Part shown: in pieces, positions 1 through 64,000 of the stretch | Layout: every line of letters begins with the position of its first letter | Position numbering within the stretch: position 1 is the stretch's first letter | From: an uncultured Acidimicrobiales bacterium | GTDB taxonomy: Bacteria > Actinomycetota > Acidimicrobiia > Acidimicrobiales > SHLQ01 | Assembly: GCA_938038785.1 (NCBI GenBank) | Contig: CALHTB010000054.1 | Coordinates: 465 to 64,464 of the forward strand | Length of the DNA stretch: 64,000 nt | Direction of reading: 5' to 3' | Made by a program: the position numbers and the translations under genes | Notes under the pieces: generated by a model | The model's database searches: none | What the model was told of the DNA's origin: nothing | What the model saw: the letters and a program-made list of their open reading frames with translations, nothing else

Positions 1-535
1 ACTCAAACGCGCCGCCTACCCACACGGAAACGCCGTCGGTTGCGAGGGCTTCGACCACCGCATCGGCACTTGGGTTGAACGAAAGGTCAACCTCGCCGGT
101 GATGGCGTCGAGCTTGGCGATACGGCTGCGGAACTCGTTGTTGACCTCGGTGAAGTAGCCGCCAATGTAGAGGTCGTTCCCATCGGGGGAGAGCGCCATT
201 GTGCGCACACCGCGACGGTCGATGTCGCTGGTCGACACGATGGTGGGCCGGAAGTTGGGATCAAGCTGACCAGTAACCACATCGAGCGCTGCGAGAAACG
301 CCTGCGGTTCGCCAGCAACATCGGAGAAGTTGCCGCCGATGTAATAGCGGCCATTGGCCTCGATGATGCTGTGGACCGGAGTTGATACCGAAAACGCCGT
401 ATCGAGCGAATCGATCTCCGCTGTTGGAGTGGGCGCTGGCGGAGCGACATCGGCGCCAAGTGTTTGGCCCGCGCCAAGTACTGCCAGCAGTGCGACCGCC
501 AGGATCAGTAGTGCGTTGGAGAACAGTCGGTTCAT
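1..535 (-). CDS. Secreted beta-propeller surface protein, N-terminal part (runs off window edge); paralog of the next genes
   Basis: Not in the ORF track. Read manually on the minus strand from ATG at 535: MNRLFSNALLILAVALLAVLGAG (signal peptide)...IIEANGRYYIGGNF...LDPNFRP...MALSPDGNDLYIGG, the same repeat motifs as 3399-6668 and 9531-12392. Confidence 0.8.
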   Translation of the reverse strand, partial: MNRLFSNALLILAVALLAVLGAGQTLGADVAPPAPTPTAEIDSLDTAFSVSTPVHSIIEANGRYYIGGNFSDVAGEPQAFLAALDVVTGQLDPNFRPTIVSTSDIDRRGVRTMALSPDGNDLYIGGYFTEVNNEFRSRIAKLDAITGEVDLSFNPSADAVVEALATDGVSVWVGGAFE

Positions 536-674
536 CGTTATGCCGAGTTTTCGGTAGGAGGGTCCGCCGCTATCTGCGCTCAAAAAGCACAGCAAATGTA
601 GTGATAGAGACGTGCCGCCAGAGTACCTCTACGGGGTCATTGGTCATAGGGGCAAGCGACCTGGGTCGCTTGGT

Positions 675-3302
675 TTAGTTGACCGTGATGGTGGGTTGGG
701 GGTTGACGGTGTAGTTCGCCCGGTTGTTGGCGTCGTCCCATGCCCACAGCAGGACCTTGTAGGTGCCTGCTGGGCTGAGGTTGACGTTGGGGAGCGTCCA
801 GGTGTTGCCGTCGAGGGTGGCAGCATTCCATGACCAGGCAGATACCCAGCTGGTGCCGTTCCAGTATTGGCCGGTCTGCTGGTTACGTACGAGCACGCGT
901 ACTCGGTCTACGCCTGAACCAGCGTCGGTGACTCCACCGTTGAGGTCGACAGGGCCAGTTGACTGGTTGGTTCCGGTTGTGAACGTGACGACTGGTGGGG
1001 TGGTGTCGTTGCCGGAAACAGTGATTGTGGTTATGGGGGTGGCTGGTGGGGCTGCTCGGTTGCCGTCGTTGTCCCATGCCCAGAGCGTGACTGAGTAGGT
1101 GCCGGTTAGGTTGAGGTTGACGTCGTCGAGGGTCCAGGTGTTGCCGTTGAGGGTGGCGAGGTTCCAGGACCATGGCGAGACCCAGCTGGTGCCGTTCCAG
1201 TATTGGCCGGTCTGCTGGTTACGTACGAGTACGCGTACTCGGTCTACGCCGGAGATGTCGTCGGTGACACCACCACCAAGATCAGTGACGCCGGTGGATA
1301 GCGATGTTTGGCTCGTGAACGTGATGTTCGGAGGCGTGGTGTCGTTCTGGCCGGCCGGAATGGTGATCGACGTTGGGGTGCATGGCACGTCAACGTTGCT
1401 GCCGCCTGGGTTCCAGCGCACGGCGTAGCTGTAGGTGCTGCCCGTCGTGACGGTGGTGTCGGTGTGCGAGCCGGAGTCTGGAGCGCCAGTTGCAAGCCAC
1501 GAGCCGTTGCGTCGAAGCTGCACGTTGCCAACGTTCGCAAAGTCGCTCCACGAGATCACGGGGTTGTCGTTGGCGTCGAGTGCCACCGAACACGCGGCTG
1601 CGCCTGCGATTCGGAACGGCGAGACCAGAACGGGAGAGGTGGTCTGGCCCACCTGATCCTTGGCGAACGTACGAATCTCGTACTCACCAGGAGTGAGGGT
1701 GGTGCCGAGGTTGACTGTCCAGTCAGCAGTGCCAAGGCCCGTCGACGTGAGCGTCACGGGCGCATCGGCTTGGGTTGGGCCAAACGAAGATCCGTTTGGC
1801 TGCAACCACTGATTTGTAGTGAGGTTCTTCAAACGAACCGTTACGTCAGCGACAATGCGATCGTCTTCTGCGGTTCCTTCGAGGGCTGACAGCGAGGTGA
1901 GGATGGCGCCGCTAGCGGGTGAATCAACCGTGATGGTTGGCGCAGTGGTATCGGCGGGAACTCCGAAGTCGAAGAACCCAGAACGTCCAACGAGTTGCTG
2001 GTTGAAACGGTTGTTGTCGTGGCCAGCGAGAATGCCGCGATCAATAACCGTGAGGTCAAAGACAGCGAGGTTGTTATTGCTGCCCGGGTCCCAGCTCAGC
2101 GCTTGGCCGTTATTGGGGTTCAATGCAGCCATCTGGCTACGGAACACTGCGTCGTTCGGGAAGATAACGCTTGGGTTCACCCCGGCATTTGGGTTGTTGA
2201 CGTCACACACGTTCGCGGTTCCGTTGCCCGGAGGGTGGGTGATCCCACCAGGAGGGGCGGGGTTAAGTGGTGCTGCGCAGAAGTGTCCTCCGACATACAC
2301 CGCAACATCGGTGACCGCCAGCGAGAAGACGCTGGAATACATGCGGGCAGCCCACGTGTAATTGATCGTGCCGGTACCGCCGGTGCTATAGCGCAGCACC
2401 GAATCACAGTTTGGTGGGCGGTCAGCACCCTGCCCACCAATGACGATGTAGGAGTTGTCTGGAGAGATAGCAATGTCGCGCAATGCCTCCAGGCAAAGCG
2501 CGGCGCCCTGTTGGGCCGACCACGGAATCGACCAGTTGGCCAACGTTGCAGTGGCTCCCGAGACGTCGAACTTCGCGACTGCTTCACGGGTAGCCCCGTT
2601 GATCTGGGTGCCGAAGTGCAAGCCAAATACGGTGTTGCCGTCGCTGGTTGCCACGATGCCTCGGGCGAATTCGCCGGTGTTCACCGAATTGTTCACGTTC
2701 ATAACGAAACCAGGGTCGACAATGCCGCTGTTGATGTCGACCGCAGCGAACCCTTGCCGCGGCTGGCCGCCAACGGTGACAAAGTTGCCTGCCATGTACA
2801 CGTGGGTGTTGGTTACCGCCATCGAACGAACTATCGCGTTCGCCGAGCCTTGGAATGTGGTGTCGAGGGTGCCGTCAGCGCTGAGCTTGGCGATACGCGA
2901 GGGGAACTTGTCATCCCACTTCCAGAACCGGCCACTGGCATAGACAGCATCGCCCGCGGGGTTGGTTTGGAGGTCAAAGACAGCGTTGTTAAGCACCGGC
3001 CGAAAGTTCTCGTCGAGAACACCGGTGTCGATGTCGTAGGCGAAGATGTACGGCTGGGTTATGACCGAACCGTCAGGTCTTTCGACCTGTTGGAAGTCGC
3101 CACCGACGAAAATGCGATCGCCGATTTGGGTGTGCGCCCAGACAGTGCCATCGAGCACCACCGGGACATCACGTCTCGGTTGTTCGACTGCGAGCTGACC
3201 GTGGTTGGCTGCTTCAGCAGAGGTGTTGGCGATGAAGGCGACAAGCACCAACACCATGAGTGAGAGGAGGCCGCCCGCCGCGACACGCTTTGCTACGTGC
3301 AT
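675..3302 (-). CDS. Secreted beta-propeller protein with C-terminal bacterial Ig-like domains
   Basis: Signal peptide, xVGGxF / LDxxFxP propeller repeats, and three DTT(A/P)P-initiated Ig-like modules. TAGTTT lies 6 nt before the ATG (leaderless-type start). Confidence 0.85.
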   Translation of the reverse strand: MHVAKRVAAGGLLSLMVLVLVAFIANTSAEAANHGQLAVEQPRRDVPVVLDGTVWAHTQIGDRIFVGGDFQQVERPDGSVITQPYIFAYDIDTGVLDENFRPVLNNAVFDLQTNPAGDAVYASGRFWKWDDKFPSRIAKLSADGTLDTTFQGSANAIVRSMAVTNTHVYMAGNFVTVGGQPRQGFAAVDINSGIVDPGFVMNVNNSVNTGEFARGIVATSDGNTVFGLHFGTQINGATREAVAKFDVSGATATLANWSIPWSAQQGAALCLEALRDIAISPDNSYIVIGGQGADRPPNCDSVLRYSTGGTGTINYTWAARMYSSVFSLAVTDVAVYVGGHFCAAPLNPAPPGGITHPPGNGTANVCDVNNPNAGVNPSVIFPNDAVFRSQMAALNPNNGQALSWDPGSNNNLAVFDLTVIDRGILAGHDNNRFNQQLVGRSGFFDFGVPADTTAPTITVDSPASGAILTSLSALEGTAEDDRIVADVTVRLKNLTTNQWLQPNGSSFGPTQADAPVTLTSTGLGTADWTVNLGTTLTPGEYEIRTFAKDQVGQTTSPVLVSPFRIAGAAACSVALDANDNPVISWSDFANVGNVQLRRNGSWLATGAPDSGSHTDTTVTTGSTYSYAVRWNPGGSNVDVPCTPTSITIPAGQNDTTPPNITFTSQTSLSTGVTDLGGGVTDDISGVDRVRVLVRNQQTGQYWNGTSWVSPWSWNLATLNGNTWTLDDVNLNLTGTYSVTLWAWDNDGNRAAPPATPITTITVSGNDTTPPVVTFTTGTNQSTGPVDLNGGVTDAGSGVDRVRVLVRNQQTGQYWNGTSWVSAWSWNAATLDGNTWTLPNVNLSPAGTYKVLLWAWDDANNRANYTVNPQPTITVN
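678..1343 (-). repeat. Two tandem ~330-bp Ig-like module copies in gene 675-3302
   Basis: 845-914 and 1181-1250 are nearly identical in DNA (SGVDRVRVLVRNQQTGQYWNGTSWVS). Confidence 0.9.
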
Positions 3303-3398
3303 ACATCCAAACTACCATGCCGGGCACTCTTGGGCCGCTAAAGCCAGGGTTACACCACTCTTAGGAGTTTCGTGTGAAGTGGTTAACTTCTGGTCGTT

Positions 3399-6300
3399 CT
3401 AACCGACGGCGAGCGTCGGCCGGGGGTTGATCGCAAAGTCGGCGAGATTGTTTTGGTTGTCCCACGCCCAGAGGAGCACCGTGTAGGTGCCTGCGGGGTT
3501 GAGGTTGACGTTGGGGACGGTCCAGGTGTTGCCGTTGAGGGTGGCGAGGTTCCAGGACCATGCCGAGACCCAGCTGGTGCCGTTCCAGTATTGACCGGTC
3601 TGCTGGTTACGTACCAGCACCCGGACGCGGTCGACGCCGGAACCAGCGTCGGTGACCCCACCATTCAGGTCAACCAGTCCAGTTGGCTGGTTGGTTCCTG
3701 TGGTGAAGGTGACGACCGGTGGGGTGGTGTCTGCAGCTTGGGCGGTGGTGACGGTGATGGTGGGTCGTGGGTTGTTTTGCCAGGTGGCTTGGTTGTTTTG
3801 GTTGTCCCAGGCCCAGTGGAGGACTTGGTAGGTGCCTGTTGGGTTGAGGTTGACGTTGGGGACGGTCCAGGTGTTGCCGTTGAGGGTGGCGAGGTTCCAG
3901 GACCATGCCGACACCCAGCTGGTGCCGTTCCAGTAGTTGCCGGTTTGTTGGTTGCGTACGAGCACGCGGACGCGGTCTACGCCGGAGATGTCGTCGGTGA
4001 CGCCTCCGGTGAGGTCGGTGGTGCCTGCGGTTTGGTTGGTTGCGGTGGTGAAGGTGACGACGGGTGGGGTGGTGTCTGCGGCTTGGGCAGCGGTGATCGT
4101 GAAGTTTCGTGCTGGCCGGTTGTCGTCCCAGGTTTGGATGTTGCCCGCGTTGTCGGTGGCGTAGGTGACGACGCCATAGGTGGCGGCAACGAGTGGGACA
4201 TTGCTGTAGGTCCAGTTGGTTGTTCCTGTTGCTAGGAGCCAGGTGTTTGAGTTGGTGATCCAGGCTGTGCCGTTCCAGTAGGTGTTGTTGTCGCGGTTAC
4301 GGATTCGTATGCGAACGTTGGCAACACCCGAGCCGGTGTCAGCTGCGGTTCCGGTGAACGTGAACGAACCAGCAGTAGTCGCCGTGATCGGATCGATCGT
4401 CGACGACGGCGGAGTCGAATCGCCAATGACCGCAGCCCCAGCTCGCAGGGCAACAGACCAGCCTTGAGCAGTCATCGTGTGATACTCGGCCACCGCAACC
4501 CTCGACCTGCTCGTCGAGGTTTGCGCCACCGGGTTCAGCGCCAGCGTGGCGTTGACGCGTGAGTTGCCGGTGCCAATCGATTCGGAAAGCACTACGAGCT
4601 CGTCCTCGGCAAACAGCTCGGTGCTTTGCGAGGCGCGTTCGGCCCAGTAATGCACCACCGTGGCTTGGCCGCCGAACGACAGGGCAGGTGCCACATGCTG
4701 GCCCTGACGCAGGTTGGCCGTTGCTTGTGAGTCGATGGCGGCGATTGGGTTGGTTCCGTTGACGCCACGGAAAACCGAAACGGTCAGGTCGCCTCGAGTG
4801 GGGGTGTTCAGCTGGAATGTGCGGTTGGTGCCGACATCGGTGGCGGTCAACGACTTCCACCACACCAGGGTGCGCAAGTTGCCGTCGACCTCATTGCCCA
4901 CTGCGGTCCATCCGGTTGGTGGGGTAGCGGTGGTGGTGTTGGTGTTCAACGACAAGAAGGCAATTGCGACATCGCCCGCTTGGGCCGTGGTGGGGATTGG
5001 TGCAGCGAACTGGTTGTTAAAGCCGGAAACAGCGACCGTGTCGACCGGACGGATCGGAAGCCCACCATTACCAACGGCCACCTTTTCGGTGCGCGACGCC
5101 GAAGCACCTGCGTTGTCGGTCACCGTGAGGGTGACGTCGTGGGTGGTGTTGTTGGCGAGGAAACCAGAAGCGTTGACGCCGCTGGCCGTCTGGCCGTTGC
5201 CGAACACCCAGGCGTAGCTGGCAATCGAACCGTTGTCGAGGCTGGCCGAGGCATCAAAGTTGCAGGACGTTCCAGCACAGTCGACGGTGAAAAGTGGCTC
5301 GGGGGCCTTGTTTCCAAGATTGCCATGGCCCGGGAACACCACAAAGTGTGGCGTGAAAGCGCCAGCTTGCTGGCCAGGAGTTCCCGTTGGGTTAAAGACG
5401 TTGCGGAAGTCGCCTCCCACGAGCAGGCCGCTTGGGCCCGAGCTCAGCTCCCACACGCCGTCGGTCGAGTCGAGGTTCGGGTCCCACGGGTTCAGTGCCC
5501 CGCTTGCGGCGCTGACGGAGTAGAGCTTGTTGCGACGAACCGCGTTCGCGTTGTTGGGGCTTTCGACATAGCCGTTGGCTGGGAACGCCGGGTTTGCTGT
5601 TCCATCGGTTTTGAACGCAGGAACGGTGAAGGTGAAGTTTCCGTGGGTGCCGGCGTAGACGGTGGAGTTCGTGGCCTCAACAGCTTGAATGTCGCCCGCG
5701 TTGATGCGCTGCCACAAGGTCGAGCCGGTGGTGCTGTACGCCCGAAGCGCATTGCCGCCTTGGGGCGCGTTGCTTGCGCTTCCCGCCGTCGCAACGATGA
5801 CTTTTGAACCGTCGGGGGTGACGCTTAGTGCCAATACCTTGTGAGTTTCGGGGTGTGCGGGCGCCCACGACGGCAACACCGTTCCATTGGATGCGTTGAG
5901 CGGAACCAGCTTTTGGCCGGTCGTGCCAGCGATGTTGTTGAAGTTGCCGCCGACCCACAACGTTGCACCCCGCAGCTCGATATCGAGCACGGTTCCATCA
6001 GCGTTGAAGCCAACCCATGCCGGATTCACCGCACCGGTCGAGGCGCTCAGGCGAGCCAACCTCTTAGCGGCCTGGCCGCCGACGTTGTTGAACTTGCCGC
6101 CGATCCACACCGAGTTTCCATCTGTCGCAATGGTTTCGACCACGGCGTCGGCGTTTGCGGTGAAGGCGGGGTCAACCGCGCCGGTTCGCGCGTCGAGCTT
6201 TGCCACACGGCTCTTCGCCACACCATCGATTTGCAAGAAGCGACCGGCAACATACAGGTCGTTTCCGTCGGGGGAGAGGGCAAGCGCGGTGACCATTCGG

Positions 6301-6668
6301 TCGCTTCCCGAAAGCACCGGGCGGAACGTTGGGTCGAGTTGGCCCGTGGCCACATCGATTGCCGCCAAACCCCGTTGGGTCTTGCCGCCAACCTCGATGA
6401 ACTTACCGCCAACGTAGTAGCGGCCATGGGCCTCGATCATTGCGTACACAGGCGACTGATCAGCCGTGGTGATGTCAGTGTCTGGCGGTGGTTCAGTGGG
6501 GTCGATGGCAACCGTGGGCAGAACCGATGTCGGAGGGTTGTTCGCGCTAGACGCCGACCTGTCCACGAGAAGCGCAAGTGCAATCGCAACAAGCGCGAAT
6601 GCGAGGAACATAGTGCTCCGCCGGAAGGAACGTGCCATGTGAGGGGTCTCCATAGATTTGCCCACCAT
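3399..6668 (-). CDS. Secreted beta-propeller / PKD / Ig-like multidomain surface protein (start may be 6638)
   Basis: Signal peptide, propeller repeats, PKD motif (FDASASLDNGSIASYAWVFGNG...VTLTVTDN), and three DTTPP/DSTPP Ig modules. Confidence 0.88.
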   Translation of the reverse strand: MVGKSMETPHMARSFRRSTMFLAFALVAIALALLVDRSASSANNPPTSVLPTVAIDPTEPPPDTDITTADQSPVYAMIEAHGRYYVGGKFIEVGGKTQRGLAAIDVATGQLDPTFRPVLSGSDRMVTALALSPDGNDLYVAGRFLQIDGVAKSRVAKLDARTGAVDPAFTANADAVVETIATDGNSVWIGGKFNNVGGQAAKRLARLSASTGAVNPAWVGFNADGTVLDIELRGATLWVGGNFNNIAGTTGQKLVPLNASNGTVLPSWAPAHPETHKVLALSVTPDGSKVIVATAGSASNAPQGGNALRAYSTTGSTLWQRINAGDIQAVEATNSTVYAGTHGNFTFTVPAFKTDGTANPAFPANGYVESPNNANAVRRNKLYSVSAASGALNPWDPNLDSTDGVWELSSGPSGLLVGGDFRNVFNPTGTPGQQAGAFTPHFVVFPGHGNLGNKAPEPLFTVDCAGTSCNFDASASLDNGSIASYAWVFGNGQTASGVNASGFLANNTTHDVTLTVTDNAGASASRTEKVAVGNGGLPIRPVDTVAVSGFNNQFAAPIPTTAQAGDVAIAFLSLNTNTTTATPPTGWTAVGNEVDGNLRTLVWWKSLTATDVGTNRTFQLNTPTRGDLTVSVFRGVNGTNPIAAIDSQATANLRQGQHVAPALSFGGQATVVHYWAERASQSTELFAEDELVVLSESIGTGNSRVNATLALNPVAQTSTSRSRVAVAEYHTMTAQGWSVALRAGAAVIGDSTPPSSTIDPITATTAGSFTFTGTAADTGSGVANVRIRIRNRDNNTYWNGTAWITNSNTWLLATGTTNWTYSNVPLVAATYGVVTYATDNAGNIQTWDDNRPARNFTITAAQAADTTPPVVTFTTATNQTAGTTDLTGGVTDDISGVDRVRVLVRNQQTGNYWNGTSWVSAWSWNLATLNGNTWTVPNVNLNPTGTYQVLHWAWDNQNNQATWQNNPRPTITVTTAQAADTTPPVVTFTTGTNQPTGLVDLNGGVTDAGSGVDRVRVLVRNQQTGQYWNGTSWVSAWSWNLATLNGNTWTVPNVNLNPAGTYTVLLWAWDNQNNLADFAINPRPTLAVG
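3402..4421 (-). repeat. Two near-identical and one diverged Ig-like module copies in gene 3399-6668, shared with the neighbouring gene
   Basis: The stretch ttgaggttgacgttggggacggtccaggtgttgccgttgagggtggcgaggttccaggaccatgccga is identical at ~3499 and ~3844, and similar to 1111-1178. Confidence 0.9.
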
Positions 6669-6854
6669 ACGTATCCGCCGAGGTGGATCTTAGGCGTTTT
6701 CCGACCCTATCCGGAATATTCATTGGGTCGATTGTCACATTCGGCGCGTAAACCCCAGAGTTAGTGTGAGACCGCGGCTTGGCTCCGGCCATCCCGTTCC
6801 GAGTGCTCACAGCTATCATGTGGGCTAGAACCAGCGGTTCGAAAGGGTGTCCAC

Positions 6855-8258
6855 ATGAGCACAGCAGATATAGGCGTCGATCTAAGCAAGTACGAGCTTG
6901 GGTGGTCCGACGCGGAGGACTACATCTACAAGCCCAAAAAGGGCCTCAACACCGACATCATCAACGAGATGTCGTGGATGAAGGGCGAGCCCGCCTGGAT
7001 GCGCGACTTCCGCCTCAAGTCGTACAGCCGCTTCGAAAAGCGCGCCATGCCTAAGTGGGGCGGCGACATGTCCGAAATCTACTTCGACGACATCTTCTAT
7101 TACATCAAGCCCACCGAATCGGTGAAGGACGACTGGGACGACATCCCTCAGGCCATCAAGGACACCTACGAAAAGCTGGGCATCCCCGAGGCCGAGCGCA
7201 AGTACCTCGCCGGCGTCACCGCGCAATATGAGTCGGAGGTGGTGTACCACCGCAACCGGGAAGACCTCGAAGAGCTCGGTGTCATCTTCTGCGACATGGA
7301 CACCGCGCTGCGCGAACACCCCGAGCTCGTCAAGGAATACTTCGGCACGGTTATCCCGCCGAACGACAACAAGTTCAGCTCTCTCAACTCGGCCGTGTGG
7401 TCGGGCGGCAGCTTCATCTACGTCCCGCCGGGCGTTCACGTCGACCAGCCGCTGCAGGCCTACTTCCGCATCAACGCCGAGAACATGGGTCAGTTCGAAC
7501 GCACGCTCATCATTGCTGACGAAGGTTCGTCGGTGCACTACATCGAGGGCTGCTCGGCTCCGGTGTACACCTCTGACTCGCTGCACTCAGCCGTCGTCGA
7601 GATCATCGTGAAGGAAAGCGCACGAGTCACCTACACGACCATCCAGAACTGGTCGAACAACGTGTTCAACCTGGTTACCAAGCGGGCCAAGGTGTACGCC
7701 GAAGGCCACATGGAATGGATCGACGGCAACATCGGCAGCCGCCTCACCATGAAGTACCCAGCCGTTGTTATGGTCGGCCCGAAGGCCTCGGGTGAGGTTC
7801 TCTCGGTTGCCTACGCCGGCAACGGTCAGCACCAGGACGCTGGCGCCAAGATGGTGCACGCCGCCCCCGAAACCACGTCGAAGATCGTGTCGAAGTCCAT
7901 CAGCTCTGACGGCGGGCGAACCAGCTACCGCGGTCTTGTGCACGTCGACGAAGATGCCTACGGCTGCAAGAGCCACGTGCAGTGCGACGCGCTCATCCTC
8001 GACGAAGACTCGATCAGCGACACCTATCCCTACATGGAGATTGGTTCACGCGACGCCATCATTGGACACGAAGCCACCGTGTCGAAGGTTGCCGACGAGC
8101 AGCTGTTCTATTTGATGAGCCGAGGCCTCTCCGAAGAGCAGGCCATGGGCATGATCGTCAACGGCTTCATCGAGCCAATCACCCGCACGCTTCCAATGGA
8201 ATACGCGGTCGAGTGGAGCCGCCTTATCGAGCTCCAAATGGAAGGCTCAGTCGGCTAG
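6855..8258 (+). CDS. sufB: Fe-S cluster assembly protein SufB
   Basis: Strongly conserved SufB motifs: [57 protein letters not shown]. Confidence 0.97.
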
Positions 8259-8311
8259 CGCGTCCAGCCTCGTCCACAGGCCCGAACGGCCACAAATAGC
8301 CACGAACCTCA

Positions 8312-8343
8312 CGTCAGAGTGAGATTCGTCAGAGTGAGATTCG
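8312..8343 (+). repeat. Perfect 15-bp tandem direct repeat (cgtcagagtgagatt x2)
   Basis: Seen directly in the intergenic region between sufB and the first SHOCT gene. Confidence 0.85.
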
Positions 8344-8444
8344 ACGAGGCGAAGTTCTCGCATAGCGGTCTCACAAAATCTGCACTTACGCTGCCCACTT
8401 TTGGGGTATAGGATTCTCGCAATCAGACTTCTAGCGGGAGGGGT

Positions 8445-8912
8445 GTGGCAATGGCGGTAGCGGATCGTCGGTGTCGAACGAACGAAATTTTGCAGCGACA
8501 TGGATATGCCCAGCAGCGGATAACCGGCGGGCTTCCGGTGTCGTCGGTGGCCCAGGCGGCCAGCCTTGAAGGTTTGGCGTGCGAGACCGTGCGGTTGCTT
8601 CGCGAGAACAAGACCATGTGCGTGCGCGAAGAACGGGCCTGTATTCGAGCGTTGCTCGGAGATGAAGGCGACATCATCGACGTCGGATACACCGATGCGA
8701 AAGCCGAGATTGACAGGGTCGTGCAGATCCTGATGAACGACCGGGCTGAGCTACGGGTGTTACGGCAGAGGCTCAGCACGCCCTCTCGCCCACGGTCGAT
8801 TCCAGCGCCGAACTCCACGCTTGTCGACTACGTCCAGCGGTTGGCCAAGCTGTACCGTGACGGTCTATTGAACGCCGATGAGTTTGCTGCGGCCAAGGCT
8901 CGCCTGCTGTAA
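8445..8912 (+). CDS. SHOCT domain-containing protein (paralog 1)
   Basis: C-terminal LAKLYRDGLLNADEFAAAKARLL matches the SHOCT consensus. GGAGG-like RBS upstream. Confidence 0.8.
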   Translation: MAMAVADRRCRTNEILQRHGYAQQRITGGLPVSSVAQAASLEGLACETVRLLRENKTMCVREERACIRALLGDEGDIIDVGYTDAKAEIDRVVQILMNDRAELRVLRQRLSTPSRPRSIPAPNSTLVDYVQRLAKLYRDGLLNADEFAAAKARLL

Positions 8913-9013
8913 CGACACGAGCACGTGACGGTTATCTCCTCGTGTGATGACCTCAAGAGGTGCGAATAGAGTTAGCGTCGGCTCCTACTCGATGGTGGAC
9001 AAGGTGTTGAACA

Positions 9014-9514
9014 ATGGCAGCAGCGTTGCTCCAGCGACGAACAACGGAAATCCTCGACAGCTATCGCGCTGGCTGCGATGAGATCACCGGCGAGCTCGAC
9101 GGCTCGCTTCTCCCTGAGCAGTTCGCCCGTTTTGATGGCCTAGCCCGACACACCATTCGGCTGCTGCGCGAGGCTAAGACCGAATGTGTTCGCGAAGAAG
9201 CCGGCGCGGCCGAACGAATTCTGGGCCACGAATCCACCGGGCAGCCGCTAGACCTTGGATACTCCGCGGTGAAGCTCGAGATCGATCTTGCTATCGACGA
9301 AGTGCTCTCCGACAAGATGCGATTCCGTCCAGCCGACGAGGAGCCCGACGCCCCCGCCCCTGCGCCTAGAGAGCGGTACGTCGAAGACTCTCGTGACTCT
9401 GGACGCCGCCTAATCGACCGGCTCGAGCAGCTCGCTGAACTTCACCGCTCTGGGGTGCTAACCGACGACGAGTTCGCCGTCGCCAAGGGAGCGATCCTCG
9501 TCGAGGACTCCTAA
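9014..9514 (+). CDS. SHOCT domain-containing protein (paralog 2)
   Basis: C-terminal LEQLAELHRSGVLTDDEFAVAKGAIL. N-terminal domain is homologous to 8445-8912. Confidence 0.85.
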   Translation: MAAALLQRRTTEILDSYRAGCDEITGELDGSLLPEQFARFDGLARHTIRLLREAKTECVREEAGAAERILGHESTGQPLDLGYSAVKLEIDLAIDEVLSDKMRFRPADEEPDAPAPAPRERYVEDSRDSGRRLIDRLEQLAELHRSGVLTDDEFAVAKGAILVEDS

Positions 9515-9530
9515 CTCAGCTATCGGTGGG

Positions 9531-12392
9531 TTAGACGCAGTTGGTGTTGGTAACGGTTGCGCCCTGACGGGAGCGGATCACGTACGTGTCGCCAGCTTGG
9601 GCGGACGTGTCGTCATAGGTCAGTGCTCCGGTGTTCGAGAGCCAGCCACCGTTGCGACGCACAATGTAAGTATCTTCGCCGGGAATCTCGTCCCAGACCA
9701 ACGAGATGCTGCCGTCAGCGTTCACGGTAGCAGTGCACGTTTGCCCGGCCGGAGGTGGCGGTGGTGGGGTAGTGATGTCGATTGGTGCGCCACAGCTGGT
9801 GTTGGTGGTGACGCCGCCCATCTTCGAACGAATGATGTATTCCCACGTGCCTTCGCCCGGCGTGTCGTTGTAGGAGAACGAGTTGCCCGCGAAGGTGAGG
9901 AAGCTGCCGTTGCGTCGAACGCTGTAGCCGTTCTCGCCAACGATTGGGTCCCAAGCCAACGAGATGCTGCCGTCAGCGTTCACGGTAGCGGTGCATGTTT
10001 GCCCGGCCGGAGGTGGCGGAGGTGGTGGGGCATCGATAGTGATCGTTGGCGAACACGCCATGTCGAACCGGCCGCCGCCGTTCAGTGGGGCTCGAACCTC
10101 GTAGGTGTAGGTGCCTTCGCCCGGGGTATCGATGTAGTTCGTCGTGCCGATTCCGTTAAGGGTCGTCAGCCAGCTGCCGTTGCGACGAATGGTGTACGAG
10201 CGGGCATTTTGCACGTCCTCCCAGTCCACTGTGATGGTGCCGTCTGCGTTGAGGGTGGCCACGCATTCTGGCGGCGTGAGGTCTTGGGTGATCGCAATGC
10301 TCCAGCCAATCGCTGAACGAGTCGACAGGTTGCCGATAGCTACCCGAGCTGGGCTAACGCCCGGCGTCGGTGCAGCAGCCAGCGACATTGCCGAGTTGAT
10401 GTGGGCGCCGCCCAAGCCAACCCGCTGAGAGACGGTGGGCTCGTTACCCGGAGGGGTTATCTGGCCGAGGTTGCCCGAGCGGTTCGCCCAGAAGTGCGCC
10501 ACCGTTGCCGGTGCTGTCGTGGTAACCGCAGGTGCGGTGTGTTGGGCCCACAACGAGGTTTCATCGGTCGACGCAATGGCCTGAACCGGGTTTGCTAGGT
10601 CGACGTTCCGGAACACCGCCATGGTGACGTCGCCTTTGAGGAACTGCACGCCGTTTGTCGTGAAGACCCACTCGGTGAGGTCGGCGGCGACAAGTGGCTT
10701 TGTGAACGCTTCAGAGATCAACGACCCCGAAACCACAGAGCCGAGCGACGTCCAACCTGTCGGGGCGGTGATCGTTACGTTCGGGTCGGCAATCGACACG
10801 ATGGCGACCGCAAAATCACCCTCCCGCATCAGTGCAGTCGGCGTGACCGGTAGGTCGTCTTGACCGTTGTACGACGTGACGCCAACAATTTCTGCCGGTA
10901 GAGAGTTGTTGGTGTTAACAATGACCGGGTTCTGAGTCCGAGCGGTTACGCCACCGTTGTCGGTCACGGTCAGCGAAACCGTGGTGGCTCCGGTGAGTGA
11001 AACAGTTGTCGTCGGGCCGGTAGCGGTTTGCCCGTCGCCAAAGTCCCAGGCGTAGCTCACGATTGAACCGTCAGGATCCACCGAGTTTTGCGCTCCGAAC
11101 GAGCAGGTCGTCGCCACGCAGTTGTAGGTGAACTCCGGAATCGGGCTCTTGTTGCCCACTTCCGGGCCGTCAAAGATGGCGAAGTGCGGCTGCACAACGC
11201 CCCCGATGGTGGTGAAGTCGCCGCCAACAGCCAGCCCGCTCGGGCCAGTGCTCAACGCCCACACACCCCAGATGCTGTTCGCTCCTGGGTTCCACGCGTC
11301 GAGCGCGCCAGTGGTCGGGTCGAACGCCGCAAGTTTGTTGCGGCGTACAGCGTTCGGGTTGTCGTCGTCTTCGAGGAACGGCCCGGCGTTGTCGATGTAA
11401 ACATATTCGCCGTGGGTGCCGATGTACACGAGCTCGTCGGTCGCAACGACCGCTTGGAAGTCGCCCGAGTTCACCCGACGCCAAAGCAGCTCTCCGGTGG
11501 TGGTGTCCCACGCGGTGAGCGAGTTTCCGCCAGCTCCAAGCGAACCTGCGCCCGCTGCATACAAGATCGACCCGTCGGGTTTGATGCTCGTGTCGTACAC
11601 CTTGAAGTTCGAGACAGGCGCCCACGCATCGGCAACGCCGCTCATGGCGTCGAACGACGCAATTCGAAGGTGCTCAACCGCGTCGATGGTGGTGAAGTTG
11701 CCGCCCGCATACAGGCGTGAACCAACAAGTTCGAGGTCGAGAACATTTCCGTCGAGCACCGGGTCAAAGGCGGTATCGACAGTTCCGGCGCTGTCCATCT
11801 TGGCAATATGGAGCTGGTCAACTCCGCCAATGTTGGTGAACACGCCGCCAACCCACACCGTTGTGCCATCGGTGACGATGGCCTCGACAACAGCGTTCGG
11901 GTCCGGATCGAAGGTGTTGTCGACAGCTCCGGTAACCGGGTCGAGCTTCGCGAGACGGCTTGGGTAGCTGCTGTTGATCTTGAAGAACTTGCCGCCGACG
12001 TACACCGCCGAGCCATCAGGGGCGACCGCAATTGAGTGAACGGGGCCGTTCACCTGTGGGCGCCACGTTTGGTCGAGGCGGCCGGTCGCTACGTCGATCG
12101 CCGCCAGATATGGCTGGCTCTCTCCAGCAACGGTTTGGAAGTCGCCGCCGATGTAGAAACGGCCGTTGGCTTCAACAATTGCGTACACGGGAGAGGAGGG
12201 TGAGTCCGGATCCGAGTCAGCATCGATGCCCGCTGTTGTACGTGGCGCGGTGCTCGCAACCGCAGCCTCGGCAATGCTGGGGCCGGCGACGAAGAGCAAA
12301 ACCGACGCAAACGCAAGAGCGCCTGAAGCTAATAGGTGTCGCCACTGGAGTGTCGTGTTCAAGGGGAACCAGTTCCTAATCTGCGCATCCAA
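9531..12392 (-). CDS. Secreted beta-propeller / PKD protein with FN3-like C-terminal repeats and poly-Pro linkers
   Basis: Propeller repeats as in the paralogs, PKD motif (DPDGSIVSYAWDFGDG), and three CxATxNADGxIxxxW...YxxRRNG modules. Start uncertain. Confidence 0.87.
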   Translation of the reverse strand: MDAQIRNWFPLNTTLQWRHLLASGALAFASVLLFVAGPSIAEAAVASTAPRTTAGIDADSDPDSPSSPVYAIVEANGRFYIGGDFQTVAGESQPYLAAIDVATGRLDQTWRPQVNGPVHSIAVAPDGSAVYVGGKFFKINSSYPSRLAKLDPVTGAVDNTFDPDPNAVVEAIVTDGTTVWVGGVFTNIGGVDQLHIAKMDSAGTVDTAFDPVLDGNVLDLELVGSRLYAGGNFTTIDAVEHLRIASFDAMSGVADAWAPVSNFKVYDTSIKPDGSILYAAGAGSLGAGGNSLTAWDTTTGELLWRRVNSGDFQAVVATDELVYIGTHGEYVYIDNAGPFLEDDDNPNAVRRNKLAAFDPTTGALDAWNPGANSIWGVWALSTGPSGLAVGGDFTTIGGVVQPHFAIFDGPEVGNKSPIPEFTYNCVATTCSFGAQNSVDPDGSIVSYAWDFGDGQTATGPTTTVSLTGATTVSLTVTDNGGVTARTQNPVIVNTNNSLPAEIVGVTSYNGQDDLPVTPTALMREGDFAVAIVSIADPNVTITAPTGWTSLGSVVSGSLISEAFTKPLVAADLTEWVFTTNGVQFLKGDVTMAVFRNVDLANPVQAIASTDETSLWAQHTAPAVTTTAPATVAHFWANRSGNLGQITPPGNEPTVSQRVGLGGAHINSAMSLAAAPTPGVSPARVAIGNLSTRSAIGWSIAITQDLTPPECVATLNADGTITVDWEDVQNARSYTIRRNGSWLTTLNGIGTTNYIDTPGEGTYTYEVRAPLNGGGRFDMACSPTITIDAPPPPPPPAGQTCTATVNADGSISLAWDPIVGENGYSVRRNGSFLTFAGNSFSYNDTPGEGTWEYIIRSKMGGVTTNTSCGAPIDITTPPPPPPAGQTCTATVNADGSISLVWDEIPGEDTYIVRRNGGWLSNTGALTYDDTSAQAGDTYVIRSRQGATVTNTNCV

Positions 12393-12575
12393 TGGAAATT
12401 GGTATGCTGTTGCCGCCGTTTAAGACGTTACTAAACAGTAGAACCTTGCAGAGGGTCGTGCCGTGAGCTATCAATCCCACGTTGCGTCCGTTTTGTAGTC
12501 CAATTCGCCCAGGCGTACACTCGGTATCGTGACGTAGCGTTACGAAACAGCCGCTCTAAGTGGCGAAATTATGGA

Positions 12576-13277
12576 ATGTGTGGAGTAGGGCAGTCGGTGA
12601 GTGAAACCAGCGCGTCAACGGATCAAGTTTCGATCACGTACTCTGACGATCTTCGGATCGTCCGTGATCGAACGATCTACGAGCGACGTATCAAGCGACC
12701 CCTCGACGTCGTCCTCGGCGGCCTCGCCCTCCTGGGCGCGCTGCCAGTCATGGCGGTCATTGCCGTTGCGGTGCGCGCTGGCCTTGGCAAGGGCGTCCTG
12801 TACAGCCAGCAACGCATCGGCGTTGAAGGTGCGCCCTTCACGATCTACAAGTTCCGCACGATGCGCCCTGATCGACGCCAACGCGAGCTCGAGTTCCCCG
12901 ACGACGAGGATCGCCGCGGCGAACACAAAGACGACGACGACCCTCGCCACACCGGCCTCGGTCGGCTGCTGCGCAGGCTGAGCCTCGACGAGCTTCCGCA
13001 GCTGCTCAACGTCATGCGCGGCGAGATGAGCCTGGTTGGGCCTCGCCCCGAAATGATCGATGTGGCCCGCCAACGCGGTTACCTCCACCATCCTCGGCAC
13101 GAAGTAAAGCCAGGCATGACCGGCCCATATCAGACGTCAGATCTGCGCCTGAACGGCGACTTGCGCGACGGCCTTCACCTCGACGAGGAGTACGTCAACA
13201 ATCTGACGTTCCGCAACGACATGCGTTATCTCTTGCGCACGTTCACGGTCTTCTTCGGCGACAAGACTGGCTCCTAG
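12576..13277 (+). CDS. Bacterial sugar transferase (priming phosphoglycosyl transferase, WcaJ/WbaP C-terminal type); start may be 12597
   Basis: KRPLD, KFRTM, SLDELPQLLNVMRGEMSLVGPRPE, KPGMTG motifs. Confidence 0.92.
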   Translation: MCGVGQSVSETSASTDQVSITYSDDLRIVRDRTIYERRIKRPLDVVLGGLALLGALPVMAVIAVAVRAGLGKGVLYSQQRIGVEGAPFTIYKFRTMRPDRRQRELEFPDDEDRRGEHKDDDDPRHTGLGRLLRRLSLDELPQLLNVMRGEMSLVGPRPEMIDVARQRGYLHHPRHEVKPGMTGPYQTSDLRLNGDLRDGLHLDEEYVNNLTFRNDMRYLLRTFTVFFGDKTGS

Positions 13278-13358
13278 CAGCAGTTCCACCAACCAAAGAT
13301 TTTGTAAGGAACTCGCGCGCTGTGGCCGCTTCGCCGCGCCGTAGGCCATCATGGATGT

Positions 13359-13733
13359 ATGCCGATGCGCCAGGACTGCAAGTACTTCGAAAGCCGCACC
13401 TACCCCACCGGAGACACCGTCCGTAAGTGCGATCTCGACCTCGCGCCCGAAGCTCCGTGGCGATGTCCAGACGACTGCCCGAAGTACGAACGACGTATGG
13501 CCGACGTCGCGTGGAACCACGGCTCGCTCGTGACGCCCGCAACGCCAGCCGAACCCGATGGCCTTGGCGAGGACGACAGCATCGCCGCACTCCTCGACGC
13601 CGCGGAGGACATCGTCAACGCTGCTGGCCCGGGCATCAAGGCCGAGGTTGACGAAGAACGGTGGCAGGCCCAACAAAGCGCCAACAAGAGTGGCCTTCGA
13701 CGCTTTTTCGACCGTCGCAAGAAACGTGACTAA
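13359..13733 (+). CDS. Hypothetical four-cysteine protein upstream of sufD
   Basis: C-x16-C-x11-C-x3-C motif, typical codon usage, co-oriented with sufD. Confidence 0.75.
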   Translation: MPMRQDCKYFESRTYPTGDTVRKCDLDLAPEAPWRCPDDCPKYERRMADVAWNHGSLVTPATPAEPDGLGEDDSIAALLDAAEDIVNAAGPGIKAEVDEERWQAQQSANKSGLRRFFDRRKKRD

Positions 13734-13787
13734 CGGCGTCCATCCGACACGGCTTAGAAACCAGTACTGACGATAGTCTTGGCACTT

Positions 13788-15032
13788 ATGCCAGAAGCAC
13801 AAACGCTCGCCCCGTGGCTCGAATCTGCGCGCTCAACAGCTGCTGCTGACCTCGCCAACGCCGAGGTCCCAACCGGTCGTGAAGAGGTGTGGCGCTACAC
13901 CCGTATCGCCGATATCGACCTCGCCGACTACGCCGTTCCCGACGCAGATGCCGGAACCTCGGTCGACCCAATTCCCCTTCCGGGTGCCGCGGCCGCGGTC
14001 GTCGTCCGCAACGGACGCATTGCCTCCATCGACCGCACCGATGCCCTCGGCAAGGCCACGGTTTCTACCGTTTCCGAACACGAGGGCGGGCAAGCTCTCC
14101 TCAACTCAGTCCGGGGTGAAGCCGCCGACGTCGTGGGCCATCTCCACGACGCCCACGCTGGCGACATCATTGTCATCGACGTTCCCCGCGGGCACCACGT
14201 TGAAGCGCCAATCCACATCGACGTCTATTCCGATGTCGATGGGGGGCTTACCTGCCCACACACCATTGTCCGGGCAGCCAACGGCGCGTCGGTCACGGTG
14301 TTCGAACGTCGCCGGTCGGGTGAAGCGAACCAGTTGGTCGTGCCAGTGGTCGAGCTCGATGCTGCCGCAGACGCAAGGGTCAACTACCTCGTCGCCCAAC
14401 AACTCGGTCTCAACACGATTTCGCTCGAACATCAAGCCGCAACGGTTGGTCAACAGGCCCACGCCGTGTGTTCAACTGCGGCGTTCGGCGGTTCCTACGC
14501 TCGGGTCCAAGCCGAAATGTCGCTCAACGGGCGAGGGTCCAGTGGCGACCTGCTGTCGGCCTACTTTGGCGATGGGGAGCAAATGCTCGACTTCCGCACG
14601 TTCCAGCACCACAACGCCCCCGACACCACCTCGAACCTGCTGTTCAAGGGGGCGGTCACCGGCGAAGCCCAATCGGTCTACAGCGGCCTCATCAAGGTCG
14701 CCGAAACCGCACCGGGTACCAACGCCTTCCAAACCAACCGGAACCTCAAGCTGTCCGAAGGGGCATGGGCCTACTCGGTTCCCAACCTCGAGATCGAACA
14801 GAACCAGGTGTCGTGCAGTCACGCCTCCACGGTTGGCGAGATCGACGAAGACCAGCGCTACTACCTCGAAAGCAGGGGAGTGCCCACGACGGCTGCCGAG
14901 CAGCTCCTCGTATCGGGCTTCTTTGCCGAGGTCATCGGCCAGTTCCCCGTCGACGCCGTTAAGGCCGAGCTCCAGGCGTACATCGACGACGCCCTTGCCG
15001 CTGACCGCGCAGCTCAGGAGGCTGCAGCATGA
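13788..15032 (+). CDS. sufD: Fe-S cluster assembly protein SufD
   Basis: EEVWRYT, SNLLFKG, PNLEIEQNQVSCSHASTVG, YYLESRG motifs. Confidence 0.93.
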   Translation: MPEAQTLAPWLESARSTAAADLANAEVPTGREEVWRYTRIADIDLADYAVPDADAGTSVDPIPLPGAAAAVVVRNGRIASIDRTDALGKATVSTVSEHEGGQALLNSVRGEAADVVGHLHDAHAGDIIVIDVPRGHHVEAPIHIDVYSDVDGGLTCPHTIVRAANGASVTVFERRRSGEANQLVVPVVELDAAADARVNYLVAQQLGLNTISLEHQAATVGQQAHAVCSTAAFGGSYARVQAEMSLNGRGSSGDLLSAYFGDGEQMLDFRTFQHHNAPDTTSNLLFKGAVTGEAQSVYSGLIKVAETAPGTNAFQTNRNLKLSEGAWAYSVPNLEIEQNQVSCSHASTVGEIDEDQRYYLESRGVPTTAAEQLLVSGFFAEVIGQFPVDAVKAELQAYIDDALAADRAAQEAAA

Positions 15033-15373
15033 GCGAAACGAACGAAACAAAAACGGTCAAGCTTTGCGAAGTTGACTCGCTTGAATCTGGAAACATCACC
15101 ACTGCAGACATCGACGGCCGAACTATTGCCTACGCCCGCATCGACGACCAGTGGTTCGCCATCGACGACACCTGCAGCCACGCCAAAGTGTCGCTCAGCG
15201 AGGGCTACCTCGAAGTCGACGACCTGCTCATCGAGTGCCCGTTGCACGGTGCGTCGTTCTCCCTCGAGACCGGCGAAGCGCTCACCCTCCCAGCCACCAA
15301 GCCCGTTGCAAGCCATGCCGTCGAGGTCAAAGACGGCGAAGTATTCGTCACCATCGAAGGAGACGACTCGTGA
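15029..15373 (+). CDS. Rieske-type [2Fe-2S] ferredoxin
   Basis: CSH...CPLH motifs; overlaps the sufD stop (ATGA). Confidence 0.93.
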   Translation: MSETNETKTVKLCEVDSLESGNITTADIDGRTIAYARIDDQWFAIDDTCSHAKVSLSEGYLEVDDLLIECPLHGASFSLETGEALTLPATKPVASHAVEVKDGEVFVTIEGDDS

Positions 15374-16185
15374 GCGAACTCGTCATTGCCGACCTGCACG
15401 CCACCGTTGGCGACAAAGCGATTCTCAACGGCGTGTCCCTCACCATTCGAAGTGGAGAAGTCCACGCGGTTATGGGCCCCAACGGCTCGGGCAAGTCGAC
15501 GCTGAGCCATGTCATCACCGGCAAGCCCGGCTACACCGTGACCGGTGGTTCGGTCACCCTCGACGGCGTCGAGCTGCTCGAGCTCGCTGCCTGGGAGCGG
15601 GCCAAGGCTGGGCTGTTCTTGGCCATGCAGTACCCCACCGAAGTCCCCGGCGTGTCACTCGAAGCCATGCTCACCGCATCAGCGGTTGCCGCAGGTCGAG
15701 ATGCCGATGTCATCAAGGCCAGCATCGCTGCTGAATCCGAGCGCATTGGCTTCGCAACCGAGCTCATCACCCGGCCGCTTAACGTCGACCTGTCAGGCGG
15801 CGAGAAGAAGCGCAACGAAACCGTGCAGCTAGGTGTTCTCGACCCTAAGTTCGCCATCCTCGACGAGATCGACTCGGGTCTCGATGTTGACGCCATGAAG
15901 GCCGTGACCCGGCGGGTCGAGGAAGCGACCAACCGCGACAACCCTCTCGGCGTCCTGGCGATCACCCACTACAAGCGGCTGTTCGAAGAACTCGAGCCCG
16001 ACCACGTGCACGTCTTTGCAGCCGGCGTCATTCAAAAGTCAGGCGGGCGCGAACTCGCCGACGAACTCGAAGAGACCGGTTACGCCGAATGGGCACACCT
16101 CGTTGACAACAGTGGGCCCACTGCCTTCGACAACCCCTTTGGCGATACCACCTTCGCCGACGGGCTCAACCTGCACGAGGGGTAA
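15370..16185 (+). CDS. sufC: Fe-S cluster assembly ATPase SufC (copy 1)
   Basis: GTG start overlaps the ferredoxin stop. GPNGSGKST, QYP, LSGGEKKRNE, ILDEIDSGLD, ITHY motifs. Confidence 0.94.
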   Translation: MSELVIADLHATVGDKAILNGVSLTIRSGEVHAVMGPNGSGKSTLSHVITGKPGYTVTGGSVTLDGVELLELAAWERAKAGLFLAMQYPTEVPGVSLEAMLTASAVAAGRDADVIKASIAAESERIGFATELITRPLNVDLSGGEKKRNETVQLGVLDPKFAILDEIDSGLDVDAMKAVTRRVEEATNRDNPLGVLAITHYKRLFEELEPDHVHVFAAGVIQKSGGRELADELEETGYAEWAHLVDNSGPTAFDNPFGDTTFADGLNLHEG

Positions 16186-16194
16186 CCCAGTTAT

Positions 16195-16225
16195 CTGACA
16201 TCCAGGGTCAGACCCCAGATGTCAG
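16195..16225. repeat. REP-like imperfect palindrome with GGGTCAGACCC core between convergent genes
   Basis: ctgacatc-ca-gggtc-a-gaccc-ca-gatgtcag. Confidence 0.6.
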
Positions 16226-17677
16226 TTAGCGCTCGGCTGATGCTCCGAGCACAGCTGTCTGCTGCTCGGATGGCTGGCCGACCTTGCGGCCAACACACGT
16301 AGGTCGCCGTTCACCCGACACGACGAGAACTCCGTAGTCGGTGATCACCGGAGCCTGGGCGATTCCATCGTCATAGGTGGCAACCCACGAGTCGGTGTTC
16401 CCGGTGGCCATCGAAACGGTGCCGCGGTGGCCGCTAAGGCTGCCGGACGAGTCGAACAGGGCAACATCGGAATCAGAGACCACCTCGGCCCGGTTGAAGA
16501 ACGTTCCGGAAGTAACACTCCAGATCGCGTCACCCGTCACCGAATTGATCAAGCGAACTCGCTGAAGTCCGGTGGCAGTCGGGTGTGGATCGACGGCAAC
16601 AATCCGGTTTGGCGCTGTGCCCACAACGCTTTCGAACGCCTGAGCAGCGGCAGGAATTCGCCACAGTTCTTGGCCGGTTCGCCCGTCGAGCGCCAGCAAC
16701 ACAAAGCGCAGCTCGGGGGTTGGTTCATCGGCCGCGGTCGAAGAGATTAGCTGACCGTTGCCTTCGACCCACAGTGGGTCACCCGTTGAGGTCGCTCGCC
16801 AGAGCTCGGCGCCGCTGGCCCGGTCGAGCGCTGCGACGCCGCCACCTGGGGCAATGCTTGGTGCGAGCTCGTAGGCGACAGTTGATTCGGTTACCCAAAG
16901 CTCGCCCGCACCCAAACGGGTCACGTCGAGGTCCATAATCCGGCGCTTCGAGGAAAGGTCGACAGCGACCAGCCGCGTTCCGGCGGCCACCGCAAGAGTC
17001 TGATCGTCAGCGGCGAGAGTGTCAGCTCGCTCGATTGGAAGCTCCCACAGTTCTTTGCCGGTGGCGAAGTCGATTGCGTGAGCGCCGACGCTGTCGAGGG
17101 TGTAGGCCGTGTCATTGCCGAGCACGACCTCGCTGAAGTCGAACTGCGAGCTGTGGATCCATATGTCAGCGCCAGTTGAGGTGTCGATTGCACGCACGTC
17201 GTCAGAGGTGACGACGATCAGCGTCGAGCTAAACAGCTTCATCTGCTCGACCTCGGTCCCGAGGAATCGCTGCCAAAGCGGCGCCTGCGATTCGAGGTCG
17301 ATTGCAGCAATACCTGGGTGCTGTCCGCGGTCCCATCGGAACGAGAAGAAGACTTCAGATCCGTCGACGACCGACTCGTCGCCCGGACGCGGGATGGGGA
17401 ACGACCAGGTTTCTTCACCAGTGGCAGGGTTTCGCAGCGACATCAGCGACGCATCGCCGGCAACGCACGGGCCGTCGGGTCGTGCGCCTTGGACGAAGCT
17501 TGCGTCAGCGAGCGCGTCGGGGAACGTCACCGGTGTCGGCACCGCGATCGACGGGGTCGACGACGAGTCAGGTGCCGCGGCTCGCGGAGAATTTGGAGAT
17601 GCTTCTGTCGCAGTGCAGGCAGCGACGAGCAGGGCGAACGTCGCCCCCCACGCTGCCGTACGGCAACGTTTGCCCAT
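16226..17677 (-). CDS. PQQ-like beta-propeller repeat lipoprotein (BamB-like)
   Basis: Lipobox LVAAC after a hydrophobic stretch and repeated AxDxxTGxxxW motifs. Start moved to MGKRC because the longer ORF overlaps gmd. Confidence 0.85.
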   Translation of the reverse strand: MGKRCRTAAWGATFALLVAACTATEASPNSPRAAAPDSSSTPSIAVPTPVTFPDALADASFVQGARPDGPCVAGDASLMSLRNPATGEETWSFPIPRPGDESVVDGSEVFFSFRWDRGQHPGIAAIDLESQAPLWQRFLGTEVEQMKLFSSTLIVVTSDDVRAIDTSTGADIWIHSSQFDFSEVVLGNDTAYTLDSVGAHAIDFATGKELWELPIERADTLAADDQTLAVAAGTRLVAVDLSSKRRIMDLDVTRLGAGELWVTESTVAYELAPSIAPGGGVAALDRASGAELWRATSTGDPLWVEGNGQLISSTAADEPTPELRFVLLALDGRTGQELWRIPAAAQAFESVVGTAPNRIVAVDPHPTATGLQRVRLINSVTGDAIWSVTSGTFFNRAEVVSDSDVALFDSSGSLSGHRGTVSMATGNTDSWVATYDDGIAQAPVITDYGVLVVSGERRPTCVGRKVGQPSEQQTAVLGASAER

Positions 17678-17725
17678 AAGTCCATCAGCATAGATCTCCA
17701 CAGCTCTGAAAAGTGGGAGGGGTAG

Positions 17726-18691
<966 letters not shown>

Positions 18692-18715
18692 ACCTGATCC
18701 CGAAAGAGCCAACGA

Positions 18716-19258
18716 CTATGCCTTGGCTTGGTCTAGAGCTTCTAGCAGGGTGTTCCACGAGAGCACTGCGCACTTAATGCGAACGGGGAACTTCACCACG
18801 CCTCGCAATGCGGACAGATCGCCCATCGACAGGTCGGGCTTTTCGGCTGCACCGGCCATCGCGCTCGCGTCGTTAGCGCCGGCCGCGGCCTTGGCTGCTG
18901 CGATCGCGTCGGCGTCAGCAGCATCTTCAGCCGAGTCGGTATCGCTGCTATCGACGTCAATGCCCATCATGGCTTTGAACTTGTCGGTGAGCTCGCGAGC
19001 CTCATCGACCGACTTGCCCTTGACCGCTGACGACATCATCGACGCAGACGACTGACTGATCGAACATCCCTGGCCACCTGTGGCGATGTCGGTGATCGTT
19101 CCGTTGTCGTCGATGTCGACGTAAAGGACGATTTCGTCGCCGCACAACGGGTTGAACCCTTCGGCTTTGCACGCCGGAGGCGCGAGTTCGCCACGATTTC
19201 GCGGGTTGCGGTAGTGGTCCATGATGATCTCTTTGTAGAGGTCTTGCAGTCCAGCCAT
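18716..19258 (-). CDS. sufU: SUF system NifU-family sulfur-transfer protein SufU
   Basis: LYKEIIMDHY, NPLCGDE, GCSISQSS, RIKCAVLSW motifs. Confidence 0.93.
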   Translation of the reverse strand: MAGLQDLYKEIIMDHYRNPRNRGELAPPACKAEGFNPLCGDEIVLYVDIDDNGTITDIATGGQGCSISQSSASMMSSAVKGKSVDEARELTDKFKAMMGIDVDSSDTDSAEDAADADAIAAAKAAAGANDASAMAGAAEKPDLSMGDLSALRGVVKFPVRIKCAVLSWNTLLEALDQAKA

Positions 19259-19267
19259 GGCGTCCTC

Positions 19268-20506
19268 CTAGATGCCCATACCAAAGATGTCATCGGCGTT
19301 GGCTAGCGCGTCAGCCAGGGCGTCGATGTCGGCTTCGTCATTGTAAATGTGTACCGATGCTCGGGCGGTCGCGTTGACCTCCATGATCTGCATCAGTGGC
19401 TTGGCACAGTGATGCCCTGCCCGGACACACACGTTTTCCTGGTCGAGCACCTGGCTCAGGTCGTGCGGGTGAACGTCCTTGTACGCAATCGACAGGACGC
19501 CACCGCGGCTAGCCGGTTCGGCGGGGCCGTGCACGGTGATGTCATCGCCGAACCGCTCGTTCAGGGTCCGCAGCGCATACGCAGTGAGCGAAACCTCGTG
19601 TTCGCGAACCGCCTCCATGCCGAGTCCTTCGAGGTATTCAACAGCTGCACCGAGGCCGATGATCTCGGCGATGTTTGGCGTTCCGGCTTCGAACTTGTGG
19701 GGCAACACGTTGGTGGTGAAGCCCTCTTTGGTCACCTGCATGATCATGTCGCCGCCACCCAAGAACGGCGGCATTGCGTCGAGCAGTTCGGTCTTGCCCC
19801 ACAACACGCCCACACCGGTTGGGCCCAACATCTTGTGGCCGGTGAAGATCATCGCGTCGACGCCAAGGTCGGCCACGTCGGTCGGCAGGTGCGGCACGTA
19901 CTGGCTTCCGTCGGCCATGACAATGGCGCCCACGGCGTGGGCCGCGTCAGCGATGCGGCGAATGGGGTTGAGCGTGCCGAGCACGTTCGACATTGCAGTA
20001 ACCGACACGAGCTTTGCGCCGTCGAGCAGCACATCGAGTTCGGAGAGGTCGAGCTCGCCCGTTTCGGTGATGGGGATCCATCGGATCTCGATGCCACGCT
20101 CGTTGCGCAGCATTTGCCACGGAACGATGTTGGCGTGGTGCTCCATCTCGGTAATGACAACAACGTCGCCCTCGTCAAGGTTGGCCCGGCCCCAGCTCTG
20201 GGCAAACAGGTTCATTGCCTCGGTGGCGTTCTTGGTGAAGATGATCTCGTGGGCTTTGGGAGCGCCGACAAACCGTGCGACGGCATTGCGCGCATCCTCG
20301 AGCAGGTCGGTTGCTTCAGCGGCGATCTGGTAGGCGCCACGGTTCACGCTGGCGTAGGCGTTGCGGTAGTAGTGGTTCATCGCGTCGATAACCGCGTTGG
20401 GCTTTTGCGATGTGGCAGCCGAGTCGAGATACACGAGCCGCTTGCCATTTATCTGGCGGGCAAGCATCGGGAAATCTGCCTGTATCGCAGCGGTGTCTAG
20501 GGCCAT
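19268..20506 (-). CDS. sufS: Cysteine desulfurase SufS
   Basis: YLDSAATSQKP, MEHHANIVPW, GHKMLGPTG, RAGHHCA motifs. Confidence 0.97.
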   Translation of the reverse strand: MALDTAAIQADFPMLARQINGKRLVYLDSAATSQKPNAVIDAMNHYYRNAYASVNRGAYQIAAEATDLLEDARNAVARFVGAPKAHEIIFTKNATEAMNLFAQSWGRANLDEGDVVVITEMEHHANIVPWQMLRNERGIEIRWIPITETGELDLSELDVLLDGAKLVSVTAMSNVLGTLNPIRRIADAAHAVGAIVMADGSQYVPHLPTDVADLGVDAMIFTGHKMLGPTGVGVLWGKTELLDAMPPFLGGGDMIMQVTKEGFTTNVLPHKFEAGTPNIAEIIGLGAAVEYLEGLGMEAVREHEVSLTAYALRTLNERFGDDITVHGPAEPASRGGVLSIAYKDVHPHDLSQVLDQENVCVRAGHHCAKPLMQIMEVNATARASVHIYNDEADIDALADALANADDIFGMGI

Positions 20507-21261
20507 CAGCTGGCACTAACGAACGAGTCGAAGCCATCAGACTCGATCATTTCAACGATCTCCATGCCGCCGCTTTGGACGATCTTGCCGTCCGACATGA
20601 CATGCACGAAATCGGGCTGAAGGTGGTCGAGCAGCCGTTGGTAGTGAGTGATGACCAGCACACCGAGCTCGGACTTCTTCGCCCGCACAGCCTGCACACC
20701 TTCGGCGACAACGCGAAGGGCGTCGATGTCGAGGCCCGAGTCGGTTTCGTCGAGGATGGCGATCTCGGGTTCGAGAAGGGCCATCTGGAGAATCTCGTTG
20801 CGCTTCTTCTCGCCACCGCTGAAACCCTCGTTGAGGAAGCGGTCCATGAATGCAGTGTCCATGTTGAGCGTTTCCATCCACTCGGTCAGCGCCATGTAGA
20901 TCTCGATTGTCGACACGTCTTCACCTGTGCGGGCCTGCACTGCTTGTTGCAGGAAGTTGCGGACCGACACGCCCGGGATGGCTTGGGGGTATTGGAACGC
21001 CAAGAAGATCCCGGCGCGTGCTCGCACGTCGGGGTCCCAGTCAGCAAGGTCGTCGCCGTTGAGCTTCACCGTGCCGCTGGTGATTTCGTATTCGGGGCTC
21101 CCTGCAAGAGCCGCCGCGAGGGTTGACTTTCCGCAACCGTTTGGCCCCATTAGGGCATGAACCTCGCCTGATTTCACGGTGAGGTCGACGCCTTTCACGA
21201 TCTCGATTCCGTCGGGAGTCGAGATGTGGACGTCGGACAGGTCAAACAGCGGTGCAGCCAT
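20506..21261 (-). CDS. sufC: Fe-S cluster assembly ATPase SufC (copy 2)
   Basis: GPNGCGKST, FQYP, FSGGEKKRNE, ILDETDSGLD, ITHY motifs. Start set at MAAPLF, which has TACACT 7 nt upstream. Confidence 0.94.
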   Translation of the reverse strand: MAAPLFDLSDVHISTPDGIEIVKGVDLTVKSGEVHALMGPNGCGKSTLAAALAGSPEYEITSGTVKLNGDDLADWDPDVRARAGIFLAFQYPQAIPGVSVRNFLQQAVQARTGEDVSTIEIYMALTEWMETLNMDTAFMDRFLNEGFSGGEKKRNEILQMALLEPEIAILDETDSGLDIDALRVVAEGVQAVRAKKSELGVLVITHYQRLLDHLQPDFVHVMSDGKIVQSGGMEIVEMIESDGFDSFVSAS

Positions 21262-21402
21262 GTTCCGCAGTGTATTTCGACCGCCCCAGAACCCACCGAC
21301 TGGATGGAACCTAAGTACATCTCGGTGGCGTTGATGGTTGAGGTTGCACGGCGGATCACGTGCCGTGGTGAGCCTCAATACACAACAACCGATTGGAGAA
21401 AT

Positions 21403-22143
21403 ATGAGAATGCAACGAAACGCGCTGACCAGCGCTCTTTGCGTAGTCGCGATGGTTGGCGGGCTTGTCCTGTCCATGGGGGGTATTGCATCTGCCTCGTC
21501 GAATTGCGACTACAGCGCTGCTGCGCAGAATAACGGCTGGGGCTGGGACCCCGTATCGCTATCGAGCTGTGCACCACAAGACGCCGACTCACCCGCGTTG
21601 GACAACTGCGATTACAGCGCTGCTGGGCAGAACAACGGCTGGGGCTGGGATCCGGTTGCCCTAGAGAGCTGCGCTCCACGTCCCGAGGTTGCAGCTGCTA
21701 GCGGATTAAGTGGCCTCCCAGGACTTCCGAGCATCCAGGACCGCTTGGACCAGCAGGTGATGGAGCAAATTGATATGACCGAAACGTTGTTGTCGGATAT
21801 CGCTGAGGCGTTGGCAATTCAGGAGGCGAATGAAGCAGCGCGTCAAGAGCGGGAAAACCGCGAAGCGTGCGTTGGCAGCATGGACAACGCCGCGAACTGT
21901 TCCAGCCCGCAGAACGGATGTGTTGGCAGCATGTCGAACGCTGCGAGCTGCTCGAGTGCCGGAACAAACTCACAGCAGAACGGATGTGTTGGCAGCATGT
22001 CGAACGCTGCGAGCTGCTCGAGTTCATCGGGCGGCGGCTCCAGCAACGGCAATGGATCATCGAGCGGTGGCTCGTCGGTAACGACCTCTAACGGGTCGAG
22101 TGTGCAGACAAGCAACGGCGCGACGGTTCAGCTGGGAAGCTGA
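21403..22143 (+). CDS. Secreted Cys-repeat protein of unknown function
   Basis: GGAG RBS, signal peptide, 2x CDYSAAxQNNGWGWDPVxLxSCAP, 3x CVGSMxNAAxCSS, and a Ser/Gly-rich tail. Confidence 0.8.
   Translation: MRMQRNALTSALCVVAMVGGLVLSMGGIASASSNCDYSAAAQNNGWGWDPVSLSSCAPQDADSPALDNCDYSAAGQNNGWGWDPVALESCAPRPEVAAASGLSGLPGLPSIQDRLDQQVMEQIDMTETLLSDIAEALAIQEANEAARQERENREACVGSMDNAANCSSPQNGCVGSMSNAASCSSAGTNSQQNGCVGSMSNAASCSSSSGGGSSNGNGSSSGGSSVTTSNGSSVQTSNGATVQLGS
21909..22023 (+). repeat. Two identical 49-bp intragenic repeats (21909-21957, 21975-22023)
   Basis: gcagaacggatgtgttggcagcatgtcgaacgctgcgagctgctcgagt occurs twice. Confidence 0.9.
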
Positions 22144-22154
22144 GTCCGCCGGCG

Positions 22155-22190
22155 TGGGTCGCCCGGGCCTTACCAGCCGCGGGCGACCCA
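22155..22190. terminator. Possible hairpin terminator at the convergent gene junction
   Basis: 11-bp inverted repeat tgggtcgcccg / cgggcgaccca; no U-tract. Confidence 0.35.
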
Positions 22191-22793
22191 GTCGTCGAAG
22201 TGCGGCTTTTCGGTGCCGATCGTGGTGTCCTCGCCATGGCCGGGAAGCACCAAACAGTCGTCGCTGAGGACCTTGTAGAACCGGTCCTCGATCGAGTGCA
22301 TGATCGTGGCGAAATCGCCGCCTTCGAACTTGGTAGCGCCCGCGCCGCCGGGGAAGAGGGTGTCTCCGCTAAATAGAATCGGAGCGCCTTCCAGCTTGAA
22401 ACTCATCGACCCGGGCGTGTGTCCCGGGGCATGAATCGTCTGCAGCCGGAGACGGCCAACTTCGATCATCGTGTCGTCCTCAAGGATCTCGTCATAGCTG
22501 TCGAGCATCGACGAGTCTTCCTTCGTGACCCCAACGGAATACCCGGCGTTGCGCATCTCGGGAATGGCGGCGATGTGGTCCCAATGGCCGTGGGTTTCGA
22601 CGATCCGTCGCACATTCAGCGCCTTGGCCAGCTCGAGCAGCTTCTCGTGTTCGTTCGCAGCGTCGATAAGCAGACTCTCGCCGGTCTCGGTGCAGCGCAA
22701 GACAAAGACATTGTTGTCGACTGGACCCACAACGACTTTGTGAATCTCGAACCCGGTGTCGGCGTGATGGAGCGTGCTCGTCAGATCGATCAT
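22170..22793 (-). CDS. MBL-fold metallo-hydrolase (glyoxalase II-like)
   Basis: THGHWDH, PGHTPG, FSGDTLF, PGHG motifs. Start at MIDLT, with TAGTGT 7 nt upstream. Confidence 0.92.
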   Translation of the reverse strand: MIDLTSTLHHADTGFEIHKVVVGPVDNNVFVLRCTETGESLLIDAANEHEKLLELAKALNVRRIVETHGHWDHIAAIPEMRNAGYSVGVTKEDSSMLDSYDEILEDDTMIEVGRLRLQTIHAPGHTPGSMSFKLEGAPILFSGDTLFPGGAGATKFEGGDFATIMHSIEDRFYKVLSDDCLVLPGHGEDTTIGTEKPHFDDWVARGW

Positions 22794-22880
22794 GGCTACG
22801 ACACTAGCCATTGCCGTCTTCGCTAGTGACGGCGTCATGGGGAACCGTGCGTGGAGATGCTGTCGCAAGTAGATCAAAAA

Positions 22881-22918
22881 GTTGCCCGAAACGGTCAACC
22901 TTGACCGTTTCGGGCAAC
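22881..22918. repeat. Perfect 18-bp-arm palindrome downstream of the DUF559 gene
   Basis: gttgcccgaaacggtcaa-cc-ttgaccgtttcgggcaac. Confidence 0.95.
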
Positions 22919-22931
22919 ATTTCGCATTGGG

Positions 22932-23876
22932 CTAGGCCGCGGGCAGCTCGATTCCCATCAACGCAGCTCGGCGCCGAGCAGCCGCTGCAAACTGGCGAAC
23001 GAAGGCGGCTGCGTCGGAGGTTTGGGACCACGTCACGTACAACAGCTGCCACCCTTCGGTTGTAAGGGCGAGGTCACGCACATTGTCAGCGTCGACCTGA
23101 TCGGCTCGCCAATGAAACGACCGACTGTGGGCCTCGACCCCAAGCTTTAACGCAGGGCAGGCGATGTCGATGCGATATCGGCGGCCCTGCACTGCCAGCT
23201 CGTGCTGCAGAATGATCGGTGGCATCCAGGGAAGGCTGACGAGGTCGGCAACGACTCGCTCGAACCAGCTATCGGTAACACCAGAAACTCGCTTGGGGTG
23301 TTCGAGCACTTTTTGAAGGGCGGCTACACCACCAGGGTTCCGAGAACCGAGGCGGTCCATAGTTTGCTCAAGCCAGCGCATCGAGTCGGTGCGAAGAAAC
23401 TCGTCCAAACAGCGCTCGAGCACGTTCGTCGGCACATGTGGCCCGAGCGAGCACAATGTGGCAGCTCGATTCAACGACCGGATGTGAGACACCGTCGTGA
23501 CATCGACAGCCGGGTCGATTTGATTCCATCGCTTTAGCTCGGCCGTCGGGTGGTTGCGGGTTCTGGTCGACGGCACCCAAAGCTGCGGGAGGCTTGGCGT
23601 TTCATTCACCCACCCGTGGAGCCAAGCAGCAGAAGTTGTCGTCGCTGCAGAGCGCTCGACCGATAGCGTCGCGCCGCGCAATTCCTGCTCTGCTGATCGG
23701 GGTAGCGCCACCACCGCCCAGACCTTCGGGTGCAGGCGATAGACGTGTCTCTCGAGCTCCGCCCGGCGGAGTCGACGGATGTTTATGGACTTTTCGGCGG
23801 CCTCGGCTGAATGCACTGCGTTATGTCGGGAGGCTGCGAACTCGACAAACGCACTAAGTGCCTTGTCGTACTGCAT
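22932..23876 (-). CDS. AbiEi-like / DUF559 (Vsr-like PD-(D/E)XK endonuclease) domain protein
   Basis: C-terminal SWFE...RYRIDIACPALKLGVEAHSRSFH...DNVRDLALTTEGWQLLYVTW is a typical DUF559 pattern. The N-terminal region resembles actinobacterial AbiEi-type proteins. Start at MQYDK. Confidence 0.8.
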   Translation of the reverse strand: MQYDKALSAFVEFAASRHNAVHSAEAAEKSINIRRLRRAELERHVYRLHPKVWAVVALPRSAEQELRGATLSVERSAATTTSAAWLHGWVNETPSLPQLWVPSTRTRNHPTAELKRWNQIDPAVDVTTVSHIRSLNRAATLCSLGPHVPTNVLERCLDEFLRTDSMRWLEQTMDRLGSRNPGGVAALQKVLEHPKRVSGVTDSWFERVVADLVSLPWMPPIILQHELAVQGRRYRIDIACPALKLGVEAHSRSFHWRADQVDADNVRDLALTTEGWQLLYVTWSQTSDAAAFVRQFAAAARRRAALMGIELPAA

Positions 23877-23882
23877 GCCCGC

Positions 23883-23904
23883 ACCATACGAGCGTGGTGT
23901 GACA
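23883..23904 (-). promoter_or_regulatory. Putative PafBC/RecA-NDp-type promoter, leaderless
   Basis: Minus strand reads TGTCAC-ACCACGCTCG-TATGGT-GCGGGC-ATG. Confidence 0.6.
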
Positions 23905-23925
23905 CGACTGCACTTACCCAAAACC

Positions 23926-23971
23926 AAATGTTGCCCGAAACGGTCAACCTTGACCGTTTCGGGCAACATTT
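23926..23971. repeat. Perfect 22-bp-arm palindrome upstream of the DUF559 gene; core identical to 22881-22918
   Basis: aaatgttgcccgaaacggtcaa-cc-ttgaccgtttcgggcaacattt. Confidence 0.95.
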
Positions 23972-24002
23972 CGGCTGGATTCGGGCCAGCAGGCCCGGCG
24001 AA

Positions 24003-24998
24003 CTACCGCGAGTACTTTTCGTGCTTGGTGAGTTGGTGTTGGCCTTCGATGAGACGCACGGTGCCCGACTTTGATCGCATGACGAGCGACTGGGTGTGGG
24101 CAACACCGCGCTCGTAGCGGACGCCTTCGAGCAGGTCACCGTCGGTAATGCCGGTCGCAGCGAAGAAGCAGTTGTTTGAGCTCACAAGGTCGGAGATATG
24201 CAACACCTTCTTGAGGTCGTAGCCGGCTTCGATTGCCTCGTTTCGCTCGGCTTCGTTGCGCGGCCACAGCATTCCCTGCTGCTCGCCACCCATGCACATA
24301 AGCGCCGCAGCCGAGATAACACCTTCGGGCGTTCCACCGATTCCGAACAGCACGTCTGCGCCCGAACCGCGCCACGCCGTCGAGATTGCGCCGGCGACGT
24401 CGCCGTCAGAGATGAGGCGGATTCGAGCACCGGCGGCTCGGATCTCATTGATGAGCTCGCCATGGCGATCGCGGTCGAGGATCACGGCGGTGAGGTTCTC
24501 GACGGCCTTGTTCTTCGCTTCGGCAATGGCGTGCAAGTTCTCGGTAGGGGAGCGAGTGATGTCGATAGAACCGGCGGCGTCGGGGCCAACTGCGATCTTC
24601 TCCATGTACACACAAGGGCCCGGGTCGAACATCGATCCGCCCTCGGATGCAGCGATGACGGCGAGTGCGTTGGCTCGGCCGAGTGCGGTCAGGGTGGTGC
24701 CGTCGATTGGGTCGACCGCAATGTCGACCTTCGGCGGTTCGCCGTTGCCGATCTGCTCGCCATTGAACAGCATCGGCGCTTCGTCCTTCTCGCCCTCGCC
24801 AATGATGACCGTGCCGTCCATAGCGACCACGGACAGCTGGCTACGCATAGCGTCGACGGCCGCGCCATCGGCTGCGAGCTTGTCGCCTCGGCCCATAAAT
24901 CGGGACGCAGCGATTGCCGCAACCTCGGTTACTCGAACTAGCTCGAGGGCCAAGTTTCGATCGGGGTTCGTTCGGTTGGACGATGTTGGGTCCGACAT
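24003..24998 (-). CDS. glpX: Class II fructose-1,6-bisphosphatase
   Basis: [39 protein letters not shown] motifs; AGGAG RBS before MSDPT. Confidence 0.96.
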
Positions 24999-25095
24999 GA
25001 TGACTCTCCTGCGCAGTGCCATCTGCATCTGCACTATTGCTATCGGCAGTTCCCGCTCCGGCGTAACCGCCTCGAAGAGAGTAGCTTTCCTTCTC

Positions 25096-25911
25096 ATGTC
25101 AACCATGTATTGCTTCCAATGCGCCCGCGAGTACGTCGAAGATGTGGTCGAGTGTTCCGAGTGCGGTGTGGGCTTGGTCGAAGACAAGCCAACGCCGCCA
25201 GATGAGGTCGGCGGGGCTGAAGACCCGCAGGTCGCATACGAGCTATACGAGTGGTCATTTGAAGCTCGCCGCATGCTCGAAGGGCTCCTCACCAGTGAGG
25301 GGATTCCCCACGGTTGGCAGGGCGCGGTGTTGATCGTGCTCGAAGCAGACGAGAGCCGTGTCGACGCTCTTGCCGAGCAAGCAGAACAAGCCGATGGGCC
25401 GATTCTCGATGACGACGTCGAGAAAATTGGCTACGACATGGAGGAGTGGTCGGCCGAGGCCCAGTCAGCTCTCGTCGATGCTCTGGGTCTTGCTGGTGTA
25501 GCCCACATGTTCTCAGCGGAGGGCGAGCTTCTTGTTTCCGAGGAGAATGAAGAGCAGGTCGACGAGATCATCGACCAGGTCACCGAACGCATCGCAATCG
25601 ACGACTCGTTGGGTGAAGCCAACCAGGTCGTCGAAGGGCTCAAGCTCAACGACTTGCTGGGTGACGTTCGAGTGCTGGCAAACAAACTGGTCAAGAACGC
25701 GGGCGACGCGAAGGCCACGCTGGCCATGGTGAAGAAGGCCGAGCTCCTCGCCGATGTGAAGACGCCGTTCGGGTTCGACAGCCGCAAGTGGTCACGGATT
25801 CGCCTTCGGGCCACCCAGATGCACGAGACGCTTGCCGACGAAGATCGTGACGAAGAGCTTGTGAACGAGGCTGCGGCGGGCCTTTCCCAGGAACTGCAAG
25901 AAGTTGTTTAA
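25096..25911 (+). CDS. Hypothetical protein with N-terminal zinc ribbon and duplicated small domain
   Basis: YCFQC...CSECG, with internal repeat YELYEWS / YDMEEWS. The ORF-track extension overlaps glpX and is discarded. Confidence 0.75.
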
Positions 25912-25962
25912 CAACGCGTCCGGCTGCGCTGGACGAATCGAGGACCCCTACCCTTGGCAGTA

Positions 25963-26673
25963 ATGGTCTTGGCGTACTTAGAGGTTTGGCACTCGCGTCC
26001 AATCGCGCCCACGAGGCGTGTCGCACTTGGTGACTCCCATTTGCCGACCGACCCAGCCCCCGGCCCGGGCGGATTGCTTCTCGGCGCCGTACTCGCCCGA
26101 TTCTCTGCAGACCTCGACGGCGACTTGCGCAGCGACATGCAAACGCTGATGAACGAGATCGAACGCGGCCAGCGAATTGGCCAGCCACGACTTCGTCATC
26201 GCTTGCAAGACGATCGCGTGGGGTTGACCCGGAGCCGTCACCGTCTGGTGGTCGGCAAGGACGGGCTTCGCTTCGAGATGGAAACGACCAAGGGTCTGCC
26301 GGCACAGTCAGCACTCGCCGCGGTGTACGCCTGCGGGCAAGTCCCGATCGAGAATCGCTCGGCTGTGATGGAAGTGCTGCGTCGTGGACTCGAGTGGGTT
26401 GGCCCGGTTGGGCCCGGGCTCATCGAGCACCTCGTTGGCCGTGATGTTGCCATGCGCTTCCGTTCGGGGGCGTACTCGTCCGCGTCCGACCCAATGATTT
26501 GGGCACTGGGAATTCTCGAGCTCGATTCGGTGGCCGATGTGGCTCCGAAGGACATCCAGAAGAGCTATCGCCGGCTCCTGCGCGATGCGCACCCCGATCA
26601 TGGCGCTGGCGAGGATGAAGCTGCCGACCGCATCGCCGAACTGTCGAGGGCCCGCGAGATCCTGCTGTCCTAG
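25963..26673 (+). CDS. Protein with C-terminal J domain
   Basis: IQKSYRRLLRDAHPDHG, with the HPD motif intact. Confidence 0.82.
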   Translation: MVLAYLEVWHSRPIAPTRRVALGDSHLPTDPAPGPGGLLLGAVLARFSADLDGDLRSDMQTLMNEIERGQRIGQPRLRHRLQDDRVGLTRSRHRLVVGKDGLRFEMETTKGLPAQSALAAVYACGQVPIENRSAVMEVLRRGLEWVGPVGPGLIEHLVGRDVAMRFRSGAYSSASDPMIWALGILELDSVADVAPKDIQKSYRRLLRDAHPDHGAGEDEAADRIAELSRAREILLS

Positions 26674-26682
26674 AGTTACGTC

Positions 26683-27231
26683 ATGACATTGCTTGGACGA
26701 GTTCCAGCGGGCTTGGTGCTCACACCGGGTGCCAGCGCCGACCGTGACCACTCGACGTTGGTGATGATCGAGGAAGCTCTTCCTGAGGTTCCCGTGCTGC
26801 GCCTGACCTTGGCGACGACAAGCGTTCCGCGAGCGGTCACCAAGGTCATCGACGCAACGACCGACTTTGCCGCCGAGCTCGATGCTGACCTTTGCGACAT
26901 CGTCCTTGGCGGCCGAAGCTTTGGCGGCCGATCGTGCTCGGTCGCCGCGGCAGAAGGGCTGGGTGTCGGAGGCTTGTTGCTGCTGTCGTATCCGCTTCAC
27001 CCTCCTGGCAAACCCGACAAGTTGCGCGTCGACCATTTCCCCGACATCGCAATCCCCACGTGGTTTATCTCGGGCGAAAAGGACCCGTTCGGTACCGCAG
27101 CCGAGTTCGAAGAACACATCGCCGCAATCTCGGGCAAGACCACGATCGAATGGGTGGGCGGAGGGCATTCGCCCAAGAACGCTCAAGAACGAGATGTGGT
27201 CGAGCGAACCCGCGCCGCGCTGGTTGGCTAA
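26683..27231 (+). CDS. Alpha/beta hydrolase (dienelactone hydrolase/KANSL3-like)
   Basis: GGRSFGGR, YPLHPPGKP, GEKDPFG, GGH motifs. Confidence 0.88.
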   Translation: MTLLGRVPAGLVLTPGASADRDHSTLVMIEEALPEVPVLRLTLATTSVPRAVTKVIDATTDFAAELDADLCDIVLGGRSFGGRSCSVAAAEGLGVGGLLLLSYPLHPPGKPDKLRVDHFPDIAIPTWFISGEKDPFGTAAEFEEHIAAISGKTTIEWVGGGHSPKNAQERDVVERTRAALVG

Positions 27232-27286
27232 CAACAGTTCTTCTGAGGATGGTGCACGGCATGCGTGGGCTGTGCTCAGAAAAACG

Positions 27287-28108
27287 TTAGGCGACGTCTA
27301 CTGGCACTCCGAGCGGTAGGAACGTGACCAGGCGGGCCACATCGTCGTTGTGCAGGCGGATGCAGCCGGCACTCACCGCGGTGCCAAGCGACTCGGGGCT
27401 GTTGGTGCCGTGGATACCGAGCTGGCCGGGCCCGCCGTTGAATGTCTCGAAGGTTTCAGAGAACCCGGACAAGCCATAGGCGAACGACCCGTACACCGAG
27501 TCGGGCACCGTCGGGGCTAAGAGCTCGGTTAGGTAGTAGCGGCCGCCGGGCGTGGGGGAGTTGTTCGACGCCACGCCGGCCACTGCGTCGAATATCGGCA
27601 CGTTGCGCTGTAGCACTCGAAGTCGAAAGTCGGCGAGGTCGACCTTGATCCGGAAGTTGTGCGTGGCGAGGGCGACATCGGTATTGCGCACCCAACCGAG
27701 GCTGCCGTTTGGGCGAACGGGTAACAGCACCTGATGCCAGTCGCTCTGATTCTCGGTGGTCAAAAAGACGAGTGGACCATTCGTCGGCGTTGGGTTGGCC
27801 ATCTGGTGAATGACCGTTCCGTCGATCTCGTCGAAGACTTCGACTTCGGGAACGAGCGCCGTTGCGACGATTGATTGGTCGACGGTTGGCTGCTCGGCTT
27901 CAACCGCCTCAGCAGTGATCGGCTCCGATTCTGCGGGACCGCGAAGAACCTGTCCGAACTCGGGAAAGGTCGTGGTGGTCGTCGGTCCATCGACAAGCGT
28001 TGGTCGCTCAGGCGGTGTGCCGCAACCAGCCGCTGCAAGCGCGGTCGTTGCAGCAATGCCCGTCAGCAGGCGTCGGCGAGACGGAGAGTCCGCGGCGAGG
28101 GGTTCCAC
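27287..28108 (-). CDS. L,D-transpeptidase (YkuD family), Tat lipoprotein
   Basis: SRRRLL signal, AAGC lipobox, GIHGT...SAGCIRL catalytic motif. GTG start has TACCCT 7 nt upstream. Confidence 0.9.
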   Translation of the reverse strand: MEPLAADSPSRRRLLTGIAATTALAAAGCGTPPERPTLVDGPTTTTTFPEFGQVLRGPAESEPITAEAVEAEQPTVDQSIVATALVPEVEVFDEIDGTVIHQMANPTPTNGPLVFLTTENQSDWHQVLLPVRPNGSLGWVRNTDVALATHNFRIKVDLADFRLRVLQRNVPIFDAVAGVASNNSPTPGGRYYLTELLAPTVPDSVYGSFAYGLSGFSETFETFNGGPGQLGIHGTNSPESLGTAVSAGCIRLHNDDVARLVTFLPLGVPVDVA

Positions 28109-28149
28109 AACAAAAAGGGTAGCGGTGGCAAATCGGTAGCGGTAGGCGG

Positions 28150-29733
28150 TCAGGTCGTGAGTTCGGGTTCGTCGTTGATTTCTTCGAGGGTTCGATTCGC
28201 CGTCTCGGGGTACAGGGTGAGGATGAGCAGAATGAGCAAGATCGGTCCAGCTGTTGCAACCGCCAGGGCCCGGCCGAATGAGTCCCACTGCTCGGCGAGG
28301 CGACCCACGAGCTGCAAGCCAATGACGCTGCCAACGACCGCAAACGCCACGGTCACGCCATTCGCCGTGCTCCGAAGTCGAGTGGGGAAGAGCTCGGGCC
28401 CGTACACCGCCAACGCTGGCACCGCGACCCCGGCACCCAAGACCACACCGATCGCCCGAATGAACCAGATGGCGGTTCCGCCCGAGAAGAACGACAGCAG
28501 CGTCATGCTGGTGCCAATAGCCAACCCGATGGCGCCCACCGGCCGGCGTCCCCACCGATCGGCCAACATGCCGCCCAGCAGCACGCCAAGACCGATCGGG
28601 GTTCCGGTGGTCACGGTGAACAAGCTGATTTGTGTAGCGGTGAACCCCAACTCGTCGCGCAAGAACTGGTTGTCGAACTGGGAGGCAGGGGTCGAGAAGA
28701 TGGTGGCGGCCAGTGCCCCAAAGCTCAACAGCAGAAGGCGGTTGCGAAGCTTCGGGTTTGCCGCAAACTCGCCCAGCGATTCGCGGATAGGTCGATGCTC
28801 GAGGCTGTTGAAGCGCTTCGTTGTCGGGAGTTTGCGAACCGTCCAGACCGCCAACGGAATGAACACCGCAGCCAACGCATAAATGACACGCCAACCCCAA
28901 TCAGCAACCCCAGCGGCTGGCAGCACCCACACGACCATCCCCGAGCCCAACCCCGCAAGTAGCACAAGCATCGACACGCCGTACGCCCTCGACTTCGGCG
29001 GCAGCTCTTCGGCCGCGAACACCAGGAGCAGTAGCCACATGCCGGTTGCGCTGCCGCGGGCGAGGATTTGGGTGGCGGTGATCCAGCCAATAAACGGGGC
29101 GAGCGCACCCAAAGCCGTGGCAGCACACGAGGCGACCGTTGCGATCGACATCGCGAACCGGCGGCCCTTGCGGTCGGCGAGGACAGTGAGCCCGAGGGCA
29201 AAGACGATCGCAACGCGCACGACCGAGAAAATGTCGGCCCGGGCCGAACGGTCGTGCTGTGGGTCGACGCACGTGCGTCCGCCGTTGGCAAGCTCGGTGA
29301 ACTCGGTGCAGAAGTCATCGGCCGCGAAGGTGAGTGTCTGGCCGATGACGGTGCCGATGTAGCCGTTGATGATGGCCAAGACGCCAAGTAACCCAATGAC
29401 GTGCGCGGCCCGCCCGTCCAAACGTCCGCCCGGGGCCCACCACGGGCTCGGGTTTGCCTGGCCTTGTGAAACGTGGCGGCGGAATAGAGGCCAGAACAAA
29501 AACCAGAACACCGGAACGCCGATCTTCCAGCTCGTTTCTTCCACAACCTCGTGCAAGTCCGAGTCGGGAAGCGGCGAAACTTCGAGCGTTCGCTCATAGT
29601 GGGAGAACGGCCCCTCGCCAAGCGCAAACCGGTCTTCTCCGACGTATTCTTCCAGGACGATCCCGTCGTGCGGGGTCCGCAAAGTTGCAAGTTCTTCGTC
29701 ATTGACGACGAGTGTCCTGCGCTGCGTTGTCAC
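28150..29733 (-). CDS. MFS transporter with extra N-terminal soluble region
   Basis: ADRKGRR and ADRWGRR MFS motif A, ELFPTRLRSTA, about 12 hydrophobic segments. Confidence 0.9.
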   Translation of the reverse strand: MTTQRRTLVVNDEELATLRTPHDGIVLEEYVGEDRFALGEGPFSHYERTLEVSPLPDSDLHEVVEETSWKIGVPVFWFLFWPLFRRHVSQGQANPSPWWAPGGRLDGRAAHVIGLLGVLAIINGYIGTVIGQTLTFAADDFCTEFTELANGGRTCVDPQHDRSARADIFSVVRVAIVFALGLTVLADRKGRRFAMSIATVASCAATALGALAPFIGWITATQILARGSATGMWLLLLVFAAEELPPKSRAYGVSMLVLLAGLGSGMVVWVLPAAGVADWGWRVIYALAAVFIPLAVWTVRKLPTTKRFNSLEHRPIRESLGEFAANPKLRNRLLLLSFGALAATIFSTPASQFDNQFLRDELGFTATQISLFTVTTGTPIGLGVLLGGMLADRWGRRPVGAIGLAIGTSMTLLSFFSGGTAIWFIRAIGVVLGAGVAVPALAVYGPELFPTRLRSTANGVTVAFAVVGSVIGLQLVGRLAEQWDSFGRALAVATAGPILLILLILTLYPETANRTLEEINDEPELTT

Positions 29734-29752
29734 TCAGGTAATACTGGCACCG

Positions 29753-31030
29753 ATGTCCTCCTCCCCCTCTCACCAGATCAGCGAATTCGTGATCGAGCCT
29801 GGACCACCCCTGTCCGGCGAGATCACGATCAGTGGCGCGAAGAACTCGGTCCTCAAGCTGATGGCCGCAACCGTCATGGCCAACGGCACCCACACGATCT
29901 ACAACGTGCCCGACATTTTCGATGTTGGCATCATGTGCCAGCTGCTCGAATCGATGGGCGCAAAGACCTCTCGGCGCCCCGGAGTTGTCGAGATCGTCAT
30001 CGACAAGATCACTCCGGTCGCTCCGTTCGAACTCGTTGAACAAATGCGGGCCTCGACCGCAATGCTCGGCCCGCTCCTCGGACGGTTCGGACATGTCGAG
30101 CTAGGCATACCCGGCGGTGACGACTTTGGCCATCGCCCCATCGACATGCACCTCACCGGCCTCGAGAAGCTCGGGGCAACGTTCGACGTTTCAGCAAAAG
30201 GTGTCGTCGGCGATGTCGACCGCCTGTCGGGCGGAGACGTCGCGCTTGGCTTCCCGAGCGTGGGCGCAACCGAGAACATCATGATGGGCGCTGCTTTGGC
30301 CCAAGGCACCACCACCATCAGCAACGCTGCGTGCGAACCCGAGATTGCCGATCTGGCCTCGTTGCTCAACAAGATGGGCGCTCGCATTACCGGCGCTGGT
30401 TCGCCGACCATCACGATCGTCGGCGTCGACGAGCTCGAAGCGGTGAGCCACCGGGTCATCCCCGACCGGATCCAGGCCGCCACCTTCCTTGCTGCGCTCG
30501 GTGTGGCTGGCGGCGAGATCGTCCTGAAGGAAGCCCGCTACGACCACATGTCTATGGTTTGCCAAAAGATCGGCGAGATGGGCCTTCGCATCTCGCCAGA
30601 TCGCGACGGCATCTGGGCCATGGCCAACCAACGCCTCAACGCAGTCGACCTTTCGACATTGCCCTATCCCGGCGTTGCCACCGACTACAAACCCTTCCTT
30701 GCGTCGATGCTCTGCGTTGCCGACGGCACCAGCATCGTCACCGAGAATCTGTTCGCCGGGCGGTTCCGCTATGTCGACGAGCTTGTCGCTATGGGCGCCA
30801 AAGTTCGAACCGACGGCAACCACGCGGTCATCAAGGGTGTCGAACGCCTCCAAGGGGCCAACGTCGTCAGCCACGACATTCGCGCCGGGGCAGCCGTCAT
30901 AGTCGCCGCGCTTGGTGCTGATGGCCAGACCGTCGTGCGCGACTGCGGACACGTGGCTCGCGGATACCCCGACTTGGCCGGCGACCTTCGAACGCTCGGT
31001 GCCAACATCATCGAGCGAGACGCTTCCTAG
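29753..31030 (+). CDS. murA: UDP-N-acetylglucosamine 1-carboxyvinyltransferase
   Basis: SGAKNSVL, MRAS, RPIDMH, SVGATEN, DIRAGA motifs. Confidence 0.96.
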   Translation: MSSSPSHQISEFVIEPGPPLSGEITISGAKNSVLKLMAATVMANGTHTIYNVPDIFDVGIMCQLLESMGAKTSRRPGVVEIVIDKITPVAPFELVEQMRASTAMLGPLLGRFGHVELGIPGGDDFGHRPIDMHLTGLEKLGATFDVSAKGVVGDVDRLSGGDVALGFPSVGATENIMMGAALAQGTTTISNAACEPEIADLASLLNKMGARITGAGSPTITIVGVDELEAVSHRVIPDRIQAATFLAALGVAGGEIVLKEARYDHMSMVCQKIGEMGLRISPDRDGIWAMANQRLNAVDLSTLPYPGVATDYKPFLASMLCVADGTSIVTENLFAGRFRYVDELVAMGAKVRTDGNHAVIKGVERLQGANVVSHDIRAGAAVIVAALGADGQTVVRDCGHVARGYPDLAGDLRTLGANIIERDAS

Positions 31031-31164
31031 CTGTCAGATTCCTCGGCCATAAGCTTGTCGGCTCGACGGTTCGCTAGCCACAGCAAACCTCCAAGAATGA
31101 TGATCGGGCCCGCGACCAGAAGAATCTCGTCCCAACCGCCTTGATGGGCGAGCAAGAGCGACAT
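31027..31164 (-). CDS. Small single-pass membrane protein
   Basis: MSLLLAHQGGWDEILLVAGPIIILGGLLWLANRRA; begins 2 nt after the NifU stop. Confidence 0.6.
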   Translation of the reverse strand: MSLLLAHQGGWDEILLVAGPIIILGGLLWLANRRADKLMAEESDS

Positions 31165-31166
31165 GG

Positions 31167-31517
31167 CTATAGCGTGACCGCGGTGCCGTCGGAGTAGAAC
31201 ACCTGGCCGACGTTGACCACTTCGGTGACGCTCGGAACGCGATCTTTCATGATCCGTTCGATACCCGACTTCAGCGTTGCTGACGATGCCGGGCAACTCT
31301 GGCAGGCGCCCTGCAGCTCAACTTCGACGATTCCGGTTTCGGTATCGAACGAAACGAGCTCGACGTCGCCCTTGTCGGCCTGCACTGCTGGTCGAATAGC
31401 GGCGATGACCTTCTCGACCTCCTTGAGGACCGCAGCAGCATCCTCACCTGCGTGAATTGCAGGATCTACAGACGCGGTGGACTCTGCGGCGGCGGCGACG
31501 GGCGATTCCTTCATCAT
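31167..31517 (-). CDS. NifU/NfuA family Fe-S carrier protein (start may be 31514)
   Basis: IRPAVQADKGDVEL...LQGACQSCPASSATLKSGIE. Confidence 0.92.
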   Translation of the reverse strand: MMKESPVAAAAESTASVDPAIHAGEDAAAVLKEVEKVIAAIRPAVQADKGDVELVSFDTETGIVEVELQGACQSCPASSATLKSGIERIMKDRVPSVTEVVNVGQVFYSDGTAVTL

Positions 31518-31599
31518 GACGAGTGTACGAACAATGTTCGTCGATGAAAGATTCCGGCGGCCGTCGTTCTAGATTCTCAAGAGACCTATGGGGGCTCGG

Positions 31600-32385
31600 A
31601 TGATCACCTTTTCGGCCAATCTTGGCTTCTTGTGGAAGGACCGACGGCTACCCGACGCAATCCACGCCGCGAAGGACGCCGGGTTCGACGCCGTCGAATG
31701 CCACTTCCCCTACGAATTTGCCGCTCGTGACGTGTCGGCCGCCCTCTCTGAAACCGGGCTGACGATGGTGTCACTCAATACCTGGACAGGTGATGGGCCA
31801 AACGACTTCGGGTTGGCGGCGATGCCGGGCCGCGAGAACGAGGCTCGCGGGCTCATCGATCAGGCGGTGGAGTATGCCGCTGCCATCAACTGCCCCAACG
31901 TGAGCGTGTTTGCTGGTCGAACGTCAGGAACCGCGGAGGCCGAGGCGGTGTTCCGGGAGAACTTGGCCTACGCCGCGCACGCGGCTCAACAGGGCGGCCA
32001 AACGATTCTGATCGAGCCGCTCAATACCGACGTGCACGACTACCACCTGGTGTCGGCTGACGTTGCTGTTGAAACGATCAAGGCGGTTGGTGAAACCAAC
32101 GTAAAAGTCATGGTTGACTGCTTCCACTCATCGAAGATGGACGGAGCGCTCGTGCCGGTCTTCGAGCGGGTGTTGCCGCACGTCGGCCACATTCAAATTT
32201 CGGCATTTCCAGACCGAGGCGAGCCGATCGACGGCGACCCCGCCCACGGAGGGATTGTGTATTCAGAACTCCTTCCCTGGCTGGTAGAGCAGGGATATGA
32301 CGGACTGTTCGGCGCCGAATACAACCCGACCGCAGGCCTCGAAGCAGGCCTCGGCTGGCTCAAAGATTGGAGAACGCACCCATGA
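31600..32385 (+). CDS. Hydroxypyruvate isomerase family TIM-barrel protein
   Basis: [24 protein letters not shown]...PDRGEP, GAEY motifs. Confidence 0.88.
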
Positions 32386-33122
32386 GCGGGATCGCAGTAG
32401 TGACAGGCGGAGGTAGCGGAATTGGCCGGGCCACCGCCCTGGCCCTCAGCGAACACGGATGGTCGGTGGTCGTTGCCGGGCGAACCCAAGCATCGCTCGA
32501 CGACACGGTTGCGGACATGGCCGGTGACGGCCTCGCTGTCACGACCGACGTGAGTTCACCCGATGAAGTCGAGCGACTCTTTGCCGAGACGCTCGAACGC
32601 TTTGGACGAGTGGACCTGCTCTTCAACAACGCCGGGATCGGCGCTCCGGCAGTTCCCGTCGACGAACTCGCCATCGATGCGTGGAATGAGGTGATTGCGG
32701 TGAACCTCACCGGGTCGTTCTTGTGTGCGCGCCAAGCCTTCCACCACATGAGGCACCAAGCGCCCACAGGCGGCCGAATCATCAACAACGGATCTATTTC
32801 GGCTACAACTCCTCGCCCGTTCTCGGCGCCCTACACCGCAACCAAGCACGCAATCACCGGCCTCACGAAGTCGCTTGCGCTCGATGGTCGGGCGTTTGGC
32901 ATCTCGTGCGGACAAATCGACATCGGGAACGCCAACTCTGCAATGGGGGATCGAATTGCCCAAGGTGTAGTGCAGGCAAACGGTGCGATCATGGAGGAGC
33001 CAACGATGGAGATGCGCAACGTTGCCGAAGGTGTGGTCTACATGGCGGGACTTCCGGCGGGCGCCAACGTGTTGTCAATGACAGTGATGGCCACCAACAT
33101 GCCATTCGTCGGCAGAGGCTAG
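32382..33122 (+). CDS. SDR family oxidoreductase
   Basis: [17 protein letters not shown] motifs; overlaps the upstream stop (ATGA). Confidence 0.93.
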
Positions 33123-33152
33123 GCAAGAACCCATGGGTAAGGAATCGCAAGC

Positions 33153-34904
33153 ATGACAGCAGAACAAGCCGACTACGACCTCATCATCATCGGCGGAAGC
33201 GCCGGCGGCCTGTCGGTCGCAATTTCGTCAATCCGGTCGGGGCTGAGCAGGGTTCGCCTCATCGAACCCGGAAACTCGGTGGCGTTCCCCGAGCTCGTGC
33301 CCGAGAACTTGGTCGATGTCGCCTACGGTGAGCAGCTCGAATCGATCGATGCCGAAGGCGACCACCTGGTGGTCACGACCGACCAGCGCGCGTACCGAAC
33401 TCGAGGCTGCCTCGTTTCTCGCCGCCACCGCGACCCGCAATGGGCTGCACCGATAGCGCTTCCAACCTCGCCCAATGTCACCGTCGACAGCCTCCCCGAA
33501 GGACTCAACGACCTCGACATCCTCGTAGTTGGCCACACCAATCACGCCGCCGAGCTTGTCGCAGAAGCTGCAGCAGGTGGAGCGGGCGTCGTCTTCGCCG
33601 CCGGCGGCATGGACCCCGCCAGGCTTGCCCCCGCAGCTGACGCTGTGCTTCGTCGGCTCGAGCGCGAACGCCGCATCACCGTGCTGTACCGGGCCGTACC
33701 AGACGGCATCGGGCAAGACGGCGAGTTTCCCGTCGCCTACTTCAACGACCGCCGTACCCCCGACCTCGAGTTCGATCACATCGTGTTCGCCTCCGAACGT
33801 TGCCGCCCAACCGTCGCCGAACTCAACGTTAGCCAAGCAGCCATCGACAGCGGCAAGCTCTGGTTCGACGGCGCACCCGAAGATGGTGTTGATGTACCTA
33901 ACGGTCACTCGTGGGAGGTCGGCAACAAGCTGGCCGAAGCATGCTTCCCGGAGCTCGAACTCGTCGAGCCCCCATCGGTCGTGCGCCGCCGTGTCCGCCA
34001 CGAATCGGCCATTGCCGAGCTGCGCGAAGAGACCTATAACGCCACCATCACCGCGTTCGAAAAACGCCACTCCGACCTCTGGGTGCTGCGGGTTCGCCCC
34101 GATCACGGCGACACATCGCACCTGCCCGGCCAGTACGCCTCGCTCGGCCTCGGCTTCTGGGAAGACCGAGTCGACAACTACGCCGACCCCGGCATCGATG
34201 AGAAATGGCACAAACTCATCCGCCGCTCGTATTCGATCTCGCACTCGATGTTTGAGCCATCGGGCTATCTCGCCCCGCCCGACACCGAAGAGCTCGAGTT
34301 CTACATCGTGCTCGTCCCAGCTGACGACGGACACGTCTCAGCCCTAACTCCTCGTCTCGCAACCAAGCAGGTTGGCGACCGCATCTACCTCGGGCCAAAG
34401 GTCGCTGGGCGCTACACGCTCAACTCGGTCGAGACACCCGAAACCGCCGTCATATTCTTTGCCACCGGAACCGGCGAAGCCCCGCACAACTCGATGGTCA
34501 CCGAACTCCTCCGTAAAGGACACACCGGCCCGATCGTGTCGACCGTGACCGTCCGCAACTGGAAAGACCTCGGATACCTCGACGCCCACCGAAAGCTCGA
34601 AGAGCGGTTCGCGAACTATCACTACATTCCAATGCCAACCCGCGAAGCCGACGTGCCAAAGCGCTACCTGCAAGACCTCATCCGAGACGGCGACATCGAA
34701 CTCGCCCTCGGAGGCACCATGGACCCGGCCAGCACCCACGCCTTCCTCTGCGGAAACCCAGCCATGATCGGTCTGCCCGAAGGCGAAGACGGCGAAGAGT
34801 CATGGCCCGAAACCACCGGCGTCATCGAACTGCTCGTCGAGCGAGGCTTCACCATCAACAAACGCGGCCAACCCGGCAACATCCACTTCGAAGAGTATTG
34901 GTGA
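33153..34904 (+). CDS. Ferredoxin--NADP+ reductase (Fpr type) with N-terminal TrxB/pyridine-nucleotide-disulfide-oxidoreductase-like region
   Basis: N-terminal YDLIIIGGSAGG; C-terminal RRSYSI, ATGTGEAP, FLCGNPAMI and terminal EEYW. Confidence 0.8.
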   Translation: MTAEQADYDLIIIGGSAGGLSVAISSIRSGLSRVRLIEPGNSVAFPELVPENLVDVAYGEQLESIDAEGDHLVVTTDQRAYRTRGCLVSRRHRDPQWAAPIALPTSPNVTVDSLPEGLNDLDILVVGHTNHAAELVAEAAAGGAGVVFAAGGMDPARLAPAADAVLRRLERERRITVLYRAVPDGIGQDGEFPVAYFNDRRTPDLEFDHIVFASERCRPTVAELNVSQAAIDSGKLWFDGAPEDGVDVPNGHSWEVGNKLAEACFPELELVEPPSVVRRRVRHESAIAELREETYNATITAFEKRHSDLWVLRVRPDHGDTSHLPGQYASLGLGFWEDRVDNYADPGIDEKWHKLIRRSYSISHSMFEPSGYLAPPDTEELEFYIVLVPADDGHVSALTPRLATKQVGDRIYLGPKVAGRYTLNSVETPETAVIFFATGTGEAPHNSMVTELLRKGHTGPIVSTVTVRNWKDLGYLDAHRKLEERFANYHYIPMPTREADVPKRYLQDLIRDGDIELALGGTMDPASTHAFLCGNPAMIGLPEGEDGEESWPETTGVIELLVERGFTINKRGQPGNIHFEEYW

Positions 34905-34960
34905 TTTCCGATGGAGCGGACGGCGCTCCGCGCCCAATTGTCCGCTCCATCGGAAATCAC
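34901..34960. repeat. Perfect 21-bp-arm inverted repeat overlapping the reductase stop codon
   Basis: gtgatttccgatggagcggac ...18 nt... gtccgctccatcggaaatcac. Confidence 0.9.
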
Positions 34961-34966
34961 ATTCCT

Positions 34967-35141
34967 TCCCCTTCGGGGATCGTTCAGGCGGCACGAAGCC
35001 TGGGCGCCCGAGGCGGTGTGTGCTGTGTTGTCCCCTTCGGGGATCGTTCAGGCCACGCAGGCCGAGCGCCGGAGGCGGCGAAGACCGGGTGGTTCGGGCG
35101 GCACGAAGCCTGGGCGCCCGAGGCGGTGGAAGCTGTGCTGT
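34967..35141 (+). repeat. Three degenerate ~60-bp tandem units with C(UUCG)G hairpins
   Basis: tccccttcggggatcgttcaggc at 34967 and 35031; gttc(a/g)ggcggcacgaagcctgggcgcccgaggcggtg at 34982 and 35092. Confidence 0.8.
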
Positions 35142-35152
35142 TCCTCTTCAGC

Positions 35153-35316
35153 TTCATGGGGCCTGTCCCCGTAAACCTGCCCTTTATGGGGACTGTCCCC
35201 ATGAACTGAATATTGGGTCTATTTGGCGTTGATTTTTCAACGCGGATTTCAGGCCTGTCCCCGGTTGAAGCTCTTTATGGGGACAGGCCCCGTAAAGATC
35301 AGGCCCCGTAAAGATC
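35153..35316. repeat. Cluster of REP elements of the same family as those flanking the RAYT
   Basis: ttcatggggcctgtccccgtaaa (35153), ctttatggggactgtccccatgaa (35182), partial copy at 35252, ctttatggggacaggccccgtaaag (35273), and a partial duplication at 35298. Confidence 0.88.
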
Positions 35317-35329
35317 ATCGACGACTAGA

Positions 35330-37879
35330 TCAGGTGGCGGTGAGGTTTAGGGCGTTGTTGATTACGCCTAGGTGGCTGTAGGCCTGGGGGTGGTTGCCTA
35401 GGGCCCGGCCGGTTACGGGGTCGAACTCTTCGGACATCAGTCCGGTTTCTCCCGCGGTCGACAAGTAGCTGCGGAACAGGCTTCGAGCTTCCTCATGTTC
35501 GCCCAGCAGCGCGTAGCAATCGATCATCCACGACGTCATGAGCTGGAAGCCGCCCTCGGCACCAGGCAGACCGTCTTCGTGGTGATAGCGATACACCGTT
35601 GGCCCCTCGCGAAGTTGTGCCTCGACGGCTCGTACGGTCGCAGCGAAGCGAGGGTCGTCGGCTTCGACAAAACCGCTCAGGCCAACCATGAGCACCGACG
35701 CGTCCAGGTCGGTTCCGTCGTATGCGGTGGTGAACGACTGCACCGTCTCGTTCCACCCGTTCTCGAGCACATCGTTGCGAATGGTGTCGCGAAGCTCGGC
35801 CCACTCGGGCATGTCGCGCTCGAACACCTCGGCGGCAAGCTTCATGGCCCGGTCAACGGTGACCCAGCACATCACCCGTGAGTACACATGGTGGCGCGGT
35901 GCCGAACGAATCTCCCAAATGCCGTGATCGGCTTCTTGCCAGCGTTCCTCGACCGCTCCAACCATGCCTTCCACGAGACGCCAGTGCCGTGACGACAGGG
36001 GAGCGCCCCGCTCGCCCAGCAGGTACACCAAGTCCACGATCGGCCCAAAGACGTCGAGCTGAATCTGGTTGTCCGCGGCGTTGCCGACGCGCACTGGGCG
36101 CGAGCCGCCGTACCCGGCGAGCTCGGTGATGTCAGCCTCGGGTGGAAGCTTGCCGCCGTCGAGGGCATACAGCGGGTTGAGTCGGCCGGGTTCGCCGTCA
36201 CCATTTTCGAGGACGCCGAGCACCCAATCGAGATAGTCCATTGCTTCTTCATGGCTGCCGAGACGCACGAGGGCCGCCGCACTCATGGCAGCATCGCGCA
36301 GCCAACAGTACCGATAGTCCCAGTTGCGAACGCCACCGATGTGCTCGGGAAGGCTCGTCGTTGGAGCAGCAGCAATGCCACCGCTGGGGCCATAGACAAG
36401 AGCCTTCAGCACAAGGGCAGATCGACGCACCGCATCGGCTGCTTCATTCGGAAGTTCGAGACGGTCAGCCCAATCAGCCCAGAACCGACGGGTGTGGTCG
36501 CGCTTGCGGGTCTCTGGTGACTCGGCTCGAAGGCTGGCGGTGCCGACGCGCATTTCGAGGGTCAGCGGGCCGTTCGACAAATCGACCCGGGCAACTGCGG
36601 TTTGGTGAGGGCCATCAGACTCGATCGTCCATTCGACGCCAGGCGAACGCAACACCACAAGGTCTCGGGCTCCCACGATCTCGAGCCCATCTGTGCGAAC
36701 GTCGATCTGCGTGGGGAAGCGGCCAAAATCGAGCCGAGGCGCGAACTCGATGACCGCGGTGCCCGAGCCAGCGACGTGGCGAATGAGGTCGGTTCGGCCG
36801 GCGAGCAGCGTTGGCCGGCCGTCGGACACGTCGAGGTAGTCGGTGACGGTCATCGACGGCCAGATTGTCTCCAACACCATCGTGTTCCCGGCGTAGCGCT
36901 GCAGGCTTGGGCCGCGACCGTCGGAGCTCTTCACTGCGAAATAGCCCGCCGTCGGGCCACCCAACAGCTCTGCGAACAGTGCTGGATCATCGAGACGCGG
37001 CGCGCAGAACCACGTGACCCGCGCGTCGGGAGTAACGATTGCAGCGGTGCGCTGGTCGCTGAGAAGGCTGTGCTGCTCGATCGGTACGAGCCCTGCACCT
37101 GCAAGCCATTCGCTGCGCAGTGAGCTCAACGTGCTGAGCATCAGCGCCACGTCTTCGGTGCCGTCGATTCGATAGGTGGCCGCCGTCTCGCCCTCGCCGA
37201 CCTTGACGCTTACGTCGGGGCCCTGAAGCGACGTGAACGCGTCTTCGTCGGTGGCATCGTCGCCAACGAAGAGCACCGCGGACGCGCTGACGTTGGTGCG
37301 CAGAGTGTCGAGTGCTTTGCCCTTGTCGGCTTGCATCACCCCGACCTCGCACACCTTCTTCCCGTGGCTGATCGTGAGCGAATCGTCCGATGCTGCAAAC
37401 GCCTCGACCTCGGCGACCGCAGCCGCCACCGACTCAGGAGCGGCGTTACGGGTATGGAACGCAACCGATGCCGGCTTTTGTTCGAGGCTGGAGCCGGGAT
37501 AGCGCTGTGCGATCTCGGCCAGCCGTTCGCCAATGACACCGCGGCGGGCCATCGTCTCGCTGTCCATCTGCAACGCAAAGTCGACGTCGAACTCGCTGCC
37601 ATGGCTTCCGACGAGGTGGATTTCGGCGGGTAGACGGCTGAGCGCAGCAAGGTCACGCAATGACCGAGACGAAATGACGCCCACGTGCGTTTGATCGAGG
37701 GTGGCCAGCGACCGCATCGCCACCGAAGTGTCCCGATCGGGAACAGCCTTCATCGGGTCATCAACAAGCGGCGCAACGGTGCCGTCGTAGTCGGTGGCCA
37801 CAAGAAGCTGTGGGGTCTGGGCGAGTTGGCTTAGGGCTTCGTGAAGCTCGCGGGGGAGGGGCTTTGGATCTTCGATCAC
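35330..37879 (-). CDS. Trehalose-6-phosphate phosphatase (OtsB) fused to glycoside hydrolase family 15
   Basis: HAD motifs DYDGT and GDDATDE; GH15 motifs AAPTTSLPE..GG.RNWDYRYCWLRD, GIWE and GNHPQAYSH. TACCGT lies 6 nt before the GTG. Confidence 0.92.
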   Translation of the reverse strand: MIEDPKPLPRELHEALSQLAQTPQLLVATDYDGTVAPLVDDPMKAVPDRDTSVAMRSLATLDQTHVGVISSRSLRDLAALSRLPAEIHLVGSHGSEFDVDFALQMDSETMARRGVIGERLAEIAQRYPGSSLEQKPASVAFHTRNAAPESVAAAVAEVEAFAASDDSLTISHGKKVCEVGVMQADKGKALDTLRTNVSASAVLFVGDDATDEDAFTSLQGPDVSVKVGEGETAATYRIDGTEDVALMLSTLSSLRSEWLAGAGLVPIEQHSLLSDQRTAAIVTPDARVTWFCAPRLDDPALFAELLGGPTAGYFAVKSSDGRGPSLQRYAGNTMVLETIWPSMTVTDYLDVSDGRPTLLAGRTDLIRHVAGSGTAVIEFAPRLDFGRFPTQIDVRTDGLEIVGARDLVVLRSPGVEWTIESDGPHQTAVARVDLSNGPLTLEMRVGTASLRAESPETRKRDHTRRFWADWADRLELPNEAADAVRRSALVLKALVYGPSGGIAAAPTTSLPEHIGGVRNWDYRYCWLRDAAMSAAALVRLGSHEEAMDYLDWVLGVLENGDGEPGRLNPLYALDGGKLPPEADITELAGYGGSRPVRVGNAADNQIQLDVFGPIVDLVYLLGERGAPLSSRHWRLVEGMVGAVEERWQEADHGIWEIRSAPRHHVYSRVMCWVTVDRAMKLAAEVFERDMPEWAELRDTIRNDVLENGWNETVQSFTTAYDGTDLDASVLMVGLSGFVEADDPRFAATVRAVEAQLREGPTVYRYHHEDGLPGAEGGFQLMTSWMIDCYALLGEHEEARSLFRSYLSTAGETGLMSEEFDPVTGRALGNHPQAYSHLGVINNALNLTAT

Positions 37880-38003
37880 ACGCAAACGGTACCGTTAATC
37901 ACCGATTGGCGAGGTATCTGGACCCATCGATTTGCCGCTGGCTCTTACCGGCGAATTACCTACAAGTGGGAATCATCCAGGTAGCGTCTGCATTGGAATC
38001 ATT

Positions 38004-38894
38004 ATGAGCAACGTGGAACCACAAGACGGTGCGGTCAGCGAGGTCTGCTACAAGCATGCCGATCGATCAACTGGCGTCAGCTGCCAACGGTGTGATCGCC
38101 TGATTTGTGGCGAATGCGCGCACCAAGCCTCGGTTGGCGTGCATTGCCCCGAGTGCACCAAAGGCACCAAGCAGAAGGTCTACACGTCGAGCAACATGCC
38201 CGGCTCACAAGGCCGGGTCACCCAAGCGCTCGTCGGCATCAACGTGGCGATCTTCGTCCTCACCATCTTCTTCCTCGACGCCACGGTAGTGAGCGCCGGT
38301 TCGGTCTTTCGCGACTTCGGAACCTACGGATTTCCAATCGCCGAGAACTTTGAACTGTGGCGCATCTTCAGCGGTGGGTTCATCCACTCGGGCGTTATTC
38401 ACATTGGCTTCAACATGTACTTGCTGTGGCAGCTCGGCCTCCAGCTCGAACGAGTGCTCGGCGAACGCGACTACCTGGCCGTCTATTTCACAACGCTCAT
38501 CGCAGGCAGCCTCGGAGCGCTGGTGCTCTCGCCGCTCAGCCCAACCGGCGGCGCTTCGGGCGCGGTGTTCGGCCTCATTGGGTTCACCGTCTTTGTGTAC
38601 CGCAGCCGCAATATCGGGCTCTTCGACACCGGCCTCGGCTTCCTCATCGTGATCAACGTGCTCTTTAGCTTCCGAGGTGGAGTGAGCCTCGGCGGGCACG
38701 GTGGCGGTCTCCTGGCCGGCCTTCTCCTGGGTGTCATCTACTTCGGAATGAACCCCGGCGATGGTCCGCTCATACCGGAGTCCAAGAAGCGCTTCCTCAT
38801 CACGGTCTCCCTCGGCGTCGTCATGTTTGGGTTGTGCTACCTCGCAGCTACGACGTGGATGAACCCGCTGTTCCAAACTCCGCGAGGCGGCTAG
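38004..38894 (+). CDS. Rhomboid family intramembrane serine protease with N-terminal Cys-rich (B-box-like) domain
   Basis: CYKH...CQRC...CGEC...CPEC, WR, HIGFNM, GASGAVFG, GHGGGL motifs. Confidence 0.93.
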   Translation: MSNVEPQDGAVSEVCYKHADRSTGVSCQRCDRLICGECAHQASVGVHCPECTKGTKQKVYTSSNMPGSQGRVTQALVGINVAIFVLTIFFLDATVVSAGSVFRDFGTYGFPIAENFELWRIFSGGFIHSGVIHIGFNMYLLWQLGLQLERVLGERDYLAVYFTTLIAGSLGALVLSPLSPTGGASGAVFGLIGFTVFVYRSRNIGLFDTGLGFLIVINVLFSFRGGVSLGGHGGGLLAGLLLGVIYFGMNPGDGPLIPESKKRFLITVSLGVVMFGLCYLAATTWMNPLFQTPRGG

Positions 38895-39343
38895 GCGACG
38901 ACTTCGCCGTTCTTGAAGCGCTTGCTCAGCGCTTGCAGGTTGCGCTTCCAGATCAGCTTGAGCACGATCGACCCAATCGGTTCGCCGACCGGTCCGCCGA
39001 GCCACCACGGAAACGACAGCTCCTCTTCCCAACGAAACAGGGTGCGCCCACCAGCGAGCGGCGACAGCGTGAATGCGCCCTCGCCCATCACCACGCCAGA
39101 GTGCTTCACACCGATCGTCTCAGCGTCGATCCACGCGGTGATCTCCATGACATCGGTCAGCTGAATAGGCCCGACTTTGGTCTCGCATTCGAAGGTGGTT
39201 CCGACGCCCTCTTTGGAATCAGACGTGAACCAGATCGACTCGGCGTCGTGCATCCACTCGACGTGACTCGACAACACGCGGACGTCGGTCCAAACCACCT
39301 CAGGCGGGGCATCGAGCTCGGTCTCCACGGTGATTGCGGCCAT
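38891..39343 (-). CDS. SRPBCC family protein
   Basis: APPEVVW...W, GVGTTF and C-terminal helix NLQAL. Confidence 0.85.
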   Translation of the reverse strand: MAAITVETELDAPPEVVWTDVRVLSSHVEWMHDAESIWFTSDSKEGVGTTFECETKVGPIQLTDVMEITAWIDAETIGVKHSGVVMGEGAFTLSPLAGGRTLFRWEEELSFPWWLGGPVGEPIGSIVLKLIWKRNLQALSKRFKNGEVVA

Positions 39344-39356
39344 CGAAGCAGGCTAT

Positions 39357-40121
39357 CTAGACGGCGACGTAGACACTGACAGCATTGCCGCTGTTGTCGG
39401 TGATGGCTGCGCCATCCCAATCGGCGGTTCGTTGACCGAGACGGAACCCAGCCTTAGCTGCCATTGCGTCGAGTTGGGCGAGGGTCGCATAGCGGATCTT
39501 CCACGGGCGCATCCGAACCCCAGCATTGGAGAATTCGATGTGCTGGCCGGTGATCTGTTGCTCGTCCACATCGCGGATGGTTGCGGTGAGCACGGCCGTG
39601 TCCACGTCGATCGACCGGGTGGTGACCATAGCGTCGAGCGCCGGGTCCGGGTCGGCCGGGATCATGGCTTCAACGATCAGGCGTCCACCCAGCCGTAGTG
39701 CCCGGCGACTCTCGTCAAGACATGCCTGCTGGCCGTGTTCGGAATGCAAGTTGAAGAGCGTGTTCGTGGCGACCAACACGGTATCGAACGATTCTGACCG
39801 AACCGGGAGGACGGCCATGTCTGCACCCACCGCCCACGAGCGATCGGCAGAGCGAAATCGTTCGAGCATCGAGACCGATGCATCCACGCCAACCACGAAA
39901 TGGCCTGACGCGGCGATTTTCAGCGACAGTCGACCGGTGCCAACCCCGAGCTCGAGAACGCGCTGGCTGGGCCCGAAGCGAGAGATGAACGCCGCTGTTG
40001 CTTCGGCATCGGACACGTCGTCGTACCACTCGTCGTAGACATCGGCGAAGCTCTCGCCGTATCGCTCGGGACCGAACGGGTCATTTCCTTGAGGAACCAT
40101 CTGTCGTGTGGGGTCTGGCAC
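39357..40121 (-). CDS. Class I SAM-dependent methyltransferase
   Basis: ADVYDEWY, VLELGVGTGR, GVDAS motifs. Confidence 0.9.
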   Translation of the reverse strand: MPDPTRQMVPQGNDPFGPERYGESFADVYDEWYDDVSDAEATAAFISRFGPSQRVLELGVGTGRLSLKIAASGHFVVGVDASVSMLERFRSADRSWAVGADMAVLPVRSESFDTVLVATNTLFNLHSEHGQQACLDESRRALRLGGRLIVEAMIPADPDPALDAMVTTRSIDVDTAVLTATIRDVDEQQITGQHIEFSNAGVRMRPWKIRYATLAQLDAMAAKAGFRLGQRTADWDGAAITDNSGNAVSVYVAV

Positions 40122-40138
40122 CGACTAAGAATGGCGCA

Positions 40139-41047
40139 GTGACCGGCGCACAATCCAACGGAGCGCCGGGGCGGCCAGAACTCGTCCCGGGCGCAGAAGA
40201 GCTTCCCCCGCTGGTGGCGCGCTCTCCCCTGGGCATCTTCGACGAGGCAATGACGTTCATTCGGATACGTCCGCGTCAACTGTTGGCGATCGCCTGCATG
40301 CTTATGATTCCTGCAAAAGCGCTCGCAGCGTTGGTGCCAGGATCGATCCTTCGTCGAGCACGACCAGAGCAGGCGATCGACCTCATCCTCGAGAATGTGC
40401 TCGGGGTCGATTCGATCCTCGCCAACCTGATCTCCTTCGGGCTCGAGTCCCTTGCGCTCTTCCTCATCGCGGTGATGTACGGCGAGCTCGCTGCTGCGTG
40501 GTTCGTCGGCCAAGCGCCAACCACGCGGGAAGTGTTCGGAAGAACATTCAGGCGTATTCACAAGCTCCTGATCGTCTGGATCATCGCCAAGATCGTCATT
40601 GTTGGCGGAGGGATTGTTGGCTTTGGGGCTGCTGGTTTGCTCGTCGCCGTACTTCTCTCGGTTGCAGCGCCGCTCATGGGCGCCGAACGGATGAAGGTGA
40701 AACAAGTCCTGCAGCGGAGCGCCAATCTGGCGTCGGCAAAGCTCGGTCAGACCGGGCTTGTGTTCATCATCACCGGTGTCGGCGCATTCATCATCCGGTT
40801 GGCTATCAAGCAGTCGCCCTCACTTATTTTGAGCCAGTTCACCGGCCAGTCGCGTCCGCCAGACTGGATCATCTTCGGCATCTCCGATGTGGCCGGGGCA
40901 GTCTTCGCTGCAGCGTTCCTTGCTGCGGCGTCGGTGGTGCTGTATCTCGACTTGCGGGTGCGCCGCGAAGGCATCGATCTCGACCTTGCGATCGGTCGGA
41001 CGTTCCCTCGGAATCGGGCGCGTCGAATTGGAGCGGGCCGTGGCTGA
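40139..41047 (+). CDS. Membrane protein of the MoxR-associated cluster
   Basis: Multiple TM segments and C-terminal LYLDLRVRREGIDL motif. Confidence 0.82.
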   Translation: MTGAQSNGAPGRPELVPGAEELPPLVARSPLGIFDEAMTFIRIRPRQLLAIACMLMIPAKALAALVPGSILRRARPEQAIDLILENVLGVDSILANLISFGLESLALFLIAVMYGELAAAWFVGQAPTTREVFGRTFRRIHKLLIVWIIAKIVIVGGGIVGFGAAGLLVAVLLSVAAPLMGAERMKVKQVLQRSANLASAKLGQTGLVFIITGVGAFIIRLAIKQSPSLILSQFTGQSRPPDWIIFGISDVAGAVFAAAFLAAASVVLYLDLRVRREGIDLDLAIGRTFPRNRARRIGAGRG

Positions 41048-41672
41048 GGTAACGAACGAAGAAGCCAACGACCTGGCCGACGAAATTCTTCGGCGAGACG
41101 AATTTCTCGCCGCTGGTGAACCGGGTCCGGCCACCCGCGCCCTGAACTGGGTCGGAGAACAAATCGCCGACTTCTTTGGCTGGTTGTTTGGCGGCTTCGG
41201 TGGAATTGGTGGTGAAGCGGGAAGGGTCCTCGCCACGATCTTGGTTGTGCTCGCCGGCCTACTGTTCTGCTTTGCCTTGTATCGGGCCATCGCCAACCGC
41301 AAACCAAAGGCAAAGAAGGAAAGCTCCGACGGCACCAGAGTCGTCTTTGACGAGGTCGTCGAACCATCTGCGCTTCGTGACCAACTGGCGCGCCTGCGGT
41401 CGTCGGGGGATTGGCGTGGGGCGGTCGTGGCAGGGTTTCGCCTGGCCGTTGTTGGGCTGATCGACCAGAACATCGCCCGAGAGGTTGCGGGGGCCACAAC
41501 AGGCGACTTCGCCAGCGCAGTACAACAGCACCGTCCGGAGCTCCTCGATACGTATCAGCCGGCGGCGGCGGCGTTCGAGCGGGCGTTCTACAGCGACCTC
41601 GAGGTTCGCCAAGCCGATCTTGGCGATGTCGAACGGCTGCTCGAACGTCTCCAGACGGTGGGGGCACGATGA
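41040..41672 (+). CDS. DUF4129 domain-containing protein
   Basis: One TM segment; GDWRGAV...GATTGD...FERAFY pattern; operon context. Confidence 0.78.
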   Translation: MAEVTNEEANDLADEILRRDEFLAAGEPGPATRALNWVGEQIADFFGWLFGGFGGIGGEAGRVLATILVVLAGLLFCFALYRAIANRKPKAKKESSDGTRVVFDEVVEPSALRDQLARLRSSGDWRGAVVAGFRLAVVGLIDQNIAREVAGATTGDFASAVQQHRPELLDTYQPAAAAFERAFYSDLEVRQADLGDVERLLERLQTVGAR

Positions 41673-43119
41673 CCTCTCCCGCAGTTCCGCGCCAGCAGGC
41701 ATCGCCAATCTTGTGGTTTGGGCTGCTTGCGCTCGCTGGCCTCGTGATTCTCTTTGCACTCGCCACCCGCAACGACCCGAACATCGGAGGCGAAGCCGAC
41801 CCCGACGGTGTTGGCCCGAACGGGCTGCTGGCAGCCCGCCTGTTCGTCGAGGAGGCCGGCGGCAACACGCAGCGCAACGTGGGTTTGCCCGAAGAAGATG
41901 TTGACGTGGCGATTCTCGCCGGGCAGGGCCCGGTCCTTCCACCCTTCAGTGCCGATGACACAACGGTGCTTTCGTGGCAGCCCTTGCTCGATTGGGTTCG
42001 CAACGGGGGCACCCTTATCACGACCTATGACCTCCCCAACGCGCCGAAGGGCGGCACTGCCTTTGTCGACGGTGAGCTCGGCGATCTCCTCGTCGCACGT
42101 GGTGAATGCACCGACCCGTCGCTCCCAGGGCTAACCGAGGTCCGTCCGCTGGACTACATCCCCGTCGAGGTCGGCGCCGACGACACGTCCTGCTTCGGCT
42201 CATCAGAGCAATCGCTGGTCGTCATCCGACAGTTCGGTGAAGGCCGGGTGGTGCGTGTCGGCACGATGGCACTGTTCTACAACCGGTCTCTGAACAGGGC
42301 TGATAACGCTGCGCTCTTCGCTCGCCTCATTGGCATCGATGACGCGCCAACCGTCGGCTTTGTGCCCGACCCACCGGTGTGGTTTGTGCTCGACGACGAG
42401 GCCGAGATCGAGATCGATGGTCCCGGTGACGGAGACGAGGCAAGCGGTTCGGGCGATGACGAACCCGAGTCGATCTTCGACGAACTCCTTGGCGAGAGCC
42501 CGTTCGGCGACGACCCGCCCCTCGAGCTCGACGAGGAAGGGAACCCGATTCCCTTTGATGGCGGCGGTGGTCTTGGAGGTGGCGGGTTTGGCGGCGACCA
42601 GCCCGTCGACGAGGACGGTAACCCGGTTGGAGCTGGCGACCAGACGCTTCTCGATCTCGTCGACCCCGCAGTGCTGGCGCTTATTGCTGGGCTGACGGGC
42701 GCAGCGATTCTGTACGCCATCACGGTTGGTCGCCGACATGGCTCGCCGATCTCCGAAGAGGTTCCAATCGAGCTGCCGAGTTCTAGTTACGTCGAGGCCA
42801 CAGGTCGCCTGTTCGGAAAGACCGAAGATGCAACCGGCCGTAGCTCGGCAATTTTGCGGCACGACCTACGCACCGATCTGGCGCGGCGCGTCGGTATGGC
42901 GTCGGACTCGTCAGCCCAGGACATCGCTACAGCGCTCGTCGCAGGCGACCAGCAGGCCGCGATCATTCACATGCTCGACGGCCCGCCTCCAGCCAACGAC
43001 GACGAGTTCGTTGCGCTGGCAACCCAACTCATCGAGACACGCGATCGCATCGAGCGAAGCGGTGTCGCCACCCTTGCAACCAGCGAGGAATTCTCTCTCG
43101 TCACCGAAAGGACGACCTG

Positions 43120-43120
<1 letters not shown>
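41669..43120 (+). CDS. DUF4350 domain-containing protein with long acidic insertion
   Basis: DPDGVGPNG, WVRNGGTL, ADNAALF, GRRHGSP...EATGRL patterns; operon context. Confidence 0.78.
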
Positions 43121-44283
<1,163 letters not shown>

Positions 44284-44289
44284 CCCCAC

Positions 44290-45591
44290 ATGGTCTTTCA
44301 ACCCCGACTGGCGCTGTTCGCAGCCCTACTGACCCCAGCGGTCTTCTTGTTTCCCGAGCATCCCTGGTGGGCGCTGCTCGGGATTGCCGTCGTGGTGGCG
44401 TTGGTCTGGTTGATCGATTGGTTGTTGACGGTTTCGCCCAACGACATTCGGGTCGAGCGTTCGACGCCGTCGTCGATCACCCTCGATCGCAGCGGCACCG
44501 TGTCGTGGCAGGTGACCAACGTTTCTGACCGGACAGCCCGGCTGAAGCTGGCCGACGGGTTGGCGCCGTCACTAATGGCCGACGCTCGACGTGCATCGAT
44601 CGACCTCGATGGCACCCGCACCGCCACCGTCGAGACCGACCTGCATCCGATACGCCGGGGTCGCTTTGCGTTGGGTGAACTGGTCATACGCATCGACGGG
44701 CCGCTTGGCTTTGGTGGCCGCCAGCAGACTCGGTGGGAGCCTGACGAACTGCGGGTCTTCCCGCGTTTCCCAAGTCGCGCCGAGGCCGAACTGCGACTTC
44801 GGCGCAGCCGACTCGACATGGGCCTGCGGTCGGCTCGAATGCGCGGCGGCGGTTCCGAGTTCGAGCAGCTACGAGACTTCACCCCCGACGACGAGTTCCG
44901 CAAGATCGACTGGTCGGCGACCGCCCGCGCCAACCGCATGATCGTGCGCACGTACCGAACCGAACGCAACCAGACGGTGATCAACGTCATGGACAACGGC
45001 CGGCTCATGGCCGGTCAGGTGGCGGGGGTTCCTCGCGTCGAGCATGCAATGGACGCAATCATGGCCCTCACGACCGTGTCGATCGGGCTCGGCGACCGCA
45101 CCGGGTTGCTCATTTTCGACGGTGATGTCCGGGCCACCGTGCCGGCGTCGGCTCGGTCGACCCAGCTCAGTCGCATCATCAACGCAATGTTCGATCTCGA
45201 GCCGGTGCTCGCCGAGAGCGACTACCACGGTGCCTTCACCGAAACCCTGACGCGGTTCAGCCGACGCACGATGCTGGTGATCCACACTGAACTCGTCGAA
45301 CAAACGCTGAACGAGTTCCTGCTGCCCGCCCTTCCGTTGCTGACGCGCTCTCACGTCGTCGTTCTGGCCACGGTGCGCGATCCGCAGGTCGACGAGTGGG
45401 CGTCGATGGTGCCCAAGAACGCGGAAGAGGCGCATCGCCATGCGGCATCACGGGCGTCGCTAGCCGAGCGCGAACGAACGATTCGCGAACTCCGCCGAAA
45501 CGGCGCAGCGGTCATCGATGCAGTGCCCGGCAAGCTCGCGGCCAGGCTGATGGATCACTACCTCGACGTAAAGGCTCGCGGAAAGCTCTAG
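44290..45591 (+). CDS. DUF58 domain-containing protein
   Basis: GGSEFEQLRDF...DEFRKIDWSATAR motif; directly downstream of moxR. Confidence 0.9.
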   Translation: MVFQPRLALFAALLTPAVFLFPEHPWWALLGIAVVVALVWLIDWLLTVSPNDIRVERSTPSSITLDRSGTVSWQVTNVSDRTARLKLADGLAPSLMADARRASIDLDGTRTATVETDLHPIRRGRFALGELVIRIDGPLGFGGRQQTRWEPDELRVFPRFPSRAEAELRLRRSRLDMGLRSARMRGGGSEFEQLRDFTPDDEFRKIDWSATARANRMIVRTYRTERNQTVINVMDNGRLMAGQVAGVPRVEHAMDAIMALTTVSIGLGDRTGLLIFDGDVRATVPASARSTQLSRIINAMFDLEPVLAESDYHGAFTETLTRFSRRTMLVIHTELVEQTLNEFLLPALPLLTRSHVVVLATVRDPQVDEWASMVPKNAEEAHRHAASRASLAERERTIRELRRNGAAVIDAVPGKLAARLMDHYLDVKARGKL

Positions 45592-46622
45592 CTGGTTTCG
45601 GTTTCGACAGGTGAGTCGAGCTCTTCAATGCGCACTGGCCGCTGAACCACCGAGCCGGTGTAGCCCCGAGCCATCGCTGCTGGGCCGAGGGCAAAGATGT
45701 ACGACCAGAACGCCAGGAACGCCGCGGCGCCGATTGATACTCGGGCCCAGGTGTCGAGCGGCGATGGGGTGACAAAGCCCTCGATGAGGCCGGCGCAGAT
45801 AAATACGACGATGAGACCGATGACGATCGAGGCCGCCCGCTTGGCTTCCTCGGTGAGGGCGTCGCCCCGGGTGCGATCGCCGGGCTTGATGAGCGCCCAG
45901 CCCATCTGCATCCCCGCACCACCGGCCACCAGGATCGCGCTGATCTCGAGGAGCCCGTGGGGCAAGATCAGGCCCCAGAACTTCGGTGCCTCGCCGGCGG
46001 CATAGAACAGGCCCGCTGCGAATCCCAGGTTGGCCCCGTTGAACGCGAGGATGAGCACGGTGGGAAACATCCACATGATGCCGATGACGAACGCAAGGAA
46101 CGACACCTGAATGTTGTTGATCAACACGCGCGTGGCGAACTCTGAAGCTGGCGCCGACGAGTAGTAGGCCTCAAAATCCTCTTCGACGTAGGCCTCTCGT
46201 AACCCCGGCGGTGCAAGGGCTTCGATGGCGGCATCGGAATTCGCAAGCCATACGGCGGTGACGACGGCCGGGATGACGAACGCAAGCGTCGACAGGAAGA
46301 TGAACACCCGCGCTGACCAGACGGCCGCAGGGAATGTGGACGAGAAGAACGAGATGAATGCACCGCGTGCCTTTGGCTGAGCGCCATAGATGACGGCTCG
46401 GGCACCGGACACGATGCGCGTGAGTCGCTGCGTTACCAGAGGGTCTGCATAGGTGGTGCGCACGTGGGACAGGTGAGCAGAGGCTCGTTGGTAACGGGCC
46501 AACAACTCGTCGAGCTCCTCGCCCTTGAGCTTGCGACGCTTCTTCTGCGCTTCGGCCACGAGCTCCTCAAGCCGTTGCCACTCAGCATTGTTTGCCATGA
46601 CGTAGCTGTCGAGGGTGCGCAC
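45588..46622 (-). CDS. Stage II sporulation protein M (SpoIIM/DUF95) family membrane protein
   Basis: NNIQV, LILPHGLLE, AGLIEGFVTPS motifs. GTG start has TACCGT 7 nt upstream. Confidence 0.9.
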   Translation of the reverse strand: MRTLDSYVMANNAEWQRLEELVAEAQKKRRKLKGEELDELLARYQRASAHLSHVRTTYADPLVTQRLTRIVSGARAVIYGAQPKARGAFISFFSSTFPAAVWSARVFIFLSTLAFVIPAVVTAVWLANSDAAIEALAPPGLREAYVEEDFEAYYSSAPASEFATRVLINNIQVSFLAFVIGIMWMFPTVLILAFNGANLGFAAGLFYAAGEAPKFWGLILPHGLLEISAILVAGGAGMQMGWALIKPGDRTRGDALTEEAKRAASIVIGLIVVFICAGLIEGFVTPSPLDTWARVSIGAAAFLAFWSYIFALGPAAMARGYTGSVVQRPVRIEELDSPVETETS

Positions 46623-46674
46623 AGAGATCACGGTAGTGCGCCTACGGTGGTGGCGTGGCCAACGGAACGCATTC

Positions 46675-47451
46675 ATGACCGCCGCCGTCAACGCAGGACG
46701 AGGCATCGTCACGCCCCAGGGGGTCGTCCTCGACCTCGAGGCGGCAGGTGTGGGTCATCGCGCCATGGCCCGGCTTATCGACACCACCATCGTTGGTTTC
46801 GCGCTCATCGCAATCGTTCAGCTCTTGCAGCTCACCAACCTCATCGACGGCACCTTGTCGTTCATCGTTCAGGTCGTTGGCACGTTCCTGGTTTTCTTCT
46901 GGTATCCAATCATCGCCGAGACGTACTTTCGAGGCCGTACCATCGGCAAGTTTGCGGTGGGGCTGCGAGTCGTGACCCTCGAAGCCGGGCCGATCGGTTT
47001 TCGTGAGGCCTTTATTCGGTCGCTGTTTCAGCTAGTTGACATGGTGATGACCTACGGAGCATTGGCGTTGCTGTGCGGCATGTTCACCAAGCGATCCCAA
47101 CGCCTTGGTGACCTCGCTGCCGGAACCTTTGTCATCCGAGACCCGCGGGTTGTGTCGCACGTACCGGCGGTTCCGTTCACGCCTCCCATGGGTACCGAGC
47201 AGATCGTTGCGCACATGGACGTCATGAAGCTCAAGCCCAAACAAGAGCGCATCATCCGGTCGTTTCTGCTTCGTGTTGCCGAGCTGTCTGGGCCAGCGCG
47301 GGTTGATCTTGGCAATCGCTTGGCCGCAGCCACCTCCGAGCACCTCGGACATCCGCAAGGGTTCGGCCTGGCCCCCGAAACGTACCTTGTTGCGGTGCTA
47401 GCAGCAGCGCAGCTTCGTGACGGTGGTCTGGCGCAGCTCGCGATCAAATAG
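46675..47451 (+). CDS. RDD family protein
   Basis: AGVGHRAMARLID, GRTIGK..GLRVV, QRLGDLAAGT motifs. Confidence 0.92.
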   Translation: MTAAVNAGRGIVTPQGVVLDLEAAGVGHRAMARLIDTTIVGFALIAIVQLLQLTNLIDGTLSFIVQVVGTFLVFFWYPIIAETYFRGRTIGKFAVGLRVVTLEAGPIGFREAFIRSLFQLVDMVMTYGALALLCGMFTKRSQRLGDLAAGTFVIRDPRVVSHVPAVPFTPPMGTEQIVAHMDVMKLKPKQERIIRSFLLRVAELSGPARVDLGNRLAAATSEHLGHPQGFGLAPETYLVAVLAAAQLRDGGLAQLAIK

Positions 47452-47470
47452 TCAGCCCTAGCCTGGAGCT

Positions 47471-48595
47471 GTGTCCGCTTACCTCGACCACGCCGCATCA
47501 TCGCCGCTTCGCCCCGAAGCGCTCGACGCGATGCTGCCGTGGTTCTCCGAACAACACGCGAACCCAACGGCGTCGCATCGCCGTGGTCGACGCGCCCGTC
47601 AAGCCCTCGACGAAGCACGTGGCGTGCTGGCCGAAGCCACTGGTTTCACCCGAGGCGAAGTTGTGTTCACCGGCGGCGGAACCGAATCGGACAACCTCGC
47701 TATCGGTCGCAATCGACCCAGTGGTTCGATCATCGTTGGTGCCACCGAGCACCCTGCAGTCCTCGAACCCGCCGTCCGTCAAGGGGCCCACATTGCTCCG
47801 GTCAACTCGCGCGGTGTCGTCACCGCCGATGCAGTCGCGGCGCTTGTGACCGAGGCGACCGAAGTGGTGTCGGTTATGGCGGTCAACAACGAAACCGGGG
47901 TCGAGCAACCCATCGCGGCTATTGCGGCAGCCGTACACGAGCAGGCGCCCGACGCCCTGGTGCACTCCGACGCCGTGCAAGCACTTCCGTGGCTCGACCT
48001 AACAACCGCGGCAGAAGGTGTCGACATGCTGTCGGTCACCGGCCACAAGTTGGGCGGCCCGCAAGGCGTTGGTGCTGTGGTAGTCCGTGACGGCAAGATG
48101 CCCGAACCCCTGCTCGTCGGTGGGGGACAAGAACGCGACCGTCGGGCCGGCACCCAGAATGTTGCGGGCATCATCGGCTTCGCCGCCGCCGTCCAAGCCT
48201 CGATCGACGACCGGACCGAACGGCTTGCCCGCATCGACCGCCTCGCTACGCGGCTGCTCGATGGTCTTGTCGACCAGATCGATGGACTGGCCCCAACGGT
48301 CGATCGTTCGGTTCGGGTGCCCGGTATCGTCCACGTGTGCATCCCCGGTATCACCAGCGAACCGCTGCTGTTCCTGCTCGACGAACAGAGCCTCGCCTGT
48401 TCTGCCGCGTCGTCGTGTGCAAGTGGTGCCCAAGGTGCGTCACATGTGCTCGACGCCATGGGCGTCGACGCGGTCAACACCGCGCCACTTCGACTGTCTC
48501 TCGGCTGGTCGACCACTGACGCCGACATCGACGATGCGCTTCGGCTCATCCCCGCTGCGGTCGACCAATTGCGATCCGGGGGCCGACATGGCTGA
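47471..48595 (+). CDS. iscS: Cysteine desulfurase (IscS/NifS class I)
   Basis: YLDHAAS, FTGGGTESDN, NNETG, GHKLGGP, GGGQE..RRAGT, SAASSCAS motifs; overlaps mnmA. Confidence 0.9.
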   Translation: MSAYLDHAASSPLRPEALDAMLPWFSEQHANPTASHRRGRRARQALDEARGVLAEATGFTRGEVVFTGGGTESDNLAIGRNRPSGSIIVGATEHPAVLEPAVRQGAHIAPVNSRGVVTADAVAALVTEATEVVSVMAVNNETGVEQPIAAIAAAVHEQAPDALVHSDAVQALPWLDLTTAAEGVDMLSVTGHKLGGPQGVGAVVVRDGKMPEPLLVGGGQERDRRAGTQNVAGIIGFAAAVQASIDDRTERLARIDRLATRLLDGLVDQIDGLAPTVDRSVRVPGIVHVCIPGITSEPLLFLLDEQSLACSAASSCASGAQGASHVLDAMGVDAVNTAPLRLSLGWSTTDADIDDALRLIPAAVDQLRSGGRHG

Positions 48596-49619
48596 ACGTG
48601 TACTGGTCGGCATGTCCGGGGGAGTCGACTCCTCTGTCGCCGCGGCATTGCTCGTCGAACAGGGCTTCGACGTTGTAGGTGTCACGATGAAGCTATGGGG
48701 CGGCGAGTCGGACTCGGGCTGCTGCTCGGTCTCTGATGTCGACGACGCCCGGTGGGTGGCAAACCAACTCGGCATCGAACATCACGTGTTCAACTTCGGT
48801 GACGAGTTCAACGAGCATGTCGTCAACCCATTCGTCGATACCCATCGCACCGGGGGCACACCGAACCCATGCATCGAATGCAACCGCCACATCAAATTCG
48901 ATCTCTTCTTCGACCGGGCGTCTGTGCTGGGGTTCGACCGAATCGCCACCGGCCACTATGCCCGGATCGCCACGCTTGACGACGGCACCTTCCGCATGCA
49001 ACGCAGCATCGACCCGCTAAAGGACCAGAGCTACGTGCTCCACATGCTTGGTCAAGATGTGCTCGCCCGCGTCCTGTTGCCAATCGGCGGGTGGCACAAG
49101 CCCGACCTGCGCGCTGAGGCCGAACGACGAGGCCTAGTCACCGCAGGCAAGCCCGACAGCCAAGACGTCTGCTTCATCACCAAGGACGGTGGGCGTGAGG
49201 ATTTCCTCGCAGCACGCGGTGGCTTGACCCCGGGTGTGATTCTCACCGAAGACGGAAAGCAGGTCGGCGAAGTGCCAGCGACCGAGCTCGTGACCATTGG
49301 ACAGCGCAAGGGTTTGAACGTCTCAGGAATGAGCGAGCCGCAATTCGTGGTCGATGTGAATCTGCAAGAGTCCATCGTCACCATTGGTCCCCGCCGCTCG
49401 CTGCAGGACATAGAGACCGGCTTCACCCAACCGGTGTGGGCCCACGAACCATTCACCGGCGATGCCCTAGTGCAAGCCAGCGCGCACGGCACAGCGTTCC
49501 CAGCAATCGTCGAGTTCGACCGCGTCGTATGGCACAAGAACCGTGACCGCATCGCCCCCGGCCAAAGCCTCGTCTTCTACGACAACGACCTCGTCATCGG
49601 CGGAGCAATCGCCACCTAA
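48588..49619 (+). CDS. mnmA: tRNA 2-thiouridine(34) synthase
   Basis: MSGGVDSS, TPNPCIECN, ATGHYA, KDQSY, KPDSQDVCF, TIGQRKG motifs. Confidence 0.96.
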   Translation: MAERVLVGMSGGVDSSVAAALLVEQGFDVVGVTMKLWGGESDSGCCSVSDVDDARWVANQLGIEHHVFNFGDEFNEHVVNPFVDTHRTGGTPNPCIECNRHIKFDLFFDRASVLGFDRIATGHYARIATLDDGTFRMQRSIDPLKDQSYVLHMLGQDVLARVLLPIGGWHKPDLRAEAERRGLVTAGKPDSQDVCFITKDGGREDFLAARGGLTPGVILTEDGKQVGEVPATELVTIGQRKGLNVSGMSEPQFVVDVNLQESIVTIGPRRSLQDIETGFTQPVWAHEPFTGDALVQASAHGTAFPAIVEFDRVVWHKNRDRIAPGQSLVFYDNDLVIGGAIAT

Positions 49620-49622
49620 TCG

Positions 49623-49679
49623 CCTTTATGGGGCCTGTCCCCATAAAGGTGTCTTTACGGGGACAGGCCCTATAAAGAC
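49623..49679. repeat. Inverted REP doublet downstream of the RAYT
   Basis: cctttatggggcctgtccccataaagg and gtctttacggggacaggccctataaagac. Confidence 0.92.
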
Positions 49680-49686
49680 GTTCGCG

Positions 49687-50256
49687 TTAGCCGGCAATTT
49701 GGTCGTCTTCGCCGAAGTTGATGGTCGGCGTTGCTTCGTTGAAGAGGCGAAAGCTCGCTTGATCATTGCCGAAGAGACCCAAAAGTAGGTCGGTGCACAT
49801 CCACTCGGGGGAGTGGGCTAAGCCGAGGTAGATACCGAAGCTCGACCACCGGTACGTGTCGAGCTCGGTGACACCAATGTCCTTCGGGTTTTGGTGGACG
49901 TATCGAACAGCGCTCATTAGATAGGGCTCGCTATCGATTGGGCTGTTGAAGAACCGGTCCTTGCAGAGCCTGCCGTCATAGCCATACCGGCGGTTGATGG
50001 CAGTGGCGTAACACATACCAATCCAGTGCATGACGTTCGACATGTTTCGCTCAGGGAACTGCGCGATGAGGTGGTAGTGATTGCCCATCAACGCGAATGC
50101 ATGGATGATGACACCGAACTTCGTGTGCGCCAGTCCAAGCAAATGTAGGAATAGATCTCGATCGATGTCGTCGAGGTAGATGTCGGATCGCCGCGCCCCA
50201 CGGTTTGTGATGTGGTGGAACTCAGCTTCGGGTTGATTGCGTGGTTTTCGTGCCAT
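49687..50256 (-). mobile_element. REP-associated tyrosine transposase (RAYT, IS200/IS605 Y1 HUH superfamily)
   Basis: MARKPR...HHITNRG, LMGNHYHL (HUH), RYVHQNP (catalytic Tyr), YRWSS; flanked by REPs. Confidence 0.92.
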
Positions 50257-50262
50257 TTCGCC

Positions 50263-50284
50263 ACCGTACGTGGCGGGTGTGACA
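50263..50284 (-). promoter_or_regulatory. Putative PafBC/RecA-NDp-type promoter, leaderless
   Basis: Minus strand reads TGTCAC-ACCCGCCACG-TACGGT-GGCGAA-ATG. Confidence 0.6.
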
Positions 50285-50301
50285 CGACGTGCACGAATCG
50301 G

Positions 50302-50326
50302 CTTTATGGGGACAGGCCCCATATAG
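50302..50326. repeat. REP element upstream of the RAYT
   Basis: ctttatggggacaggccccatatag. Confidence 0.9.
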
Positions 50327-50333
50327 ATGAGGC

Positions 50334-51683
50334 CTAGGCGAGGGCGGCGATGATTTCGGCGATCTCGTCGGTGGTGGTGCGGGGGTTGATGAAACAGAAG
50401 CGGTAGATCGGCTTGCCATCGAGGCGCGATGGCGTGACGAAGGCGAGGCCCTCGTTCATCGCCTTTTCGCTCCACGCCTGGTAGTCGTCGGGGCCCCAGC
50501 CTGTGCGGGTGAAGGCCACGACAGACAGCGACGGCTCGTGGGCGAGCTCGAGATAGTCGACGTTGCGGATCATCTCGGCGGCCGCATCGGCTAGATCGAG
50601 CGTGATGTCGACCGCGGTCGTGTAGGCATCTGTGCCGTGGGTTGCGAGGCTGAACCAGAACGGCAAGCCACGAACTCGTCGGGTGAGGTGAATTGCATAG
50701 TCCGACGGGTTGCGGTCGCCGTGGGCATCGAGGAAGGCCAGATACCCAGCGTGTTGGGCGTGCGCTGCCACCGCCTTGTCCGGGTTGCGGTAGAGAAGCG
50801 CACAGCAGTCGAACGGTGCGAACAACCACTTGTGGGGATCGACGATGAACGAGTCAGCAAGTTCGAGCCCGTCGAATTGGGGGCGGGTTCGCTCGGTGGC
50901 CAAGCCAGCGCCTCCGTACGCACCGTCAACGTGGAACCACACACCACGTTCGCGGCAGATCTCGCCAATCGACCGGAGATCGTCGATGACGCCCAAGTTG
51001 GTTGTGCCAGAGGTTGCTGCGACCGCACAGATTCGGTCGCCGTGTTCGTCGAGGGCCGCAGCAACGGCGGCGCCGGTCATGCGACGCTGGTCGTCGGTGT
51101 CGACGAGAATGACGTCGCAGTCCATGACCTCGGCGCCCGCTTTGATCGAGCTATGCGATTCCTTCGATGCAACGATTGCGAAACGCTGCGGACGGGCATC
51201 GCCGAGCCGGGTCTTCGCATCGTGGCGAGCAGCATGGAGAGCAGACAAGTTGCCAACCGTTCCGCCCGGAACAAACACGCCTTCGGTCCCGACCGGCATT
51301 CCGGCGATCGAACGAAGCCACTCGAGTGCTTCGTTCTCGGCGTGGACCGCGCCAGCACCCTCGAGCCATGAGCCGCCATAGATCGACGCCGCGCCTACCA
51401 CGAGGTCGAACAACACGGCGGCCTCAGTTGGGGCTGCGGGGACGAACGACAAGTACTTGGTGTAGTCGACCGACAGCGATGCCGGCTCGAGCACATCGAT
51501 GAACAGATCGAGCGCTCGGGTGCCACCAATGCCGTCTGGGGTGATCGTTGGGCCGCAGAGTTCGCGAAGTTCTTCTTCGGTCTTGGGGAAGTTCAGCGGA
51601 ATTGGATCGAGCCGTGTTCGCGCCTTCGCATACTCAAGAATTCGCTCGGCGAGCAGGTCGATACTCTCGTCGAAATGGTGCAT
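50334..51683 (-). CDS. Group II PLP-dependent amino-acid decarboxylase
   Basis: GGTVGNL, SHSS, GTTNLG.IDD, HVDGAYGG, DPHKWL motifs. Confidence 0.92.
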   Translation of the reverse strand: MHHFDESIDLLAERILEYAKARTRLDPIPLNFPKTEEELRELCGPTITPDGIGGTRALDLFIDVLEPASLSVDYTKYLSFVPAAPTEAAVLFDLVVGAASIYGGSWLEGAGAVHAENEALEWLRSIAGMPVGTEGVFVPGGTVGNLSALHAARHDAKTRLGDARPQRFAIVASKESHSSIKAGAEVMDCDVILVDTDDQRRMTGAAVAAALDEHGDRICAVAATSGTTNLGVIDDLRSIGEICRERGVWFHVDGAYGGAGLATERTRPQFDGLELADSFIVDPHKWLFAPFDCCALLYRNPDKAVAAHAQHAGYLAFLDAHGDRNPSDYAIHLTRRVRGLPFWFSLATHGTDAYTTAVDITLDLADAAAEMIRNVDYLELAHEPSLSVVAFTRTGWGPDDYQAWSEKAMNEGLAFVTPSRLDGKPIYRFCFINPRTTTDEIAEIIAALA

Positions 51684-51709
51684 GTCTTCTCCTTGGCGCG
51701 AACAAGTTG

Positions 51710-52822
51710 TTATTCGAAGAAGTCGAAGAGCGAGTCAAATTCGAGTTCGATCGAGCGTTCGGTTTCCCTATCGAGTGTGCCCCAATTGAAGAGACGGTTG
51801 CGGGTATCAGCATCAGGAAATACCAGCGGGTTCTCGGCAAGAGCTGCGCTGTCGCCGCCTTGAGACCGCAACACATCTTGGGTTCCGAGCACCGGGCACA
51901 CATACAAGTTCCATGCGGCGATCTCCGCCGCGTTCAGCGGGTCGTAGGCCCAGTTCATCCATTCGGCAGCCGACGCATAGTTCAGTGCGCCGAGCGGCAT
52001 GATCATCGTGTCGAACCACGAGATGGCGCCTTCGGTCGGGATGACGAACTCGAACCGCTCGTCTTCGAGCTGCAGAGCAGCGGCCTGACCCGACCACGCC
52101 ATCGTGGCGGCCAACGTGCCTTCCGTGAGGAAGTCAACAAAGTCGTCGAAGACGATCGCGTTGAAGTGGCCGTTCTCGACGTATTGCCGAATCTTCGCCA
52201 GGCCTGCCCGAGCCGTTCGAGCCGACGGCCGAGATGGGTCGTCGCCGTTCGACAACATGGCCAGTCCGACCGCCTCGCGCATCTCGCCGATGAGGCCAAC
52301 CCTGCCGGCGAGTTTCGAATCGAATAGGTCGTTGATCGAGCTGATCTCGCCGTCGACCAATTCGGGGTTGTAGGCAATGCCCGTCATGCCGCCTTGCCAC
52401 GGCATCTGAAAGCGTGAGCCGCGGTCCCAATCGTTGATGAGGTACGCCGGGTCGATGTTGACGTGGTTGGGGATTGCTTCGAGGGGAAGCGGCTCGGCCT
52501 TGCCCTGTTCGATGATCTGATCGGCCACCCAAAACGTCGGCGTGATGATGTCGTAGGTCGGGGTGGCACCGCCCAAGACCGGTGCGATGAACTCTTCGAC
52601 CCCCGAGACATTGTCGACGTAGACCTCGCGGTAATCGATCGATAGCCCGGTGGCGGCCTCGATCTTGGCGATCGTGGCGGGGTCGATGTACTCGGCCCAG
52701 TTGATGACGTTGAGCTGGCCGGTGCGAACGAGTGGACGGTTGCCGGTGCCGGCGCGCCCGCAGGCCCCGAGGGCAGTCATTGCGCCCGCTGCAGCGATGA
52801 ACTGGCGTCTGGTAAATCGCAT
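51710..52822 (-). CDS. PotD/PotF-type polyamine-binding solute-binding lipoprotein (Tat)
   Basis: TRRQF signal, LGAC lipobox, NWAEYID, EMRE, AWSG and SWFD motifs. Confidence 0.88.
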   Translation of the reverse strand: MRFTRRQFIAAAGAMTALGACGRAGTGNRPLVRTGQLNVINWAEYIDPATIAKIEAATGLSIDYREVYVDNVSGVEEFIAPVLGGATPTYDIITPTFWVADQIIEQGKAEPLPLEAIPNHVNIDPAYLINDWDRGSRFQMPWQGGMTGIAYNPELVDGEISSINDLFDSKLAGRVGLIGEMREAVGLAMLSNGDDPSRPSARTARAGLAKIRQYVENGHFNAIVFDDFVDFLTEGTLAATMAWSGQAAALQLEDERFEFVIPTEGAISWFDTMIMPLGALNYASAAEWMNWAYDPLNAAEIAAWNLYVCPVLGTQDVLRSQGGDSAALAENPLVFPDADTRNRLFNWGTLDRETERSIELEFDSLFDFFE

Positions 52823-52828
52823 CAGTGC

Positions 52829-54103
52829 CTACCAGTACTCGTTGATTCGAAGTTGGTACCCGCCGAGCGTGAGCAGTGCTGCGAGCATCGGCAGGAAGAT
52901 GGCACCCAGACGAAGCCAGCGCATCCGATTGCTGGCGCTGGCCACCGAGTCGTTGAACTGATCGCGGTTCGCCAGCAGCACGCTTTCGACCGTCGTGTTG
53001 AAGCCGTTAAAATCGGCGTTGCCTTCGGTGATCGCCAGGCTGCGAGCAGCGCTGGTGCCGTTGGCCTCGAGGGCGCTCCGCACCTTGGAGCTGGTGGATT
53101 CATAACGGTCCCAACGTGCCTTCAAGAGGGCGACGGCCCCCTCCTCTCGGGTCGAATCGGCTGAGGTAAGCAGCGAGTCCAGACGGTCCTCGATGACGCT
53201 GTTGCTTTCCTCCGAGGGAAAGACGTCAATGTCCTCGTTGATGATCGCGAGTGCTTCGGAGGTTTTGTACTCGAAAGCCAACGTTTGCAGCTCGGCGGTC
53301 AGGGCGATCGAGTCATACGCCTCGCTCTGTGCCGATTGCAGGTCGGCCTGCCGTCCAACGAGCGCCAGCGACAGCCAGATCGCGAGGCCGATCACGCAGA
53401 AGGTGGCGAGCACGAGCGGGATGTTGAACGTGCGACGTGTCCTGGCCCGAAGGTTTCGCTGCGCGAGAAGCAGAACGAGGAGCGACACCGCCAGGGCAAC
53501 CATCGCTCCGATCCACTCGAGGTAACCCGCCGAGAGATCGTCATCGAAGCCCGCCTGGGTACGGGACGTAACGATACGGGTGTTGTCGATCATGCCGTTT
53601 TCGCCGCTGACCAGCTCGAATGCCCTTTGCAGGTCGACAACCGCGGTTGGGTCTCCGGCCAGGTTTGCTGTGCGGGCACGTTCGGCCAGGCGGGCGTATT
53701 CGGGCAATTGGCTCGCCACCCGCTTTAGGGCCTCATGGGATTCGGGGTCCTCACCAATGCCGGTCGAGACATCCTCGAGCTGTTGGGGTGCCCGGCTAAT
53801 CGCGTTCTCGAACAGGCTCTGCTGCTGTCGGTCGGTGGCCGTTCCCGACAAGAACACCGCAGTGTTCGCTGCGTCAGCCTCGGCGATACTGCCTACCAGG
53901 CGCTGCGTCGAGATCAATACCGGGCCCGTGCTTCGCTCGACCTGATCGACGCTCGAAATGAATGCTTGGGTGGCAAACGAGGCGAAGATCGCGGCGACGA
54001 TCAGCAGGGCCGAGATAACGGTCGACCATGTTCGAAGACGTGCGGGTGTCGTTCGAAATCGGTCGGGGGATAGCCACGAGGGCCTGGCGACGGATGCAGT
54101 CAC
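52829..54103 (-). CDS. GlnX-like four-TM membrane sensor with two extracytoplasmic helical domains
   Basis: TTPARLR N-terminal motif, ADAA..A.FL, central RTRRTFNIPLVLAT between paired TMs, C-terminal RINEY; divergent from the pknG operon. TACGAT lies 6 nt before the GTG. Confidence 0.75.
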   Translation of the reverse strand: MTASVARPSWLSPDRFRTTPARLRTWSTVISALLIVAAIFASFATQAFISSVDQVERSTGPVLISTQRLVGSIAEADAANTAVFLSGTATDRQQQSLFENAISRAPQQLEDVSTGIGEDPESHEALKRVASQLPEYARLAERARTANLAGDPTAVVDLQRAFELVSGENGMIDNTRIVTSRTQAGFDDDLSAGYLEWIGAMVALAVSLLVLLLAQRNLRARTRRTFNIPLVLATFCVIGLAIWLSLALVGRQADLQSAQSEAYDSIALTAELQTLAFEYKTSEALAIINEDIDVFPSEESNSVIEDRLDSLLTSADSTREEGAVALLKARWDRYESTSSKVRSALEANGTSAARSLAITEGNADFNGFNTTVESVLLANRDQFNDSVASASNRMRWLRLGAIFLPMLAALLTLGGYQLRINEYW

Positions 54104-54160
54104 GTCGACATCGTAGAAGACTCAGCTCCCCGACGTGGTTTCGCCTATTCTTCCTCCGTA

Positions 54161-55387
54161 GTGAACACCGCAGAGATAGAACAACGGCGGACCTACTACC
54201 GCAGCGTCGTCACCCAATGGTCCGACAATCTCTACGAGCTCGATGAGCACCCGACGTATCGCCTGCTTGCGGCAGGCGAAATGAGTGGCGCTACCGGGAA
54301 GCAGACGAATCAGTTCATCGAATACGCCCCGCAACTGTGGGCATGGTTGGGCGATTTACGCGATCAACTCGACTCGGTCGACCAGCTCGTCGCGGACCGG
54401 TCGGTCTTCAACAACACCAACCAAGACATCGCCCTGCTCCTCGGAGCGCACTCGATTGCCCTGCCAGCTTCCTCGATTCCAAGAGTGTTGCCGAGCTCGG
54501 TTCGCGACCAGATGGAGCAGTCTCCAGGTGACCACCGCACGTTGCTTGTGTCGTGCGACGGACTCATCGAACTGTTTCGGGCGGTCTATGAACCCATCCG
54601 CGATGTCGTTGCTCGTGTTGATGCGGTGTGGCGCGATCTGCGGCCGCGTATCGACGCCGCCAACGTCACGCTCGACCGGGCCAACGGCGTGTCGCAGCGC
54701 CTGTCGTTCCGGCTCCCTGAAGTGATGCGAGCAACGCAGCGTCTCGAAGCGGTGAAGGCATCGGTTGCCGACGACCCCCTGAGCTTGTCGTCGCGTGTTG
54801 GCCCTGACCTCGACGAACTCGTCGCGGCAGCCGCGGCCGCAGCCGGAAAGCTCGAGCGCGATCATGGCAGTCTCGATTCGGACCTCCAGGGAACAGACCG
54901 AATCCTCGCCGACCTTCGAGTACTACGAGCCCGCGCCGCAGCGGCCTACTCCGAAGCAGACGCCAAGGTCATTCCCCCAAAGGGGCTGATCAAGGTTCCC
55001 GGAACGTCGGTCATCGACGGCCAGAACGGGTTGGCCCATCGGGCCGCTCAGATCGTTGGAGAGGCCGCCGCGTCGGGCTCTCGGCAGTGGCAAGAGGCCC
55101 GGCGAGAACTCGATGCATGGCACCACTCGGCCACCCGCCTGCGCGAACAGCTCACCAAGGCGCTCGAGCAGAACACGGCTCCGATTCACCAGCGCAACGA
55201 GCTGCGCGGCCGGTTGCAGGCGTACCGGGTGAAGGCCGACATGTCGGGCGGACTGCCCTCTGACATCGCGGCGCTTGGTCAGCTCGCCCACGACGAGCTT
55301 TACACCAGCCCCACCGACCTGGGCCGGGCGCTCGAGCTGATCGACAAGTTCGCGGCGCAACTGGCCATCTATGGTGGTGAGTCATGA
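54161..55387 (+). CDS. Helical hypothetical protein preceding pknG
   Basis: Ala/Leu-rich helical sequence with RNELRGRLQAYRVKA...LYTSPTDL; overlaps the pknG start (ATGA). Confidence 0.8.
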   Translation: MNTAEIEQRRTYYRSVVTQWSDNLYELDEHPTYRLLAAGEMSGATGKQTNQFIEYAPQLWAWLGDLRDQLDSVDQLVADRSVFNNTNQDIALLLGAHSIALPASSIPRVLPSSVRDQMEQSPGDHRTLLVSCDGLIELFRAVYEPIRDVVARVDAVWRDLRPRIDAANVTLDRANGVSQRLSFRLPEVMRATQRLEAVKASVADDPLSLSSRVGPDLDELVAAAAAAAGKLERDHGSLDSDLQGTDRILADLRVLRARAAAAYSEADAKVIPPKGLIKVPGTSVIDGQNGLAHRAAQIVGEAAASGSRQWQEARRELDAWHHSATRLREQLTKALEQNTAPIHQRNELRGRLQAYRVKADMSGGLPSDIAALGQLAHDELYTSPTDLGRALELIDKFAAQLAIYGGES

Positions 55388-57903
55388 ATGCGTGCACGCA
55401 ATTGGGCTGCGATGGCAGCATCGCGGCCGATGGCTATTGCAACACGTGCGGGTATGCGGGCAAGCACATCCCGGCAGTAGAAAGCCATCTGCCGCCTCCA
55501 CCCCCACCACCGTCGTCATCGACCCCCGTCTCGGCGTCGATGCCGCCACCAAGCCCGCGTCCGCCAACCAACAGCGCCGCGTCAGGTGCGGCCTGCACCG
55601 AACTCGGTTGCGATGGCACGGTCGCAGCCGACGGCTATTGCAACACCTGCGGCATGCAACCCACCGTTGCCGAGACGCCCTCGAGCTCTGGTCCGTCCGC
55701 CATGGCTTCGGGTCCGGTTTCCAACTCGGCCGGGGGCGAATCGTCGACCACCGCCACCGCCACGATCGCTGTGCCTACGTCGCCCACGATCGCAGTTCGG
55801 ACCGCCGGGGGAGGCGAAAGCCGCCGCACACGCACGCTGCGAAGTACGTCGAACCGGGCCGAACTCGGAGCGGGGCTCGTGCACATCAGCCCCACGCTCG
55901 CGGGCGACCCCGCGTTGGCGGTTATGTCCGACGAGAAGGTCGCCAACGCCCTTGGCGAAACCCCCGAGGCCGAACGCTTCTGCTCGTCGTGCCAAGAACC
56001 CGTTGGGCGGGCGCTCAACGACACACCCGGTCGAGTCAAGGGCTTCTGCAACAACTGTCGAACCCGTTACGACTTCACCACGAACGCGCCGAAGCTCAAG
56101 GCGGGCGAACTCGTCGGCGGCCAGTACAAGATCCTCGGGCCGATCGCCCACGGTGGTATGGGATGGATCTACCTCGGCCAGGACACCGCGGTGTCGAACC
56201 GCTGGGTTGTGCTCAAGGGCCTCCTCAACGAAGACGACGAGGACGCGGTGGCCTCGGCTGTTGCAGAGCGCCAGTTCCTCGCCCAGATCGAACACGGCAG
56301 CATCGTCAACATCTACAACTTCGTCACCTGGGACGGCGCTGGCTACATCGTCATGGAGTACGTCGGCGGCGAATCGCTCGTTTCCAAGCTGAAGGACCGG
56401 CGCAAAGAAAACGGCGGCCGCCCAAATCCGCTGCCGGTGACCGAGGCAATCTCCTACATGCTCGGTGTGCTTCCCGCGCTCGGGTACCTCCACGGCCAGG
56501 GGCTGGTGTACAACGACTTGAAGCCGGCGAACATGATGGCGGTCGGCGACGGCGTCAAGCTCATCGACGTGGGCGGCGTGATGCAGGCCGACGACAACTC
56601 TGCGGCCATCTTTGGCACGCAGGGCTTCCAGGCTCCAGAGGTAGCCGAGATGGGGCCGTCGATTTCGTCCGACCTCTACACGGTTGGTCGAACGCTGGCG
56701 GTGCTCTGCCTACACTTCGTGTTCCATCAGGGTGAGTACCAATACGACCTGCCCACCCCCGCCGACGAGCCTCTATTCGACCAATGGGAGTCGTTCTACC
56801 GGTTCTTGCTGAAAGCAACCGCAACCCACCCCGACGATCGATTCCAGTCGGCTGACGAGATGGGCGAGCAGATGTTGGGCGTGCTCCGAGAGATCGTGGC
56901 GATTAGCCAACGATCACCTCGCCCTACCACCAGTTCGCTGTTCGGTGGCGACCGGCTGGCCGGCATCATGCTCGACGATGACACGATCGACGACGCGGAC
57001 TGGCGGGCCCTCCCAACCCCAAAAGTGTCTCCCGACGACCCCGGCGCGGCGTTCTTGTACGACCTTCCCGAGCTCGACCCGGAAGCAACGATTCGGTTGA
57101 TCGACGAGGGTCTGTCGTCGGGCACGGCCCCCGATTCGGTTGAGGTTCGCCTGCGTCGTGCCCGTGAGCTCATCGACTTGGGCGGCGCCCCGAACGACGT
57201 GTTGCGTGCTGTCGAACACTTTGACCCGTGGGACTGGCGAGTGACCTGGTACCGGGCGCTCGAAAAGCTGCGTCAGGGAACTCCCGAGGCAGCCAAGTCG
57301 GCCGCCGAGGGTTTCAGTCGGGTGTGGACCGAGGTTCCCGGCGAGTTGGCACCGAAGCTTGGTGTAGCCCTGTCGGCCGAACTCGCAGGTGAATATCACC
57401 GCGCTGCCGACCTCTACGCCGAGGTCATCGGCGTCGACTCGGGCTACGTGTCTGCGGCCTTCGGCCTGGCCCGATGCCGTGCAGCTGCAGGCGATCGCAA
57501 AGGCGCCGTCGACGCCTACCGGGCGGTGCCGCCGAGCTCGGCTACCTACACCGAAGCCCAGGTCGCGTCAGCTCGAGTTCTCGTTGGAGCCAACGACGAC
57601 ACGGCACCCAACGCGGCCGACGTGGCAGCGGCAGCTCAGACGATCGAGGCCGCCCGCATCGATGGTGCTGCCCGGGCAAAGCTGGCCGCCGAGGTGCTCG
57701 AGGGGGCGCTCCACGGCATCGAATCGGGCGTAATGGCCGAGGACGAGGGCTCTCGTGTGTTTGGAAACCCGCTCACCGCGAAGGGTCTTCGCCGTAGTCT
57801 CGAAGACACGTACCGAGATTTAGCTCGCATCGCCGAGACCGCCGAAGAACGTTTCGAACTGGTTGATAAAGCCAACCAGGTTCGCGTGCCGACACTGATT
57901 TAG
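55384..57903 (+). CDS. pknG: PknG-like Ser/Thr kinase (rubredoxin + kinase + TPR) with duplicated N-terminal Cys motif
   Basis: ERFCSSC...GFCNNC, IAHGGMGWIYL, RWVVLKGL, AERQFLA, YNDLKP, GFQAPE; C-terminal TPR region ending LVDKANQVR. Confidence 0.88.
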   Translation: MNACTQLGCDGSIAADGYCNTCGYAGKHIPAVESHLPPPPPPPSSSTPVSASMPPPSPRPPTNSAASGAACTELGCDGTVAADGYCNTCGMQPTVAETPSSSGPSAMASGPVSNSAGGESSTTATATIAVPTSPTIAVRTAGGGESRRTRTLRSTSNRAELGAGLVHISPTLAGDPALAVMSDEKVANALGETPEAERFCSSCQEPVGRALNDTPGRVKGFCNNCRTRYDFTTNAPKLKAGELVGGQYKILGPIAHGGMGWIYLGQDTAVSNRWVVLKGLLNEDDEDAVASAVAERQFLAQIEHGSIVNIYNFVTWDGAGYIVMEYVGGESLVSKLKDRRKENGGRPNPLPVTEAISYMLGVLPALGYLHGQGLVYNDLKPANMMAVGDGVKLIDVGGVMQADDNSAAIFGTQGFQAPEVAEMGPSISSDLYTVGRTLAVLCLHFVFHQGEYQYDLPTPADEPLFDQWESFYRFLLKATATHPDDRFQSADEMGEQMLGVLREIVAISQRSPRPTTSSLFGGDRLAGIMLDDDTIDDADWRALPTPKVSPDDPGAAFLYDLPELDPEATIRLIDEGLSSGTAPDSVEVRLRRARELIDLGGAPNDVLRAVEHFDPWDWRVTWYRALEKLRQGTPEAAKSAAEGFSRVWTEVPGELAPKLGVALSAELAGEYHRAADLYAEVIGVDSGYVSAAFGLARCRAAAGDRKGAVDAYRAVPPSSATYTEAQVASARVLVGANDDTAPNAADVAAAAQTIEAARIDGAARAKLAAEVLEGALHGIESGVMAEDEGSRVFGNPLTAKGLRRSLEDTYRDLARIAETAEERFELVDKANQVRVPTLI

Positions 57904-57906
57904 CCC

Positions 57907-58953
57907 ATGACCGAGACCCCTCCAGAACCAACAGAATCCCAAGCCCTGAACATTCCTGACTTTCCGAAGGTCGACGATGTCATCCATCTCGGTGGCGCGG
58001 AACCAGACGCAGATCCGCCAGAGGCACAAACGTGCCCGGCGTGTGGCGTCCTTGGGTCGGCGGATGCTTCATGGTGCGAAGCGTGCGGGTCTGACTATGC
58101 CGGTGAACATGCAGCGTTGTCCGGCCCGCCGTGCATCGATTGTGGCGCCGCGCACGAGAACATCGTCGAGGGCTACTGCGGCGACTGTGGCCGCAAGCAG
58201 CCAGGCGAGCGTGATCATCAGGCCGAGATCGTGGGTGCAATTGTGGCTGCGAGCGACCGAGGGTTGCGGCACCATCAGAACGAAGATTCCTACGCCATTG
58301 GCCAATCTGGCGATCGCCTGATTTCGGTTGTGTGCGACGGCGTTTCAACCACCAACGATCCCCAGGACGCGTCGCTTGCCGCTGCCACCGCGGCTCGTGA
58401 CAGTTTGCAGGCTGCACTCGACGCTGGCGATACCGACATCGAGGCCGCTTTGGTCGCTGCAGTCGCTGCGGCACAGGAGGCGGCCGCGGCAGTTCCGCTC
58501 GGCGCCGGTTCCGATGGTCCGGCGTCCACCACGATCGTCGCATCTGTTGTCGGCCCTGACCCCAGCGATCCAACGATGGTGAAATCGTGGCACGCGTGGC
58601 TTGGCGACAGCCGCGCGTACTGGATGCAGGATGTCGACGGCGCACCGACCGTCACTCAACTCACCACCGACGACGTATTCGAAAACAGCATCACCCGTTG
58701 GCTGGGCGCTGACGCCACCGACACCACCCCGGGCATCGTCATGGGCGAGCACGATGCGGGCGGTCAGCTGTTGGCGTGCTCCGATGGGCTGTGGAAATAC
58801 GTGCCCGAGGAAGAGCAGCTCGCCGAGTTACTGAAGACGCTTCGTGCCGACAATCCAGACCTGGCCGGTCTTGAACTGGCTCAAACGCTGGTGGCATTCG
58901 CAAACGAACAGGGCGGACACGACAACACCACCGTCGTGATCGCACAGCTATAG
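57907..58953 (+). CDS. PP2C-family Ser/Thr phosphatase with N-terminal zinc ribbons
   Basis: SDRG...NEDS, VCDGVS, GDSRAY, CSDGLW, GGHDNTT motifs; four CxxC pairs. Confidence 0.92.
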   Translation: MTETPPEPTESQALNIPDFPKVDDVIHLGGAEPDADPPEAQTCPACGVLGSADASWCEACGSDYAGEHAALSGPPCIDCGAAHENIVEGYCGDCGRKQPGERDHQAEIVGAIVAASDRGLRHHQNEDSYAIGQSGDRLISVVCDGVSTTNDPQDASLAAATAARDSLQAALDAGDTDIEAALVAAVAAAQEAAAAVPLGAGSDGPASTTIVASVVGPDPSDPTMVKSWHAWLGDSRAYWMQDVDGAPTVTQLTTDDVFENSITRWLGADATDTTPGIVMGEHDAGGQLLACSDGLWKYVPEEEQLAELLKTLRADNPDLAGLELAQTLVAFANEQGGHDNTTVVIAQL

Positions 58954-58977
58954 AGAAGTCAAAACAAGGAGAGCGGC

Positions 58978-60267
58978 GTGACGCAGTTCAGTGCAAACGT
59001 GTTTCAGAACGAATACTTGCCCGAGGGCGGAAATGTGGTCGATGCGGTCGTCACCGTCACGTCGTCGGAAGGGGAGTCGCAGGCGTCGATGCCCACCAAT
59101 GTCCCGATCGTCGAGGTCATCGCCGTCGATGTGTCCGGGTCGATGAACGAGGATGGTGGCGCCAAGATTCGCGCCGCACGCGATGCAACGATCGCTGCGC
59201 TCGATGTCCTCGAACCGGGAACCCTGTTTGCGGTGATTGCCGGTAACCACCAGGCCCGAGCGCTCTACCCAACGCACGGCGGCTTGGCAACAGCCGACGC
59301 CCGCACCATCGCTGAAGCAAAACAAGCCGCCACGCGGATCTACGCCGACGGCGGCACCGCCATTGGATCGTGGCTTCGGGGTGCGACCCAGCTCATCCAG
59401 GGGCATCGCAACTCGATTGCGCATGTCATCTTGTTGACCGACGGTCGAAACGAGCACGAGCAGCCATGGGAGCTCGACGCCGCAATCGCCGACGCTGTTG
59501 GCCTGTTCGAGTGTGATTGCCGCGGCCTTGGCACCAGCTGGGAGCCAGACGAGCTCCGCAAGATCTCGAACGCCTTGCTCGGCACGACCGACATCATCCC
59601 AAGCCCGGGCGAAATGGAAGCCGAATTCAGGGCTCTCACCCAGCAGACCATGGCCAAGCAGGTCGCCAACGTAGCGCTGCGCCTTTGGACTCCGAAGGGG
59701 TCCGAGATCCAGTTCGTCAAGCAGGTGTCGCCAAACCTCGAAGACATGACCAACAAGAGCGAAGCTGTCGACGCGCTCTCGCGTGATTACCCGCTCGGCT
59801 CGTGGGCCGACGCCGAAAGCCGTGACTACCACGTGCGAATCGCGATCCCCACCGGCGGTATCGGCGACGAGCGCCTCGCCGCTCGAGTCATGCTGGCGGT
59901 GAACGGTGAAGCTGAACCGGTGGCGCTGGTCCGCGCTATCTGGACCAACGATGACGCGCTCAGTACCCGCATCAACCGTGAGGTTGCCCACTACACCGGG
60001 CAGGCCGAACTCGCCGACGCCATCCACGACGGGTTAGCCGCACGTCAAGCGGGCGACGAGAAGAGTGCCACGCTCAAGCTCGGTCGGGCGGTGCAAATCG
60101 CACACGAAGCGGGCAACGATGGCACGGTTCGCCTGTTGCAAAAGGTCGTCGAGGTCGACGACCCCAAAACCGGAACCGTTCGCCTGAAGCGCGCAGTGGC
60201 TGCAGAAGACGAAATGGCCCTCGATGTTCGTTCGACCCGCACTGTTCGGGTCGAACGGAAGAGCTAA
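58978..60267 (+). CDS. vWA domain-containing protein
   Basis: MIDAS motif DVSGSM, GGTAIG, LLTDG; AGGAG RBS. Confidence 0.92.
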   Translation: MTQFSANVFQNEYLPEGGNVVDAVVTVTSSEGESQASMPTNVPIVEVIAVDVSGSMNEDGGAKIRAARDATIAALDVLEPGTLFAVIAGNHQARALYPTHGGLATADARTIAEAKQAATRIYADGGTAIGSWLRGATQLIQGHRNSIAHVILLTDGRNEHEQPWELDAAIADAVGLFECDCRGLGTSWEPDELRKISNALLGTTDIIPSPGEMEAEFRALTQQTMAKQVANVALRLWTPKGSEIQFVKQVSPNLEDMTNKSEAVDALSRDYPLGSWADAESRDYHVRIAIPTGGIGDERLAARVMLAVNGEAEPVALVRAIWTNDDALSTRINREVAHYTGQAELADAIHDGLAARQAGDEKSATLKLGRAVQIAHEAGNDGTVRLLQKVVEVDDPKTGTVRLKRAVAAEDEMALDVRSTRTVRVERKS

Positions 60268-60269
60268 CT

Positions 60270-60941
60270 ATGGCTACCTGTACGAACGGCCACGAGTCTG
60301 AATGGGAGGACTACTGTTCGGTGTGCGGCGAGTCATTGGGCGCTCCTGCGGCCAGTGAAGAGGCAGCTACCGCGCTCGAAGAGCCCGCGGCTGGCGAACC
60401 GCTCGAGGCTGGACTTAGCTGTCCGAACTGCAGCGAACCGTACGCTGCCGGAGACGTGTTCTGCGAGAACTGCGGATACGACTTCTTGTCGGGAACGCTG
60501 CCAGAAGAAGTGGCGCCGGCTGCACCGGTAGCCGGGTCTGAATCTGGACGAGCGACCGTGAGTATCGACCCTGCGTTCTTCGAGCGGATGCAGTTCGCCG
60601 GCGTCGAACCACCAGCCGAACTACCTGAACCGGTCACGATCAACCTTCCACCAACCGACATTCTCATCGGCCGCCAAAGCGACACCCGGGGCACGTTCCC
60701 CGAGATCGATCTTGGGTCGATCTTTGGCGAGGACTCACCGGCGACCGACCCGGCCGTGTCCTCGAGCCACTGTCGTCTGCATCGCGGTGCCAGCGGCTGG
60801 ACAATCACCGACCTCGACTCCACCAACGGCACCTTCCTCGGCGATGACACCGACGCCCTGACACCGGGCCGCCCGATGAGCCTCATGCCAGGCACCCCGA
60901 TCTACGTCGGAGCTTGGACCAAGATCGAGCTGCTCGACTGA
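60270..60941 (+). CDS. Zinc-ribbon / FHA domain protein
   Basis: CTNGH..DYCSVCG, CPNC...FCENCG; FHA motifs IGR, DPAVSSSH, DLDSTNGT. Confidence 0.9.
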   Translation: MATCTNGHESEWEDYCSVCGESLGAPAASEEAATALEEPAAGEPLEAGLSCPNCSEPYAAGDVFCENCGYDFLSGTLPEEVAPAAPVAGSESGRATVSIDPAFFERMQFAGVEPPAELPEPVTINLPPTDILIGRQSDTRGTFPEIDLGSIFGEDSPATDPAVSSSHCRLHRGASGWTITDLDSTNGTFLGDDTDALTPGRPMSLMPGTPIYVGAWTKIELLD

Positions 60942-60970
60942 GTCTTGGCGGCGTAGCCGTAGGTCTCGGC

Positions 60971-61846
60971 CTAGCCGATCTCGATGCCTCGTTCTTTGGC
61001 CTCGGCAACTACCTGACCGGGCCGGTTGGGGCTGACGATAAAGCCGTCGATAGTGGTGAGGTTGACCTCTTCGGTGTCGCGCTCTTGGGCGTTGAGGATG
61101 ATCTTCGTCGGCTCTTTCAATTCGGCACGAAGCGCGAGCCCGAGGCCATTGAGGCTGAGGTCTTCGAAGCCCGAATCGGCCGGGGCCGGACCCAACGCGG
61201 CGATGTCTTCTTTGCGAAACAGCTGCGGTTCACGCAGTGCTGTCTTGTCGTGGACGACTAGCCCCCGTGGAACAAAGACCAGCCAACGTTCTGACAGTCG
61301 GTGCAAGACCGGGACAGCGAAGTAGGCGAGCGCCCAACCGGCGGCCAGCGCGATACCACCGAGAACCAAGCGCTGGGCGAAGAGCAACAGGGGGCCCAGG
61401 GTGGCGCCACCGGCGATGGCGAGCCAGACAAGTTGAATCGGCCCGACCATCAACGCTCCCGGAGTGCGAAGTAGAAAGCGACGCTCGTCGCCATAGGACG
61501 ACCCATCAGCAAACTCATCACCGACGGCGCTGGTCAAGGCCAGTAGAAAAGCTGCCCCCGCACCCACCAAGCCAACAGCGATCGCCGTAGCACTATCAGC
61601 CGCGAATGAAGCCCAGATAGCGGCCACGAACGCCAGGGGAGCAACCACGCGCAACAACGTCAGCGTCTGCGTTCGTGGAACCATCGACGCAACCAACATG
61701 ACGGCCCACACAGCCCACAAGGTCAACGACACGCCGAGCTGAAACGGACGCTCGGTATCGGCGAGCGCGGCGGCAAACAACGGGCCAGCCGTGAACGGCA
61801 ACACAAGCCAAACGGCTCTGAAGAGCCACAATTCGATCTGCAACAC
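60971..61846 (-). CDS. Hypothetical membrane protein
   Basis: About 6 TM segments plus a C-terminal soluble domain. GTG start has TACGTT 7 nt upstream. Confidence 0.78.
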   Translation of the reverse strand: MLQIELWLFRAVWLVLPFTAGPLFAAALADTERPFQLGVSLTLWAVWAVMLVASMVPRTQTLTLLRVVAPLAFVAAIWASFAADSATAIAVGLVGAGAAFLLALTSAVGDEFADGSSYGDERRFLLRTPGALMVGPIQLVWLAIAGGATLGPLLLFAQRLVLGGIALAAGWALAYFAVPVLHRLSERWLVFVPRGLVVHDKTALREPQLFRKEDIAALGPAPADSGFEDLSLNGLGLALRAELKEPTKIILNAQERDTEEVNLTTIDGFIVSPNRPGQVVAEAKERGIEIG

Positions 61847-61879
61847 CCCGGTAAACGTAGCGACACAGCTCAGCGATAA

Positions 61880-63919
<2,040 letters not shown>

Positions 63920-64000
63920 TTCCCGGGCTTCGCCCTCCAGGGCTCAAATCCGTATGCCACTCGCTGCGCTCCCGGCTCCCTCGATTTCGCGCCTGCTGCG

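Follow-up and report, generated by a model that had tools for sequence, protein, structure and literature searches.

A nuclease gene between two identical long hairpins in a marine Acidimicrobiales genome: a probable counterpart of REP–RAYT systems on an unrelated nuclease fold

The locus and its two hairpins

The locus lies between a gene for a metallo-beta-lactamase (MBL)-fold hydrolase and glpX in the window, the whole stretch of 64,000 nucleotides that was analysed, which belongs to a marine Acidimicrobiales MAG with a completeness of 73% (G000). Two copies of a 44-nt repeat, identical on the plus strand without a single mismatch and spaced by 1049 nt from copy to copy, enclose a single ORF of 314 aa (ATG at 23876) together with the 53 nt located 5′ of it. 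Both host genes lie outside the repeats, on the same strand as the enclosed gene, which codes for a predicted nuclease. The coordinates are collected in Table 1.

Table 1. Features of the locus in window coordinates.
Feature	Position	Strand	Evidence
Metallo-beta-lactamase-fold hydrolase, host flank	22170..22799	-	Pfam Lactamase_B, E 6e-22
Downstream hairpin copy, 38-nt palindrome + 6 nt	22881..22924	-	exact repeat, fold, terminator score
Nuclease gene, 314 aa	22932..23876	-	predicted AbiEi-type winged-helix module fused to Vsr/DUF559-like PD-(D/E)XK nuclease
Spacer from upstream hairpin to start codon, 53 nt	23877..23929	-	sequence
Upstream hairpin copy, arms to 22 nt	23930..23973	-	exact repeat, terminator-like on minus strand
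glpX fructose-1,6-bisphosphatase, host flank	24003..25100	-	Pfam FBPase_glpX, E 8e-139

Within each copy of the repeat, 18-nt arms on either side of a central CC form a 38-nt palindrome, which folds into 17 pairs closed by a 4-nt loop; in the right copy, the pairing extends to 22-nt arms. The calculated stability of the hairpin as single-stranded DNA was -23.9 kcal/mol (z = -8.8, 200 shuffles). The repeat pair was absent from all 100 dinucleotide shuffles, and this test, along with the comparison with random segments described below, rules out a chance origin of the flanking repeats. The original prediction, made from the letters of the window, had described two identical copies in the same orientation with arms of 18–22 bp around a CC centre, enclosing one gene between the MBL hydrolase and glpX, and all of this was confirmed. 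The hairpin was rejected as a member of a known RNA family, since its Rfam matches all fell below the gathering score.

Both hairpins have an intrinsic-terminator score on the minus strand, which is the sense strand of the locus. On this strand, the downstream hairpin lies 7 nt past the stop codon of the nuclease gene and TTTTTGATCT comes after it; the upstream one lies 29 nt past the stop codon of glpX, with GGTTTTGGGT coming next. The spacer contains a -10-like hexamer, TATGGT, at 23883–23888. The ortholog in the sister genome (G019) has TAAGGT at the matching position, the remaining spacer being divergent. A scan of the locus for the sigma-70 consensus returned no promoter. We infer that TATGGT acts as the -10 element of the nuclease gene; because only 6 nt separate it from the ATG, the transcript probably has no leader or only a very short one.

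The predicted nuclease and its relatives

The Pfam search with the window protein alone gave a sub-threshold match to MTES_1575 (22.3 bits, the cut-off being 38.2); DUF559, whose cut-off (20.6) was passed by four of nine paralogs, was not matched by it, and neither was any NCBIfam family. A profile built from 39 family sequences matched the DUF559 structure 3hrl (E 7e-8) and the catalytic domain of I-Bth0305I, 3r3p (E 1.6e-6). The AF2 model of the window protein (pLDDT 93.6) was compared with known structures by Foldseek, which showed matches to the antitoxin AbiEi (6y8q, E 1e-7), to 3r3p (TM 0.74–0.77 by target), and to PvuRts1I, AbaSI and Vsr. The AbiEi models of PADLOC covered residues 6–178 (E 4e-7). 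D237, E248 and H255, residues of the catalytic type, do not vary across 39 homologs, and the window protein has EAH at the site where most paralogs have ELD. Judged by profile and fold only, residues ~1–200 are predicted to form an AbiEi-type winged helix and residues ~200–300 a Vsr/DUF559-like PD-(D/E)XK nuclease, so that the Vsr-like C-terminus read from the sequence earlier holds on these grounds, the Pfam match being below threshold.

The domain searches detected no recombinase or transposase domain in the window protein, in line with the original prediction, and no match to Y1_Tnp. The original prediction had further stated that the standard toxin–antitoxin annotation leaves the flanks unexplained. 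That annotation is nevertheless not unfounded, since an AbiEi-type module makes up the N-terminal 180 residues. No gene for an AbiEii nucleotidyltransferase toxin lies next to the nuclease gene, the neighbours being the MBL-fold gene and glpX. The homodimer prediction gave a score of 0.39 (mark, 0.42). The comparison with the G019 ortholog yielded a dN/dS of 0.098 at a dS of 0.37, and the 38-nt hairpin core is the same in the four flanking copies of G000 and G019 except for one flipped central dinucleotide. Sequence conservation indicates that the protein and the hairpin are both under purifying selection.

The association with flanking repeats extends across the gene family. All 11 paralogs in G000 carry repeats of their own at both flanks. 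Nine of them have exact direct repeats of 15–59 nt, different in sequence from family to family, and in the other two the flank matches are shorter or inverted. Meanwhile, repeats of at least 15 nt occurred in 39 of 3000 random 940-nt segments (1.3%). The repeat units delimited by blastn are 27–86 nt long; the upstream unit ends ~40–60 nt 5′ of the start codon, and the downstream one starts at most ~50 nt past the stop codon. The resulting cassettes of ~1.05 kb consist of a hairpin, a short promoter region, the nuclease gene and a second hairpin, and several paralogs also have an inverted repeat, CTTCCCC...GGGGAAG, that would mask the ribosome-binding site.

Outside G000, flanking repeats were present at all six family loci of G019 and at 7 of 10 loci in other Acidimicrobiales records, which were found with a single protein as the query and include, among the seven, two of G019's own. 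In the phylum sample (E <= 1e-3), the repeats were seen at 12 of 29 homolog loci, or 10 of 24 when the unpublished genomes were left out, and in 5 of 300 control segments. As 17 of the 29 loci had no flanking repeat, we conclude that the hairpin-flanked arrangement is common but not universal. The observations that would have spoken against the original prediction were for the most part not made, the one qualification being this phylum sample with its 12 flanked loci out of 29. The family is present, often in many copies, in 88 of 151 sampled Actinomycetota genomes, a tally that includes 6 unpublished ones. Its genes are currently annotated as antitoxins or left without a function.

The paralogs share 19–61% identity, the upper value being that of the closest paralog. 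The similarity of the proteins correlates weakly with that of their hairpins (rho 0.28–0.31, Mantel p 0.02–0.04), and among non-syntenic paralogs the most similar proteins (C7/C64 and C71/C127) have the most similar hairpins.

Hairpin copies, co-occurrence and inheritance

The distribution of the hairpins was examined in 26 genus genomes, which are related and partly incomplete; the co-occurrence results depend on a small number of near relatives, incomplete MAGs (G000, 73%) that do not count as independent. The C54-type hairpin occurred in 2 of the 26, precisely the two with the gene. The C1-type hairpin was found in 10 places in G000 and in none of the 25 other genomes, all of which are without the C1 cassette. 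Every hairpin family tested was confined mainly or only to genomes with the cognate gene.

A natural swap was seen at one orthologous site, occupied by C121 in G000 and by L059 in G019. The nuclease domains of the two proteins are identical at 47 of 54 positions, whereas the N-terminal ~120 aa are ~43% identical and both hairpins have been replaced; the host flanks are similar right up to the hairpin edges. The solos (hairpin copies away from the gene) mostly follow the cassette: G000 has about six of its own type and one of the other, and G019 three of its own type and one of the other. By sequence comparison, the exchange took in both hairpins along with the N-terminal DNA-binding part and left the nuclease domain conserved.

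Besides the flanking pair, the genome-wide blastn search for the locus hairpin returned one intact solo and one decayed copy in G000; G019 has two solos. An abundant REP or terminator was rejected as the identity of this hairpin, which has only 3–4 copies in the genome; because the solos are so few, its position on both sides of the gene is not the coincidence of a common repeat. Solos number 0–8 per hairpin family and 1–8 in most, the C127 and C44 families having none. The eight C1-type solos show 0–1 differences over 31 nt, and compensated stem changes were observed in the C71 solo, the C121 pair and the L043 pair. The tRNA beside this solo marks a hot spot for islands, where G019 and G009 have inserts of 2.2 kb and 4.3 kb. 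G009, whose genome is a single contig, also contains a variant related to these hairpins. In a metagenome contig collection, exact and degenerate hairpin patterns gave 0 matches each.

The interval between the MBL gene and glpX is filled in G000 and G019 only. At 11 other relatives' loci that have both genes together, it measures 9–192 nt and is without the hairpin, the intergenic DNA being too diverged for insertion edges to be read. For none of the cassettes did the genomes compared contain a clean empty site or a site with the hairpin alone; the C1 and G019-C23 sites are occupied by other genes in the compared genome. Five of the six G019 cassettes are syntenic with G000 cassettes, and the synteny of L040–L043 is kept across four genomes. 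Broken gene copies are present as C60 in G000 and C23:7368–8251 in G019, and G000 has no near-identical copy of the whole element. Since the paralogs are so divergent and the cassettes are syntenic across genomes, there is no sign of recent gene transposition; from these comparisons, the gene cassette looks vertically inherited and long-lived and not actively jumping. The mobile or REP-type element originally predicted is thus retained as a REP-type layout, but not as an actively mobile gene.

The locus is present in three marine metagenome DNA runs of one study, as contigs only, and no RNA run is listed for it. The contigs contained no joint skipping the 1049-nt unit. They break at the hairpins, and a related strain or a paralog is the source of some of the joints and variant contigs.

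Competing explanations and the favoured reading

We favour the reading that the locus is a REP–RAYT-like system built on an unrelated nuclease and represents a family of self-contained ~1.05-kb cassettes, and assign it a probability of about 60%. Among the nearest known systems are the REP–RAYT (REPIN) pairs of REP-associated tyrosine transposases (TnpA_REP) and repetitive extragenic palindromes (treated in PMC8266576 and bioRxiv 10.1101/2021.07.10.451892). The present family shares with them a single-copy nuclease gene, palindromes flanking the gene, intergenic copies, one repeat family per paralog, the co-occurrence of gene and repeat, and long vertical persistence. The original prediction of a RAYT–REP-like layout on a different nuclease fold is supported by the solos, the palindromes of the paralogs and the MBL–glpX interval. 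The differences are in the enzyme, a predicted PD-(D/E)XK Vsr-like nuclease with an AbiEi-type winged helix instead of a Y1 HUH transposase, which could not form the covalent intermediate by which RAYTs cut and rejoin DNA, and in the repeats, which are 38–60 nt long and have 1–10 copies, compared with ~20–30 nt and tens of copies for the RAYT palindromes of the same genome. This genome has five RAYT-like Y1 genes located elsewhere, all five flanked by their own, different palindromes, and these served as an internal positive control. It should be noted that other palindromic repeats abound in the genome and that repeat clusters also bracket ordinary ORFs, one GNAT-like and one endonuclease III-like.

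Considerably less probable, though the strongest of the alternatives, is that the protein works by itself as a toxin or defence nuclease and regulates its own expression. Its AbiEi-type part would act as a repressor with the upstream palindrome as the operator, the downstream copy would be a second operator or a terminator, perhaps involved in looping, and the solos extra sites or relics, while the nuclease would target something else, such as phage DNA, and would have no role in producing or spreading the hairpins. AbiEi antitoxins bind inverted repeats within their own promoters. The likeness of residues ~1–200 to AbiEi of the type IV AbiE system (PDB 6y8q; Rv2827c, 1zel) in fold and profile agrees with such a repressor, the repeat that would hide the ribosome-binding site in several paralogs suggests the tight repression of a harmful product, and the co-variation of N-terminal part and hairpin is equally expected from operator recognition. 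Nevertheless, arms of 17–24 bp kept perfect by compensated changes far exceed what a winged-helix half-site needs, and the upstream copy stops 54 nt short of the start codon, beyond the presumed core promoter. An operator also gives no reason for an identical downstream sequence and leaves unexplained the near-identical solos on many contigs of gene-bearing genomes only. Unlike in AbiE, the adjacent AbiEii partner is absent, and the module is fused to a nuclease in a lone gene between housekeeping genes.

It is improbable that the hairpins are host terminators, or REPs moved by RAYTs, beside which nuclease genes land and which they duplicate as a long target duplication, the differences between paralogs being differences between targets. 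The terminator scores of both hairpins on the sense strand, the five RAYT-like genes with repeat families of tens of copies, and the C1-type solos lying in mosaic clusters with RAYT-type palindromes, of the kind that bracket ordinary genes too, would fit this account. But the hairpin is missing from the 11 empty MBL–glpX intervals and from 24 of the 26 genus genomes altogether, and therefore it came in together with the gene. The palindromes beside the five RAYT-like genes are unlike every hairpin that flanks a nuclease gene, and in the non-syntenic pairs C7/C64 and C71/C127 the most similar proteins go with the most similar hairpins. Target duplication would also not lead one to expect that cassettes and solos match in type, reciprocally, between G000 and G019. 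The cassettes resemble IS200/IS605 elements in being compact (~0.7–1 kb), with one gene and same-orientation hairpins near both ends. IS200 combines an upstream terminator hairpin with a stem hiding the ribosome-binding site, a design to which several paralogs can be likened. They differ in having no Y1 transposase, no near-identical copies of the whole element, and two hairpins that are full copies of one sequence.

Vsr, DUF559 and I-Bth0305I (EDxHD) have been grouped in one PD-(D/E)XK family (PMC3424549), and the catalytic part of the window protein resembles all three (PDB 1cw0, 3hrl, 3r3p) in fold and sequence profile. A homing-type selfish gene, whose nuclease would cut cassette-free alleles or solo hairpins so that repair copies the cassette in, with the hairpins as homology arms or target, is very improbable: this likeness to a homing endonuclease, the presence of the cassette in two genus genomes and its absence from the same site at 11 relatives' loci, the one replacement between hairpin edges and the broken copies speak for it, but two cassettes of one hairpin family never share a genome, insertion leaves the hairpin target intact and hence gives no self-immunity, strong purifying selection with long synteny fits a maintained resident better than a cycling invader, and, in distinction from I-Bth0305I, the gene lies outside any intron or intein, has an AbiEi-like DNA-binding part and is bracketed by intact palindromes instead of splitting its target.

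Under the favoured REP–RAYT-like reading, the AbiEi-type winged-helix module would recognise the palindrome of its own cassette, as a duplex or as an extruded hairpin, and the Vsr-like domain would nick or cut there. Host repair of these breaks could keep the two flanking copies alike by gene conversion, occasionally flip the hairpin loop and at times copy the hairpin module into new intergenic sites, giving rise to solos. The hairpins at the locus probably act as terminators as well, insulating the cassette from glpX read-through.

A broader proposal, to which we give somewhat less than even odds, is that repeat-associated enzymes include a second class of independent origin, the AbiEi–Vsr fusions, which would be widespread in Actinomycetota. 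Each member would make, maintain and slowly spread its own long hairpins without transposase chemistry, the nuclease cutting and host repair copying; the N-terminal winged helix would set the specificity and could be swapped together with the hairpins. The literature searched, with subscription journals outside its coverage, contained no report tying DUF559, Vsr-like or AbiEi-domain genes to palindromes, whether flanking or dispersed. To our knowledge, no resident bacterial nuclease other than that of REP–RAYT pairs has been described as living with its own population of palindromic repeats. If our reading is true, a second such partnership exists on an unrelated nuclease fold, and this lifestyle has arisen more than once. 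The very common 'DUF559 / AbiEi-domain' gene family would then also have a function, and a class of intergenic hairpins and synteny breakpoints of actinobacterial genomes would be explained. Protein–hairpin pairs that occur naturally, including the one swapped at a single locus, offer material on how a winged helix reads long palindromes, and they might serve as programmable hairpin-specific nucleases.

Hairpin-flanked nuclease genes in the window's genome

By analogy, the nuclease and its hairpins probably form a counterpart of the REP–RAYT systems, in which a REP-associated Y1 transposase (RAYT) has palindromes of its own; we put the probability of this reading at about 0.6. The window is C54:465-64464 of the assembly G000 (3.67 Mb in 134 contigs, 73% complete, 61% G+C). 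It contains two hairpin copies that are identical over 44 nt and lie in the same orientation, and no match to the 44-nt repeat was obtained in 100 shuffles. Each copy contains a 38-nt palindrome, the pairing of the right-hand copy extends to 22-nt arms, and the unit folded as single-stranded DNA reaches -23.9 kcal/mol (z = -8.8). Outside the pair lie a metallo-beta-lactamase-fold (MBL) gene and glpX, both on the strand of the nuclease gene.

Coordinates of the features (window positions unless a genome, contig or locus is named)
Feature	Position	Strand	Remark
Hairpin copies	22881-22924 and 23930-23973		44 nt
Nuclease gene	22932-23876	minus	sole ORF between the hairpins; 314 aa from ATG at 23876
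Part of nuclease gene with a second contig	23028-23406		one metagenome run
RAYT-like Y1_Tnp gene plus its flanking repeats	49627-50323 (G000:C54:50091-50787)	minus	Pfam match at 49891-50214
Repeats flanking the RAYT-like gene	~49627-49648 and ~50302-50323		22 nt, palindrome-bearing
Intact solo hairpin	G000:C71:48096-48133		within G000:C71:47950-48140 (L003:1355-1545)
Region with a cluster-bracketed ORF	G000:C11:121360-124390 (L100)		single ORF
Region with a cluster-bracketed ORF	G000:C47:62983-66013 (L101)		single ORF
Additional ORF of sister genome	L016:918-1505 (G019:C71)		~190 aa

Read along the sense strand, both hairpins scored as intrinsic terminators, and TATGGT stands 6 nt upstream of the ATG, so that the cassette (hairpin, short promoter region, nuclease gene, hairpin) looks, from its sequence, like an insulated expression unit. 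By eye, T-tails seem to be absent behind the hairpins of some paralogs. A self-repressed, toxin-like nuclease that has the hairpins as its operator/terminator pair is an unlikely explanation. Directly 5' of the start codon, six other paralogs (C71, C31, C127, C34, C44 and C121) have an inverted repeat, CTTCCCC...GGGGAAG, which would pair with the Shine-Dalgarno-like GGGGAAG and hide the ribosome-binding site; the window gene and the C1 paralog have no such repeat and carry TANNNT 6 nt before the ATG instead.

Regarding the REP–RAYT-like reading, tblastn of G000 revealed ten further family loci, 19–61% identical by alignment and one of them frameshifted. Exact direct repeats of 15–59 nt, different in sequence at each locus, connect both flanks in 9 of the 11 loci, and the remaining two (C44 and C7) show 11-nt direct and 15–17-nt inverted matches; as a control, 39 of 3000 random 940-nt segments of G000 (1.3%) reached 15 nt. 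The repeat units defined by blastn are palindromic, 27–86 nt long, and recur with a period of 980–1060 nt, the upstream one stopping ~40–60 nt before the start codon and the downstream one starting anywhere from 30 nt short of the stop codon's end to 50 nt beyond it. Among ten G000 paralogs, protein and hairpin similarity correlated weakly (rho 0.28–0.31, p 0.02–0.04).

The window protein matched Pfam MTES_1575 (22.3 bits) and AbiEi_1 (18.2 bits), both below cut-off, and no NCBIfam family. The architecture is clear in the nine intact G000 paralogs, where an N-terminal AbiEi_4 match is followed by a C-terminal MTES_1575/DUF559 match. In the window protein, residues 6–178 fall under PADLOC AbiEi models, and a 39-homolog profile matched DUF559 (structure 3hrl, 7e-8), the homing endonuclease I-Bth0305I in its catalytic domain (1.6e-6), PvuRts1I and Vsr. 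In the AlphaFold model (pLDDT 93.6), the first ~200 residues superpose on AbiEi 6y8q and Rv2827c and the remainder on 3r3p, PvuRts1I, AbaSI and Vsr; D237, E248 and H255 are invariant across the 39 sequences. On these grounds, the protein is predicted to join a complete DNA-binding module of AbiEi type to a Vsr-like nuclease. In contrast to AbiE systems, it has no AbiEii partner. DUF559 has been grouped with Vsr and a homing endonuclease (PMC3424549), and the Vsr-type domain MTES_1575 was defined in giant defence proteins (PMC3710099). In one metagenome run, part of the nuclease gene is also covered by a second contig, with 33 differences in 379 nt and ~1/7 of the depth, which stems from a related strain or species that co-occurs.

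Occurrence and conservation in other genomes

Flanking repeats were present at all six family loci of the sister genome G019. The window protein retrieved ten loci from other Acidimicrobiales records, seven with repeats (two of these being G019's own), one borderline, one without and one missing its upstream flank. In a sample of 151 Actinomycetota genomes, 88 had matches to the family profile, mostly more than one per genome, a tally that includes 6 unpublished genomes. When the best locus per genome was taken from 29 of these 88, a flank repeat at E <= 1e-3 was found at 12 of 29 loci (10 of 24 without the unpublished genomes), as against 5 of 300 random segments. These counts indicate that the arrangement is common, not universal.

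Between the window gene and its G019 ortholog, dS is 0.37 and dN/dS 0.098. The 38-nt core is identical in the four flanking copies of the two genomes save one, in which the central CC is flipped to GG, and was kept while the spacer between hairpin and start codon changed heavily. Five of the six G019 cassettes are syntenic with G000 cassettes, another cassette subgroup is syntenic in four genomes, and each of the two sets includes one broken copy. The MBL–glpX site is occupied in G000 and G019 only; of the 18 loci of other relatives, 11 have both genes, and there the interval measures 9–192 nt and has no hairpin, with letters of one of these intervals withheld. Duplication of host hairpins upon insertion is a quite improbable origin of the pair, and a homing-type invader is less probable still. 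In G019, an additional ORF that G000 does not have directly adjoins the left hairpin on its MBL side, and the indel ends within ~15 nt of that hairpin. In the otherwise empty interval of L024 (G024:C5), another palindrome is present twice; it is of the GGGGTCTGACCCC type that flanks the RAYT-like gene on G000 C15.

Solo copies and other bracketed genes

The window hairpin occurs in G000 as the two flanking copies, one intact solo away from the cassette, with mutually compensating A-to-C and T-to-G changes, and one decayed copy on C91. With up to 3 mismatches, it was detected in two of the 26 genus genomes; these, G000 and G019, are the only carriers of the gene. Solos number 1–8 in nine of the 11 hairpin families, and the other two have none. 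The C1-type hairpin occupies ten places in G000; eight are solos, which differ by 0–1 of 31 nt. It is absent from the 25 other genus genomes, all without a C1 cassette. Around two solo hairpins, homology stops within ~30 nt of the hairpin.

The C71 solo directly follows a tRNA gene and its terminator. This tRNA is an island integration hot spot: it has a 2.2-kb insert flanked by a tRNA 3'-end repeat in G019, and in G009 a distance of 4.3 kb separates it from the conserved right flank.

The five RAYT-like Y1 genes of G000 served as an internal control; all five have shorter palindromes of their own on their flanks, without resemblance to the nuclease-flanking hairpins. One lies in the window, its palindrome core occurring 29 times in G000, and the other four, on C37, C88, C96 and C15, have a palindrome each. 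C1-type solos sit in mosaic clusters beside other palindromes, of which some belong to the RAYT type. Mosaic clusters of this kind, BIME-like and ~250–400 nt long, combine several different hairpin modules on at least six contigs. Since in two places clusters also bracket single ordinary ORFs, one GNAT-like (184 aa) and one endonuclease III-like (221 aa), both named from their translations, bracketing by repeats is not special per se in G000; the specificity of the gene–hairpin pairing is.

Proposed working and an apparent specificity swap

In the REP–RAYT-like reading, the winged-helix module would recognise the palindrome, the nuclease would nick or cut there, and host repair would then homogenise, flip and occasionally copy the hairpin. 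Given what is established about the fold, PD-(D/E)XK enzymes are unable to rejoin DNA on their own, and for this reason copying would have to use host functions. A full-text literature search returned no paper linking AbiEi/DUF559/Vsr-like genes to palindromic repeats.

At one orthologous site (C121 in G000, L059 in G019), the host flanks remain similar as far as the outer hairpin edges, and the DNA inside is only 36–76% identical. The two proteins share 47 of 54 residues in the nuclease domain and ~43% of the first 120 aligned residues. Both hairpins differ in stem sequence between common AAAATTT...AAATTTT ends, including the one adjoining the conserved 3' end. The G019-type arm occurs in two flanking copies and three solos in G019 and once in G000; the G000-type arm has 13 matches in G000, representing ~8 hairpins, two of them flanking, and one in G019. 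Thus, the solo types in both genomes mostly track the type of their own cassette. No other observation points as strongly as this swap to a hairpin-reading role of the N-terminal module and to a dependence of the solos on the resident gene.

Follow-up and report, generated by a model that had tools for sequence, protein, structure and literature searches.

The window, a 64,000-nucleotide stretch of a contig from an uncultured Acidimicrobiales bacterium, carries a locus that is probably a variant GlnX-PknG input module, in which a PotD-type amine sensor has replaced GlnH and a decarboxylase forms part of the module. The exchange of GlnH for a PotD-type solute-binding protein (SBP) is well supported, given the conserved linkage of the genes, the single clade formed by the GlnX proteins, the partner-specific residues and the score of the predicted complex. 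The original prediction of a polyamine-type receptor in the GlnH slot of this module therefore holds, with homology, linkage, clade and predicted complex in agreement, and the four refuting conditions named along with it all turned out in its favour. Homology, anatomy, conserved linkage, the single clade and the distinction between partner-specific and shared conservation are direct observations. Taken together, these results suggest that the well-studied PknG nutrient-sensing pathway can be re-aimed at amines, here in a group of uncultured Acidimicrobiia.

Organization of the locus

On the minus strand, the locus consists of a GlnX-family membrane relay (52829..54103; 424 aa), a PotD/PotF-family solute-binding lipoprotein (51710..52822; 370 aa) after a gap of 6 nt and, another 26 nt downstream, a group II PLP-dependent amino-acid decarboxylase (50334..51683; 449 aa) as the third gene of the glnX-SBP-decarboxylase unit. 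A divergent intergenic region of 57 nt (54104..54160) separates this unit from a plus-strand run that starts with the conserved hypothetical protein hyp408 (54161..55387; 408 aa), whose last 4 nt overlap the beginning of pknG, and continues with a PknG-type Ser/Thr kinase (55384..57903; 839 aa; N-terminal extension, rubredoxin, kinase and PknG TPR domains), a PP2C-type phosphatase with an N-terminal double zinc ribbon (57907..58953; 348 aa), a von Willebrand A (vWA) protein with VWA_3 and VWA_3_C domains (58978..60267; 429 aa) and a zinc-ribbon and FHA domain protein (60270..60941; 223 aa). These genes, the gaps of 26, 6 and 57 nt and the SBP motifs had been described beforehand, and all match the open reading frame coordinates and the translation. 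The 57-nt region presumably holds the promoters of both glnX and hyp408; a consensus promoter scan of this region returned no site, and the site number was not above that of shuffles.

Also correct was the claim that neither ABC genes nor a GlnH-family gene lies in or next to the locus. Over the whole contig holding the window, tblastn with E. coli PotA, PotB and PotC gave zero PotB- or PotC-like matches and a single, weak ABC-ATPase match (28% identity; window positions 20569-21255, ~30 kb from the locus), and a GlnH-type protein likewise gave no match. All genomes analysed are uncultured MAGs, and absence statements for the window's own genome are weak because it is only 73% complete.

A PotD-type binding protein

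The SBP had been assigned to the PotD/PotF type, which is borne out by its match to SBP_bac_8 (68 bits), by the NCBIfam PotD and PotF models (E 7e-23 and 2e-22, with scores far under the equivalog cut-offs, 81 vs 582 and 80 vs 636), by its PDB relatives and by its ligand positions. Every PDB relative binds polyamines (E 6e-36 to 1e-10), the best being Lmo0810 (4gl0, 6e-36) and S. pneumoniae PotD (4eqb, 1e-32), followed by PotF and PotD. A Tat-type signal (RRQF) precedes a lipobox (LGAC, Cys21). The stretches NWAEY, EMRE, AWSG and SWFD, proposed as PotD-like ligand motifs, are all found in the translation and align to PotD ligand residues: 8 of the 13 E. coli PotD ligand positions are identical, 4 show conservative replacements (S to T, Y to W, D to E and Q to E), and T35 is changed to A. 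Across 50 SBP orthologues, W42, Y45, T96, W98, E180, E183, W243, W269, D271 and the lipobox Cys21 are invariant, and variation is seen at positions 43 (Ala, Ser or Pro) and 44 (Glu or Asp). The PotD family includes binders of non-polyamine compounds too, so the ligand class of the SBP can only be inferred.

Turning to possible transport partners, all four of the nearest relatives examined that are not linked to GlnX share their operons with genes for an ABC ATPase and two permeases. A search for potABC genes lacking an SBP, as proposed earlier, found a single PotABC-type operon in the window's genome, which carries its own PotD (24.5% identical to the window SBP), and the same holds for the PotABC-type operons of three relatives (G009, G015 and G007).

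The GlnX relay

That 52829..54103 encodes a GlnX homologue is supported by sequence, topology, fold and C-terminal motif. The protein matches NF058618 over model positions 1-412 of 413 (E 2.6e-65; 221 bits, below the curated cut-off of 250 bits), as well as NF041460, the model for PknG-activating GlnX (E 2.5e-28). It contains four membrane segments (27-45, 195-213, 231-249 and 397-415), and its AlphaFold model is all helical (pLDDT 93.1), with a periplasmic part of two four-helix bundles (about residues 46-194 and 250-396), a fold also reported for GlnX of C. glutamicum (PMC9769921). Foldseek with the whole model gave no match at E <= 0.001; the bundles match 4HB sensor domains at Z 16-18, high Z-scores being common among helical bundles, and the matching structures include the LytS sensor domain of XylFII-LytS, the ligand-binding domain of MCP2201, Tar and TorS.

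The cytoplasmic motifs comprise an N-terminal TPxRxR, R224 and N227 in the loop and a C-terminal R-I-N-E-Y. When 50 PotD-linked GlnX proteins were compared with 10 GlnH-linked ones, T19, P20, R24, R224, N227, R419, E422 and Y423 were common to both sets, whereas E75, R104, R319, R330, R333 and E373 were invariant or nearly so in the PotD-linked set only. At the sequence level, the two sets are thus alike in their cytoplasmic motifs and unlike in their predicted docking residues. In M. smegmatis, a C-terminal E437A/Y438F mutant of GlnX fails to complement, according to a 2026 preprint (10.64898/2026.07.02.735984). The 50 PotD-linked proteins make up one side of one branch (SH-aLRT 100).

Predicted docking of the SBP on GlnX

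Prediction of the SBP-GlnX complex, suggested earlier as a check, gave a score of 0.72 (median of three runs), compared to 0.00 for the best control. Scores at this mark occur for 58 of 80 solved complexes and for 2 of 110 mismatched pairs, a calibration that holds only roughly because the prediction used custom alignments. The three runs have at least 93% of contacts in common, with partner pLDDT of at least 88, and in the predicted placement the SBP contacts both GlnX ectodomains. Conservation at the predicted interface exceeds the background on GlnX (0.66 vs 0.52, a value that 23 of 10000 random subsets attain) as well as on the SBP (0.76 vs 0.65; 224 of 10000), an enrichment that a different partner could also cause. 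Of 13 pocket positions, 8-10 are retained in the nearest transport-type relatives, but of 21 predicted-interface positions only 4-5 are; distant GlnX-linked SBP orthologues keep 14 of those 21. Four residues, H120, R134, G135 and R137, are invariant only in GlnX-linked SBPs and coincide with the predicted GlnX interface.

Conservation of the module across genomes

Whether the neighbourhood is conserved in Acidimicrobiia had been posed as a check, and we found that the glnX-SBP-decarboxylase arrangement recurs in dozens of species-level genomes and is therefore far beyond chance. The 62 loci, from as many species genomes, were collected with an SBP-subfamily profile, meaning that the PotD-linked set was defined by the feature then counted, and they are not independent, many being close relatives. 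GlnX lies directly upstream of the SBP in 60 of them; one of the other two begins at the SBP, and one shows the N-terminal part of GlnX only. In the 49 loci with both genes complete, GlnX and SBP overlap by up to 14 nt or stand up to 115 nt apart, an overlap of 4 nt being frequent. The decarboxylase directly follows the SBP in 57 of 62 loci, is 2.8 kb away in one, and is cut off by contig ends in four. PknG is present in 45 of 62 loci, divergent in 30 and co-directional in 15; of the 17 loci without it, 15 are cut short and two have 8 kb on both sides. In one of these two (L093, genome G030), PknG is found ~13 kb away on the same contig. Within the genus, GlnX and the SBP occur together in the same 20 of 25 genomes, and the remaining five (83-91% complete) are also without PknG_TPR and the module-type decarboxylase.

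In other Acidimicrobiia families, eight loci show glnX, then a GlnH-type SBP (SBP_bac_3), and then hyp-pknG-PP2C-vWA-FHA; the decarboxylase has no match at these GlnH-type loci.

The kinase operon and the decarboxylase

PknG matches PknG_TPR (3.6e-70), Pkinase (4.7e-26) and PknG_rubred (1.9e-17), and is the genome's only PknG_TPR match. Its N-terminal extension contains two extra Cys4 repeats, and C..C motifs of the protein stand at residues 19, 86, 200 and 222. The phosphatase matches PP2C_2 (3.4e-9), Stp1-type PP2C (3e-20) and DZR_2 (4e-4, under its own cut-off), and the vWA protein, whose gene is the best conserved of the kinase operon across loci, matches VWA_3_C (6.2e-22) and VWA_3 (5.2e-11). 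The FHA protein (FHA 1.9e-9; Zn_Ribbon_1 4.7e-6) is possibly a phospho-threonine reader or a substrate of PknG; a crude motif scan identified no GarA/OdhI-type substrate. For hyp408, there are zero Pfam or NCBIfam matches and only uncharacterised actinobacterial clusters in the ESM Atlas, and a homologue sits before pknG at PotD-type and GlnH-type loci alike.

The decarboxylase matches PF00282 with 183 bits. No substrate can be assigned to it, because the best NCBIfam model, L-2,4-diaminobutyrate decarboxylase, scores 198 bits against a cut-off of 900. Its best PDB relatives are DOPA decarboxylase (7xin), DfoJ (5o5c) and 4obu (E about 1e-46 to 1e-44). A sequence scan revealed neither a signal peptide nor a hydrophobic segment, in line with a cytoplasmic enzyme. 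Dat/EctB, the canonical source of 2,4-diaminobutyrate, was over the cut-off in none of five genomes. In genomes that lack the module, decarboxylase homologues of 44-59% identity are found in unrelated surroundings.

Proposed mechanism and alternative explanations

The kind of ligand, the physical docking, the link to PknG and the part played by the decarboxylase are inferred, as follows. The Tat-exported, lipid-anchored SBP would bind an extracellular cationic amine, most likely a di- or polyamine, and would dock onto both periplasmic four-helix bundles of GlnX. The occupancy signal could then cross the membrane via the GlnX helices that are continuous with the bundles, and the cytoplasmic N-terminus, loop and C-terminal R-I-N-E-Y tail may act on the TPR domain of PknG, which would operate together with the PP2C, vWA and FHA proteins encoded beside it. 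A single replacement of the amino-acid-binding GlnH by a PotD-type protein probably took place at the root of one GlnX clade, and the surface of the GlnX ectodomain would have changed alongside, leaving the kinase-facing side unchanged. The product of the co-transcribed cytoplasmic decarboxylase is probably the sensed amine itself, its precursor or a competitor; that it is the sensed amine, as originally proposed, has indirect support in the enzyme's linkage to PotD-type loci and lack of matches at GlnH-type loci.

A bolder reading, already offered in the original prediction, is an autocrine circuit, in which a diamine made by the decarboxylase exits the cell and SBP, GlnX and PknG read a self-made, population-level signal. 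We regard this as possible but rather unlikely. It would fit the decarboxylase following the SBP directly in 57 of 62 loci and in both operon layouts, with no match at GlnH-type loci, as well as the enzyme's relatives, which include the diamine-forming 2,4-diaminobutyrate decarboxylase and DfoJ, and the acidic and aromatic polyamine pocket kept in the SBP; there is also precedent in NspS-MbaA, where an orphan PotD homologue senses a self-made polyamine (PMC5646818, PMC8079147). However, the best enzyme model stays at 198 of the 900 bits required, the enzyme is cytoplasmic and the locus has no identified exporter, none of the five genomes has a canonical diaminobutyrate transaminase over the cut-off, and feedback control of the cell's own amine synthesis fits co-transcription equally well.

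Alternatively, the SBP might be an extra or dual-role SBP of a remote PotABC importer, its adjacency to glnX reflecting co-regulation and GlnX sensing alone. Several SBPs sharing one transporter are common, this SBP is a true PotD/PotF homologue whose nearest relatives not linked to GlnX are transport proteins, and a PotABC operon is present in the genome; GlnX binding ligands itself has moreover been raised as a possibility (PMC9769921). We nevertheless consider this improbable: that operon has its own, only 24.5% identical PotD, every SBP locus with DNA on its upstream side has GlnX there, the glnX stop codon often overlapping the SBP start codon, H120, R134, G135 and R137 at the predicted GlnX interface differ in transport-type relatives, and GlnX ectodomain residues co-vary with the SBP type. 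Similarly improbable, in our view, is that the trio acts independently of PknG, for instance by regulating the decarboxylase, or a different membrane partner, in response to amines, with pknG nearby through inherited synteny. Such independence would agree with the two PknG-less loci with 8 kb on each side, with one genome (G031) that has two GlnX-GlnH pairs away from pknG, beside aldehyde dehydrogenase and DUF3048 genes, and with the trio switching, as one block, between two placements around the kinase operon. Yet PknG shares the locus in 45 of 62 cases, most others being cut short, and for one of the two PknG-less cases it is encoded on the same contig at a distance of 13 kb; the five congeneric genomes without the trio are also without PknG; and the cytoplasmic motifs are kept, including the E-Y tail needed in M. 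smegmatis as the preprint describes it.

Comparison with known systems

The closest described system is GlnH-GlnX-PknG(-GarA/OdhI) of Mycobacterium and C. glutamicum (PMC6069109, PMC9769921, PMC8546545, 10.64898/2026.07.02.735984). As portrayed there, it shares with the window a GlnX homologue of the same topology and fold with the C-terminal E-Y motif, a lipoprotein SBP gene directly after glnX, and a PknG with rubredoxin, kinase and TPR domains; the predicted placement of the window SBP on both GlnX ectodomains also resembles the published AlphaFold 3 model of GlnH-GlnX (10.64898/2026.07.02.735984). Compared with these accounts, the window differs in having a PotD/PotF (SBP_bac_8) protein with a polyamine-type pocket instead of GlnH (SBP_bac_3) with one for Asp/Glu, in including a group II decarboxylase, in the divergence of its unit from pknG (downstream of pknG in other genomes), in a pknG placed after a family-less 408-aa protein and before PP2C, vWA and FHA genes, and in GarA/OdhI, which the crude motif scan did not identify.

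E. coli PotD/PotF, Listeria Lmo0810 and S. pneumoniae PotD belong to the same sequence family as the SBP (E 6e-36 to 3e-22). Relative to transport PotD/PotF-type proteins, the window SBP keeps the aromatic box and the acidic ligand-contact residues, but it is Tat-exported and lipid-anchored, has no adjoining potABC, and carries a conserved surface stretch (residues 111-137) that is absent in transport-type relatives. In its proposed use of an orphan PotD-family SBP as a polyamine receptor on a membrane transducer rather than a transporter, it resembles the polyamine sensor NspS-MbaA, described in Vibrio cholerae and Sinorhizobium meliloti (PMC5646818, PMC8079147, PMC9993111); in Vibrio, the sensed norspermidine is reported to be made by the cell itself (PMC5646818, PMC8079147). 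There, the transducer is a GGDEF-EAL protein with c-di-GMP as output, whereas here GlnX is without an enzyme domain and the output would be a Hanks-type Ser/Thr kinase. Finally, the GlnX ectodomains superpose on the SBP-receiving sensor domains of XylFII-LytS (5xsd; Z 17.5, rmsd 1.6, 119 residues) and TorT-TorS (3o1h; Z 12.6, rmsd 2.8, 120 residues); both are histidine kinases whose chains each carry a single sensor domain, whereas GlnX, without a kinase domain, has two bundles in its one chain.

Gene organization of the locus

Gene mapping reproduced the coordinates and spacings of the original prediction. On the minus strand, a GlnX-like gene (52829-54103, 424 aa; ORF map and NCBIfam) is followed after 6 nt by the gene of a PotD/PotF-type solute-binding lipoprotein of 370 aa, hereafter SBP (51710-52822), and after a further 26 nt by the gene of a 449-aa PLP decarboxylase (50334-51683), the latter two assigned by Pfam and NCBIfam. 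The pknG operon lies only 57 nt from the glnX start and runs on the plus strand: it begins with the gene of hyp408, a 408-aa protein of no known family (54161-55387; ORF map), whose end overlaps the start of pknG (55384-57903) by 4 nt, and continues with genes for a PP2C phosphatase (57907-58953), a vWA protein (58978-60267) and an FHA protein (60270-60941), with pknG and these three assigned by Pfam and NCBIfam. The predicted absence of transporter and GlnH genes extends to the whole contig, on which neither a PotB/PotC-like permease nor a GlnH-type gene is detectable and where the sole ABC-ATPase-like match is weak (28% identity) and located 30 kb from the locus. The window's MAG (G000) comprises 3.67 Mb in 134 contigs and is 73% complete, and related records carry the labels uncultured Acidimicrobiales or Acidimicrobiia. 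A promoter and terminator scan of positions 49500-55500 returned a site count no higher than in shuffled sequences.

Two further features flank the locus. Between the decarboxylase gene and mnmA (48087-49619), whose distance from each other differs between relatives, we found an IS200-like Y1 transposase domain (PF01797, E 4.4e-6; 49687-50270, minus strand); the transposase ORF as listed (49687-50829) enters the decarboxylase gene in another frame, and its true start is probably internal. At the other end, the FHA gene faces a convergent minus-strand gene (60971-61897), whose 308-aa product has several hydrophobic segments but matches no family; the gene is conserved in this position in many congeneric loci.

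The 424-aa protein is a divergent member of the GlnX family

The assignment of this protein to GlnX was borne out by a full-length family match, four membrane segments, a helical model with two bundles and a C-terminal motif. Residues 17-423 align to positions 1-412 of the 413 in NF058618 ("GlnX family signal transduction membrane protein"; E 2.6e-65), and NF041460, which describes the PknG-activating GlnX of actinomycetes, is matched over positions 29-438 of 439 (E 2.5e-28). Both scores remain below the curated NCBIfam cut-offs (221.2 versus 250 bits for NF058618, and 99.2 versus 780 for the equivalog model NF041460), so that, judged by its sequence, the protein is a divergent family member and not the mycobacterial equivalog. 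No enzyme domain is found in it by Pfam or NCBIfam.

Hydrophobic segments at residues 27-45, 195-213, 231-249 and 397-415 and an AlphaFold model built on an alignment of 50 orthologues (pLDDT 93.1, pTM 0.84), which is all helical from H19-86 to H350-423 and displays two periplasmic bundles, match the topology that PMC9769921 describes for GlnX, in which four transmembrane helices are combined with a pair of periplasmic four-helix bundles. In structure comparisons with VIA-align, bundle 1 is matched by the sensor domain of LytS as seen in the XylFII-LytS complex (Z 17.5; 119 residues at rmsd 1.6) and bundle 2 by the ligand-binding domain of MCP2201 (Z 17.4), with Tar, TorS, NarX and PcaY ranking lower; four-helix-bundle sensor domains cover residues 59-188 and 258-388 with Z 17. 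Similarity to MCP2201 and Tar has been reported for C. glutamicum GlnX as well (PMC9769921, in the text available). Because high Z-scores are common among helical bundles, the fold match backs the GlnX assignment without proving it, and a Foldseek search of the PDB with the whole model gave nothing at E ≤0.001, its top rows being TTYH channels and MATE transporters with TM-scores of about 0.2.

The protein ends in R-I-N-E-Y-W. Within GlnX proteins whose downstream gene is PotD-type (SBP_bac_8; "PotD-linked"), E422 is present in 47 of 50 and Y423 in all 50, and both residues occur in each of the 10 GlnX proteins followed by a GlnH-type gene (SBP_bac_3; "GlnH-linked"). According to a 2026 preprint (10.64898/2026.07.02.735984), the C-terminus of GlnX is highly conserved and an E437A/Y438F double mutant of M. 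smegmatis GlnX fails to complement; we equate E422/Y423 with these two residues by C-terminal position, not by alignment.

A PotD/PotF-type protein stands in the place of GlnH

The binding protein encoded next to glnX in the window is of the SBP_bac_8, PotD/PotF type, in place of GlnH, which is of the SBP_bac_3 type and binds Asp/Glu. Its N-terminus, MRFTRRQFIAAAGAMTALGAC, carries a twin-arginine signal and a lipobox, and the ligand motifs NWAEY, EMRE, AWSG and SWFD named in the original prediction are all present in the translation. The assignment to PotD/PotF is upheld by PDB homology and by the retention of ligand-contact residues. A PDB search returned 23 sequences at E ≤1e-5, 21 of them named as polyamine, putrescine or spermidine binders, the exceptions being Lmo0810 and 6nlp; the closest relatives are Listeria Lmo0810 and pneumococcal PotD (best E 6.3e-36). 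For E. coli PotD, we take the ligand contacts to be W34/T35/E36/Y37/S83/Y85/D168/E171/W229/W255/D257/Y293/Q327, and these letters agree with the K-12 sequence (potD and potF from the K-12 record). The equivalents in the SBP, in the same order, are W42/A43/E44/Y45/T96/W98/E180/E183/W243/W269/D271/Y307/E353, and 50 orthologues show no variation at C21, W42, Y45, T96, W98, E180, E183, W243, W269 or D271. The NCBIfam equivalog scores are far under the cut-offs (81 versus 582 for PotD, 79.6 versus 636 for PotF), by which the SBP is a divergent member of the PotD/PotF family and an orthologue of neither.

The neighborhood is conserved among relatives

A GlnX-like protein was found in 27 of 61 related genomes, including 20 of the 25 of the window's genus. 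A PotD-like gene lies beside glnX in 23 of the 26 loci that were fetched, followed by the decarboxylase gene in 21 and by a contig edge in the other two. GlnX and SBP co-occur in the same 20 congeneric genomes; the remaining five congeners (83-91% complete) also lack PknG_TPR and a decarboxylase of the module type.

An SBP-profile scan of 185,579 species, one genome per species, yielded 62 loci, a set that overlaps with the 26 loci, contains many close kin and depends on two peptide patterns that are both narrow. The predicted glnX-potD-decarboxylase-pknG neighborhood recurs across these relatives, with GlnX directly upstream of the SBP in 60 loci, the decarboxylase directly downstream in 57 and PknG within 45, and none of the 62 holds a match to PotB or PotC. 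The exceptions for GlnX are L102, whose contig begins at the SBP, and L127, where GlnX was detected by its N-terminal part only; for the decarboxylase, they are L092, where it lies 2.8 kb downstream, and L104, L107, L129 and L131, whose contigs end less than 1.3 kb from the SBP. The divergent layout of the window is shared by 30 loci, and 15 have the co-directional order hyp408-pknG-PP2C-vWA-FHA-glnX-SBP-decarboxylase. Among the 17 loci lacking PknG, five have hyp408 at the contig edge, three have PP2C, vWA or FHA there, seven have less than 1.8 kb upstream of the SBP, and two (L093 and L094) have 8 kb on each side; in the genome of L093, the contig of the locus also encodes PknG, at a distance of about 13 kb. 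The spacing from GlnX to SBP, in the 49 loci with complete genes, varies between an overlap of 14 nt and a gap of 115 nt, and 4-nt overlaps are frequent.

The binding protein was exchanged within the GlnX-PknG pathway

Of 301 genomes sampled across the class, only 10 contain a match to the GlnX family model. Seven loci of other families show the gene order glnX, GlnH-type SBP, hyp408-like gene, pknG, PP2C, vWA and FHA, with no decarboxylase match, and the same GlnH-type order without a decarboxylase match occurs in a genome of the window's own order (G037), where SBP_bac_3 was confirmed by Pfam. Within the window's family, one genome (G031) encodes two GlnX-SBP_bac_3 pairs distant from pknG, while a genome of another order (G272) carries the PotD-type unit in the co-directional layout.

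A quick maximum-likelihood tree (IQ-TREE, rooted at the midpoint only) was computed from 61 GlnX proteins, of which 50 are PotD-linked, 10 GlnH-linked and one neither; it leaves out L085, which has ORF coordinates and identities to the window proteins identical to those of L084, as well as the frameshifted L064 and L066, which shares its contig with L109. All PotD-linked GlnX proteins lie together on the same side of a branch whose SH-aLRT support is 100, and their nearest neighbor is the G031 pair. Both the anatomy of the locus and the evolutionary swap of the sensor within the GlnX-PknG pathway are well supported.

Several loci show other arrangements of GlnX. The paralogous GlnX-SBP_bac_3 pairs of G031 (L055 on C67 and L056 on C193) adjoin aldehyde dehydrogenase and DUF3048 genes, and pknG is single-copy in this genome. 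In L067 (G302:C48, 150-2514), the gene after that of a divergent GlnX (HMM E 2.4e-52) encodes a 364-aa protein without a Pfam family; neither SBP type was found after this GlnX and no PknG operon was detected nearby, and the 364-aa protein may represent a third type of partner for GlnX. L064 (G352:C1:403593-404874 and downstream) holds a second GlnX copy that consists of two adjacent model matches in different frames, with a GlnH-type neighbor likewise broken into two matches, and is apparently a decaying duplicate.

GlnX keeps its putative output face and differs on its input face

When aligned together, PotD-linked and GlnH-linked GlnX both keep the cytoplasmic residues T19, P20, R24, R224, N227, R419, E422 and Y423, whereas the periplasmic residues E75, R104, R319, R330, R333 and E373 are fixed or almost fixed in PotD-linked GlnX only. 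This pattern suggests that the output face is the same and the input face different between the two partner types.

Complex prediction with GlnX 25-424 and SBP 33-370 (50-row alignment per chain) gave a score of 0.72 (median of three runs) compared with 0.00 for the best of three controls, a score that is the model's own confidence and not a measurement. In the tool's calibration, this mark was reached by 58 of the 80 solved complexes and by 2 of the 110 mismatched pairs, counts that apply only roughly here because the complex was predicted from our own alignments. The three runs have at least 93% of contacts in common, with a partner pLDDT of at least 88. On the GlnX side, the predicted interface comprises residues 75 and 89-104 at the tip of bundle 1 together with bundle 2 helices (318-333, 363-378), and on the SBP side residues 111-137, 197 and 338-342; in both chains, interface residues exceed background conservation. 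Contact with both GlnX domains, as predicted here for the SBP, is also a feature of the AlphaFold 3 model of GlnH-GlnX in the accessible part of the 2026 preprint.

The SBP could be a spare transport protein or the cognate of a PotABC transporter encoded elsewhere. G000 does hold a single PotABC-type operon on contig C61, but this operon carries its own PotD (33.6% identity to E. coli PotD, 24.5% to the SBP), and in three congeners whose genomes are more complete, including one closed into a single contig, the sole strong PotB homologue is likewise adjoined by an SBP_bac_8 gene, which disfavors a remote PotABC as the partner. Comparison with transport-type relatives bears on the same question: four SBP relatives with 37-39% identity are each encoded in an operon together with two permeases and an ABC ATPase. 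Of the 13 pocket positions they retain 8-10, but of the 21 interface positions only 4-5, compared with 14 in GlnX-linked SBP orthologues with 45-48% identity. We accordingly rank the spare transport protein low. A GlnH encoded elsewhere might instead be the actual partner of GlnX, and SBP_bac_3 genes do exist in G000; the best candidate, however, sits inside an SBP-permease-ATPase operon (C70), and the two others, on C47 and C66, are weaker matches. The SBP encoded beside glnX remains the favored partner.

The potABCD operon (G000:C61:23873-32668) has a class III aminotransferase gene at a distance of about 3.6 kb, the best match to the dat model (259 bits versus a cut-off of 402); this proximity may reflect a link to polyamine catabolism.

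The decarboxylase is the best-conserved component of the unit

With 73-90% identity within the genus, compared with 40-85% for GlnX, the decarboxylase is the best-conserved protein of the unit. It contains a Pyridoxal_deC domain (PF00282, E 8e-54, 183 bits) and no hydrophobic segment. None of the substrate-specific NCBIfam equivalogs (diaminobutyrate, aspartate, tyrosine, histidine, glutamate) reaches its cut-off, the best scores being 198/900 for diaminobutyrate decarboxylase, 119/606 for PanP and 103/299 for MfnA, and the protein is about equidistant from DOPA, lysine (DfoJ), tryptophan, diaminobutyrate, cysteine-sulfinate and glutamate decarboxylases. All 120 protein-database matches listed for it are orthologues with at least 65% identity, whose names are automatic labels. 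A search of five genomes for a source of diaminobutyrate found no canonical diaminobutyrate transaminase over the cut-off, and only sub-threshold class III aminotransferases in all five.

Genomes that lack the module also encode homologues with 44-59% identity, in unrelated contexts that include TauD/Rieske/2OG oxygenases, a Cys/Met PLP enzyme with a sulfatase, FAD oxidoreductases, and PFK/MFS; we rejected a transfer of function from these contexts because the neighborhoods are heterogeneous. Two of these homologues, with 54-57% identity to the window protein, adjoin genes for TauD-family, Rieske and 2OG-Fe(II) oxygenases (L134, G001:C22) and for a Cys/Met-metabolism PLP enzyme and a sulfatase (L135, G042:C1), which hints at a role of this sister group in sulfur amino acids or taurine.

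That the decarboxylase is strictly associated with the PotD-type module speaks for a connection between its product and the sensed ligand, and the product may be the signal itself, a precursor or a homeostatic counterpart of the ligand. It is tempting to speculate that a diamine made by the decarboxylase is released and read again by lipoprotein, GlnX and PknG, with GlnX acting as a socket for unrelated binding proteins, a self-signaling scheme that we consider improbable. If it held, a self-made amine cue would drive a eukaryote-like Ser/Thr kinase in a quorum-like or autocrine manner, of a kind undescribed for Hanks-type kinases, and the GlnX socket would take the GlnH type, the PotD type and perhaps a third (G302).

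The kinase operon

PknG is complete in its architecture, with rubredoxin (PF16919, 1.9e-17), kinase (PF00069, 4.7e-26) and TPR (PF16918, 3.6e-70) domains. An ETTS-type N-terminal motif marks FHA regulators of the GarA/OdhI type. Scans of the 73% complete G000 for this motif and for FHA domains gave no convincing GarA/OdhI-like substrate: there are seven FHA matches, and none examined has the motif in what was a crude scan. Ahead of the rubredoxin domain, PknG residues 1-92 (55384-55660) contain two zinc-ribbon-like CxxxxC...CxxC repeats, and zinc ribbons are also found in the PP2C (57907-58953) and FHA (60270-60941) proteins of the operon. This shared feature recalls the vWA-PP2C-kinase triads known from comparative genomics.

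Across the class, hyp408 has homologues in PotD-type as well as GlnH-type loci. An ESM Atlas search with this protein returned uncharacterized clusters only, and the actinomycete glnX-glnH-pknG operon, in the published descriptions as far as accessible, does not include it; hyp408 may be a further component of the pathway.

Discussion

PknG is among the best-studied bacterial Ser/Thr kinases, and its input has been described solely as GlnH sensing aspartate and glutamate; the authors of the GlnH study predicted amino-acid binding for all PknG-linked binding proteins (PMC6069109). No pairing of GlnX or PknG with a polyamine-type binding protein was found in the open-access literature, supplements aside, and the key GlnX-PknG papers, including PMC9769921, mention neither polyamines nor Acidimicrobiia in the portions available. 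The locus would represent a natural exchange of the sensor for one of another fold class with, by its sequence, a different ligand type, in which the kinase-facing motifs of GlnX are unchanged. Such a natural experiment separates the GlnX residues that face the binding protein from those that face the kinase, and since the GlnX relay is apparently modular, chimeric sensors become testable. We infer the ligand class, the docking and the role of the decarboxylase, and the locus is a candidate amine-sensing route in abundant uncultured Acidimicrobiia.

The system belongs to the same family as the GlnX-PknG pathway, but its sensor is of another fold class. In the NspS-MbaA polyamine sensor of Vibrio cholerae, an orphan PotD homologue signals via a membrane partner (PMC5646818 and PMC8079147, in the parts accessible), and the locus described here resembles it in that an orphan PotD homologue is encoded beside a membrane transducer, in this case GlnX. 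The transducer of the Vibrio system, however, is a GGDEF-EAL protein, whereas GlnX carries no enzyme domain, so that the likeness between the two systems is one of principle only.
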